64,000 nucleotides of DNA, from NCBI GenBank assembly GCA_050273025.1, contig CP158635.1:3720001-3784000 (forward strand), written 5' to 3'. Under the pieces are notes generated by a model. The model had not been told where the DNA came from, ran no database searches, and was given only the letters and a program-made list of their open reading frames with translations. Below, piece by piece: positions 1 through 64,000 of the stretch (position 1 is its first letter; the number at the start of each line of letters is the position of its first letter). This DNA is from Cenococcum geophilum. Its lineage: Eukaryota. The translations under genes were made by a program, and so were the position numbers.

Positions 1-1
1 G

Positions 2-1063
2 AGGAGCAGCCATCCCAGCCCATTACGTTCAAATCCTCCAGAGCAAGGCCCGCAAAGATCTTCAAGTGTTGACAGCCGCCACCCTCGTAGTAAGGGACGA
101 CCGCCTACCCCGGAGCCATACTCGTACTACAGTTCAGACATGAGGTAAGCTATCTGGGTCCGATGTTTCCTATCATTGGAGCCATAAAGCGCATAGGCCG
201 ACATGAACAATGTCTTGACACACTTGACATACGTAACAACTGATATAACCACCTCCCAATCGGAAACTATTATAACACCCAGGCCCAGCGTTAGATCTCG
301 GTTTATATTCTCCCGCGCTCACACATTCGCGCACCTTCAGATGGCAAACGCCATGGCCACGTCGGACCCCACTTGCGAGCTCCTAGGCGAAACGGGAAGT
401 TTCAGGCTTACGTATACTGCGCGCTGCCGCAACAATTCTTTTCCCTTCCTTCGTGCTAATGCTGCGTTTCGGATCCAGGCTGCCTTCACTCCGATCGGCA
501 ACGACCGTTCTGCAAATGGCGAAGAGAGGAAAAGATTTTGGTTAAGAAACAGCTGAAGGCATTCTAGACCCAGTCCAAGGACAAGTTCAAGAGACGCGAT
601 CGCGATCGTTCGTAGTGACAGCGACGACAGTAATGAATACAGCCCGCGTAATTGTGGTAATCGATCCGGGCCTACAGGTCCACCTGCAGCTCAACGCGTC
701 GGGGCGAAGCTCAGCGGGACTGGAGGCGGCCGGAGAGTCCTGACAAAGAAGGGACCTGAAAACGCAATCTAAATGGTCACCGTTCCCTACGAATCAATTG
801 AGGCCACCCCAACACCAGTTACAACAGAAGAAAGCATGATCGAGGAAATGGTTCAGAACGCGCTGGACATTCACGATAACGGTTGGAGCGGTGAGGCTGA
901 ACGCAATGACACACTCCCGATGTCAACGAACCAAGCGTTTTATGAGATGTTGAGGAATAACGCGTCAGCCCATAACGGTAACGAGGAAAGCGATCAACCT
1001 GGACCGGCATACAAGAAAGTTCGCTCCTTTCCCGAAACCTTCGAAACATCCACCAGGGCATAA
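2..1063 (+). pseudogene. Probable degraded host gene (3' part), Ser/Pro/Arg-rich unknown protein
   Basis: Open frame 2-144 ends at donor GTAAGC; branch+acceptor GCTAAT..CCAG near 456-478; the frame of ORFs 203-556 and 773-1063 is continuous apart from single stops TGA 554-556 and TAA 770-772. No recognisable domain. Confidence 0.3.
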
Positions 1064-1213
1064 GGAAAATGGCGCGCACATTAGCTCGCCAACAGCAAAG
1101 ACGCACAATCGCAACTGAGCGAGCGCTGTTTCTGTCGCGAGGACGACGACGAGGGGGAGAGGAGCCGTCAGGCAGTCGATTCGTGTGGGTTAATCACGTG
1201 ATTAATCAGGCGT

Positions 1214-1249
1214 CGTATGGTGGGCCATACGCACCAAACCGCCAACGCC
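1214..1249 (+). repeat. Left terminal inverted repeat
   Basis: CGTATGGTGGGCCATACGCACCAAACCGCCAACGCC is the exact reverse complement of 20535-20570. Confidence 0.93.
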
Positions 1250-1280
1250 CGAAATCCGAAAATTTCAGAACATCAAATTC

Positions 1281-2638
1281 TTAGTCTTGATCATGCAAAA
1301 GCTCTACCTGAAGCTCTATACAAAGCTCTACTTAAAGCTTTATACGGAGCGGTAAAGCTCTTTTAATATACAGTATTAATACACTAGGATGTCCCTGAGA
1401 ACGCTCGCACGAACGCCTGCACGAACGCCCGTACGAACGTCTCTACGAACGTCTCTACGAACGCCTCTACGAACGCCTCTACGAACGCCTCTACGAACGC
1501 CTTTGCGGTTGTCTCTACGAACGCCTTTGCGGTTGTCTCTACGAACACCTTAATAAACAGACGCCTGCACAAAGCTCTATAAAAGGGGAGGTTAAGGGAG
1601 GCTCTGCCTACGGAGGCTCTGCGTATAGAGGCTCTACGTACGGAGGCTCTATACGACGCTCTGCATTGAAGACTCTGTGTATGGAGGCTCTGCGTACGAA
1701 GCTTTGCGTATGGAGGCTCTACATACGGAGGCTCTGCACGACGCTCTGCACGACGCTCTGCACGATGCTCTGCATCGAAGACTGCATCGAAGACTCTGCA
1801 TTGAAGACTCTGCATTGAAGACCCCGCGTACGAAGGCTCTGCGTATGGAGGCTCTACGTACGGAAGCTCTGTACGACGCTCTGCACGATGCTCTGCATCG
1901 AAGACTCTGTATCGAAGACTCTGCGTGCGAAGGCTCTGCGTATGGAGGCTCTACCTACGGAGACTCTGCACGACGCTCTGCACGACACTCTATATACAAA
2001 GACTCTGCATACGGAGGCTCCGCGTACGTAGCTTCGTGCAGAGCCTCTATATGCAGAGCCTCCGTACGCAGAGTCTCTATACGCAGAGCCTTTGTATGCA
2101 GAGCCTCTATACGCAGAGCCTCTATACGCAGAGCCTCCATACGCAGAGCCTCCATACGCAGAGCCTCCATACGCAGAGTCTCTAAACGCAGAGTCTCCGT
2201 ACGCAGAGTCTTCGATACGGAGCGTTGTGCAGAGCGTCGTGCAGAGTGTTGTACAGAGCTTCCGTACATAGAGCCTCTATACATAGAGCTTTCGTACACA
2301 GAGTCTTTAACATAGGGCCTTTAATATAGAGCGTCGTGCAGAGCGTCGTGTAGAGCATTATACAGAGCCTCCGTATATAGAGCCTCTATATATAAAGCCT
2401 TTGTCTATAGAATCTTTTTATATATAGAGTCTTTAATATAAAGCGTTGTATAGAGCCTATATGTAGAGCCTTTATATATAGAGCCTTTATACGCAGAGCC
2501 TCTAGATATAAAGGCTCTATATATAAAGTCCTTAATATAGAGCCCCGCGTAGAGCCTTATATAAAGCCTTATATAAAGTACCTATACGTAGAGCCTCCGT
2601 ATAAAGCTCTACGCGAAACTTTATATAGATATAGAGTT
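1281..2638 (+). repeat. Minisatellite module copy 1 (12/15-bp GCTCT[AG]C-core units, internally palindromic around ~2027)
   Basis: Arrays of ACGAACGCCTCT, GGAGGCTCTGCGTAT and GACGCTCTGCAC, then their reverse complements (ATACGCAGAGCCTCC); direct repeat of 19565-20411. Confidence 0.9.
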
Positions 2639-3000
2639 ATATAATTTAATATTTAATAACTTTTTATCTATAATTAAATTTTAATTATCATAATACTATT
2701 AAATTTAGCTTCTTAAGCTCTATATTTTATATCTTAAAAGTATATAAATAGAATGCGTGGTTAAGTTATTAAGATATAAAAGTTTGCTATAATATAGTCG
2801 CTTTAAAAAAGGAGAATTAAATATTAGAAATTATAATTAATAATAGCAATTTACTAAAACCTTACCTATTTAAACTATTTTTCTATACTTATATAATATA
2901 CTACTTGCCCTTTATACTATATTACTATTATCTATTCCTTTAAGAAAGTTATTTAAAGCCTATACTTTTTCTTATTTTAGTTAGCACTATAATATATAAG

Positions 3001-3830
3001 AGGGGAGCTAAGGTACTTAAAAATACTATTAAAAACACTTCTAAAGCGCCTAAAGAAGTAGACCTTACTATTAAACCTATACTACCTATATAAACGCCTT
3101 TTACTATTATAGAATAACCTAAAGGTTTTTAAACATTTATTCTAAATATAACTACATATACTAATACTATAAAGACATTTATTAATATTCTAGTTGTCCT
3201 ATTTAAAGTCTTTAAATACTAAAAGTTTATTATTTAAAATATATATTAAGCTAATAAATATTCTAGCCTTTATTCGTTTTAGCTTAATTAATTAACTACT
3301 ATTATTATATTATAAAGTTTAAAGAATCTTATAATACTTAAAGAAGTAAATAATATAGATAAATAGTATAAAGCAGAAGGAATAATAGAGGTATGGTTAA
3401 AATATATAAAAAAGACTTAATAGGTTAATCTTATAATTAAATATAAGGTTACTACTATACCTATTAATACGTCTACTAATACTATAATTATTAAAATTAC
3501 TACAGCTATTTAAGCAGCACTTTAAATAGTAGGTATTTTAACTAAAGGAGTAGTTAATAAAGAGGTAGAGTTCTTTAATAATTATTATAAAGGTATAGTA
3601 AAGAAACTATTAGTAAAAAGAGACTACTAAATAGAGTAACTATATACACTATTTAAACGCTATTACTATCTTTAATAATACTATAAGAATAAAAGGCATA
3701 ATATTATATACTGTCTTAAATTTAAATTAAAGTACTACTTAATATAACCCTACTATTTAGCGTGTTAATTAGACGTAATAGAACAGAAAAAAAGCTACGC
3801 TTAATATATTAGGTCTATCTTTACTATTAT
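3001..3830 (+). pseudogene. RIP-degraded second ORF of the Tc1-like element (Cys/His motif followed by W..AI....AT)
   Basis: Frame from 3601 reads LYTLFKRYYYL**YYKNKRHNIIYCLKFKLKYYLI*PYYLAC*LDVIEQKK; RIP reversal gives roughly RHRCLQQHCKN..HCL..KHY.IQPHHLACWSDAIEQKKAT. Confidence 0.45.
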
Positions 3831-4114
3831 AGATTAAGTATAGTAAATACCTATAGAATAAGGAGGATAAATATATAAATATCTCTCTATGTAGCTATAA
3901 ATACTATTAAAGTAACTGTTATAGTATAAATTAATTAATAAGCTCTCCTTTCTAATAATAGTAGTAATAAGAGACTTATATTATAGTTGTATAATTATTA
4001 GCTAATTATATTTAATAGTAAAAACTATTAGAATTAATAGTATAGTAGCTTTTAATAAACTAGATATAGTAGTAGAACTAGTAAATATTATAATAGGTAT
4101 AAAATGCTATATAA

Positions 4115-4538
4115 TGTAACGGAATTCCCCAGAAGGTACATATTAGATAAGACAGAAGGAGGTCTTATCTATATTCCAGAAGGAGGTCTCATCTATATTT
4201 TAAAAGGAGGTCTCATCTATGTTCCAAAAGGAGGTCTTATCTATATTCCATCTACGTCCTAAAAGATATAGTTAGACAGATAAGGGGTAAAGGGTTTTGC
4301 TAGCGTTTTAGAAAGATTATATAGGGAGCTGGTTCTCCTCTAGAGAAGAACTAGCGATTAGTCTCTAAATAGAAGTAGTTAGAAGCATTTATTCTTTAAT
4401 ATATAAAACTTATTCTACCTTTAACTTACCTTCTATTTACCTTTAACTTACCTTCTATTTACCTTTAACTTACCTTCTACTTACCGGTAACACTGTTAAT
4501 TAAATAATTATACGTTCCGGTTAGGCTAGCCTCTTATA
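4115..4538 (+). repeat. 5' LTR of Gypsy-1 (4x24-bp and 3x22-bp internal units)
   Basis: TGTAAC...CTTATA (RIP'd CTTACA); matches 11569-11946. Confidence 0.93.
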
Positions 4539-7500
4539 ATTCTAATTGCTCACAATCCATTAGGAATGTACGGCTATTAATTAATAATAATAAACTATAC
4601 TCCTGTACCCCACGAAGCAACGCCCTCACCGTAAGAGGCTTAAAGAGTCTCCCTAGAGGAGCGCATTCCCTCTTCCTATAAAGAAGCCACGGCTGGTCCA
4701 TCTAACCTTGCGAGACCCTTAGGAATAATTACCGCTGGGGAGTTATCGGAGCGGTCGCTATATAAAACCCTATAAAAAATAAAGGAGTTAAAGATACAAT
4801 TAAAATAAGTATATTAAGACTACTAAGAACAATTATAAGGATAATTAGGGGAAGTATAGACACCCTAGACACGAAGCGGACTTAAAGGGGTAATGTTACA
4901 CTATACTATAATATTAGAAAAACCTAAATTCCGTATAAAGGAACCTAATAAGTACTATAGTAATAGTCTTTAAAACTATAATCGTTTTATCTAATAATGC
5001 GAAACCAAGTTTCGGCTAAATCTAAAACGTTACTCTAACGAGTATAATCAGACACTAATTGCTTCTACCTTTCTACATGGCACTATTAAGAGTTTATAAA
5101 CACGCTATAAGAAGAAACTTACTACACCTTTTAAATTTAGCGAACTTAGGACCTGGTTGATTAATTAGGTCCAAAACCCTACTAATTAAGGGATGGACTA
5201 TAACCAGCGATACTACGACGCTAAACAGCGGGATGGTTAGACTATGGTCCAGTTTATAAACTACTTAGAAGAACTAGAAGATAATATACCCTACTTAGAT
5301 CTATAGGATAACGCTATATAACTTCACCAGCTACTCGCTAAGCTACGGCCTAAGATTTAACAGGCTATACAAGAGAAGGGCGAAATTCCTACCTTTTAAG
5401 AAAAGCTTATTTCTAAAGCTACTCAGATTAAGAGTATTAAAAGAGACTATCTAGGTAAGTAAAAGGAACGAGACGCTAATAATAAAGAGCGTAGGACTAG
5501 ACCTAGCTTTAATAATAGGGGCAGATTCTAACCTAACCGCTTTGCGGAAGGATAACGTAAGTAGGCCTTATAGCCCTAGAGCAACACTAGTTAACCCTAA
5601 AATAATAATAGGTAGAGACCTAATCCGTAAAAGGGGAACCGGGAGACACGCACCTATTATAACTACAGTAAGAAGGGCTATATAAGCCGCTTCTGCCGGT
5701 AAAAAAAGCAAGAGTCGGCCTAATTAGGAAAAGAGACAGCCTAGTAGATCTTCACTCCCTTACACTAGGCCAGCAAGAGAAGGAGGAAGTAAACTGCCAT
5801 ATAGTTATTCCTATCTCTATTTAAGTTAATAATAAATAGGTAATACAAGACTGCCTTATAGACAGCGGCGCGAGTATAGGGTTCATTTCTTAATTACTAG
5901 TAAAAGAATTAGATTTGGATCTTAGCGGCTCGCAGGTGCGCACTATTTAAAGCATTAGAGGTTACTAGATTCCATACTATAAGGAATAGACTTTTTCTGT
6001 GGCTAGCTAGGACCGTAATAGTCTATAGGACACGCAGGAGATGCGCTTCTATGCCGTAGAAATTAAGGGGTATAACCTTATTTTAGGATACCTATAGCTT
6101 CGCCAAGTTAATCCGGACATTAATTGGCCTTTAGCCTTATATTGACATCGGAAGTCTTAACCGCGCATTATAGTTGAAGATTAGGAGACTTTCTTAAACT
6201 ATATATAAGAAAAAGGGTGGGCATATACTATATATGCCACTCTTAATACTAAGAACGGGGACATGGGATATTTATTTTCGGATATCCAGCTATATATAGT
6301 TAAGGAACTAGAGATTCCACAGGAATATATAGACTTAGAAAATGTTTCTAGTAAAGAGGCTGTATAAACCTTACTTAACCCTATATTAGTTAAGCATAAG
6401 ATAGATATAGGGGATAAATAACCTCCTTTTAGACTACTGTATAACCTATTAGAAAATAAGCTAGCGGTACTACGTTAATATATAGTAGATAATCTTTAGA
6501 AAGGATAGATTTAGCCCTTTATAAGCCCGGTAGGGGCACCAATTATATTTATACCTAAGAAGGACGGGACCCTTTACCTCTATGTTAACTATTAGGCACT
6601 AAATAAGATTACTATAAAGAATTGCTACCTATTACCCTTAATAGGGGAGCTTATTAACAGGCTGTCGGGCGTAAAGATATTCATAAAATTAGATCTAAAA
6701 GATATATACTATTAAATCCGGATTAAAGCCGGCGATAAGTAAAAAACGGCGTTCTAAATACGGTACAGCCACTTTAAGTACCTAGTAATGCCATTCGGGC
6801 TCACCAACGCACCAGCGACATTTTAGGCCTATATTAATAAGGCATTGTCGGGCCTATTAGACATAATATATATAGTCTACCTTAATAACATTATAGTCTA
6901 CTTTAATAACTACAAAGTATATACGCACTACGTGCAAATGGTACTAGAAAGACTACAGGAATATAAGCTCTATATAAACCTGAAAAAGTACACGTTCTAT
7001 ACTACTAGCATTAATTTTTTAGACTTTATTATTAGCGTTAATAGAGTGTTAATAGAGAAAAGTCGGGTGGACGCTATTAGGGAATGGCCCTACCCTATAA
7101 CATTTAGAGAAGTATAGGTTTTCTTAGGCACGGCAAACTTCTACTAAACGTTTATTGTTTATTACTTATAAGTAATGCTCCTAATTACCAATCTACTAAA
7201 AGGATCTAAGAATGGCAAGAAGTTAGGACCCTTTATATTTAGGGAAGCTGCTAAGTAGGCTATAAACCGGTTAAAGGATTTATTTACGTCGGCGCCTATT
7301 CTAATATACTTTTACTAGGAGCTACGTATATACCTTAAAACGGATATATCTGGCTTTACCCTAGGGGCAATTATATCTCAATTAAAAGACGGAAAATAGC
7401 ATTCTATGGCGTTTTGGTTTAGGAAGATAACCCCTATAAAATAGCGTTATATAACGCATAACCAGGAGTTACTCGCGATAGTTATAGCAATAAAGCACTG

Positions 7501-9899
7501 GCGACATTATTATATAGAAAGCAATTACCCTATTAAAGTCCTTATAGACTATAACAACCTAGAATACTTTATAATTATAAAGGTGTTAAGCAGTTAACAA
7601 GCTAGGTAGGTAGAGGCACTATTGTAGTATAATTTTAAGATTATGTACTGCCCAGGAAAGATAAATCCTGCTAATAGGTTGTTAAGACGTCCGGATTACG
7701 AGATAGGGAGGATCTAGGATAGTACAGGGGAAATAATCCCTATATTGCAAAATTTGCTTAAGAAAAAAGAAGACTCTTTTCCTAGAACTATAGAATTTTA
7801 TAATAGGGCAGAGGTCCCAGTAATACAGCTACGAAGTAATATAATTATAGAGCTATAGGATATAGTTATAGACTAGGTTATAGACTAAGCAGATATTATA
7901 AAGTTAGCGTACCCTAAAATTAGTAAGAATTCTATAGGATATGCTAGAGGTATTACAGCACCTTTAACTTAACGGCGCATTAGCTGCGAGTTTTTGGATC
8001 TAAAGGGGATAGGCGAGATGCCTATCTACAGCGTAGCATACTGTATAACGGTAGGAGAATCTACTAGCACTAATAGTTTAAAACGTCTCGTACTATGCCT
8101 TAAGTCCGTAATAGCGGCAGGCGAAATAGAAGCAAGTAATCTACACAAAACCTTTCCAGATTTTCTTCTTTAAGCTTAATAAAGGGACGCCTTCGCCTCT
8201 AGGGAGAGGTAAAAAGATATAATAGAGACCGACTTAGCTAGAGTTACTAAGAAGCTATAGTAGCAAGACTAAAAGGGTCTATTACGCTTTAAGGGTGCTA
8301 TATATATCCTAAAGGACTAAGCAATTTAAGATGAAATTTTAAAGGTCTTCTATAATAACCCTCTTAGGGGTTACTATGGTGCTAACAGAACCCTTAAGGT
8401 TATTTAAAGGAAATACTTTTGGGACAAAATGTCTAAAAAGGTTAAGGACTATATATTAAGGTGTAATACATGCCAAAGGATATAGATATCCAGGCATCGC
8501 CTATACGGCGAGTTATTAGTGCTTCCTATTCCGCAGGGACCCATATTAGAATTAACAATAGATTTTATTATAGGCTTACCCCCTACTAAGATAAAAACTA
8601 GAGAGGTTGCTAATACTATCTTAGTAATTGTTAATAGGTATACAAAGTTTTTAGGATACTTTACTATTATAATAACGATCACAGTAGTAGAACTGGCAGA
8701 CCTGTTTTTAAAACAGTGGCTCTTATTTAGCACGCTAAGGGGAATTATATCTAACAGAGGCACTATATTTAATAGTGCATTTTAGTCTTTATTTTATCTC
8801 TTATTAAAAATACGGTAAAGGATAAGCACTACCTTCTACCCGCAAATAGATGGGCAAACAAAGCGTCTAAATACGTTGTTGGAACACTACCTCCGCTACT
8901 ATATTAATTATTAACAGAATAATTGGACATTATGGTTGGCTTTAGCGCAGCACGTATATAATATAAGCATCCACAGCAGTATAAAAATGACCCCTTATAA
9001 AGCATTGTTTGGGGTAAAAGCAAATAACCCCTAGAATATTAAGGATATTGTTCCTAAAAGAGAGGCACTAGTAGCGTCCAAAAGAATTAAGTAAATAAGA
9101 ATTCGCAAAGAGGAACTTAAAAAGCACTTGCTAGACGCCTAGGCTGTACAAAAAAGGTACTATAACAAAAAACATATACTAAAAGAATTCGAAATAGGAG
9201 ACGAAGTCTTACTATTTATAAAAAATATCCGAATAAAACGCATTAAGAAGAAGCTGGATTACCGGTAGCTCAGACCCTTTAAGATAGTTAAGAAAACTAA
9301 AGGAAACTAAGCCTATAAATTGGAATTACCAAAATCTTATCTAATATATCCTATATTTTATATTTCCTTGCTAAAGCTATACCAGAGAAGAGATAGTACG
9401 GAACCGCCCCACCTAGCGAAATTAATAGGGAACTAGAATGGAATATAGAAGACATTTTAGACTAAAGATAGCGCCAGAAGAAGCGCGAATTTTTAGTTCG
9501 TTAAGGATACTCCTAGGCATATAACAGTTAGGAACCTAAGAAGTACCTTCAGCCAGGATATAATACCGCAATTAAAACCTTCCTAAGAACCAAAGGTAAA
9601 GACTTAAAAATGGTTCCGGATATGCCATAGGTAAAGCAATAGGGAAGACCCTATAAATTAAAACTATAGGATTAAGCATAGGCATTAAAAACGAAAACGT
9701 TTCGCCATTATAATAGGGATCCTAAAATCCTATAAGAAGAAGCCTATAGGGATCCACAAGAGAACTATTAGGGATACTATTTAAAGAAGACGCTATACAA
9801 GAAGGAGTAGTAGCACTATAAGAAGTAGCCTTGGGGATTTAGAAAGATCCCCTAGGGATAAAAGGAGAGTATCTGGCCTGGCACTAAAGATATATAATA

Positions 9900-10970
9900 G
9901 AGTTAATAGTATAAAGAGGAGCAAAAGGATAGCCTATAAAGAATTAGAAATTTTAAGGAATTATAAGGCACCTATAGGAATACTACCCGTTTATTATATA
10001 TAGGGATTATAGTAGTGCACTGCGTTTATATAGATTATCACCAAAGCTTAGAATAAAGGCATCCCTAAAGTATAAAGTTAATTCCTAATAATAGGGCATC
10101 CTAGAGGCACCTGAGAGGCACTATATAAAGCTATTTTATAAGAAAAAGAAAAGAGCTAGGTAATAACTTAAATACTAGCAGTAGTAACAGGAGCCTCCTC
10201 TTCCATCTTAACGTTATTATTAACGGTATTATCGGCTCCTCTATCCCCAGAAGCATTAGCACTTCTACTAATATTCTTCTTAGAATAATAGGTACTAGAA
10301 GGACTAGCATAGGCGGGAAACTAGCGAAGAGAACGTTTATCTTAACCTTCGTCGCTATCTTTAGTATCCCTAGGTTCCAAATCGGCGTCTAAGTAGGGAT
10401 TAGAGAGATATTAGCTAAAAGAGTTAGCATAGTTCCTAAGTAAGTTATTAGAGAAACTCACCTAGCTAGAGTAGCCCGCGTAAGAGTACGAATATTATTA
10501 TTAATAAGGACGAGCTGTTTATATATACGCTCCTAGACACTATATATCCGAGAATATTACGTCTTTATAGCAGTAGAAACCCTTATAGAATTAAAGAGTC
10601 TACAAGCAAGGGAAGACACCTTCTATCCCCGCCTATTACTATTAGGATATTAGCGGAAATCTTAGATAGCGCGTTAGAGCCTATAAGTCTTATGCGTATA
10701 AATAGCGGGGATCTAGTATAATTAGCGAAATTTAGAATAGGATAAAATAGGAAATACCGGGACACAGGTCTTTCTCCTACTGTAATAATAGGAGTACTTG
10801 GATTTGTTTTTACTAGAGTAAGGTATCTTATAGACGTAAGAAGGATCCTGCGTAAGAGTATAAATGTAGCAATAATAGTATTTTAGGGAAACTGCCGTAG
10901 AAGTAACAGACGCTGTCTAGGGCGTTACCAGGAGATTAATAATACTGCCGCCGGTCTAGGGACCATGAGC
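9900..10970 (-). pseudogene. Putative antisense, intron-containing extra ORF in the 3' region of Gypsy-1 (limits approximate)
   Basis: Minus-strand GTGAGT...GCTAAC...TTTTAG intron at 10461-10415; upstream frame from 10620 reads GVFPCL*TL*FYKGFYCYKDVIFSDI*CLGAYI*TARPY, Cys-rich after RIP reversal. Confidence 0.4.
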
Positions 10971-11568
10971 CATTATAAGAAAATACTCTAAGAAGTTAGT
11001 ATTATTATAAGAAGATAAGGTAGGGATCCTGTTGCTTATAAACGTATTATAAAAAGAGAATAAAGCAGCTATAAAAGAATAGCTGGAGATATAGAAGTTA
11101 AAAGCGGAGATATAGAGGAAATAGTCTGCTAAAAGATGAGACGAATAGTATTATTAATAAAAAGACGCGTAAAAGGCAACAGCTTATAAACTAGAAGAAA
11201 ATTAAAATAAAGACGTTATTATTAGAATCCATTTTAGGTAAATGGGGATAGTGGCTTATAGATGCGTTGTACAGGACAACCTCCAGATTAACTTATAACA
11301 AACTCTTATAATAAGAAAGGTAAATCCTATCCAATTTTTATTATTATTATTTTAGTTCTATTATAAAGGTATTATAAGGAACTATAGTGGGAAAAGAGCA
11401 GAGGAACTAAGGATAAAGTAAGGTTCTACGCTAGTAAAGAACTAGCTATAAGCCGCATTATAGAGTACCTTTCCACTAAGAATTTCCCTAGTGGTTTTAG
11501 CCGGAACTTTATAAAAGCTTAGTAAAGGCAAAGTCTTGGAGGACTAAGACCCTTAAAGGGGAGGCAAT

Positions 11569-11946
11569 TGTAACGGAATTCCCTAGAAGGTATATATTAG
11601 ATAAGACAGAAGGAGGTCTTATCTATATTTCAGAAGGAGGTCTTATCTATATTCCAAAAGGAGGTCTTATTTATATTCCATTTACGTCCCAAAAGATATA
11701 GTTAAACAGATAAGGGGTAAAGGGTTTTACTAGCGTCTTAGAAAGATTATATAGGGAGCTAGTTCTCCTCTAGAGAAGAACTAGCGATTAGTCTTTAAAT
11801 AGAAGTGGTTAGAAGCATTTATCCTTTAATACGTAAAACTTATTCTACCTTTAACTTACCTTCTATTTACCTTTAACTTACCTTCTACTTACCGGTAACA
11901 CTGTCGATTAGATAATTATACGTTCTGGTTAGGCTGGCCTCTTACA
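11569..11946 (+). repeat. 3' LTR of Gypsy-1 (3x24-bp and 2x22-bp internal units)
   Basis: TGTAAC...CTTACA followed by TSD TATAA. Confidence 0.93.
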
Positions 11947-12469
11947 TATAAATAGTAATACTTTCTTTTATATTACTAATTATTACCACTAGATATTTTA
12001 TAGTAGATCTTATATTAAATATAAAATATTCTTTAATGCCTTCTTTATTAGGTACTTTATTAAATTTTATTCTATTCTCTAAAGCGCCTATTAATCTTTA
12101 CTATTTAATTTTAAATATATCTTCTACTAGCCTACTACTTAGTAGCCCTACCAATAGTAGTATTAAATAATTAAATAGTAAGCTTAGTATCTTTATTAAA
12201 TAGCTATAAAGCTATTATCTAGCTTTTACCTATATCTCTACTAGGGTAGGATTAATTTTAGTAAATAAGTATTATACCTTTAAGATATTAAAGTATATAT
12301 ATATATAGGCTTATTAATTATATAGAAGATAATTTAAAGGACTTTAGAACAAATTAATAACGTTATAGTACTATAGTAGAGGCTTTATTTAATATATTAA
12401 TTAATAGGCGCTTTATATAATCTTATTCTTCCCTTTATCTAAATATATTATATATTATACTACTAAATT

Positions 12470-12926
12470 CCTACTTATAAGAAATACCATTTCTACCACT
12501 CTATTAAATCTTTATTACTCTACTATATAGTTTAGAAAGTTGCTAAAGTTATTTTATAATTTAGATTTAAATTAATAAGTATATAGCTACTACTTTAAGT
12601 TTTAAAAAAAAACTTTAATTAGATTAAAATTAGGTAAGTAAAGAAAAAGATATTTAAGTTTACTATTAGCAGTATTATAGAGGTATTGGACTTCTTAGGT
12701 TTAAGTAGGTAGTATTATTAATACGCCTATCCTTTACTATATACCTTATTATAATAGATTAATAAATTATCTATTACCAAAACTAAATAAGGCTATATAT
12801 AAGTAAAACCCTTATTCTTTATCTATTAATAGCGCCTTAGTATATTAACTAACTAAGTATATTACCTTATTAGGTATTTGTTAGTAGTAAGCCCTATATT
12901 TTAAATATTTTTAGTTTTAATATTTC
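12470..12926 (-). pseudogene. Tc1-like transposase, C-terminal part (second D and E)
   Basis: LVLVIDNLLIYYNK (SVLVMDN..HH; D codon 12771-12769), apparent 50-bp intron 12744-12695, then EVQYLYNTANSKLKYLFLYLPNFNLIKVFF (LEYLPPYSPDFNPIE; E codon 12616-12614). D-to-E spacing is 34 residues. Confidence 0.8.
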
Positions 12927-13194
12927 TATATAATTACAGCACCTATCGTACTAACCGCGTGCTTACGCGTTCGGTACGCCGAGTACGCGTTTACGCGTTT
13001 GGTGCACCAACCACCCGCTTACGCGTTTAGTGCACTTCTAAAGCACTAACTAATTAGGGGGGAGGTGCATTAGTATATAGACTACGTAGTCTACTTTATA
13101 TAATTGACAGTCACCATCTAAATAAGTATACAATACTATATGTATTTCGTGCCCGTGGATACGACTCACTCGTGCTATTAAGTTAGTATAAACA
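12927..13194 (+). repeat. Copia 5' LTR
   Basis: TATATAATT (RIP'd TGTATAATT)...AAACA; same length as the 3' LTR. Confidence 0.92.
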
Positions 13195-14134
13195 CTGATT
13201 AGTGAGCGCGCACAGATTAGCAATCACTCGACACCTCCCCCTAAGCGATACTCGACAGCGACCACCCGTTTAGACTCCTAGTACGACCTACTAGAAGGTC
13301 GGAAGTCGGGGATTACGGACTTATCTCCAACTCTGTATACTTATTTAAGTCTTAGTATGGTTTACTGGAAGTATAATAGACGTAAATACAGATCTATATA
13401 GAACCCCTACCCTTAAACCTCGAACCCCTATTTCTACTATACCTCCCCTAACCTCTTTTTAGACCCCTTACGGAGACCCCTTACCCTTCTATAAACTGTT
13501 ACGGACCCTTTAATTACCTTTATAGACTATTATAAAACCTCTTACCCTTCTATAAACTATTACGGACCCACTAACCGCCTTTACGGACCATTATAAGACC
13601 TCTCCTACCTACTATATACTATACTATATAATATAGTATAGCAGACCTAAGAAAGCAAGTCGATAAAGGTTAGGAAAAGTGGAGATAGGGAGTTAACCTT
13701 ACGTCTATACCTAACGTTAATAACTATATTAAATTTAAAGTTCTTAAATATAAATATTTTAAGCTTATAAATGTTAACCTATAGGAGCAATACTAGGAAG
13801 ACTTCGCGGACTTTATGGAAGCTATCTTTAAAGTATATAACCCTACTACTATTTATAACCTATGGACCCTCTTATATAACCAAGGTATATAGGTTAAAAG
13901 GAATAAACGAGTTACTATTATATAGTCCTTATACAACATAATATATAAAAAGGACTAAACGGAATAGACTAAAGAGGAAATCCTAGACCAGTTCTAAGAA
14001 ACTAAGGAACTCTTTACTTCTTCCAAACTTAATATAATTGCTAGCCTTATACCTAACCCACTTAACCAAATTCGTCCTATAAACCTAAGTAGTTTTAGAA
14101 TTAATCTTATAGGCTAAAGCATACCTAGTACTTA

Positions 14135-14330
14135 AGTTACGGACCGTAATACCCCTGTAACCCAAATTACGGACCGTAATACCCCCGCAAACCAAAATAC
14201 GGACTAAATTACCCCTATTGTTTAAGTTATAGATCCGCAAGCCATATATCCGCAAACTATATATCCGTAAGCCATATATCCGCAAGCTATAAATCCGCAA
14301 GCTATAAATCCGTAAGTTATAGATCCGCAA
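14135..14330 (+). repeat. 27-bp and 21-bp tandem units inside Copia gag
   Basis: TTACGGACCGTAATACCCC units followed by short ATCCGCAAGCTATA-type units. Confidence 0.7.
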
Positions 14331-17300
14331 CCTACCTAAGTAAAGACCTATAGTAAGGAGCTAACTAACCTAGCTAAGCTCTATACCGACGAATCTAAGT
14401 ATAGTGGTAAAAATGATAATTTTGACTTTAAACTAACTATCTTTATAGACCTTTGCTAGAAGGCTAATATTCCTAAATAAGAGTTTAGCTAAGCCTACTC
14501 TACTATACTGCGCGGCCTAGTACTTAACTACTACTACACTAACCTTAAGAGTAACCCCCTTGGTGTTCCCTTTAATAAGCTATATAAATCTATATGTAAC
14601 TACTTTAAAGGACTAAAATATAAGCGTAATATTCTTACCTAATGGAATATAACTAAGTTACGGACCGTAATAGATAAGAATACTGAAAAATTAACTATAG
14701 AGTGCCTGTAAATCCTTATTAAAAACCTCCGCCACCTATAGTATGGTTTTAATATTAAGCTTTAAACGGACGACTTCCTGTATAATAAACTTATTACGGC
14801 TTGCTAGGAAATAGAACCCTATAAATACGCCTATTATAAGCCCGTAGATACCATAGCTGGCCTTATTAATAATTTACGGTCCTCTATTGTAATATATAAA
14901 GCCTTAAACCCGCTAGGTAGCACTTAAGCCTTTATTACGGATATTTAATATCCATAAATAGACTTAGACGTCTACTTTACGGACCGCCGCTACCGCTAGT
15001 AGCACCTATACCGACCAAGTCCTACCCGTAACCCCCGCAGTAACCCCTATATAAAAGTATACCCCTATAGACAAACTAGCCAGAAGTGCTTTATATACGG
15101 TAAGGAAGGATGTTAGTCTATAAGGTATACCTAGGAAGAACGTAATAAGTCTAAGAAGAGATTTAATAATTAGATTAACTAGTTTATCTTAAACTATAAA
15201 GGAGAGGAAGTGGAGGAGTCTCTTAACGAGTTAATAGAAGCCCTTATAATTAACTTTAACTTAGATATTTAGGAATAGGAGACCTTGGAGACGTTCCTAA
15301 CTACTTTTAGACCTTTTATAGACGGCTAAGCCTTTAATATTACGACCGTATTAGCCGACCGCTCCTTTATACACTTACTTACACCCAAAAACTAGCCCGT
15401 AAGCATACCTATTAGACCTATTATAGATATTATAGACCGCGAATAGGACCTATTTGCATATATTACTACTAAATACTATACCCCTAAAGAATTCTACGGC
15501 GTTATAATTAATATAGGTGCCTTTAAGAAGTCTACTATAGGTTACGGACAATACCTTGTATATAAGACCACTATAAATAACAATATAGATATTAATACTA
15601 TGTAAACTAGGGCCGTAAATATCTAATTTGGTATTAGCTTAACCGCATTAATTAGATTAGTTAAAGTTAAGACTTTAATTGGCCTAGTTAACTTCTATAT
15701 AGTAAAAGCGGATACCCCTTTCCTATTCTGCCTTGTGGATATAGATAGACTATAGGTTTACTATAACAATGTTACGGATACCCTAATTGGCCCCGTAACT
15801 GCCCTAAGAAGTAAGAATATTACCTTACCAATTATACAACGATTTGGACACTTATTCCTTATATAGGGAGAGACTTTACAGACCTATATTTAGGAATCTT
15901 TTGACTATAACCCGTGCTACCTCACTAGTACGGAAATCCACCACCTATACCGCCGTTTCGGCTACCTATTAGCCGAAAAGCTGTATAGAGTCCTTAAACG
16001 TTCTAGATATAACGACGTTAATAGAAAGGCAATTAACCACCTAACTAAATACTACTCCTTCTGCTAGAAATATAGACGTTCCCTAGGCCAATTTAAGTTT
16101 ACTCTTTATAAAGACCTTAATTTTAACCACTTAGTATACGTAGATATTATGTATATTAACGGCAGCCCAGTATTATATATAATTAATAAGGCAACCCGCT
16201 ATTAAGCTACCCATTAGTTGCAAAATATATCTATAAAACATACTTAGGATATTTTACGGACCTGCTGGATTAATATATATATTAGACCCCCTAAGTACAT
16301 TACCTACGACGCTAGTAGAAACTTTATTAGCAAGGAATTCCAATAGTATGCTATGGCCATAGCTATTTTAATAAAAGCCGTTCTAGTTAAGGCATACTAG
16401 TCCGTTAGGCTTATTAAGCAAGCTTACTTAGCTCTATAAAGAGCTTACTAGATTATTACGGATAAGTGTAAGGATATCTAAAAGGAACTGGCTTTATAGA
16501 TGGCCATAAAAGCCGTTAATAATACCGCTGGCCCTAATGGGCTAGTACCTACCCTCTTAGTTTACGGAGCCTATTTAAGGATAAGCAACCTAGGCCCTTT
16601 TACCCCGTCTATTACGGAATAAGCAGCTATAATACGGAAGGTAATAGCCAAAATAGTTAAATTACGGGCTAAATAAACTATTAATAACGCTTTACACTAC
16701 CGTAACAGACCTAATATAACCTTAGTATATAACCTCCCGCTTAATTCTAAAGTCCTTATATAGCGTGAAAGCGGTAATTAGACTAGACCTTACCGTCTAC
16801 TAGCTATAGAAGATAAGACCTACTATATATAGCTCTCTAGCGGACTAATAAGCTTTAAAAGCACGTCCGTAAAACCCTATTTTCGGTCCGAAAACACCTA
16901 TAACATTAAGCTAGACGAACTAAAAGCACCCGCCGAATTAGGTAAACTAGAAATACCCACCAAATTAAATAAACTAGAAGCACCCTTACCTACCCTAGAG
17001 GTCCCCTAGAAACCCACTAAACCTACTAAACCTACTATAAAGCGTGGCCAAGGACGCCCCCGTAAGAACCCCATAACGGAGAATTACCTAACCTTTATAG
17101 GTATATCCGTAAGGCAATCTCCGCCTATAGATATATTAGTTCTAGTATAGGAAACCCCTTTTATAGACTTATAATACAAAGAGATTAACAGACTACTTAA
17201 AAAGGGCGTCTTTGCGGTTATAACGGAGAAAGACGTTCCGTAAGGCGTCTGTATATTTAACTTATACTTTATTAATAAAATTAAGCACCCTAGTACTGAT

Positions 17301-18942
17301 AAAGCCTTTAAGAAATTAAGGCTCGTTATATAAGCTTATAACGACTAGGGAAAGGGTTTAGTCCTTATGCAATCGCTTATAATTTAATAAGTTAGTTAAC
17401 GGATTATACTTACACTTACGCCTAAATTATAGTAAATTAAACCTATAGCCCTTTACTTACGGGACATCTTATAAGCCTATATATAGTCTAACACCTACCT
17501 AAGTAGGGATATTTTTATACAACTACCCTATAAGCTTAACCTATAACTAGGAACAATTTTATAGGTTATAAAACCTCTTTACGGAGTACTAGAAGCCGGA
17601 AACTATTAGTTTAAGACATACTACTAGCATTATATTAGTAAACTCAAAATGGAACAGTCGACCTATAACCCCTGCCTCTTATACACCCTATTAAACAGCC
17701 TTGGCATTATTGGACTTTAAACCAATAATACCCTCTTCCTAGTAGACTAAACCTTTACGGACGCTAAAGAAACTAAACTATAAAAGGTAAAGTTCTTAGT
17801 AAAGCTGTAAGAGTAGTTAACTAAGTAGACTCTAATTAAGTTTAATGGAGGCTTAATTATATAAAAGGGCAACCTAATTAAGCTAACTTAGGAATGCTAA
17901 GCTTAAAACCTAAAGCCTATTATAGTAAAACCTACGGACCTTATTAGTTCCTATAGAGAGACCCACAAGACCGTAAATATAAAGGACTAATACGCTGCAT
18001 AGTGTATAAGAGGCGCCTATATTGCTATAGTCTATTAACCTAAATCTACCTACGATCTGTCCTTTACGGCCTAGGTAGTAGACCTATAAGAAGAAAATAT
18101 TAAGCAGCTTAATAAGCGTATTTAGTGGTAAATCAATAATATAGTAAGGGGACTTACTTTTATACCACTAGACCTAAATTCCCTTAGCCTATTAGTATTT
18201 ATGGACGCATCTTTTGCTAATAATAAAGACCTATTATTACAAATCGGCTTTATAATTGTACTTACGGACTGTAATTAGGACGTAAATATACTGTACTGGT
18301 CTTTAATTAAGTGTAAATAAGTAACTCGTAGTATACTAGCTTTTAAACTATATGCACTAGCTTATAGATTTAATATAGCAGCCGCAATTAAATTAACGGT
18401 CTAGAAGATTCTATAACTGGAGCAGTTACCCCTAGTTTTATATACCGATTTAAAGTCCCTTTATAACTGCCTAGTTAAACTAGGTACAATATAAAAGAAG
18501 AGGCTTATAGTCGACCTAATGTACTTATATTAGGCCTATAAACGACGTAAGATTATAAAGGTTAAATGGATCAGTAGTGGAGACAACCTAGTAAACGCTA
18601 TAACTAAGGCAAAGCTGTATTAAGCTCTTAAAACCCTAATTAATACGAATAAGCTTAACCTAAAGGTTATAGAATAGGTAGAGCGAGACTAACGAAGTAT
18701 TTATAGTTTAGTTACGGCCCGTTAGAAGGCCGTATGGTGCATTTACGGCCTATTAAAAGGCTGTATAGTTCATTTTATAGACCGTAAGTAGGACTTACGG
18801 CCAGCTTAGAGCACTATTTGGAAGGCAACCCAGAAGGCACCTTAGGAGGGATTTCCTATATATTTTCTTATGTATTTTATAGTTCTATTAAGATAATTAC
18901 GGAGGCTATATATAAGTGGTTTTATTTTCTAAGTACCGCTAG

Positions 18943-19210
18943 TGTATAATTATAGCACCTGTCGTACTAACCGCGTGCTTATGCGTTCGGTACGCCGAGT
19001 ACGCGTTTACGCGTTTAGTGCACCAACTACCCGCTTACGCGTCTGGTGCACTTCTAAAGCACTGACTAATTAGGGGGGAGGCGCATCAGTATATAGACTA
19101 CGTAGTTTGCTTTATATAATCGACAGTCACCATCCAAACAAGCATACGATACTACATGTATTTCGTGCCCGTGGATACGACTCACTCGTGCTATTAAGTT
19201 AGTACGAACA
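18943..19210 (+). repeat. Copia 3' LTR
   Basis: TGTATAATT...GAACA followed by TSD ATTTC. Confidence 0.92.
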
Positions 19211-19480
19211 ATTTCTTTAATAGACTTCTTAATAGGTACCTACCTATACTTCCTACTTATTATCTTCTTATTATAAGCCAATTTATTAATAAAAATAAAG
19301 TAATTGCGCCTATAGCTATAGATTTAAATATTTTAATTATCTCTTAGACCTAGGCTATATTATTACATTATTATTATTATAACCTTTCTACTTTATCTCC
19401 TTTATATTAATCTAGCTAATAGTATACTTTATACTACTACTATATTATAATTATTATATAAAAACTAGAGTATCTCTTTA
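19211..19480 (-). pseudogene. Tc1-like transposase, N-proximal part (first D); 5' limit approximate
   Basis: RRNYFIFINKLAYNKKIISRKYR*VPIKK corresponds to RIP'd FVFVDESACNEK..RKYGWAP (D codon 19287-19285); the frame continues across the Copia TSD. Confidence 0.75.
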
Positions 19481-19564
19481 TAATAGGTGTTTAGGTTATA
19501 TAGTAGGCTATATATACTAAACTACTAAATACCTAAATTATAAAAGCTTTAAAACTTTAAAATT

Positions 19565-20411
19565 TTAGTTATAATCTTATAAAAGCTCTACTTAAAACTT
19601 TATATAGTACTTTAAAGCCTTTTTAATATATTATATTAGTATAATAAGGGGTCTCTAAGAACGTTTATATAAATATTTCTATAAATATCTCTATGAACGC
19701 CTTTATAATTACCTCTATAAATACCTTTATAATTGTCTTAATAAACGCCTCTATAAATATTTTTATAAATACTTTTATAATCGTCTCTATATACGCCTCT
19801 ATAATTATCTTTATAAATATTTTAATAAATAAACGCCTATATAACGCTCTTTACTAAAGACTCTCTATATAGAGGCTTTATATAACTCTATATAATACTA
19901 TATAACGCTCTATATTAAAGACTCTCTATATTAAAGACTCTATATACGGAGGCTCTACGCACGTAGCTTCGTGCAGAGCCTCTATAAGCAGAGCCTCTGT
20001 ACGCAAAGCCTCCGTATATAGAGCCTTCGTACGCAGAGCCTCTGTACGCAGAGTCTTTGATGCAGAGCGTCGTGTAGAGCGTTGTATAGAGCCCCCGTAT
20101 GTAGAGCCTTTATGCACAGAGCCTCCGTATGCAGAGCGTTGTGTAGACTGTCGTATAGAGCCTTCGTACGCAGAGCCTCCGTACGCAGTCTTTAATGTAG
20201 AGCGTTGTGCAGAGCGTCGTGTAGAACCTCCGTACGTAGAGCTCTATACGCAGAGCCTCTATACGCAGAGCATCCGTATATAGAGCCTCTGTACGTGAAG
20301 TCCCTAATGCAGAGCCCCGCGTAGAGCCTCGTGTAGAGCACCTATACGCAGAGCCTTTGTATAGAGCCTCCGTGTAAAGCTCCGCACGAAGCTCTACGTA
20401 GGTATAGAGTC
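19565..20411 (+). repeat. Minisatellite module copy 2 (direct repeat of 1281-2638)
   Basis: Same ordered sub-blocks, same palindrome centre CGTAGCTTCGTGCAGAGCC (~19961) and same end ...TATAGAGT. Confidence 0.88.
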
Positions 20412-20534
20412 AAAAGGCCCCAAATCAAAGCATCAAATTAAGAGAAACTTCAAGTTAAGGCTTTAAATCAAAGCTTCAAATCGTGGTTCAAATCGTGGTT
20501 CAAATGGGGCGATATTTTGATGAGGCGAATTTGA

Positions 20535-20570
20535 GGCGTTGGCGGTTTGGTGCGTATGGCCCACCATACG
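20535..20570 (-). repeat. Right terminal inverted repeat
   Basis: Reverse complement of 1214-1249. Confidence 0.93.
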
Positions 20571-21085
20571 TCGGCCAGAGCGGAACACCTAGGGAGAGGC
20601 TTCTGGGCACGCGAACAGCATCGCGAGCCTTGCTGAGAGGATCGCAAGCGAGACACCAAGGCCGATTGAAGATATTATTCCAGATGCGAATATTGAGCGG
20701 GCCAGAACGTGTTTGCAGGCGGAAGTGTTGTGGTTTCTAGCGGGAGTGGGATTAACGTGCTGGGCTTGGTTTTTGTACTCTTAACTCTCGTGAAGTATTG
20801 ATTTGTTCCCAGCTGTTGAGTTTTTCACATTCTTGGGGAAATCAGAACGCGAATAGGAATATATGACTGATGATTGAATGAATGATCCGTGACGATGGCC
20901 TGATAAACTAGCCTGCAAACTGCGGCTAGTATTCATGAGAACGACGATTATATCCTGAAAGGAACCGAAAGAACAGCAGCCCAGCCGCGCCGAACCCTAA
21001 CCAGAAACAAAACATTGCCAGTAACAATTACACTCAACCCAGACCGTTCACTGTTGTCCAGGAAATACACGGGGGTCATATGCCC

Positions 21086-24000
21086 TCAACGCCGGCCATA
21101 CACCGAATCATCGCTCCGGCCTTCCCTCCCCCCAGCCTTCCGTCCCTTCGCCATAACCGTAATCCCCATATCGACACCTCCTTTAGGGCTTTCCAGAACT
21201 CTCATCCGCTCAAACAGGCCCTGATGCTCGAGCTCCGCCTCCCTTTCGTGCCTGGTGTCGAACTCGGCATCGCGTTTGAACAGGTTCATGATGTCCTTCA
21301 TGCTGAGTTTGGCGACGGCCTTGCCACCCTCGATGGCCGCACTGGCGAGCTTGCGCTTGGCGTCTTGCAGATCCAAGATGCGGGCTTCGACCGAGGAAGC
21401 AATGGTAAGTTTGTAGACTGTTACGTCTACGGTTTGGTTAAGGCGGTGGACGCGGTCTATGGCTTGTTCTTCCACGAACTAGATTTAGACAAAGTGTTAG
21501 CATTATTATCCAATTGGCAAGGCTGGGTTGAAGGTATGTTGTACGAGGGGGGGACTTACAGGATTCCAGAATGGCTCTAGAATAACCACTCGGCTTGCAG
21601 CGGTAAGGTTGAGGCCCAAACTACCGCACTTCAAACTGCAGAGTAGTACTCTTGTCCTCTTGTCATTCCTTAATTTATTCAAACTTGCTTCCCGGTGGTC
21701 ATTGCGCATGCTCCCATCGTAGCGCGTGAAGACGTAGCCGTTGCGCCTGAGGAATGGTTCGATGAGATCAAGCATCGATGTGAATTGCGAGAAGACAATT
21801 ACTTTGTGGTCGGGGGTTTCCTTTTCGAGGATCTGGAGGAGATGGCGGATCTTTGTTGAGGGTGTAAGGTGGGAAGCGGAGTATACAGGGTCAGAGTCTG
21901 ATTCTTCTTCTGACTCAGATTCAGATTCGGTCTCCGAGTTTGAGTTTGAGTCGGATTCGCCCTCAGGCTCGGATTCGGAGTCTTCCTGCTCATCATCTGA
22001 CTCGAGGCTAATGACTTTCTTGCTCCTTTTCTTTTGGCCAACCGGGGATCCCTCCTCGTCAGTCTCAGAGTCATTAGATTCGAGCCATTCGCCTCCGCCT
22101 TCCGCATTTTCATCATCTATACCACCAGCCTTTCCTAGCTCTGGTACTTTTTGCTGAGACGCAGGGACAACCCAATCACCTTCTCCCTCATCTTCGCCAT
22201 CACTATCCAGGATGACCCGGCGGTTTCTAGCAAGCTTTTGGGGTTCGGGGCTCACACTCTCCTCTTTCTTGGTATCTCGATGCTTCTTACTCTCCTTCTT
22301 ACTCTTGTGGTGTTTTGAGCGGTGCTTATGTTTGTGCTTCTTCCTCTGTGACATTGACAGATCATTCTCGCAATCTTCGCACCGAAGGGCACCAGCAGCC
22401 ATTTCAGACTGATTCAGGGTAGCTTGGCAGACATCGCATTTCTTAGTTTCTACGCTGAGTCCACCAAGCATAGCAGCCATGTCGTCCACATCCTTGTCTG
22501 CAGTATCGCGAGAGCGTCTAGTCTGCGAACCAGCACCATGGGGCGAAGTTGAACCTGTAGCCAGAGCATCCTTATCATTCTTGACGTTGCTTTTAATCAG
22601 CTCTGGATGGTTGCAAGCCTGACGGAGGCGAAGCAGCAAGACCAAAGCACCAATATAATCAGCCTTCTCACCACCCATCATTTCCTCTAGTCGATCCTGT
22701 GCTCGGGATGCGAGGCAGTCGTAAAACCGGCGTTCTTCGGGTGTGAAATGTGCCACAACAGTCTCAATGTTCCTAGCCACAATCCTGAAGCCGCCAGACT
22801 TGTCTCCACCCTCTTTCACCTTGCCGCCCGGATTGAGGGCGCCCTCTTTCTTGAGGACGTCCTTGGTGCGTCGCTTCATGAATGCTTTCAGGAAATATTG
22901 CAGCCGCTTCATCGCGAGTCCACCGCGTCCATTCTTCATGGGGCCAGTAATTGAGTCTTTCCAGTTTTTAAGTTCGTCGTATGGCTTGATACGCAGGAAC
23001 TTAATCAAACTCTGAAGCTCGTCAAGATTGTTCTGCATAGGTGTACCAGTCAAGCACCAGCGGTAATGCGACCTTAAATCATAACAGGCCTTGGTCATCT
23101 TCGTATTGCGGTTCTTGATGCTGTGCGCTTCATCCAAAATAACACGATACCAGTGCACCCCAAAGCAGCCAGCTTTCAGCCCATCCTCGCGCTCATCACT
23201 ATTAGAATGCTCCGAAGAAAGAACATTGTAGGTAGTGATGACCACATCATAATTTTTGAGTTTGGAGAAATCCTTAGTTCGGGAAGGACCATGATGAACC
23301 AAAACACGTAGGCTGTGAGATTTATGGACTTTGGTATTGATCTCGGACTCCCATTGTTTAATTAGTGCCAGTGGAGCCACGACTAGCGTACCCTTGCCAA
23401 CACTCGAAGCGATCTTGTTCTTAGGATTATCAGGTGGTGCGTCTACTGGTGGTCGAGGATTCGAGAGAATTAGAGCTAGAGATTGAATCGTCTTGCCGAG
23501 ACCCATCTGAAAACAAATTAATACTTAGTCTTAATGAATAGAAGAGAGGGGAAAAGTAATAGCTCACATCATCAGCAAGAATGCCACCTTTTGGTAGCAC
23601 ACCATTCTTCTTCCGGACTCCAACCTCTTTATCCGTCATCCAAGCCACACCATCGACTTGGTGGGGAAGCAACCTGACAGTCAAGCCCTCGACACTACCA
23701 TCGTCTTCCTCGTCGTCTTCCTCAGCTTCGGCTTCGGCTTCTTTCTCCTCGGCCTTCATATCTAGAGCTTGAAGCTTCTTTGCCAAAGCATTCGTATCAG
23801 CATCTTCAACTTTTTGCTGTTGCTGCTTCTTCTTGCGGCCTCTTGTACGACGTATCTTTTCTTCCTCATCATCGAAGGCTCCCTCCAGTAGAGCCTTGAT
23901 GTTCTCGTTGGCCTGCGCAGCATCAACATACATGTACGGGTCCACTGCGCCGAATTTATTCTGGCCCTCGCGCAAAGCTGCATCAGGATCGAACTCATCG

Positions 24001-24892
24001 TCGTCATTCTTCCTCGTCAAGTCAATCGCATTTTGTTGCCCAAAAAAGTTGACGGGTTGAAAGCCATGTGTGCCGCCCATAGAAGAGTACACCGGTCGGG
24101 GAGCTGGCTGCGTTGTGTAGGTCGGATAGTTTCCCGGTCTTGGAATCTCAACAGGAGTCCGGGAGTTTTGTGGTGGGTTGGGAGGGAAGGAGTTAGCAGG
24201 ACGTGGAATCTCCATTATATCGGAGCTGTACGACCATCTGCTAGCTGTAGAATTGGGTTGCGTCGGAGGCACATACTGGCTGAAAGGATGTACCTTTGGA
24301 GGGATAGTGAAAGGCGGTGGTGCCTGGGCTTGTTGTGGTTGTGGAGCCCGATGGTGTTCTGGACGAGCCTGATTTGGCTTCGGAATGTTGAATAGGTGCG
24401 AAGATTCATCGTTTCGGATATCTTTCTTTAAAGGATTTCTGAGCGGACTCGTATCCCCAAATTGCGGTGGATTGTTTGTTAAATCTTGTAGTGCTTTTGG
24501 GACTGGTGGTTGTGGTTGTGTGCTAGGCTTTTGTGCCTCTCGTTGATTAACCATGGCGTCCCCTTTCTGTGATATCTCTCTGGGGCCTCTTCTAGCTCCC
24601 AAAGGCTCGGTATGGTCCTTCTCAAACAGAGAGCTTGGATCACCAATTATTGAGTCTCCTCGATTATCTCCTTCGGATGACTCTTTATCCACAGCTTGCC
24701 GCCTGCCCCCGTATCTACTAGTCTCTGTTATCACAAGTTTGGCCGCACGCGATAGGGAATTGGGATCCGTCTCAGAACCGCTGGACTGTGTATGAGGTGT
24801 TAAAGTAGCTTTGTTGTTTGTAGATGGAGTAAATTTAGGCTTCTGCGGCGAAGTAAGAGTGTTAACCGGACGGCTCCCGGCGTGGATCTTGG
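21086..24892 (-). CDS. SNF2-family helicase/ATPase, Rad5/16-like group (Ris1/Uls1-like) with degenerate RING-like CxxC pairs; start codon uncertain
   Basis: GGILADD|MGLGKT (intron 23567-23507), LDEAH, LTGTPMQN, LRLRQACNHP, FSQF, GLNLTAASRV, EPFWNP|FVEEQAIDRVHRLNQ (intron 21559-21479); stop at 21086. The frame is open up to an acceptor at 24893; first in-exon ATG at 24554. Confidence 0.93.
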
Positions 24893-25316
24893 CTATTTAC
24901 CATACCGTGGTCAGTTGTGTCTTTGGGCGGAGTTTTAAAGGATAGAGGAGCTTAAGGGTACGTACAGTTTCACGATGCAGGTGTTGGCTCGTTGAATTCA
25001 GTTTTGTTGATGGAGGGGCGCAAAGGTCTTGGCGTTCGTTGCTCCATAGCAACCAACTCCATAGCAACCGTACAACAGAACGCGTCCTTTCCTATTTCAC
25101 GTCTGCGACGCCGCGTCACGCGTGCTTCTAAACGGCAAGTCCTCAGTGTCAGCTCTAGGCCAAGTTAAAGCAGTGAGATTTATCTACAGAATATGGTTAT
25201 GCGTCTGACTAGATGATAACATGTTGGCAATTCCTATTCCACGTCTGAGAGTCCATCCATCATTCATCACCCCTCCTCCACAGAACCAAAATCCATTACA
25301 GGATAGTCTGCATATT

Positions 25317-25784
25317 TTAGGTCGACTTTAGGCCTATAATGCCTAACAAGGTGAAAACGAACGCGCCTCCACCAACCAACGCAGCTGACGGCACGCTCAT
25401 GGTTCCATCCATGAGGCCTACCAGACAACTGCACAGATCCACGGAATCGGTTATGATATTTGCCCAAAGAGCCCGTCGAATCTCAGACTGTGTCGCGTCA
25501 GTGGTCCTAGATGCGTCTTTCGCAGTCCATAATAAACCTCCGAGAACGGCATCACGAACGCCGAATAGTCGAGCTAGGATCATGTCTTGCGGCGCAATCG
25601 ACAGCTGGAAAAGCTCGCCTACAAGTTTAGGTGCAAATAGACATGCGGCGCCACTGATAGCTCGAAGCACAGCCGTTGTCTTTATGACGTGTAGGCCGAC
25701 TTTACTCTGGTTGTCCGGTAATGTCCTTGCGCTAACTCCAGGGATTAACGGTTCTGTAGAATCTTTGGATGCGGATGATGCCAT
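25317..25784 (-). CDS. Small integral membrane protein, DUF4267-like
   Basis: 155-aa intronless ORF with several hydrophobic helices and ARLFGVRDAVLG; TATA-like TTTTATATAG upstream (~25924-25933). Confidence 0.75.
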   Translation of the reverse strand: MASSASKDSTEPLIPGVSARTLPDNQSKVGLHVIKTTAVLRAISGAACLFAPKLVGELFQLSIAPQDMILARLFGVRDAVLGGLLWTAKDASRTTDATQSEIRRALWANIITDSVDLCSCLVGLMDGTMSVPSAALVGGGAFVFTLLGIIGLKST

Positions 25785-26224
25785 GGCAGCACGGTAAACT
25801 CAGATAGTTATTGAAGACAAAGAGATATAGTAGAGATATTTAAGAAGCCTTATGGAGAGGAAGGATGATCAATACGCAGAGGAAACTGTGTTTGTAAAGT
25901 CTTGAGAGCAAGGGCAATCATTTCTATATAAAACAGAGCCTTACGACATGCACCTCGCATCTATAGCAGAAGCCCCGAACTCTTTTCTCTTAGTTGGGTG
26001 AGCTTATTCTCGTATTCAAGCCTCTCAGCAATACGATCAGATTCGCCGAGTCACACGCCACAGCATAACGTTATGCTTAACCCCGCACAACGTTATTACC
26101 TGCGAAGAGGCCGCTTTTCGAGACTTTCCTCAGAATCTTTATTACTTTGAATTGGTAGAATAACGTTTTATCATATTTACATTGACAGCACACAGGGATC
26201 CATCTTGACCACAATAACGGCGTG

Positions 26225-27346
26225 ATGTCTTCCCCACTCCCAACACCAGGCGACCCCGATCGAAAGCGTGTTCTCAATGTCCTTGCTCAGCGAAGATACC
26301 GTACGCCACCATACATCACCTTGCCTACCCAAAATTTTTAACATTGACTCTGCCGGCCTTAGGGCAAAGAAAACGCGAAAAGCTTGCGGCGCTAGAAGCC
26401 AAGGCGAAGACGGTATTACCTCAAGCATCAACACAGCCACAGAACCCAAGTAATTCTGCCGCAACTACATCGTTACCGACCCCATCATCAACCCAGTGTG
26501 AGCCACAAAATGAGAGGCTTGATGCTGAAAATACTCCAATGCAAACTCCTGCCCCAGAACTTGAAGTATCCAAAGGAGGATTCAACGTGGATCTCTTTGG
26601 TTCACTTTACAGTGATGAGGATTCCATGCTGCTAGGTTTTGACCAATATACAACTTGTCAAGCAGGAGAGATAGAGTTGAGTCCGTATGACGCTACGTAT
26701 TCTAAAGATGGTATATTCAATTCTCCTAATTCTCTTCGTTGCACAGAGCTAGAAAGTGCTACATCTAACAACAACAGTTGGATGTCACGGAACCAACCCG
26801 GCAATTCAAGAAGTCCGTCCTGAAACTCCACTTAAAGAAGGGTATTCAGCGTTCTCCTTCCCACTCTCGAATGATGCCGCCCTAGAAGTCCCAGTCCTCA
26901 ATGCCCTCCGTGCCGGACTGACTGTCGCCAATCTCCTCGACTGTGCAAATTCCATATTTGACCCGTTCGCCCTCCGCACGCTCACTCCGCAACCCCAATC
27001 CGTCCCTCTGAATCTACAGCCAACGGACGTGCAGCAGCGCATCCCGCATCACCCGCTCTTGGACATCCTTCCTTGGCCCTCCGTCCGCACAAAGCTCATC
27101 TGTGCCCTCTCGCTACCAGCACCACTGCGACCACCGCCTGCTCGCGACTCGATGGCCATTATGCAAATCGTTTTCGATATCGATGATACAGCCGAAGGAT
27201 TCCGTGTCAATGGAATGAACGAGTTTGATGGCAAGACATGGGAAGTTGGCGAAGCGTTTTTCCGGAATTGGTGGTGGGCTTTGGATCGGGAGGTCCTGGA
27301 GAATACGAACAGATTAAGAGCGCAAAGAGGCGTTGGGCTAGGCTAA
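26225..27346 (+). CDS. bZIP-like basic region + DUF3425 domain protein (putative transcription factor)
   Basis: ATG 26225; RKRVLNVLAQRRYR|QRKREKLAALE across intron 26301-26362; intron 26711-26777 (GTATAT..CTAAC..CAG) joins into PLNLQPTDVQQRIPHHPLLDILPWPSVR...WEVGEAFFRNWWWALD...TNRLRAQRG. Confidence 0.88.
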
Positions 27347-27365
27347 GCTGCATGTATGATATGTT

Positions 27366-29408
27366 TCAGGATACAAGAACAGGGACGGCCCGCATCCTTT
27401 CTCTCTCCCGCTCTCGCCTACTTTGCTCCATCTCTGACATCGTTTGCGGATGGCAAGCTAAGCAGAAAATGCCCTGTCTTGTGCGAACGTACCGAAGGTT
27501 CTTAATCCCCTTGTAGCATTCGTGGCAGAAGAAGACGCCGGGACAAGCCAGCTCGCCCGGGGTATTTGTAAGGGTTTGGATTCTGGCGAAGCTGCCAGCC
27601 AAGCCATCTTCCTTAGCGCCATGCTCTTCCACACGTTGGTGACAGGATTGACAGCTGTAGCCGCAACTATTGCAGACCAGGGTATCATCATAGAAGAAGA
27701 AGGCGGTGGGGCCGTCGGACTGGAGGGTCACCCGACAAAAATTACAGCGGAAACAGCGAGTGTGCCAGCAGTGGCTGCTGAGATTATAATGCTTCTCTTC
27801 CTTGATTGGATCTTTACACCCTTTACAGGTCTTGTCAAGATCTCGGCCTTCTACATTTTGGCCCGAAGCCGCTGAAGTCCCCCCATTAGCACTTTGAGAT
27901 TCTGATGCCGCTCTTCTTAGAGAACTGAGAAGGGCATCCCGATCCGTCATAGCAGGAGTCGCTGATGTTTTTCCATCAGGCTGGTCATCTTGCTGGCCAG
28001 ATCCACTAAAGTGATATGGATTGTGCTGAGCCGATAAAGAAATCGTGCTCATGGGGGTAGTCATAGCCCGATGAGGCACAGCTTGGGGTGGCCGGAGGCT
28101 GCTTTGATGTTCTTGATGGAGAGTTGGAATAGCCGGAACGCTGACAGACTTCTGAAGCTCGCATCCCACGCTTGAGGCTGCTCTTTGGTGTGGTTGCACC
28201 TGCGTTTCTTCCGAGTTTTCAGTGGCTCGCGACTGGGAAAGATGAGTCTCATCAATGTCCCCGGACCACTCAGTCGTTAGGACCGAGCTTCTATCCGCAA
28301 TAACATGATCTGTTGCTCCAGGAATGCTTGATTGTGAATAAATATTAGCTTCCACGACAGGCTCGAGACCTGGACTAAGCATATCTCCATTCTTCTTCGT
28401 TCGTCTCTTAAACCAGTTCCACGAAGGAGGCTTCTTTGGCTTATTGGTAGTTTCGAACGGAACATTCGGAACGCTCCTTTTTTGGGTGGGCTCCTGCAAT
28501 CCCTCCGAAGGGTCAAATTCGTCTCGATGTTCTTGTGGCTTGGTTTCTCTTGAATTCAGTATATCTTCATTGTATTGATCCTCCTTCAAGGATATTTGGT
28601 TCATAGCGTCAGTAGCATGTGGCTCAGAGTATTCCGTCACGGATCTAACGTCTGATAAGTCATCGGAGAATACTGAGTCCGTCACGCGGGTTGAAGTTGA
28701 AGTGGATGAAATAACGGACTCCGTTCGTGCGAGGAAGCGTCGCATAGTAATATTATACGCATCTTGGCTAGAATTAGGATCTTGCCGGGCCGCAGGCGTA
28801 TTTCTTTGTGCCCTGTCCTCTCTATCCCTACTATCAACCTGGCGACGAAGACGGCGAATGTCCTTATGAAGGTGCTGCACCATATCTATCGTCTGCGAGG
28901 AATTGATACTTTATATATGGTCAGTAGAGTTTAACTGCTTGTCTAAAATTTTCAAAACATACAAATTCAGTGACGAAATTGCCAATTCAAGTGTGAGTTT
29001 ATAGTCGCTCAATGTTCTCTGCAACCCCAACACACCATTTTTCTTCCCCATTTCCCACTTAAACCCCCTCCAAGTACCACGCAGGGCATTGCCATTGGAG
29101 TCCATAAAGGGCTTGACAATCTTGCCTATCTCCTTGAAGACATCAATGCACTTTTCAAGTAGTTCTTTGATGTTGCTGATCAAATGGACCGGCAGACTCT
29201 CTTGGCGTGATACCTTATCCTGGGCAGTGAGCGCGTGTGCTAGCAGGCCTAAGACAGAATATAGTGATTGTAAGTCGCCTGCAAGACGCCTGATATTATC
29301 CGGTGCTTCTTGGATTCCCGTGACCATGTCGTAAGTCTGTTGGCCCAAGGTAATGGCTGTACTGGCGACAGTTAAGGCTGCCCCAAGCACTGACACTGGA
29401 TCGCACAT
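27366..29408 (-). CDS. Fungal HeLo-like/SesA-type N-terminal domain + disordered linker + tandem LIM domains resembling those of Rga-type RhoGAPs
   Basis: MCDPVSVLGAALTVA..IQEAP..IRRLAGDLQSL..VL..L..KW..L...KLTL N-terminus; intron 28962-28909 joins in frame to ORF 28883-27366; C-terminal CKGC..WHTRCFRCNFC..CNSCGYSCQSC..CHECYKGIKNLRYVRTRQGIFCLACH. No GAP domain. Confidence 0.85.
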
Positions 29409-31392
29409 GTTGGCTTAAGGCGGAATGGCTTACGCACTCCCTTTGAATTGTGGCTCGCGGTGCAAGGGTGCTGTCCAACCAAGAGCTGGTGCTGTACAGG
29501 CCAGCCGGTATCGGTATTCGATGAAGCCGGGGAACTTTGCCGGTGGAGGTGGTACGTCCGTCACAGATGCCGTTAAATTCTTGGTATCTGTGGGCGATTT
29601 AAAATGTTGACGAGAATACGAGTAGCGGCGATGAGGGGATGTTGCACGTTGGGGCCAATTTCAGCCGCACGGGAGTCAATCGTCTCATCAGGAAGCAGAT
29701 CGGAGGCACTACGATCAAGGAGGCATAGCATCTCCGCGTGACCTGCATCTTCGTTCCGAGAAGACCCACGCCGAGCGCTCTTTGTAGGTGTTTTTTGGAG
29801 AAGCAAATGATCAAGTGGAGGACCGCGCGAAAAGCGATTTCCCTTCCTTTTCGGGACTAGTGGCTGCCCCCTATGAGGCTCCAGAGTTACGGGCGCTCTA
29901 TAAGCAATAAGATTTTGGGCGGTCTCTGCCCCTAAAACCCGCCAAAGACCCCCAAAAACGCCAGCGCCCTTACGGGCAGCCTTATGGAAAAGCTGCTAGT
30001 CTCGAAAGGGAAGAGGATACAAAAGCTAAGGCCCGCTAAGCACATGCTTTCGGTAATTTTCAGGCAATAGAGTCAACCACTCGTGTTGGTTCCAAGGTTG
30101 CCCATCGACTTTTGGCTGAAATACACCTGCCACATAACCTATGCACGTCTTGCCAGATTACCCGAACCCCAAACAAGTGCCGGAAAGACGCCGCAAGTTA
30201 TGCCTCGCTACCGACACCCTATTTCTGATGTGGACGACACAATGCTTGGGGTAACGTTTAACAGAATCTTTCAATTCTCTCTTCATCATGCTTTTCATCA
30301 GATCTCTTTATAACGAATACTACCTACGGCCAGGAAGAATCAAGAGCATGCCGTACAGTAGTTCAACCAGCCGTGAGCGCGGCCGTGGGAGAAATTTCAA
30401 TCATTCGCGAGTCTATTCATCCGTGATATTTACCGACATTTCCACTACGTCAATGGCTTGTTTTTACCAGGTCTGACCGTAAAACAAGACCGGTCAGATC
30501 CCATCCCGAATCGCAAGCTTGGCATCCCCTTTTACTTCAATAAATCCTACATACGTTTGGCTTTTTCCTCGCCTGCTGATTGGCAAAGCGATGAATCTTT
30601 CCTTGGAGGTCAAGACAAGCACATCAGATTCTCCACAATGCTCTTACCGCCCTCAATGCATTCTATCCTATAGGCCTATCTTCCCCTATTGCAGTTGTAC
30701 CTAGATACAGACCTCGGAACGATGCCTTCCACCTTAGTGCCTACCGTAACCAACATTTACCAAAGAAAACTTGATCCCTTTGTGTGGCAAAAGAGACTTT
30801 TCGTATTGGGCGCTTTGGGCGCTCCTGCCTGGGTTAACATGCTGTAGGCACCCTAGCTAGCGTGATTTTATTAGCAAGCCTTACCAAAACGCGATGTTGA
30901 TGAAATACTGCAGAGGCCACCACTATAAACACCCATATATATATTTTTTGAGGAAGCCGGGCAAAAAGTTGTGATGTATAACATCATAACTATAAGTTTC
31001 TGCCCTTTATTAACCAACCTTGGAGGCTTTGGAGCCGAAGACGCACGACTCTTTTTGGGCGGCATAAGGACTGAAAATTTAATATTAAAGCTTTTTAATC
31101 AACTACACTAAATATTATAGGCTTCCTGGCCACATTGCTACTGTTTACCGCAATATCCAAGCGTTAAAAGCGTGAATGAGGCGCCAGCACCTTTACTAAG
31201 CAACCGCACTGACCGGAGGCTTTAACACCAAGCTCTATACGGTATAGAGCCTCTAGATTGGCTTATGAGGCGTGCATATACGAAAAGTCCAAGAAAACTT
31301 GCCACACGAAGGGATATTCGAGGAAATGATATGCCATAAGCTGTTTATTTAACTCCAAGGTAACCGTCCTTCAGACCTTCACGGCAACCAAC

Positions 31393-33231
31393 ATGCAGTT
31401 ACCCTTCTTAATATCGTTGGCCGTCGCCTTTATTATCCCTCTACCAGCCAGCGCAGCACCAGCAAATCAACCAAGTGCGACTACGGCAAAGAACCAACTA
31501 ATAAATTCTGGGACATGCGTAAGCAATCTTTCTATTATATAAACAGCCAGAGGAACTTTATAGACATCGCCTTATTGTTAATCGCAGCGCAAATTTCTTC
31601 CTCTCGTCTCACATGTGTTGATCGACATTGCTGTGTTAATAAAGCGTCGTTTTCTTTTCAAAATTCTAACCATAAATTACTTAGTGTGCTGCTCTCGATT
31701 ATTTCCTCCCCGGGAAAGTTCACTACAATGATTTAACTGACCTGAGCTATCAAACATCACTGCTCTCGTATTGGTCACAACAGGAGCAAAGTTTACATCC
31801 CGCTTGCATCGTCATTCCTGCTAGAAGTCAAGATGTTTCAACCGCGGTGTTTATTCTCAACATTGCATACACAATGTCCATGAATGGTTGCAATTTTGCC
31901 ATAAAAAGTGCAGGGTATGGTTCTCGCCATTATGCAGTGTTCTAATTCAGTTGACTAATATCAATCAGCCACACTCCTCAGGCTGGAGCTGCTAACATAG
32001 ATGGCGGAATCACCATCGATTTGGCCAGTTTGAATCAGGTAACAGTCTCCAGTGACCAGAGCATTGCCGGCATCGGCCCAGGAAACAGATGGGCCAACGT
32101 GTATACCACGCTCGATTCTTTAGACCTTGCTATGGTTGGCGGGAGAGTGAGCGATGTAGGCGTTGGAGGTTTAATGACTGGAGGTACCACGACATTTACA
32201 AATCTTCTCTTTCATATCTTCTTTCATACTAAAAGCTTAGCATAGGAGGTGTGTCTTTCTTCTCCGGTCGTTACGGCTTCGCTTGTGACAATGTGTTCAA
32301 CTTCGAGGTTGTCCTCGCCTCCGGAGCTACTGTCAACGCCAACGCAACTTCTAATCCGACCCTTTACCGCGCCCTCAAAGGTGGATCGAATAACCTCGGC
32401 GTTGTAACCCGGTTTGACGTGCGCCTCTTTCAGCAAGGCTCCTTCTGGGGCGGATCCCTTATTCAAGCCATTACAGAAAAACAGGACGTCATAAACTTCA
32501 TATCCAATTTCACCCATAGCACAACATACGACCCGTACGCTGCACTTATCACCAATTTCGTCTGGGACGCCGGCCTCAAACTCATTCTTAGCGATGTCGA
32601 GTACACTAAGCCGACTCCATATCCTCCAGTCTTCGTTCCTTTGTTCGCACTACCAGCCCTAGCGAACACAATGCGCATCGCCCCTCTTTCTTCGTTTACA
32701 GACGAGATCGCAGCATCAAGCGGCCCTACAACGGACGGAAAGAGCAACCTCTTCGCCACCATGACATTTACTAACAGCGCTGAATTTATGTCTGATTTCT
32801 GGGACCTCGCTGATGCCATGGTGACTTCTCTCAGCACCATCACGGGGCTTCTCTTCACTTTGACTTTCCAGCCTCTACCACAGGTTATCTATTCCAAGTC
32901 CGCAGCCACTGGTGGGAATGTGCTTGGCCTGGACCGGTTCACCGACGACTTCATCAACGCGCTCGCAGTAGTGAGCTGGGCATTGCCGACGGACGATGCC
33001 ACAGTTTATGCGGCCGTACAGCAGCTGTTTGACGATGCGGTGGCAAAGGCAAAGTCGATGGGCGTGTGGAATGAGTTTATTTACCTGAACTACGCTGCAC
33101 CGTGGCAGAAGCCTATTACTAGTTATGGACAGGCGAACAAGAACTTTTTGCAAAGTGTCAGTAAAAAGTACGACCCGAACTCACTGTTTCAAAAGGCTGT
33201 TCCAGGTGGCTTCAAGTTAGCCACGTCGTAG
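31393..33231 (+). CDS. Secreted FAD-linked oxidoreductase (FAD_binding_4 / berberine-bridge-enzyme-like)
   Basis: Signal-peptide-like start MQLPFLISLAVAFIIPLPASA; introns 31519-31684, 31915-31968, 32184-32245; FAIKSAG|H (covalent-FAD His), GGRVSDVGVGG, ALKGGSNNLGVVTRF, YLNYA, KKYDPNSLFQKAVPGGFKL. Confidence 0.92.
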
Positions 33232-33740
33232 TGATTTGGCTTTAGGGACATATCTCGGAGGATTTAATGTTGGTGGTGATGCATGGGATTAGTGCAATTA
33301 GTGCAATTAGTGCAATTTATGTTTTATTTTTGCCGTCCTAGTTGTGTCCTCTTGAATGGCTCTAGATATTCAAGCGAATTGTAAAGTATTTCCGTATGTT
33401 CAGTTTCGAATACCATTACACGGTCATCCAGAACTTACATAACATGGCAAGAACTAAACGAATGACTGCCGGTGGTTTACGCCATTGTTCCTACGTTAAC
33501 ATTGTATTGCAACAGCACTTTTTTCAGAAAGCCAACATAGGATGGTGAGCAGGGTTGCACATAATCAACGCAATCGTAATCAGGCCATAGATTTTGATTC
33601 TTATAAGAAAGAGGATGTTGCACTACCTCGTCTGTTAATACGGAGGTAGATCCGTAAGATAGCTATAATAGGTTACCTCCCTATCCGGTATACCCGTAAA
33701 TAGGAATTAGTTTAGGTAGTTCTTTTAGGGGCGTATTTAT

Positions 33741-34368
33741 CCCTTGGAACGCCAACTTGCGTCCATCTGTTATCGATAAGAACCAGCCAATGGAATCAAT
33801 AGGATTAAGGCTCCGTGATCAGAAATATAAGGTTCGTGATATCTGTCGATTGCCATACGAAGGGCCTATATACACTCAATCCTTTGAGTTTAGTAGCTCT
33901 CTATGAATAAGCACACCTGAATACCCGTACAATTTGTCCTTGCACGCTGGCTGCCATATCCGCACCCATGGCGATTGTTCCTTGCCCTCGGGCCGCTGCT
34001 TGCGTGCTTGTTTGTCCAATCTGCCAGCTGCTCCATAACCTCATCTGTGAAGAATTGACTGAATATCGCGAAAGTATTACTCTACTCGACGCCTGAGGGT
34101 AGAATTGGCTTGCCGTGATCGTTGAAATCGTCGATGTGAAGGGGGTTGAAAACAGGTAGAGGCCACGGTTCTGGGATGGTTCTTTTGTTTTGCAATTTGG
34201 ATCAACTTGATATTAGGTCGGTTCAACAAGATCTATATCATTGGTAGTACGTTTGGAAGACATAGTTGATAATAATCTATTGCTTGAATCTATATACAAT
34301 TTGCGCGTATTTTTGAGCTCGGTGTTCCGTACGGACCACTTTCTAGATGGACGCAGGCGTTCTATGGG
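33741..34368 (-). mobile_element. Internally deleted piggyBac-like element
   Basis: CCC...GGG ends with imperfect TIR (CCCTTGGAACGCCaactTGCGTCCATCT vs CCCATAGAACGCCTGCGTCCATCT); minus frame FAIFSQFFTDEVMEQLADWTNKHA and WQPACKDKLYGYSGVLIHR resembles the DDE_Tnp_1_7 N-terminus. Confidence 0.75.
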
Positions 34369-34553
34369 ATAAGGTTAGCTAGCTTTACGGTATACTAGGT
34401 ATCTATTAAAGAGTATTTACTATAGAATCATCTAAAGTAGAGGTTAAATCTTAATATCTTTTATGGAATAAAGTATAGGAGATAATATAGCTTCTTCTAC
34501 TAATTAGCCGACCTAGATCGATATATAATATATTAATTCCTTTTAACCCTAGA

Positions 34554-37500
34554 TGTTACAGTGCTGCAATGAAGTAGACTGAATAACTACGTTATGGTAT
34601 AAAGAGGAGAAGGTAAAAAGGGGGTATTATATACAAATAGTAGGGCCAGCCGCCAAGGCACTAGTGGTGGGCCAGCTAATAGTAGGAAATAGTACGAGAC
34701 AGTATAGAACAGTATGCGTTAGGTCAGTGCCGTAACAGTACTCCTCTCTCCCAAATAGTTTGGTCTCTAAACTAAATAGATAACTCTAAAATAGGCAGTA
34801 TATAGGGTTACCTGTTTTTTACTGCAAAGATATTAGTTCCGCTTACCGCCTTTAACTAAGCTAATGGCGATTTTCTATGCCGGGCATAGAAAATCCTAAT
34901 TGGTTAGTTTAGTAAGTAATATTAGTAAAACTCTACACCGCCACCCGAACCAATCCGTATAGCGCTTCTTAATAAGAATCTAGTTAATTAGACAACTTTA
35001 ACCGCCGGTTAAAGTTCTATAACATCTTAACCACCACAAATTTTAACACGGTAGTCGGCCACGACCTTAGCGTAACTTCTTCTTATCTTATACCCAGTCT
35101 GGGGGTCCTAGCTTCTTAGAGTATTACTTATAGAAGCGCTGTATAGCTTATTTATAACCCTTTAAGTCTTCTTCTAGCTGCTAGGTAGTATCCTTATAAT
35201 ATTTCCATTTAATCTTATAAGTTAGGCCTTAGGGGTCTTTATTATATACGTTAAGGATTTTCTTAAACTCCTATTTATCTTCTATATTGCCGTTATTATC
35301 TCTCTCTACTACTCGTCCTTATACATTACGGCGCTCTATAATATTGATATTTACTTAGCTAGAGATCTCTTCGGCAGCCTAGAGGCGGACCTTAGATATA
35401 TAGAAGGATTTGTTTACTTAAATGTAGTCTAGGAGGTCTACTATAACTGCCCCTTAGTATACTGCGAGTATAGGGTACGGGCCGTCCTATTTATTATCCC
35501 ATTTCTTCTTAGGTCTGTTTATCTTTATATTTTCTAAACTAACTATAACTATATCGCCTTCGTAGAATAACGCGCTCTCGTCCCTACGGGTATTAGCATT
35601 ATCTTTATAGCGTTGCTGTAAAATCCGGGCTAGGGCCTTAAGCTATATTAATATCCGCTTAAAGCGGTTGGCCATAGAGTCTACGCGGAAGAACTCCTTC
35701 TTTACTTATACTAATAGTATTAGTAGGTGGGGGCTAGTAGGCTCGATTCTAAGGCGAGGGTTAAAGCCATAGTTTATAAAGAATGGGGAGATACCTATGC
35801 TCTTATTAACTTAGTTATTTATAGCAAACTTGGCGAGCGGTAGATAGTTAACCTAGTTATCCTATATAAAGCTAATAAAAGCACAGAGGTACTTATTTAT
35901 AGCGGCGTTAATAATTTCGGTTTAGCCGTCCGTTTCTAGGTACTAGGCTAAGCTTAGTTATAAGGTTGTCTTAAGGCGTTTACTTAGTCGTTGCTAGAAG
36001 TTGCTAATAAATTATATACCGCGATCGGAGATAATTGTGCTTAGTGCACTATAGAGCTTATATACGTTATTAATAAAGCTATTAACTAGCTCCTCTGTTA
36101 AGAGTCCTATTACTAAAACAAAGTATTACATTTTAGTTAGGCGGTCTATAATAATAAGGATATATTTATATACCTTACCGTGGCGTTAGCATACCGTGGC
36201 GTTATAATATAGTTAATTAAAATATCTATTTATAGGTAAGCGGGTAGTTCTAGTGGCTTTAGGAAACCAGGCGGGGTAGAACGGGGGGTTTTAGTACAAA
36301 AGTATAGAGCATAGTCTTTAATAAAGGTAGCCGTAAACTAGGAGATTCCTAGCTACTAGTATATTTAGTTTAGGAGGTTAAGGGTCTTAACCTAGCTAGG
36401 GTAACTAGCGGGGCCGCTACTATAAGATTAGTAGATAACTTCTAGGTAGAGGTCTAGGGCGTTAGGGACAAAGAGGCGTTAGCGGAAGTAGATCTATTTA
36501 TTAATAATACTATATTCTAACTTATTGCAACGGAGTAATTTCCTAATCTTCTTTAGCTAACGGCGAGCTTTCTAATCTTATAGGGCCGCCGCTATATCTT
36601 TTATAAATTTGTTTTCCTAGTATCCCAACTAAATTAGCTCGTCTAGTAACTTTTCGGCTATTTTAGGGTCTAGAGCGGCTATAAACTCCATATTATTAAA
36701 GTTGCGGGACTTATATAGTAATTTTTCTAAGATTATAGGGTTAACTTTCTAGGGTGGTATAACGACTTAGGCTCGGTAGCGGAGGTATTTATTATTAGCG
36801 TCCTTAGGTCTTGTTCCTAGTAGCCAGCTTAGGGCATTAGGGAGCGTAGCTTTGCTGCTAGGTCTATATATAATTACAAAGTTAAACTATAAAAGGAACT
36901 CTACCTACTAGACTTAGCGCTAATTTAGCTACTTAGTAGTTATAAACGTTTATAGGTTCTTATAGTCGGTAATAATTTTAAACGGCTCCTTAGTCCCTTA
37001 TAGCTTAGGGCGCTATTCCTCTAAAGCCTTAATAATAGCTAAGAGTTCTTTATTATAGATCTTGTAGTTATACTCTAGCGTAGAGTACTTTACAAAAAAG
37101 AATGCGACTAGTCTTAATTTACTATTGTTGCTATACTAGAAAAGGACTTTACTAAAGGCCTAATTTAATGCGTCTATCTCTACCACTATTTTTTTTATAT
37201 AGTTATAGTATGTTAGTACTAGTGCTAAAGTAAAGGCTCTCTTAAGGGCCTTAAACGATTTAGCTTGTTCTAGTCCCCATAGCTATCTAATATCCTTCTT
37301 TAGGAGTTTTATTATTAGTATAGCGACGGCAGAGTAGCCTTAGATAAATTATTAGTAGAAGTTCGCGAAGCCAAGAAATTGTTATAGTTCTTTAATTAAC
37401 GTTAGGTCCTTCTATTCCTATAAGGCCTATACCTTCTTAGGGTTTATAGTTATACTATTAGTTAAGATAATTAAGCTAAGGTATTTTATTTTAGTAGAGT

Positions 37501-40500
37501 AGAACTTAGACTTATTAATATTAATCTAAAGTCCAGTATTGCCGAGTCTTTAGATAACTTTATTTATATGCTTAGTATACTTAGCGCGTGTTTTAGAAAA
37601 GATAAGGATGTTATTAAGGTAGGTAGTGCAGTAGTTATTAAGGGCGTTATATAAAATATAGTTAATATAGTTCTAGAATATAGCGGGTGCGTTATAGAGG
37701 CTAAATAGTATAACTAGTATTTTATAGAGTCTGAACCGGGTAATAAATGCTATAAGCCATTTATAGCCCTCCATAATCTAGATTTAGTTAAATGTAGTAA
37801 TTGCATTAAGTTTTATAAAGTACTTAGCACTATAGAGTGCGTTAAGTATCTCGCGAATTAGTAGTAATGGGTACCAATTCTTAATAGTAACTGTGTTTAG
37901 GCTTTAGTAGTTATAGTAGATTTATATACCACCGCCAGGCTTAGTAGTAAGGAGGAGTAGTACAGCAGCTAGTAAGGTTAATTTATGGATAAAACCCTTA
38001 TCTAGCATCTTATTAATCTACTTCTTTACATACCTAAGTTTAGCAGGTAAGAGTAGTCTATTTTTATAGTACGGGGCCTAGTTTCTGGGGATAATCTTAA
38101 TTTTATAGTCCTATAGTTAGTAAAGGGGTAGCTTATCTACGTTCTTAGGGAGGAAGTGCTTAATATATTTACAAAACTCCTTTAGTAGGCGTTATAAAAT
38201 GTCCTTACAGGTTAATCCTAGTTTACCTTTTAGGAATTTCTTAATATTAGTGTTGATTATCTTCCGGCGTAGAAGCTCGGGCTTAGTTTTTAAATTTATT
38301 TTAAGGAAGTTGTAAAAATAGGGGGGCAGCGCCTTACGGGCTTCCTCTATTATATAGTTACCTTTTACTAGCTAGCGGAAGGATTCTTCTAATAGGTTCG
38401 GTACCTCTATTAAGCCTATAGGCAGTTCCTTAAGTAGCTATTAGTGCTTTTCTTATTTTATTAGTTCTACTAGCTCCGTTATATAGATCCTTATTACCTT
38501 TACGCTTTTTTATTTATAAAACTAGGCGAAGTTTACGGCGTATATATTTATAATATCGTCTAGATTAGGGCGTATTTAGTCTTCTCCTAACGTCGCGGTG
38601 GGGCTAGCTTATCTTAGTTAGCTCTTAGGGGCGGTTCCTAGGCGGCGGCCTTGTATAAGGCGTATAGGGAGTAGGTATAAGGTTAGGCGTTATAGTAGCT
38701 TAGTTTCTATTATCCGGGTCTTAATAGTTCTATAGCCAGTCCTTACTATAACGCGAGCTGTAGTATATATATATGGTATATAGCTTAGTTCTAGGTGTTA
38801 GGCTAGGTGGCTAGGGTTTAAAGGGTGTCTAGGTTAGCATTAGACTCTTAGTAGTAGCGGTGTAAAGTAGACTTTCTTTCTTAGTCTCGGCAAGGCTAGC
38901 TAGCCTATTATTTCAGTCTTAAGTGCTAGGGTAGTCCGGTCTTCTACTATCTTATTACTTTATAGCTATATAAGCTCCCCTTTATTAGGAACGTCTTCTA
39001 CTATTAGGGCTTTATATATAGTTCTAGGCACTAGGCTTAGTAGTGCTGAGTATCCATATAGGGCGTCCCTACTACTGTCGGTTATCCCCTACGGGAGGTA
39101 GTGCCTAGAGTAGTAGTCTAAGTTAAAGCGGATCTTAAGCTTCCTAAAGCTAGGGCGGGGCTTATACTTTTAAAGCTAAGGCATACCTAGAATAATTAGG
39201 GTAGCAGGCGAGAGTTTAGTAATAAAAAAGAGTATAGCTTTAGTATGGAGGCCAATTAACATTTGGGTGGTAAAGTAGTCCGTAATAAGCGAAGTTAGGA
39301 TACTATTTGCGAGGCGCAGTGGCCTAGGTGCTAGCAGCTTCTTAGTTATAACGTTATACTTTCTTATAATAGACTCTACGTTGGTAAATGCTATTATAGT
39401 ACTACCGGAGTCTATTAGGCTTACTATATTAATATAGACTTAGGGGTATAGGTTACGCAGTAAGGAGAGTTAGGTTTAAATAAGGATTAATTTCTTATTA
39501 CTATTTACTAATCTAAGATTAAGTGGTAGTTTACTAATAGAAAGGACTAATTAATCTAGTAATAGGGACCTAATCTTCTCATCTTTCTCCTTATATGGTT
39601 TGGACCCTTAGACGTAACTTAGTCTAAGGGTCTGCCTTTTAACGACTAGGGTATAGGGCTGTCTTAGCGGGGCGGTCCAGTGTCTATTTAGCTGGCGGTG
39701 TTGGTATTAGTATTAGTCGGGGTATAGGAAGATGATACCTCGCCAACAATGTGGCCATATTTATATTTATTAGCGCGGAGTCGCTAATACTAGGCGTTAT
39801 TAACGGGCTGAGCTCCTATATAGGGCATTGTTTAGAGTAACTAAGCTATAGGGTTAAAGGGGGGGGGTTATCCGCCGCGGCCATAATAGGCTCTATAGTC
39901 GCCGCGTCTATAATGGACTCCACAGTCGCCGCGTCCGCGGTTATTAGTTCGCGTCATTTAATAGGGTAGCATTAGGACTAGGTTTACTATCTTAACGGGG
40001 TTATAGGTATTCTTTTAGTGGCCGGGTAGGCTATAGGTAAGGTATAGTCTATTGTCGAAGCGGCGCTTACGCTCTATATCTAAGATTTTATTAAAGTCTA
40101 TAGGTTCTCTAGTTACTGCTAGGGTCGAGGTTAATATAGGGGTAGGGGCTTAAGTAGGTAGGCAGTGGTTAGCGTTCTTCTTAAGGTTGGCTTAGTATAT
40201 ATAGTTTGCGAGGTTCTTAGCGAATACATCCATTTACTTACTCTAACCTATATAGTCGTTATTATTAATTTTATAGGCAAGTCTAAGTACTAGCTCTTCT
40301 ATCTTTAGAGAGATAAACTTCTAGAGTAGGTCCACCTTCTATTTGTCTATCTTCTTAGCGCGGGCTATTAGCTTATTAAGCTCTCCTTTCTAGGACTAGT
40401 AATTACGCTCGCCTTAGGGGAAATGGTTAAGCTTATTCTTTATAACCTGGGTTATATTAAGGACCTTATAGTAGGTAGTAAGGTCTTTAAGCATATCTTC

Positions 40501-41464
40501 CTTAGCGGGCCATTTCCACGTAGATGTATTATTTGGGTTCTTATATATAAGCTCTAGGCCCTGCTTAATAAACTTATAGGCTTTATCCTCTAGTATATCT
40601 AAGATATAAAGGATCTGGGACTAAACTATATTAAAGTAGTCTTAGTCGCGGTTAAAGACTCCCTTAATCTTAATATGCCAGGTTTTAAAATTAGCTTATT
40701 ATTTTAGCGGGGTACCTTTTCCGCTAAATATTAGTGGGTCTTTAGACCTCCGTTTTTTCTACTAGGTTACTACCGTTATTATAGAGGTTAATTATTTTAG
40801 AATGGCGATAGTCTCTACCTAGAAGTTAATAGTTCCTATTTAGAAAGCAATAAGGGCACTAAGGTTTTTATTAGCTTTCTTATTAGCGGTGTTTGTGTTA
40901 TATATACACTATAGTTCTACTTTAATATTGTTAAGGAACTTATTAGTATAGTTGGTAAGGGTAAGGTAAGCTTTGCTAGGCTTAAAGGTCTTAGGGTATA
41001 GTAGGGAGCGGCGGATTGTCTACGCGATATTAGGGTATATCTATATAAAGAGGTCTGTAAAAACGTCGCGGGGGTTCTAGGTTTTGGCCATTTTAGCATC
41101 ATTAGTATCGCCTATCTAGGTACTAGGTAAAAACTAAGGATCGTTCTAGGACTGTGCTAGGGACATATTAGTTTTAGTAGAGGCGCGTATAGGTCGCGAT
41201 TGCTCTAGGGTAAAGGTTAATTAGCTAGGGTATGGGGAATTAGTAATCGCGACGGGGCGCAAATTAAAGATACTATAAACTATTACAGTGCTGTAATAAA
41301 GTAGACTAAATAACTACGTTATAGTATAAAGAGGAGAAGGTAAAAAGGGGGTATTATATATAAATAGTAGGGCCAGCCGCCAAGGCACTAGTGGTGGGCT
41401 AGCTAATAGTAGAAAACAGTACGAGACAGTATGGAACAGTATGCGTTAGGTCAGTGCCGTGACA
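34554..41464 (-). mobile_element. Full-length Gypsy LTR retrotransposon (Gypsy-2), RIP-inactivated
   Basis: 184-bp LTRs 34554-34737 and 41281-41464; TSD CTAGA; minus-strand PPT GGGAGAGAGGAG beside 34738; RT YL(D)(D)IL ~37610-37625, integrase ISDRG ~36020-36033, protease DSG ~39405. Confidence 0.95.
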
Positions 41465-41602
41465 CTAGAGAAAAGCTTTTCTCTAATGTTTTTCTTTTTC
41501 TAACTCCGTGCCGTCCTCTTAGATTAATAGAATCTTATCCGGTTTTACCTTTATTTAGTAGTCCTTTTAACTATATAAAAAGTAAGCTCTTTAATTACTA
41601 AG

Positions 41603-44600
41603 TGTGACGGCTTATATAAATGCTTCTGAACCGAAGCTTGTAGAATACTATCTTATAAAGATACTAAGCTAAAGAGAAGGAAAAGGGGTCGCTAGAACTG
41701 ATGTAAATAAATATATAGAGTAAGCCGCCAAGGCGCTAGCTTTAGGCGGGCTAATTACAGGTCGGCAGAATATAGCAGAATTTGGCAGGTAACGTGCGAT
41801 AGCGCCGTTACATTACCCCCCTCTTTAAAAGAAAGCCTGCCCTTAGGCTTAGTTAGAAATAGGGTAGCACTAGGCTTATAAACGTAGGATTATAAAATAT
41901 AAGATAAGGAGATAAAAAAGGATATAAGTACGTCTAGACTAAGTATAAAAGGCGGTTGTGGGCTAAGTAGAAGCACTAGGCTAGAAAGGGTAGCTGCTAA
42001 AAGTCTTAGCACAGATCTGACTAATTAGACAACTTTAACCGCCGGTTAAAGTTCCTTAATATCTGAAATTTTACGGTACTTGCAGAAAACGGCCGAATAT
42101 GGCAGAATTTGGCAGACAGCTGTATTAGGGCTTTGGGGCGTTTTTGTCCCTATATTTTTTCGGTAACTTATCATTTTTATTATACTAGCATTCCATCCAT
42201 TTGTCTAGGTACTTTGGGGGTCTAGGCATATTAGGGTATTGGTTATAAAACTCTTTAAGCTTCTAGGGGCAGCCTATAAAGTTTTACGTAGGGTACTAGG
42301 TTGGGTTAGGATTATAGCCCTTCTATTTAATATGGTATTTTAGCGTTCCCCATACTAACTTATAGGCCAGTATTTTATTAACCTCCTATTCGTCGTCACC
42401 GTTTACTTAAACTAGTAGGGGGGGGCTCGTTCTTTTATCTAGGCAATAGGTTATTTATAGCTTTCCGTAACTTATCTAGTAAGAAAATAGGGTGAACCCT
42501 AATTAAATCTAGGAGCTTTATCTTGTATAAGTTGCCTATCTTTTTAAGAACCTTATACGGTTCTACTATCTAATAGTCTAGCTTATAGCTAGGTCGTTTA
42601 GTCTTCTAATTCCTTATTATAACCTAGACTATATTACTAGGGACAAAGTCAGGCTCTTGACGGTGTTTATTTGCCTACTATTTTATTAACCTTTAAGCTT
42701 TTTCTAGGTTCTTGTAGGCTACCGTCTAAACTTCCTCTAATTATTTAGCGTACTATTAGGCCTTAATATAGAATAGCTTCTCTTATATAGTCTAGGGTTC
42801 TTTTAGCCTTTTCTAGTTAAAGCTTATATGGGGTAAGTATCCTATTTCTAGCTAAATTAGGGCAAACCCTATAGAGTTATAGGGTAGGGTTACTTACGCG
42901 TAGTTTATTAAGGGTAATAGTTTAGACTAGTTATCTTAGAAATAGTTAATAAAGGGCCTAAACCTCTAGTCTAGGTACTAATTTATAATCTCCGTCTAGC
43001 CGTCTGTCTAGGGGTAATAAGCCGTAGAAAGCTTTAGCTTAATACCTAGGATTTAGGTAAACTTATTCTAGAAGGCCGATATAAACTATAGCCTATAATT
43101 AGATATAATAGTATCTAGTAGACTGTAGATTTGGTAGACGTAATAGACATATAGCTAGGCTACCTCTTTAGCATTAATGTTTTTATAATAGGGAATTAAG
43201 AACGGGCGTTTACTAAAGTGGTTAACTATAACTATAATTATATTATATCCGTTACGGTCCCTAGGTAGTTTATAAAAGTCTATAGAAATATACTATTAAG
43301 GGCGCTCTAGTATCAGAAGTGGCTTAAGTAATCCTAGGGTTTTATCCCGTAGGATTATAGCTCTCTAGTAGTCTTCGCAGTTTCATATATATTAATTAAT
43401 ATCCGCAACTATTTTTAGCTAGTAGTAGCGGCAGTTAATAATTTTATAGGTTTTATTCTTGCTAGGGTATGCCGTAGAGACTTAGCAATAAGCTTTACGG
43501 ATTAGTTTAGTCCATAAATTGTTAACGTTAGGGACTATAAGCCGCTCCTAATATAGGAGTAATTCTTCCTCCATCTTAAAATTAGGGTCTCCCTTTACAG
43601 CTTATTTATAGAGGGACCTTAGGGCGTTAGCCGTGCAGTTTACCGTTAGGAGGCGGTTAATTAGCCTTATTAGCTTATCTAAGGACTCCTCTATTAGTGC
43701 TAGCTCGTTTTACTAGGAGTCTAGCTCCTTAAAGATCTATAGGTCGAGCTATTCTAAATAGAAAAGGGCGCGCGTCCGATATTAGGTCTTTAGCTTATCC
43801 TAAGGTCCTATATCTTATTCTCTTTAGGTTAAGGTATTAGCCTTAGAGTTTTGCTTACTAGAATAATATATAATTATAAAGAAGAACTAGGAGAGTATTT
43901 CGGCCTACTAGGCTTATTATTTAGTAAGCTACTTTATAGTTATAAAGTACTCTAAGGCTTTATAATCTATATATATCCTAATCCGGGAGTTTGTACCTTT
44001 AAGCTCTACGCGCTATTAGAAGAGTAATTAAATAATAGCTAGCATTTCTTTATTATATACTTTATAGTTACACTTAGCTAGGTTTATTATTTTTAAGAAG
44101 AAAGTAATAGGGTACTATTTACTGTTTAGATATAACTGTAATAGGATTTCTGCTATAACCCTATTAGAGGCGTCCGTTTCTAATATTAATTTAAAGTCTA
44201 GGTTATAATAATAAAGGATTAGGGAAGAGATAAGCCGATCCTTTATCTCTTTAAAGGCCTCTATATAGCTATTATTAAAGATAAAAAGCATATCCTTCCT
44301 AATTAGTTATATAAGAGGTTTTACCACAATTTTATAGTTGTGGATAAACTAGTAGTAGAAGTTATAAAAACTAAGGAAGGATTGGATTCCTTTTACTATA
44401 TAGAAGGGCTTCTAGTTATAGATTGCCTCTACCTTCTTAGGGTTAACCTTAATTCCTTCTATAGTTATAATAAACCCGAGGTATTTTATATATTTTACCC
44501 TAAACTCGCATTTCTTAATATTAACTTATAAGCCTGTGTTTTGTAGTCTCTCTAGGACCTTCTTAATATGAACTTAATACTTAAGTTCGTTGTCTAAGTA

Positions 44601-47600
44601 TATAAGAATATTATCTAGGTATACCATGTAGAACTCGTTAAGGTAATTAAAAAGAATGTTATTTATATACCTTTAGTATATAGCCAGTCCGTTTATTAGT
44701 CTAAAAGGAAGAACTTTATATTTATAGGAACTATAATAGGTACGGAATATTGTTAAATCTTTAGATACGGGGTCTATTTTAATTTGGTAGAAAGCCTAGC
44801 GGATATTAAGTTTAGTAAAGATTTTTGCCTAGCTTAGATGTATAAGGGTCTTATTAATTAAAAGAATAAGATACTAATCCTTTTAAGTAATAGCGTTTAG
44901 CTTTTAATAGTTAATGCAAAAGCAAAGGCCTTTATTAGGCTTTTTTATAAATAGAATAGAAGAAGTAAAAGGGGCTTAACTTAGCTTAATAAACCCTTTA
45001 TCCAGGTTATTAATTAAGTACTACTTTATTGCTTTTAGCTTATCCGTTAATTATTAGTAAAGGGGGCTATAACTTAGTAAGTTATTAGCTTTTAATTAAA
45101 TCTTATAATTGTATATCTGGTAAGGGGGTAACTTATCTAAAGCCGCCTTTAAGAATGTATCCTTGTAATTTATATAAATAGTAGAAAGAAGGCGTTTAAC
45201 TAGTTCCTCGTCGGTCTCCTTAGCTAGCTCTTCCTCCCTATTATTAATAATTTGGTTAATCTTGTATAGGCTTGTTATAAAGACCTTATTATCCTTCCGG
45301 TATATATTAAAGTAGAATACTATCGCGCTAATTACGGCGATATCTATGGCGGGGGGGTTATATAATAATAGGGGCGTACGTAACTTTATATACTTTTAAG
45401 GTATTAGCGTTATTATTACTCCTTTTAGCTCCTGTTGCATTTTTTAGAGGTTATCCCTTATATCCTATTAATGCGTTCTTTTCTATACTGGTTAGATCTA
45501 CGCGATTTAGACGTTATCTATATTACTATCTATCCCGCTTTTATACGTAGAGTTTTCTTTAAATATAGCGCTTTAGGAGAGTATCTTTATTAGTATGAAG
45601 TTCTTTCTAGCTTTGCGGCGGGCGTCTTCTTAAGTAAAGGCTAGGTTATGGGCCTGGACATCCTACTAGTAGGTAGGGTTAGCCCTTACGGCTAATGTCT
45701 TATAGTTGGTTCAAATTTCCCTAATAAAAGAGGGCAACTTTGGTTTATCCTCCGGCTAGATAAACTATCTTTATTATACGTTTAGCTAAATATTAAAATA
45801 GGACATCTATTTTTGTTTAAGGATTATATCGTGGGACCCTAGGTCTAGGATACAAAAAGGGATACTATATTAGCGTCGTCCGTTAAAAGTAATATGCAAC
45901 TTTAAAACGTAGGTAACCGGTTAACCGGCTTGGCCGTTATAGCCTTTTACCTAAATAGGCTTCTCTAGTCGGATGGCTTCTATATTTAAAAATTTGGCAA
46001 TATTATTTATATAGGTAGTATTTATAAAGGCGAAGCTATTTGCTCTAGTATTAATAAGGGCAGTTATATTTACTTTATATCTATTTTAAGATACTATATA
46101 TAAAACGGTAAAATGCTTTTTACCTATTAACTAACTAAGATTAATCTTTTTAAGATTAATAGGGTACCCTAGGGGAGTTTTTCCCTAGGGCTCTTCTTTT
46201 TCTAACTTGTTGGACGTTTCTTCTTCCTCTATTTCCTTAATATCGCTTATATCCTTTAGCTCTAGGCAAGATAAGGTAAAGTGACCCTCCTTATTATAGT
46301 TATAGCAAGTAGCCAAGGCAGGGTTAATTAGGGTATTGCGACGAATACTAGTTAGGGGTATGGTACGTAGCTAGTTAGGTAAGGCCCGCTAGTGCGTAGA
46401 TATAACCGCTTTTAGTATAAGGGCGGTTGTGGCTTATCTTCCTACTCTAGCTCCTGTAGGTGTAGCTAATGAGTTTTAATCGTTCTGGGGTCGCTTCTGC
46501 CGATTAGGGTAGGCGTTAATTCGCTTTAGTTCTAAATCTAGTAATAGGTAATAAGTTGCGAGTCTGTTATACGTTAGAAGGTCGTTTAAGGTTATAGTAA
46601 TCTTCTTTTATAGCCGAATTATTAGCTTATTGTATAAGTCTAATTAGTAGTTCTTAAGGGGAACCTAGCCTTTTCCTATAAGGTATAGGAATTAAGTCTA
46701 GAATTTGGTAAAGGGTTAGTTTAGTTTTATTATTAGGCGATTATAGTTATACTAGGCGTCCTATACTTTATTTAGGTTAATATAGATAGCTGCTAGGTGC
46801 CGTATTATTTTATTAATAGATGTAAATCGGATAGGGGAATTGTCCTTAAACTTGGCTTAAAGGTGCTGTTAGGCGTCCCTAGTGGTTTAACCAAAAAGGT
46901 AGAGCATTTTGGCTTCCTCGGAAAGGAAATAGTTATAGTTAACGCGGAGTTTTCCTTATACTTAAATCCTCCAATTCTTAAAGGTAGGGTCTATTCTGTT
47001 GGATAGTAGTTAGGGGTTAGGGAGCTTAACGGACTTTACTTACTTTATTATTATATCCGTACTCCCTAGTATATTGTATTTAGTAGAGTGAGTATATTAG
47101 CTAGGGCTTTAAGAAGGGGAAGCTAGGCTATTTTATAGGGCTGTAAGGCTCTCTAGGATCTTTTATAGGGTCTCTTGTATATTCCTTGCCTTAAGATAAT
47201 TGGCTTCCTAGCTGGCTGTAAGGGCGCGAATCTGCTCGCGTATATCTATAACGTTATTATTATCTTTAATTTCTAATCCTAATTGGATCTTAGGTTCCTC
47301 TTAGGTAGAGGCAGCTCTCTTAAATAAGCTTACTTTGGGTACCATCGTTAGCTTCCTAGGGTTTATTAGTATTATATACTTTAGTTTTAATTCTAAGGGT
47401 ATAGGTCTAGTCCTATTTAGCTTATAAGGTAGGATATTATCTAGGCCTTCCTAGGCAATGTAGAGTTGTTTTGGTGTCTGAGTATAGCGCGTTAACGCGT
47501 CATTGTAGACGAAGTTTTTTTTTCTTTTAGGGTGGGATATTATTAAGGCCTTCCTAGGCAATGTAGGGAGAGCTTAGTATAATGTAACGGCTTGTATAAA

Positions 47601-47792
47601 TGCTTCTGAATTAAAGCTTATAGAATGCTATCTTATAAAGATACTAAGCTAAAGAGAAGGAAAAGGGGTTACTAGGACCGATGTAAATAAATATATAAGG
47701 TAAGCCGCTAAGGCGCTAGCTTTAGGCGGGCCAATCACAGGTCGGCAGAATATAGCAGAATTTGGTAGGTAACGTACGATAGCGCTGTTACA
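41603..47792 (-). mobile_element. Full-length Gypsy LTR retrotransposon (Gypsy-3), RIP-inactivated
   Basis: 210-bp LTRs 41603-41812 and 47583-47792; TSD CTAAG; PPT beside 41813; chromodomain ~42240-42400, RT YLD(D)IL ~44605-44622, gag zinc knuckle ~46270-46310. Confidence 0.95.
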
Positions 47793-47854
47793 CTAAGGGC
47801 CTATTTATAGGAGTTGCTATATATAGGATAAGTATATACTAGACCCGTACTAAG

Positions 47855-50258
47855 CAGTGTGGTTTTCGATAACTTATTATTAATAAGATTAATTAATAAT
47901 CGTTATTAACGACAATCGATTATTATCGATTTTTATTAATAATTCTTACCGCTTAACCAAAATTTCTGAACTCCTTCCTTCTCTTTAATTATTTTGTACG
48001 AATTATGGATTCCAAAATTAATTTATCTCTTCCTGCGCCTTTAACTACCTATAATTCGGTTAAAACTAAATTAAAAGGAAGGGGTAGATCCGCTTATATA
48101 ATATAGGTCTATACTTAAACAGCATATAATAAAGAGAATTCTCAGCTTAAATTCTATATACACTATACAGCGACACTACTATATGGCACTTCGGTTAGTA
48201 CAAATATGCGTGGACATCTTAAGTTAAAGCATGGAATATATATTGACTAAACTCCAGGTCCAATTTAAGAAGAAACTGTCCGCTAACTATAGCAACTTTA
48301 TACCTAAGTAGAGTCTTTAGGCCAAATAAAAGAGATTAATACTTAAGTCTACCGAAAACATCTAAATTAGGATATAATTAATGAGGCTTTAATTACACTA
48401 ATTGTTATACGAAACCTTCCTTTTTAAGTTATTAAATGGCCTAAATTTTATACTTTTTACTAAGTGCTTAATCCAGAATCGTCCGACTTTATAACTATAG
48501 CACACTTTTAAGTTATAAAGAAGATTAAGCAGTCTTGGTAGACTTATAAAGACATTATATAAAAGAAACTTTAGTTAGTAGTATTAAGTATTTATCTTTT
48601 ACTTAATATCTAGATCTCCCTAAATAGGCTCCTTCTTCTAGGGATCTGCGCCTACTTTGTTAACCGTAGTTAAGAGAAGCGCTTAAAGGCCCTCCTTATA
48701 CTTTATACGGTAGCAAACTATAGCGGAAACGAGTAATTCGCTACTCTTCTCCTAGTCCTTAAGAACTATGGTATTATATAAAAGCTTAGGTCTATCGTTT
48801 GTGATAACGCCACTTTAAATGATATACTTTATTGTACGGTAGAAGCCTATCTTTAGAAAGAGGAGGATATTAAATAGGATTCTACGTATTAGCGGATCCG
48901 CTATACTAGTTATATTATTAATTTAGCTATATAAGCCTTTCTATTTTATAGTCTAATTAAAATAAAGTAACTTAAGTCGTATAATAAATAAGAAGGAAAA
49001 GGAGAGATAGTAGATAAAAAGGAGAAATAGGCAACCTTTTAGGTTATGGGACCACTTAGTAAGCTTTATAATATTGTTATATATATCCGCAATTCCGCTA
49101 GTTATATAAAGGAGTTTAAAGATCTAGCGGAGAGAATAATTTTATTTAATAATTATATAAAATGGAATAGCTGGTTTTAAAATGCTGGCTGTAGCCAATT
49201 AAAAGGCAGGAGCTATTAATACCTACGCTAAGAACTACTTTGCTACGCTTTAGGTAGACTATCTTTCTTTAGAGGACTAGAAACGGCTTCATATAATTAA
49301 GGAATTCTTTTAACTGTTCTATAGAGCAACTTTAGAGACTTAGGGTAACTATATAACAATTAATAGTATACTCTTTACTATAGATATTATTGTTTAGTAC
49401 CCTAAAGCCGCGCTTATAAGTAAACTTCCTTCTAGATTAGATAATATTAATACTATATAATAGTCTGAATATGCTTTTAATAAGGAGTTTAACGCTTAAA
49501 TTAGAAAGGGGTGAGAGACCTTTAATAAGTACTATAGTAAAACGGACGACTTACTACTTTATACTACCGCCCTTATTCTTTATCTAAACCGTTATATAAA
49601 GTATATTAAGGCAAACTGGAAAGTAAAGTAGGTTAAGCCTATATTAAAAAAGGTTAAAGAGCTTTAGGAGTCCTACTAGGAAAAAGCTCCTACTTCTCTA
49701 AGTCCTCTATTGTATAAAAGGAGACCTTAGGAGTAGAAACTTAACGTATTTAATTGGATTGCTTAAAAGCTAGGGAAGTATACTCGACTAGTAAGTTAGG
49801 ATAAGTACTAAAATTATTATAATAGGGAACCGTACGATATTAGTAAGATGCCGGCGCTTAAATAGTAGTATTAAGATTAATAAAGAAAACGTTGGCTAAG
49901 GTTATTATATATAGCAATTAATATTCTCTTAATTCTAGCTATAAGCGATAAACTAGAGCGAGTCTTTTTAGGGGGATATTATATAGTATTATAGGAAAGG
50001 GCGCAGATAGGAGCAGAAAATCTTAAGAGGGTAGAGTGTTTAAAACATTGTAAACGAAGTGGTATTTTAGACGAATAATATCTAATATTAGGCAACTATT
50101 AGGGCCTTTTTTGGAAGCCTTCCTCTAAATTCCCTTTGTAAATTAATTAGCCTTAGGCACGTACTATAATGCTAAGTAATTATTAATAATTATTAATTAT
50201 CGACCAATGATAGCGATTATCGATTAATGCCTTATTGATAGCATTGAAAACCACACTA
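47855..50258 (+). mobile_element. hAT DNA transposon, RIP-inactivated
   Basis: TIR CAGTGTGGTTTTC / GAAAACCACACTA; 8-bp TSD GTACTAAG/GTACCAAG; subterminal ATCGAT/ATTAAT repeats; BED-finger remnant ~48150-48235; dimerisation motif AI(D)ILLILAISDKLERVF ~49913-49967. Confidence 0.93.
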
Positions 50259-51455
50259 GTACCAAGACTAGCTAGGTTAATGGCGGGCTATACGGCTAGT
50301 ATTATAGGAGTTATAGGTTATATAAAGGTATTATAGGCTATTTTTGTGAGGTAAAAGGCTCTATACTACCTAGCCACAGCACAAACCCTAAAAGGTAAGC
50401 GAGTGACTAGCAAGATGCTAGGTATAGCTATGCGGAACAATATATATAGGTGAGGTGACTTTATTACCTAATAGTTTTTATATTACCTATAGTCTAATTT
50501 AAGGGGTTTTAGCTTTTAATGGCTTAGCCCATACTTTAATTTAATAGAAGCTTTAATTAATAACTGGCAAATAGTCTATAAGTTCTTTTAATATCTGTAT
50601 AGTAGTAAAAACTAGTAGTATAACTCGCTATAGATCTAGGGTAAGCCTATTAAAGAGGTCTAGTAGTAAGTCTTCTTAGGAAATTTATAAAAGGTTTAGT
50701 TAATAGAATAGGATCTATTAGTAGCTAGGTAACTAAAATTCCAAGCTAAAGGCTAGAAGAAGGTAGAGGAAAGAGTATATCTATATATATAGCGCTAAGC
50801 CCCTAGCTAAGCCCCTAACTAGGGTTTATAATAGTGCTGTAATAAAATTTAGGCCTAGCTAGCTAGGTATAAAAAGCGGGTCTAAAGGCTAAAAATGTCT
50901 CTATTATTTTTATTATTAGGCCCTTATAATTAAGATAAGCGTTTTATACTAAGGGGTTCTTGTAAATAAAAGATAAGCAGTTAATTATCTCCTTTTTATA
51001 GAGAATAAGGTTTGCTTAGTCCTTAGTATACTATGGATATAAGTGCGTCTAGGTGTCCTTACTAGTGCGGCCGAAGATATAGGCTATTTTAGCTTAGGTA
51101 GTATAAAAGTAGTTAATATTAACTTTAAGCTTATCCTGTAATTAAAGCTTCTAGTTATTAAATATAGAGTTAGCTCTATTTATAATTAACGGGGGGTCCG
51201 TAGCCTTTACAGACCGTAATAGTGCTATACGTTAAGATAGGGCCTTAAGGACCGTAGTGAGCCTCTAAGTATCCGATAATTTATTACTAGATATAGGGGT
51301 ATCTCTAGTTTTAAGTAGCTCTTATAGCTATTTAATTTTAGTATTAGCTGCCGTAAGCCTCTTTTAGGGGGTTATTAACTAGAAAAACTAGATTAGAAAA
51401 GAAGGATATATATATAGATTGACCTATAAAGAAATAAAGCTATATATATACAGTA

Positions 51456-51683
51456 TGTAATGGCTTAAACCACTATATAAATGCCCTAACAGAGGCTTAA
51501 ATAAATGCTTCTAAGGTAAAGCGAGCAAATGCTATATTACGAAGATATTAAGCTAAGGAGAAGAAGGAGAGGCATATATAGGAGGGAGAGACGTACTATA
51601 TACGTATTGGGGCGCCAAGCTCTTAGATAAACCCCTAACTAGGTCCTACTATAATCTAGGTAACACGCCCTAGCGCCGTTATA
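51456..51683. mobile_element. Solo LTR related to the Gypsy-3 LTR
   Basis: TGTAATGGC...GCCGTTATA; flanks CAGTA/TAGTA (RIP'd TSD); shares ATAAATGCTTCT and GATATTAAGCTAAGGAGAAG blocks with 41603-41812. Confidence 0.8.
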
Positions 51684-52273
51684 TAGTAGATAAGTTATAA
51701 ATACCCCTAATCTAACCCTAATATAGTAGTAATCGGCACTAGGTTGATAGGGTTTAAGATAGTTACTATTTTACTATTTGTAAGGAATATTATTGCGGTC
51801 ACTTTAAGTTGCCCTTAAGACGACCCCCAGATACCCCTTAGGTAGTTATTAGTTATATACTAAAGGCACGTGCCTATAGTATATAGTCTCTCCAATCCCA
51901 AAGGCCCTACCTCCTTAAGGATTTGTCTCCTCTATAATCTATTCTGTTTCTATAATTATATCTTATAGCTCTCTATCTACGAAGTCCCCTTATACTATTA
52001 GAGGTATTTAAGGATCTTATAGCTGCTTTACTGGCTACTATGTTTCTAAACATAGTAATAAAGATATTAAGTAATTTCTGGTGATTTCTTTAGAGGTTCT
52101 AGTCTGTATATATTCTTTAGATTCTATTATATATATCTTCTAGGTTTTATCCTATCTCTAAAATTCTAGTAATAGCCTTTAAGTCCAATTTTATATTCTT
52201 ATCTTATTTTATAATCTATATATATATATATAATTTCTTTTTTAGGAAAAAGAGTAGTAAGAGCTTTAGATAA

Positions 52274-52484
52274 TATTAACGACTTAGTTAATTAGAGTGT
52301 AAGTATAATAAAGGGGGCGTATATAAGCCTATATAATTAGATTATCTATTAATAAAGGTCTAACGCTAGAGAAAGGAAAGAAGAAGAATAGTAGCACTAC
52401 TTAAAATATAGTTTTATTTAATCCCCTAAGTACGTAACTTTAACTATCTACTATTTTCTGCTATTTTCTACTAGTTTTATAATA
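52274..52484. repeat. Degenerate LTR related to 53233-53469
   Basis: TATTAACGACTTAGTTAATTA and AAGCCTATATAATTAGATT shared with the Gypsy-5 LTR; no clear TSD. Confidence 0.6.
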
Positions 52485-52608
52485 TAACTCTAAAATCTTT
52501 ATCATTAGATTTTTTATCTAGAATTTAAGGCGTCTCTATTACTACAGCAGCTATAATAGTCTCTTTAGCGAGTTTAGATAATTACGATTAACTAAAATAT
52601 ATAGTTTA

Positions 52609-53232
52609 TGTAACGGCTTGCATAAATGCCTTTAAACTAAAGCTTGTAGATTGCTATCTAATAAAGATACTAAGCTAAGGAGAAGGAAAGGGCGTCGCGA
52701 GGGCTAGTGTTAATAAATAGGTAGCGTAAGCCGCTAAGGCGCTAGCAGTAGACGAGCTAATAGTAGGCGAGCTAACAGTAAGAAAATAGTACTAGATAGT
52801 ATATAATAGTACTAAATAGTATGCGATAATATAATAGGTGGCAGAATATAGCAGAACTTAGTAGGTAACGCGCCCTAGTACTATTATATTACCCCCCCCC
52901 TTTTAAAAAAGCCTGCCCTTAGGCGTTATCCGAGCTCCTTATTATTATCTAAATTGTTATAGTTATCTAAACCTTTTTCCTAGCACTTAATCTAGTTATT
53001 TAATTTGCGTAATAGTCTAGGGAGGTTAAAGTAGGCTAGATAGAAGTCCTATAGCTTATAAGGGGAGTATTTAAAGTTAAATACGGGATACTATTCTAGG
53101 TCTTCGTTTTAGCCTACCTAGCTTATACGGTATTTTAAGACCTTATAGTCCTTTTTAACCGCTAAGATTTCTTTAACTTTTTATTCTTCGTCCTCTATAA
53201 TCTAGATTAGCGGTAGAGGGTTATTATATTAC
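52609..53232 (-). mobile_element. 3' end of Gypsy-4 (LTR 52609-52888, PPT, chromodomain), interrupted by Gypsy-5
   Basis: TGTAACGGC...TATTATA followed by poly-C (minus-strand PPT); chromodomain-like EE*KVKEILA..LKYR ~53190-53010. Confidence 0.8.
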
Positions 53233-56200
53233 TATTAGCGACTTAGTTAATTAAGACATAAGCATAGCAAAAGGGTCGCGCAAGCCTATATAATTAGATT
53301 GTCTATAAATAAGAATCTAAAGCTAGGGAAAGGAAAGGAGAAGAAGAGTAGCGCCGTTTAGTGTTTTATAAGATCTTTGCGTTACGTGATCGCAATATAC
53401 AGCAATCTATGGCAACTTGCCGGTGCGAAGTTTTGCCAAGTTCTACCAAGTTCTGCTAGTGCCGTAATATTACCCCCCCCTCTAAAAAAGCCTACCCTTA
53501 GGCTTTATTGCTAAAAGTCTTAGTAAGAGAATCTAACTAATTAGATAACTTTAACCGCCGGTTAAAGTTCCTAGATATCTTAACACCTTATATAACTAAG
53601 AAATTTCTAGGGCATTTTTATCCTTATATTCTTCTAGTAGCTTATCGTCTTTATTATACTAGTACTCTATCTACTTATCTAGGTACTTTAATAGTCCGGG
53701 TTTATTAGGGTAACGGCTATAGAACTTTTAGAGCTTATAGGAACTACCTATAAAGTTCTATATAGGGTACTAAGTGGGGTTTAGGTTATATCCTTTCTAA
53801 CTAATACGATACTTTAACGTTCCCTTTATAAGTTTATAGGCTAGTACTTCTTTAATTTCCTACTTATTATCGCTATTAACTTAAATTAGTAGGGGAGGTT
53901 TATTCTTTTATCTAGGCAGTAGGTTATTTATAGCTTTCCGTAGCTTATCCGGTAAAAAAATAGGGTAAACTTTAATTAAGTCTAGGAGCTTAACCTTATA
54001 TAAGTTACCTACTTTATTAAGAATCTTATACGGTCCTACTATCTTATAGTCTAGCTTACGGCTAGGCCGTTCTATCTTTTAGTTCTTTATTATAATCTAG
54101 ACTATATCGCCTATAGTAAAATTAGGCTCGCGCTTATACTTATTCGCCTACTATTCTATTAATTTCTAGGCCTTTTTTAGGTTTATATAGGCTACTTTCT
54201 AGGCTTCTTCTAAGCGCTTAGCGTACTACTAGGCTTCCTTATAAGATAGTTTTTCGCGTATAGTCTAGGGCCCTTCTAGTCTTTCTTAGTTAAAGCTTAT
54301 ATGGGGTAGGTAACCCATTTCTAGTTAAATAGGGGCAAATCTAGTAGAGTTGTGGGGTAGGGTTGCTTGGGCGTAGTCTATTAAGGGTAATAGTTTAGCC
54401 CAGTTATCCTAGAAGTAGTTAATAAAAGGCTAAAGTCTTTAGTTTAAGTATTAATTTATAATCTTAATTTAACTGTCTATCTAGGGGTAATATACTATAA
54501 AAAGCTTTAGCTTAATACCTAAGATCTAGGTAAACTTATTCTAAAAGGCTAATATAAACTACGGCCTATGGTTAGATATAATAGTATTTAATAGTCTATA
54601 AATTTAGTAAACGTAGTAAATATACAGCCGGGCTGCCTCTTTAGTATTAATATTTTTATAACAGGGGATTAAAAACGGGCGCTTGCTAAAGTGGTTAACT
54701 AGGATTATAACTATATTATATCCGTTATAGTCTAGAGGTAGCTTATAAAAGTCTATAAAGACATATTACTAGGGGCGGTTAGGTATTAGGAGGGGTTTTA
54801 ATAATCCTAGGGTCTTATCTCGTAGAATTATAGACCTATAGCAGTTATTGTAGTTCCGTATATAGCGGTCAATATCTATAATTATTTTAGGCTAGTAGTA
54901 GCGGTCGCCAATAATCCTATAGGTCTTATTTTTTCTAGGGTGGGCCATAGAGACCTAGGTATGTGCTTTAGCAATAAGCCAAGTCCGTAAATTCTATTCC
55001 TCTACTACTACTAGCCGTTTGTAGTGCTTAAGTAGTCCACTTTTAAGGGACTATAGGCTAGAAACGTTCTTTGCCTTTTCGCGGTACTTCTATAGAGAAG
55101 GGGCTGTACGGTTTACCTATAGTAGTTTATTAATAAGGTCTAGTTCTATGGAGTTAATAGGGTATATCTTAGCATCTAAAGGGTCTGTATTTAGTTCTGC
55201 CTATATTTAGGAGTTAAGGTGCTCTAGTTATAGTAGCGCTTAGGTTTATAATAAGATCTTTACGGCTATCTGGTTATTTATATCCTGTTTATACCTTATA
55301 AGAACGTCTACACGGTTAGTAGCGCCTAGCCTATATATAATTAGGAAGTTAAACTAAGATAGGGTATCTACCTAGCGCGCCTATTGGGCTATAAGGGCCT
55401 TTATTATTATAAAATATTCTAAGGCCTTATAATTGGAAACTACCTAGATAGACTTAGGGGTGCCTTCTAGTTAGGCTCGCCAGTGCTAAAAGCTAAAGAT
55501 AATAGCTAGCATTTCTTTATCGTAAATTAGGTAGTTTAGCTTAACATCTACTATAGTCTTTAAATAGTAAGCAATAGGGTGCTATTCTCTATTTATCTGC
55601 TTTTAGGAATAAACGCCAGCTATAACACTATCTAAGGCATTGGTTTCTAGCATTAAGGGTTATTTTAGGTTAAAGTGGGCGAGTAAGGGAGTAGAGACTA
55701 GTCGTTTCTTAAGCTCGTTAAAGGCCTGCCTATATACGGTATTAAAGTAAAAGGGCTAGTCCTTATAGGTAAGTAGGCTTAGTAGTTAGGTAATCCTACT
55801 ATAGTTCTTAATAAAGCGTTAGTAGAAGTTATAAAACCCTAAGAATAACTACACCCCCTTTACGGTCCTTAGGGGTACCTATTAGTTAATTATAGCTGTC
55901 TTTTCTAGGTCTGTCTTAATCCTATTTATACTAATAATAAACCCTAAATACTTTATACGCTTAATACTAAATTCTAATTTCTTAATATTGGCTTAGAGGC
56001 TAGCTTCCTAAAGCCGTTATAAGACTTTATAAATATGCTCTTTATATTCTAGTTCGTTTTTAAAGTAGATTATAATATTATCTAGGTATACTATATAGAA
56101 GTTATTAAGGTAGTTAAATAGTACGTTATTGACCCGAGGTACGAGTGGTCTATATATTCGGGTCCTGGATTTCAAACCTCCGCCAAGCCAGCTTCTGATT

Positions 56201-56289
56201 GGTTAGAAAGCCAGCTTCTCATTGGTTAGAAAAAAAGTTGCGCGCGGTAAGTTATGGCAGAATCCACGTGACGAACTTCAAAACATTGG

Positions 56290-58345
56290 GCTCTACAAAC
56301 GCTCTGCACAAAGCTCCGTACGAAGCTTTGCGAAAGCTCTACCAAAAGCTCTACCAAAAGCTCTACCACAAGCTCTACCAAAAGCTCTGCCAAAGGCTCT
56401 GCCAAAGGCTTTGCAGCACCTCTGCCCACCTAGTGTACCGGCCATGCAGTACATGGAGCACGCTGTGCGCAGGGGTCTAAGGGGGTCTCCCCTTTGAAGC
56501 TCTGCTCGAAGTTTTACTCGAAGCCCTATACGGAGCTCTAAAGCTTTACTAACACGCAGCGCTAATATACTAGGAAGTTTCTGCAATCGGCCATATAACC
56601 GCCCATACGGTCAATCGCCGTACAATTGTCTCTACGAACGGCTCTACGAACGGCTCTACAAACGTCTACACGATCGCCCGTACGAACGTTCATACGATCG
56701 ATTAACCAAACGCCTATACAATCAATCAGACGCCCGTATAAACGTCTCTACGAGCGTCTACAAACGTCTCTACAAACGTCTACAATCGCCCATACAATCG
56801 TCCGTACGAACGTCTGTACGAACGCCTACACAAACGCCTACACAAAGCTCTGCTCGAAGCTCTACAAAGCTCTACACGAACCTTCGTACGAAGCTCTGCA
56901 AAAGCTCTACTAAAAGCTCTACCAAAGCCTCTACCAAAGCCTCTGCAAGAGCTCTGCCCGCGCAGTAAATAGAGCACGTAGTGCGCAGGGGGGGTCCAAG
57001 GGGGTCTCCCCCTTGAGCTTAAAGCTCTACTTGAAGCTCTACTCGAAGCTTAATACGGAGCTCTAAAGCTCTACTAATATGCAGCACTGATATACAGGAA
57101 GGCTCTATAATCGTCTACACGAACGGCTCTATAAACGGCTCTACGAATGTCTGCATAATCGCCCGTACAAACGCCTATACAATCAATCAAACACCTATAT
57201 AATCGATCAATCAAACGCCCATACGAACGACTAATTAAACGTCCATGCAATTGCCTATACAATCGTCTCTACAAATGTCTCTGCGGTTAATTGCCCGTGC
57301 GAACGCCTGCATGTGGCTCTGCATAAGGCTCTACACGAAGCTCTACCAAAGCTCTACACGAAGCTCTACCAAAGCTCTACATAAAGCTCTACCAAAGCTC
57401 TACACAAAGCTCTACCGAAGCTCTACACAGAGCTCTATAAAAGCTCTATAAAAGCTCTACCAAATGCTCTACCAAAGCCTCTACAAGAACTCTGCCTACG
57501 CGGTAAATAGAGCATGTAGTGCGCAGGGGGGGTCCAAGGGGGTCTCCCCCTTAAGCTCAAAGCTTTACTCGAAACTCTACTTAAAGCTCAAAGCTTTACT
57601 CGAAACTCTACTTAAAGCTCAAAGCTTTACTCGAAACTCTACTTAAAGCTCAAAGCTTTACTCGAAACTCTACTTAAAGCTCAAAGCTTTACTCGAAACT
57701 CTACTTAAAGCTCAAAGCTTTACTCGAAACTCTACTTAAAGCTCAAAGCTTTACTCGAAACTCTACTTAAAGCTCAAAGCTTTACTCGAAACTCTACTTA
57801 AAGCTTAATACAGAGCTCTAAAGCTCTACTAACATGCAGCACTAATATACTAGGAAGGCTCTATAATCGTCTACACAAACGGCTCTATAAACGGCTCCAT
57901 GAACGTCTATACAATCGTCTATATAAACGCCCATATAATTAGTCAATTAATCGATCAATTGCCTATAAACGCCTATACAATTAATTAATCAATTAACTAA
58001 ACGCCCGTACGAACGTCTCTACGAACGGCTCTATAAATGGCTCTATGTATAGCTTTACGCACGGCTCTATAAACGTCTATATAATTAATTAATCAATTAA
58101 TTGCCCACACAAACGCCCGTATAAACGATTAATTAAACGCCTATACAATTGCCTGTACAATCGTCTCTACAAATGTCTCTGCAATTAATCGCCAGAACAA
58201 ACGGCTGTACGTCTATACATCTGCACGTAGCTCTGCGCAAGGCTCTACACAAAGCTCCGCACGAGGCTCTACCAAAGCTCTGCACGAGGCTCTACCAAAG
58301 CTCTATATAAGGCTCTATTAAAGCTCTGCACAAGGCTCTGCCTAA
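56290..58345 (+). repeat. Higher-order repeat: ~520-540-bp modules of AAAGCTCTACC / ACGAACGGCTCT units
   Basis: Anchor GTGCGCAGGGG..AAGGGGGTCTCCCC recurs near 56465, 56981 and 57519. Confidence 0.88.
57551..57797 (+). repeat. 31-bp tandem repeat x8
   Basis: TTAAAGCTCAAAGCTTTACTCGAAACTCTAC; GAAACTCTAC recurs at 57571, 57602 ... 57788. Confidence 0.95.
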
Positions 58346-60996
58346 AGCTTAACCCGTACTGCAAAGCACGACGGAGGTATAGGATTTACGAAACAAATCT
58401 ATACCTACTAGTGTATGCTAATTAAGCTCTATATAATAAGGCTCTAAATTAAAGCTTTGGGTTAATTAATCGGCTTATTAATTATAAACTCGGGTCAAAA
58501 TTTTCGTTGAGGGGTACCAACGATCCGCATGTTTTATATATCGTTAGTATCTAGCTAGTCCGTTAGTTAGTCTAAAAGGTAGTACTTTATATTTATACGT
58601 TCTATAACGGGTCTAAAACGTAATAAGGTTTTCTAATTTAGGGTTTATCCTAATCCGGTAAAAAGCCTAGCGGATATTAAGCTTTATAAAGATCTTAGCT
58701 CTACTTATTCGGGCCAAAGTCTTATTAAGTAAAGGTAGTTGGTAGCGGTCTTTAAGGGTTAAATTATTAAGCTTATAATAGTTAATACAGAAACAAAGTC
58801 CTCTATTTAACTTTTTGGTAAAGAGAATAGGTAAGTTAAAAGAGGCTTAACTAGGCTTAATAAAGCCCTTATCTAGGTTATTAATAAGATACTACTTTAT
58901 AGCCTATAATTTAGCAGTAAATTGCTATTAGAGGGGGCTATAGCTAAGGGTAACCACCTTATCCGGCTTAATTTTAATCTTATAGTTATACGGTCGGTAA
59001 GGTGGGAGTATATTAGACGCTGCTTTAGAGAAGGTATCTTTAAATTTCTAATATTAACGGGGCAGTTTTTGTTCTACTAGCTTCTTATCTATAAGCTTAC
59101 CTTTCTCTTAGGCTAGGGCTTCTTTCTCTTTAATTATTTAATTAATTTTATATAAGCTAGTTGTAAAGGCAACGGTATTAGGCTAAACTAGGTTTTAGTA
59201 GAATCCTATAGCGCTAATATAACAGATATTAACTGGTAGAAGGTCTATAGGTTTCTTTACGGATATTTATTAGGCCGTATTTTGCGGTATAGGGTTTATA
59301 ATCTTCCTTAGCTTACGTTCTATTTTCTATAAGTTATCCTTTTAGTTTATTAGTTTGGTATATTATCTAATATCCCTAGCCTTTCTTTATAGCTATATAG
59401 GGCCTAAGTTCTCTATTAGGGACTTAGCTAGGCTACTACCGACTTCCTAAGTCTTTAGTGTAGGTGGTGTAATATAGGTAGTCTAGGGGCGGCGTAGTAT
59501 ACGGATCTGTTGCGGATTAAGCTATATATCCTTCTTAAAAGCCTAGTCCCTACGCGTTGCATTAGCCTAATAAATAGTATTTATCTATAGCCGTATAAGG
59601 TTTTTTATTATAATACTAATCTCTTTTATAAAGGAAGGCGTTAGGGGCATAGTTTTAGGCTAGATAAGCTGCCTATTTTATATATTAAGCTATAAGCCTA
59701 AATAGGCTAGCTATTTTCTCCCTAAGATTATATTATAGCTTCTAAGGTCTGTAATTAAGAAGGGGATATTATACTACCTTTATCTATTAACACGGAGGTA
59801 AATCCGTAAGATAGTTATAATAGGTAGTCCTATCTATCTGTTATAACCGCAAATAGGGACTAGTTTAGGCAGTTCTTTAAGGGGTGTATTTAAAAAGTTA
59901 GCTAGTTTTATAGCGCACTTTATATTAATTAAGGTAAAGGCATTTACTCCTAAGTTAGCTAAAGTAGAGGTTAAAACTTAATATCTATTATAAAATAAAG
60001 TATAAGGGATAGTGCAGCTTCTTCTACTAACTAGCTGACCTAGATTAATATATAATATATTAATCCCTTTTAACCCTAGAGAGAAGTCTTCCTTTAGAGT
60101 TCCTCTTTTTCTAGCTCTATACTATCCTCCTAAATTAATAGAACCTCGTTTATCTTTACCTTTATTAGGCAGTTCCTTATAGGGTGGCCTATTTAACTAT
60201 ATAAGAAGTAAGCTCCTTAATTACTAAGGGCCTATATATAGGGGTTATTATATATAGGCCGGGTATATACTAGGCCCGTAATAGGGGTAGCTATACGGCT
60301 AGCTATTAGGTTAACTATAGGAGTTGCTAATTATACTAGGGCACTACGGGCTGTACTTATAGTACTTACGGCCTAGTTTGTAAGGTTTCTAGTTTTTAGC
60401 TAGTTAGCGCGTGCCTTAATTTAATAGAGGCCTTAGTTAATAGCTAGGCAATAGTCTATAAGTTCCTTTAACGTCTATACTATAGTATAAGCTAGTAATA
60501 CGGCCTATTATAGGTCTAGAGTAAGCTTATTAAAGAGGTCTAGTAGTAGGTTTTTTTAGGGGATCTAGGCCTATCTAGCTAGGTATAAAAAGCGGGTTTA
60601 AAAGGCTAAAAAGGTCTCCGTTATTTTTATATTTAGGCTTTTATAGCTAAGGCAGGCGTTTTATACTTTAAAAGGGTCTTTATAAATAGAAGATAAGTAT
60701 TTAATTATTTCTTCTTTAGAGATAAAGGGGTTTACTAAGTCTTTAGTATATTGCGGGCGTAAATACGTCTAGGCGTCTCCACTAGTACAGCCAAAAATAT
60801 AGGCTATTCTGGCTTAGGCGTTAGGGAAGTAGTCTATATTAACTTTAAGCTTATCCCGTAATTAAAGCTTCTAATTATTAAATATAGGGTTAGTTCTATT
60901 TATAAGTAGTAGGGAATTCGCGACCTTTACTAACCGCTTTAGTACTATATAGGCCTTAGTAGGTCTACTAAGGCACTAGGATAGGGCCTAAAGGAC

Positions 60997-63900
60997 TATA
61001 GTATAGGAGGGTACGACCTCTCTAAGATAGGAAAGTTACAGTGCTGTTAGTTAGTCTTTTGGTCAGTCTATTGGTCGGTTACAATTAGTTAAAATTAAGC
61101 AGTAAGAAGAGAAAGAAAAGAGTGTATTTAAGGAGAGTTGTGTATCTATTAGTGTTGCCTAAGTTATTAAAGACTCTAAGGGCTTTAAACCGATCTATAT
61201 AACTTATAGAAGGCCTAGGCTCTCCCAAAGCTATGCTTAATTTAGATGTTGAATCTAGGGGCCAAATTATACTACTACATACCTCCCCTACCTAAGTTGT
61301 TGTCCCCTAACGACTTCCAAAACTTTAAAACTCCTTATCTTTAAAATGAAGGCGTGGTAGGTAATTATATACGCTCCTTGCCCTTACTATAAACTCAAGA
61401 TAGTAAATAAGGAGACTCCGTTCTAGTTAAATGAGACCATTCTCATCTACTTGGCTAAGCAGTAAGAAAGACCTTAGACTGGCGGCTCTTAGATAATATG
61501 GCTCTTTCGCGCCCTTCTATTTGCTCAGTTCTATCCTATAATTCTTTAGGCAACTCTATATAACTCTATCCTTCTTTAATAACTAGGGGCACTCTACTTA
61601 GATCTACCGTAATAGCTAAAGGATTAATTCTATTATTAATGCAGTAGAAGTAAGAGCGGCTATTAAAGCGTTCTATTTTAGTTATATATATTAGCCTAAA
61701 CGCATCTTTATAATTCTTAACGGCCCTAAGACGGTAGAAATATATCTATTTCCCAACTTTGTTCCTATTACCATTAAGAAAAAAGTTATAATCTTAAATT
61801 ACCGCTAGAGAATCCTATTATTGTTTACCGAAAAGGGCGTCAGATAGAGCGCTGGTAGCTATAAGCTTAACTACTATAGGGAAGTGATATAAAATTATGC
61901 TATAGAGATTAGCATGTCCCGACGGCGTATAGGGCGGCGCTCTTAAGTCTTAGTGCGCATCTGCCAACTCTACCTAAGTACCTCCTTTAGTGACCTTAAG
62001 GTTATTATAATCGTCCTAAATACCAACAAATTATAGTAGTATTATTTGCTAGGTTCTAGTTAAAGGTCCTTTTACTCTATAAGAAAGGTAAGGTATAGTT
62101 ATACGCACATCTCCTTTCTTATATGGCTGAGCTACCTAGTCGGTCGCATACTTTTCTACGTCTTTAGTAGTCTAGTTTTAGTTAGAGATCTTATAAACGA
62201 ATCCATTGCCCTTAGTTAATCCTCGCGCCTTAAGATCCTCCCACTATAATTCTAAGTGGTAATACATGCCGGGTAGGATAATTGTGCAGTTATCCTTAGT
62301 CTTATTATCTAGAGAAATGCTCCTTTAGATTATATCGGCACCGTATCTACTTTTAAGGAGCGAGGGAATATTAACGTTAATGTAATGGAAAGCTGTAGAG
62401 TCTCCTTTAACCGCGAATTTTATATAATAAGGGTAGGAAATAAGTTGCCACTAGCTGTTAGGCCTAAGAGCGCAATAGAGACAATAATACTAAGGGTCTT
62501 ATCTTATTAGCTGTTAGTAAAGACCGTAGACCATCGTTCTTAATTAGCTATAATTTAGCCGCCTATTAATTAGACGCTAATAGTGGCGGTATATATATAT
62601 TTCCTTATTAATTATTACCGAGATACTAGAATCCCACTACTATCTAAATACGTTTAAAATTACAGATCCTTCTCGCTGCCATACTTCTTAGTCTTTTAGT
62701 AATATTATCCAATTAAGCAAAGCCTCTCTGTTATATAAAAACCTTAGTGCTAAGTTATAAATAAACTTATACGGTCCTAAGAAATCGGATAAACTAGAGG
62801 TTTATAAGCTTTTCTAAACTAAGAGTACGTAGTAGAATCGGTCTTTATAGTGCTAAGGTAGTTATAAGTGTAATATATTAAACAGAGTCTATAATATAGT
62901 GCGGTATAGTTTAAACCCTTTATTACTAAACCTATACGTCCTCTTATAGCTTGCGTATATATCTAGTAGACCTTATATATCTCTAGATTAGAACTAGCTG
63001 CCTTATACTAACTACGCAAGAGCTTTATAACCTTAGTTAGTTTAATTTTAGTAATTCGGTTTAGGGACGCCTTAAGATAAGTAGGTACGTTATCCTTATA
63101 GTTATACCCTTATTTTGTATGGAGTACCGCTATAATATCTGCAGCCTCCTTAATATACTCCTTATTATCTCCCAGCTTAATAACGTTCTTATTAAATATT
63201 AATGCTACCCCTAGCCCTCCTACTTCCGGGTAAGTAATCGTTAGCCCTTTTCTTAAATTCCTCCTTAATAAAGATACTGGTAGCTATGGGGGCGAGCTAA
63301 TAGGCGTTTTAGCCGCGAGAATGCTCTCGTTTATGGATAATAATGGCGAGTTAACTAATATAGGTGATCCTTGTTGGGATGGGCTTAGTATAATACTAAC
63401 GCCTCCTCCTTAAATAGGTATTAATGGCTAAAAAGCTAAGGGATTTATTATATTAGAAGTATGTCGTAAATATATTCGTAGTATAAGAGCTAAGCTCTCT
63501 CCTGCTTATTAAATTCCGATATCAGTGACCTCTAGTCTTACAGTAGTTAGTCTCCTACTTCTTAGTAGTAGGTCCTCGTTTAAAATAAGGAAACCAGTTA
63601 AGTGTCTTTCTAAGCTATAATTATTTACTACCTAGTCTAATACCGCCCTTCTTGGTATTTTTAGCGCGAGCGCAAAATCGGTTGGCTGTAGTTAAGTAGT
63701 GTTCTTAATGCCGTGTTCTGGATATTTGAGCCTATTAGTTAGGGCCTTATTAACTCGTGCCGTTACTTTATAAAGTAGGTGGACGGTAAGCTTTCGGGCG
63801 GTAAAAAGAAAGTAGTAAGAGACCGCGTATTTAAGTGGACCGTTAAGAACACCTTATCTCTAGGACTTTCGGATAGTTTCTCTAGCTTTATTACACTAAT

Positions 63901-64000
63901 TTCTTTAATCTTTTACTATCTTACTAATATTAGAGATGTCCTTAAAGATTAATAAGAACGCGTCCCTTCCTAGAGATGCTTATATAGCCTATTATCCTAG
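60997..64000 (-). mobile_element. 3' part of an LTR retroelement (LTR 60997-61279, PPT at 61280-61292) continuing beyond the window
   Basis: TATAGTA (RIP'd TGTAGTA)...TACTACA termini; minus strand GGGGACAACAACTTAGGTAGGGGAGGTA immediately precedes TGTAG, like the other Gypsy 3' ends here; similarity to host gag stops at ~60996-61002. Confidence 0.7.
61443..64000 (-). pseudogene. RIP-degraded large ORF with a C-terminal PhyH-like 2OG-Fe(II) dioxygenase domain
   Basis: One frame ~62760-61443: LRTMVYGLY*QLIR*DP*YYCLYCALRP..LISYPYY..GDSTAFHYINVN (FRHID)..II*RSISLD..CTIILPGMY..KGDVRITIPYLSYR (PHLPHG)..TPSGHAN..ALSDAL; the upstream frame continues after a shift at ~62760. Confidence 0.7.

Follow-up and report, generated by a model that had tools for sequence, protein, structure and literature searches.

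The 3' end of a Gypsy element

On the minus strand, positions 61002-64000 of the window (the whole stretch of 64,000 nucleotides of Cenococcum geophilum DNA that was analysed) hold the 3' terminal part of a Ty3/Gypsy element that RIP has inactivated. This part comprises an LTR, a polypurine tract (PPT) and part of a further open reading frame, which we call ORF3 (Table 1). The minus strand from 61420 to 60940 aligns position by position to two full-length relatives, L041 and L042, through the end of ORF3, the PPT and the LTR. The LTR and Gypsy-style PPT reported in the initial annotation are therefore real. The LTR opens with TGTAGTAGTA at 61279, where un-RIP'd copies have TGTGGTGGTG, and closes with CCTCCTATA at 61002, where un-RIP'd copies have CCTCCCACA. 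The TGTAG...CTATA termini of the window are a RIP'd TGTGG...CCACA. A PPT homologous to that of the window lies directly before the 3' LTR in L022, L002, L041 and L042.

The outer boundary of the LTR had been set at 60997, which is 5 bp too far out. We place it at 61002 because the LTR ends there in the alignment to L041 and L042 and the contigs of other copies stop there. The prediction of a TSD AGGAC (60992-60996) does not hold either, as the TSDs of the relatives are 4 bp long and the flank at 61001-60998 reads CTAT on the minus strand. No second LTR, gag or pol was found within the window, and the element runs off the window end at 64000. Since the window holds only one LTR of this copy and no gag or pol, its own membership of the element rests on homology to relatives.

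Table 1. Features of the element in the window
Feature	Position	Strand	Remarks
Expected half of 4-bp TSD	60998..61001	minus	CTAT, may be RIP'd CTAC; expected from the 4-bp TSDs of relatives
3' LTR	61002..61279	minus	278 bp; aligns with both LTRs of L041 and L042
Polypurine tract region	61280..61307	minus	GGGGACAACAACTTAGGTAGGGGAGGTA at 61307-61280; abuts the LTR
RIP-inactivated ORF3	61335..64000	minus	residues 108-988 of the intact 988-aa protein; continues past the window end
Conserved Arg codon, ten residues past the distal His	62049..62051	minus	now a TAG stop
Distal His codon	62079..62081	minus	His741 to TAT (Tyr); by codon mapping to L022 ORF3
His-x-Asp codons	62376..62384	minus	His640 to TAC (Tyr), 62384-62382; Asp642 to AAC (Asn), 62378-62376
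Frameshift	62789..62792	minus	between residues 503 and 505; tblastn segments in frames -1 and -3
CxC...CxxH motif, middle region	62957..63106	minus	all four residues now Tyr codons

The ORF3 remnant

At least 2.5 kb of coding-like sequence had been noted next to the LTR, and intact homologues align to it by tblastn. Eight of them align to 62789-61600 in one frame (E 1e-55 to 1e-72). The 988-aa ORF3 of the full-length relative L022 aligns in two segments. Its residues 108-503 match 63979-62792 with 62.9% identity over 396 codons, and residues 505-988 match 62789-61338 with 61.6% identity over 484 codons. The frame ends in a TAA stop at 61337-61335, 27 nt before the PPT. It carries 45 in-frame stops in 880 codons as well as one frameshift near 62790. 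An intron was considered for this frame change and rejected. The tblastn segments, together with the one extra base that some other copies have at 62789-62791, favour a 1-nt deletion. Stop density by frame pointed to the right frames, while counting TGA stops was uninformative because TpG is depleted.

The codons for an iron-binding triad (H640, D642 and H741) had been located by reversing the mutations, and codon mapping to L022 ORF3 finds them exactly right. The same mapping places C399, C401, C445 and H448 of L022 ORF3 on TAT, TAT, TAC and TAT in the window. Pfam matched 0 families in six X-read frames of 61280-64000, and phmmer of the window fragment against PDB sequences gave one chance match only.

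RIP damage and copy number

The RIP-like indices of 61280-64000 are 1.70 for TpA/ApT and 0.45 for (CpA+TpG)/(ApC+GpT). Of the 659 nucleotide differences between the window ORF3 and that of L022, 516 are G>A or C>T. Thousands of contig pieces with 80-99% likeness cover the sequence in all four of four runs, and in run X1 transitions make up 658 of the 690 variable places. This agrees with the earlier view of the sequence as multicopy and RIP'd. The summed contig depth in the same run is about 41-45 thousand over the LTR versus about 10-33 thousand over the internal part. Within the window itself blastn found no further copies of 60900-64000. A purine/pyrimidine-reduced blastn of that segment gave only a flank match (60900-61003 to 51180-51259), and tblastx gave no copy (best E 1.7). 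Rfam had 0 matches on the whole window. The window copy of the element is dead.

Intact relatives

Related loci were found with an 8-row alignment of homologues, and the intact relatives were taken from metagenome contigs. The element in L022, a clade-mate of the window copy, is about 10.6 kb long and has the order LTR, gag-protease, RT-RNaseH-integrase, ORF3 (7462-10419), PPT, LTR. Its LTRs (127-404 and 10470-10748) are 99.6% identical. Pfam finds an aspartyl protease in ORF1, and in ORF2 it finds RVT_1 (residues 329-469), RT_RNaseH (566-666), Integrase_H2C2 (792-845), rve (863-955) and SH3_Tf2-1. No canonical fungal splice signals turned up when the leader and the pol-ORF3 spacer of L022 were searched with a simple pattern.

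A search for direct repeats covered 58 of 79 loci, the 21 left out being mostly short. Among these 58, nine contain pairs of direct repeats (127-357 bp) at a distance of about 10-11 kb, the 3' member lying just past ORF3. Homologues thus do lie between LTRs, as the initial annotation had proposed to check. Ten LTR pairs were inspected for TSDs. Duplications of 4 bp flank L022 (CTAC), L041 (CTAC), L042 (GTAG) and L051 (CTAG). They are unclear or absent in L007, L023, L053 and L058, and for L002 and L048 the contig ends within the 3' LTR. A Gypsy pol lies directly upstream of ORF3 on the same strand in 19 of 34 testable loci, one of which (L066) has a pol from another Gypsy family. The position of ORF3 and its spacing ahead of the PPT are conserved among the relatives. 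It must be noted that annotation would otherwise class about 2.7 kb of these elements as repeat of no known kind.

The ORF3 protein

ORF3 belongs to a large family in Pezizomycotina fungi with 1141 representatives, every one of them annotated "hypothetical". Predicted structure and conservation give the protein an N-terminal helical domain, a disordered linker, a CxC...CxxH motif and a C-terminal dioxygenase domain. The AlphaFold model of the homologue P0006 has a mean pLDDT of 84.5, and its top Foldseek matches are all PhyH-class enzymes (E 1e-6 to 1e-5, probability 1.00). VIA-align gives Z 21.1 to YbiU (276 aligned residues, rmsd 3.0), 19.1 to GIG2, 13.4 to human PhyH and 12.8 to PHYHD1. NgTET1 (Z 8.6), ALKBH3 (8.4) and AlkB (8.1) score far under these PhyH-class proteins.

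PhyH is the only Pfam family matched, by 14 of 52 homologues at E 0.01 or better (best E 1e-8). Three of 13 homologues scanned separately score 18-19 bits for it versus a cut-off of 22, and five short ENA homologues gave chance-level rows only. No Pfam match to the TET/JBP or AlkB families was found in the 52 homologues, and ORF3 is filed with neither. A profile of the 52 against PDB sequences retrieved no solved dioxygenase (best E 0.12). PF07350 (DUF1479) had no match in them at E 0.01, and ORF3 is not filed as a member of that family. As a lead only, PF07350 is found on 16-41% of the members of neighbouring Atlas clusters.

H555, D557, H655 and R665 (P0006 numbering) are nearly invariant in the 52 homologues and present in L022 ORF3. 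Going by the enzyme class, the arginine is the putative 2OG-binding residue. C320, C322, C359 and H362 of the CxC...CxxH motif are invariant or nearly so in the same set. The C-terminal half of ORF3 is, on the model, a PhyH-class 2OG/Fe(II) dioxygenase domain with the His-x-Asp, distal His and Arg. The double-stranded beta-helix and conserved HxD...H on which the initial annotation had staked its reading are present in the P0006 model and the homologues. A model of the N-terminal domain (L022 ORF3 residues 1-260, pLDDT 81.7) has no convincing fold match, its best scores being a VIA Z of 5.4 over 41 residues and a Foldseek E of 1.7.

Selection and phylogeny

In the comparison of L022 with L002, ORF3 has a dN/dS of 0.083 and pol one of 0.086, while gag has 0.197. 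The identities to L022 for ORF3 and pol are 94/94, 71/70, 69/70, 74/74, 42/47, 33/48 and about 31/35%. Since ORF3 has nearly the dN/dS of pol and the two diverge in step, ORF3 is a gene that the element keeps under selection rather than a passenger by accident. The sequence comparisons support ORF3 as an old third gene that has been under selection and has co-diverged with pol. The initial annotation had called it multicopy cargo rather than a host gene. It is indeed multicopy, RIP'd and LTR-borne, but the co-divergence with pol speaks against a recent pick-up. The reading in the initial annotation is supported, and of the three refuting outcomes that it had named none was obtained.

On the ORF3 tree the window falls within a fully supported clade of 8 rows. 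Pol lies upstream in 5 of these and 3 are untestable, and the clade contains no free-standing copy. Its nearest relative is L041, with 74% identity. The label 'pol upstream' needs at least 6 changes across well-supported branches, so neither this tree nor the pol tree, with its few outgroups lacking ORF3, shows a single acquisition.

Alternative explanations

Not all members of the family are in Gypsy elements. At 15 of the 34 testable loci the 3 kb upstream of ORF3 contain no pol. The ORFs there are intact, with lengths of 621-1170 aa, and have other mobile-element genes as neighbours. Free-standing copies adjoin Helitron genes (L027, L030), a Plavaka transposase (L035) and an OrsD-helicase gene (L039). 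The free copies L004 and L012 have a common homologous ORF of about 1280 aa just upstream (E 9e-37), for which an Atlas search with the L004 ORF gave no usable match. On the tree, LTR-borne copies are interspersed with free ones. These neighbourhoods and the mixed tree would suit a selfish hitch-hiker, a gene family that spreads on mobile DNA of more than one kind without benefit to the Gypsy element. However, a useless passenger of a retroelement is expected to decay or vanish. ORF3 has instead the dN/dS of pol, follows it from 94% down to about 31% identity and keeps its place and spacing before the PPT. We argue that hitch-hiking is unlikely.

The window taken alone, with its single LTR and no gag or pol, could also be a RIP'd free-standing copy of the gene beside an unrelated solo LTR. 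This is scarcely credible, as ORF3 stop, PPT and LTR adjoin one another just as in L041 and L042, at equal spacing, and the window ORF3 sits inside a clade where every testable member has pol upstream. Moreover, variants in other copies go together on both sides of this junction, and 61002 is the only place where coverage breaks. Another scenario makes the dioxygenase domain a catalytically dead scaffold kept just for binding. The similarity of ORF3 to Pfam PhyH is weak, and a chain of the trypanosome RNA-editing complex with a PhyH-like fold (8fnc_14) has Z 14.5 to the P0006 model. Yet the His-x-Asp, distal His and Arg are nearly invariant across 52 diverged homologues, and LTR-borne L022 has them too. 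A dead scaffold is thus quite improbable, only a little less so than the solo LTR.

The most probable scenario

We consider it very probable, taking the explanation as a whole, that the window holds the RIP'd tail of a Gypsy element whose family carries a selected PhyH-class dioxygenase as its third gene. On this explanation the minus strand of 61002-64000 would be the final 3 kb of an LTR retrotransposon of the Ty3/Gypsy type, about 10.6 kb long and wrecked by RIP. Intact members have three genes between their LTRs, namely gag-protease, RT-RNaseH-integrase and a separate ORF3 of about 990 aa. ORF3 occupies the position of a retroviral env and ends just ahead of the PPT. In live copies it is predicted to be made from its own start codon as an active oxygenase. 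Selection acts on it as strongly as on pol, from which we infer that it aids multiplication of the element.

That ORF3 oxidises a macromolecular mark or a protein and so blunts host silencing is a guess, possible but more probably wrong. The initial annotation had suggested that it could counter 5mC or RIP silencing. A metabolite or peptide substrate seems at least as likely, since most of the structural neighbours hydroxylate small molecules or amino acids. At least as doubtful is a broader history in which a Pezizomycotina Gypsy lineage has long kept a PhyH-class oxygenase as a counter-defence. Its targets might be methylated DNA or RNA, a chromatin mark, a host silencing protein or a component of RIP or heterochromatin. 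The gene may have moved among Gypsy elements, the module with the 1280-aa ORF and the neighbourhoods of Helitron and Plavaka.

Relation to known systems

Ty3/Gypsy and retroviral env-like third ORFs sit past pol, directly before the PPT and 3' LTR. ORF3 has the same position, but it has the fold of an enzyme and no resemblance to an envelope protein. The brtn gene of BcGypsy1 is reportedly antisense and a different gene from ORF3. PMC8365987 cites brtn from Zhao et al. as an additional ORF of that element.

The best structural matches are the DUF1479/Gig2-like proteins (YbiU of E. coli and Yersinia, GIG2 of Candida; PDB 4rgk, 2dbi, 6akz), over 276-279 residues with Foldseek E of about 1e-6. 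These are stand-alone proteins of 400-450 aa, whereas ORF3 adds about 400 N-terminal residues with the helical domain and the CxC...CxxH motif. YbiU figures in 'y-ome' papers, which deal with E. coli genes whose function lacks experimental evidence. The PhyH family PF05721 (human PhyH 2a1x, PHYHD1 3obz) shares the fold and the iron triad, and is the one Pfam family that ORF3 homologues match. Most of those homologues are under the Pfam cut-off, though, and ORF3 is much larger and is borne by a retrotransposon.

Two cases of dioxygenases on mobile elements are closer in kind. According to the portion of PMC9289625 consulted, orchid Ty3/Gypsy elements carry an ALKBH5-like m6A RNA demethylase domain, and its title calls the acquisition recent. 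Both systems join a Ty3/Gypsy element to a 2OG/Fe(II) dioxygenase whose iron site is HxD...H. As far as that portion goes, the orchid case has a plant host and the AlkB class, whereas here the host is a fungus and the class is PhyH, with AlkB-type chains at Z of about 8. ORF3 is also a separate ORF of about 990 aa past pol, and has diverged as far as pol. The consulted part of PMC12730594 describes TET/JBP dioxygenases carried by fungal DNA transposons and Helitrons, which are thought to serve element fitness. These too are fungal mobile elements with a 2OG/Fe(II) dioxygenase, but in that part the carriers are class II elements and Helitrons. Here the carrier is a retrotransposon, and NgTET1 has Z 8.6 versus 21 for YbiU. 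Our search, with subscription journals and Repbase/Dfam entries outside it, found no published description of a Gypsy element with a PhyH-class ORF3.

Significance

Lasting extra genes are rare in LTR retrotransposons, and each marks a pressure on the element. A conserved oxygenase under selection like that of pol, in fungi with RIP and heterochromatin, is a testable candidate for a counter-defence or replication factor. It would be the third independent recruitment of a 2OG/Fe(II) dioxygenase by mobile elements, the other two being TET/JBP in fungal DNA transposons and the AlkB-like domains of orchid Gypsy elements and plant RNA viruses. For the YbiU/DUF1479 branch of the PhyH class, which is uncharacterised, it provides a biological lead. 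More than 1000 clusters of fungal "hypothetical proteins" also gain a context from it, together with a probable explanation of their multiple copies.

The remnant in the window

The 3' end of a Ty3/Gypsy element inactivated by repeat-induced point mutation (RIP) lies on the minus strand at 61002-64000. Stop density picks one frame between about 63900 and 62850 and a second one between about 62550 and 61350. Residues 108-503 of the 988 aa ORF3 in L022, an intact reference element on a JGI metagenome contig, align ungapped to 63979-62792 at 62.9% identity, and residues 505-988 align ungapped to 62789-61338 at 61.6%. A single frameshift separates the two segments; at this point some other copies, on contigs of sequencing runs, have an extra base. 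Eight intact homologues match 62789-61600 in one frame (E 1e-55 to 1e-72). Stops interrupt the window copy at 45 of 880 codons, and 516 of its 659 nucleotide differences from L022 ORF3 are G>A or C>T. With X at stops, all six frames of 61280-64000 match no Pfam family, and no solved relative of these translations was found.

The initial annotation had restored a His-Asp-His triad by reversing such changes. Its three codons and their positions match His640, Asp642 and His741 of L022 ORF3 exactly; the conserved Arg751 is TAG here. A word-based search with the annotated frame (62510-61800) gave 268 candidates, five of which are homologous proteins from short ENA contigs, 65-75% identical. These homologues carry Gln or Trp at the window's stop positions and contain the strands the annotation had described.

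Window 61420 to 60940 aligns on the minus strand with the 3' ends of two related loci, L041 and L042 (ORF3 tail, polypurine tract (PPT) and whole LTR), and also with their 5' LTRs. The window LTR is therefore 61279-61002. It had been annotated as ending at 60997, 5 bp off, and the predicted target duplication AGGAC is displaced by the same distance. The sequence had also been called multicopy and RIP'd, and this holds: contigs of four sequencing runs, compared at 80% likeness or more, cover every bin of the region, and in one run (X1) transitions account for 658 of the 690 variable places. At 61002 the contigs have loose ends and their flanks agree poorly, the pattern expected at the point where separate insertions part. 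Summed contig depth over the LTR, which is not equal to copy number, is about twice the internal depth. No second copy of 60900-64000 was found within the 64-kb window.

TpA/ApT and (CpA+TpG)/(ApC+GpT) are indicators of RIP. They are 1.70 and 0.45 in 61280-64000 versus 0.78 and 1.25 in GC-normal 20001-33000, and the former stretch has the dinucleotide signature of RIP. GC-normal islands (0.41-0.53 GC; 1-2000, 20001-33000 and 56001-58000) alternate with long AT-rich RIP'd blocks (0.21-0.40 GC) in an isochore-like layout. The DNA just outside the LTR (60500-60967) is a repeat with summed contig depth about ten-fold above the element's and a short look-alike at 51180-51259. It appears that the element landed in a different repeat, itself RIP'd. 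The minus strand at 37000-49000 carries at least two further RIP'd Gypsy copies, with the pol motifs YLDN..., TDAS and ...TDGxTE legible by eye and no ORF3. They belong to a different family, because the best match of L022 pol in the window (6524-7693) is only about 23% identical.

Features of the reference element L022 and of the ORF3 remnant
Sequence	Feature	Position	Strand	Remark
L022	LTRs	127-404 and 10470-10748		99.6% identical
L022	ORF1	471-3515		aspartyl protease
L022	ORF2	3497-7105		RVT_1, RT_RNaseH, Integrase_H2C2, rve, SH3_Tf2-1
L022	ORF3	7456-10422
L022	ends	123-126 and 10745-10748 (CTAC as listed)		termini TGTGG...CCACA; PPT abutting 3' LTR; 4-bp duplication CTAC
Window	His640 codon	62384-62382	minus	TAC; mapped on L022 ORF3
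Window	Asp642 codon	62378-62376	minus	AAC; mapped on L022 ORF3
Window	His741 codon	62081-62079	minus	TAT; mapped on L022 ORF3
Window	ORF3 stop TAA	61337-61335	minus	27 nt before polypurine region

Relatives between LTRs

Among 1.84 billion representatives, a profile of the five ENA homologues and the window matches 1141 at E 1e-3 or better; 711 of these reach 1e-10 and 231 reach 1e-30. Full-length members have 800-1000 aa, with the profile match in the C-terminal half. Named members, all annotated "hypothetical protein", come from Sclerotinia borealis, Candelina submexicana, two Coleophoma species, a Chaetothyriales species and Peziza echinospora. The family is thus found across several classes of Pezizomycotina.

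JGI metagenome contigs were scanned and yielded 94 relatives, of which 79 loci were kept. Self-comparison of 58 (the 21 left out are mostly short) found flanking direct repeats in 14. The annotation had asked whether homologues lie between LTRs, and nine of the 58 do show repeats of 127-357 bp about 10-11 kb apart, with the 3' copy starting right after ORF3 (L002, L007, L022, L023, L041, L042, L048, L051 and L053). The L022 locus (10869 bp) has three open frames, nearly identical LTRs and a target duplication, and appears to have been active recently in the community that was sampled. Duplications of 4 bp were also found in L041 (CTAC), L042 (GTAG) and L051 (CTAG); four further LTR pairs are unclear and two are cut by contig ends. 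The corresponding flank in the window is CTAT. Together these give a hint of a preferred target site that is nearly palindromic, in a sample too small to judge. A conserved TA(C/T)TTTATGGCATTCCACGTGGGGACGACGG follows the 5' LTR in L022 (401-440), L041 and L042. It is a candidate primer-binding site, which would then start about 7 nt from the LTR.

Gene of the element or passenger

ORF3 and pol diverge in step. Their identities to L022 are 94/94% in L002, 71/70% in L023, 69/70% in L041 and 74/74% in L042, and farther out 42/47% in L007, 33/48% in L043 and about 31/35% in a second RIP'd family. Between the intact elements L022 and L002, dN/dS for ORF3 and pol is 0.083 and 0.086, and for gag 0.197. 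The L022 ORF3 frame opens two codons ahead of the first Met and 351 nt past the pol stop, so it is a separate cistron. No simple splice pattern for its expression was found in the L022 leader or the pol-ORF3 spacer. The initial annotation's observation is confirmed, and its interpretation of ORF3 as cargo of the element is supported.

L022 proteins were used as probes for upstream pol; 45 loci and the window were untestable. Gypsy pol lies directly upstream on the same strand in 19 loci, one of which (L066) has the pol of another Gypsy family. In 15 loci at least 3 kb of upstream sequence is free of it. These have intact ORFs of 621-1170 aa, and Helitron genes, a Plavaka transposase, an OrsD-helicase gene and ordinary repeat-domain proteins are among the genes nearby. 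Free-standing copies beside Helitron-like genes, the Plavaka transposase and the OrsD-plus-DEAD-helicase gene are seen in L027, L030, L035 and L039. Even outside Gypsy elements, members of the family tend to occur where transposons are dense. In L004 (1418-5254) and L012 (4526-8389) the dioxygenase gene is immediately preceded on its strand by homologous ORFs, each about 1280 aa, and L017 has a fragment. This ORF matches no Pfam family, an Atlas search gave no hit, and with the dioxygenase gene it may form a second carrier or a two-gene module.

A maximum-likelihood ORF3 tree has 64 rows; 18 loci whose matches fell short of 300 aa were omitted. Copies inside LTR elements and free ones mingle on it, with at least six label changes forced, and the pol tree is without ORF3-less outgroups. 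One old acquisition followed by escapes and several captures are therefore both possible. The window groups with L022, L002, L023, L025, L070, L041 and L042 in an eight-member clade that has full support; pol lies upstream in five of the eight, and the clade contains no free-standing copy. Its nearest relative is L041 (74% identity).

Fold and function

The annotation's PhyH-class fold with HxD...H stands up. An AlphaFold model of the homologue P0006, built with an alignment of 52 full-length homologues, has a mean pLDDT of 84.5. H555, D557, H655 and R665 are nearly invariant in these 52, as is C320-x-C322...C359-x-x-H362 (P0006 numbering). The top Foldseek matches in the PDB are only PhyH-class enzymes (E 1e-6 to 1e-5, probability 1.00): DUF1479 GIG2, YbiU, GriE, SnoN/K, FtmOx1, EctD and proline hydroxylases. 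An independent all-against-representatives structure alignment covers the proposed comparison with PhyH, TET and AlkB. YbiU scores Z 21.1 (276 residues, rmsd 3.0), GIG2 19.1, human PhyH 13.4 and PHYHD1 12.8, versus 8.6 for NgTET1, 8.4 for ALKBH3 and 8.1 for AlkB. PhyH is the only Pfam family matched by the homologues (14 of 52, best E 1e-8); in an earlier scan three of 13 fell just under its cut-off. Language-model neighbours, a lead only, are PhyH and Gig2-like clusters. The N-terminal helical domain of L022 ORF3, modelled alone (pLDDT 81.7), gave no convincing structural match. Residues 443-753 of the P0006 model also resemble a chain of the trypanosome RNA-editing RESC complex (8fnc_14, Z 14.5), a PhyH-like fold at work within an RNA-binding machine.

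ORF3 has the fold, keeps the ligands and is under selection. From this we infer that it is an active Fe(II)/2OG oxygenase and of use to the element. Structural neighbours other than YbiU and GIG2 have small molecules or amino acids as substrates. To our knowledge those two, the nearest, have no established function. For YbiU, the basis of this statement is its appearance in y-ome papers. The extra 400 residues of ORF3 could aim the enzyme at a macromolecule. An anti-silencing role seems rather unlikely.

The antisense gene brtn of BcGypsy1 is a different gene. It is named as the additional ORF of that element in PMC8365987, and the accessible part of a fungal LTR-element survey mentions only chromodomains and "complex transposons" (PMC3248453). 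In the open literature, a scope that excludes subscription journals, Repbase and Dfam, we found no description of a Gypsy element with a PhyH-class ORF3. The nearest analogue, from excerpts of the sources, comes from orchids, in which there are Gypsy elements that carry an ALKBH5-like domain (PMC9289625), followed by TET/JBP genes on fungal DNA transposons (PMC12730594). Mobile elements that encode a 2OG dioxygenase of their own are a known kind, and a Gypsy element with a PhyH-class ORF3 is a new variation on that kind.
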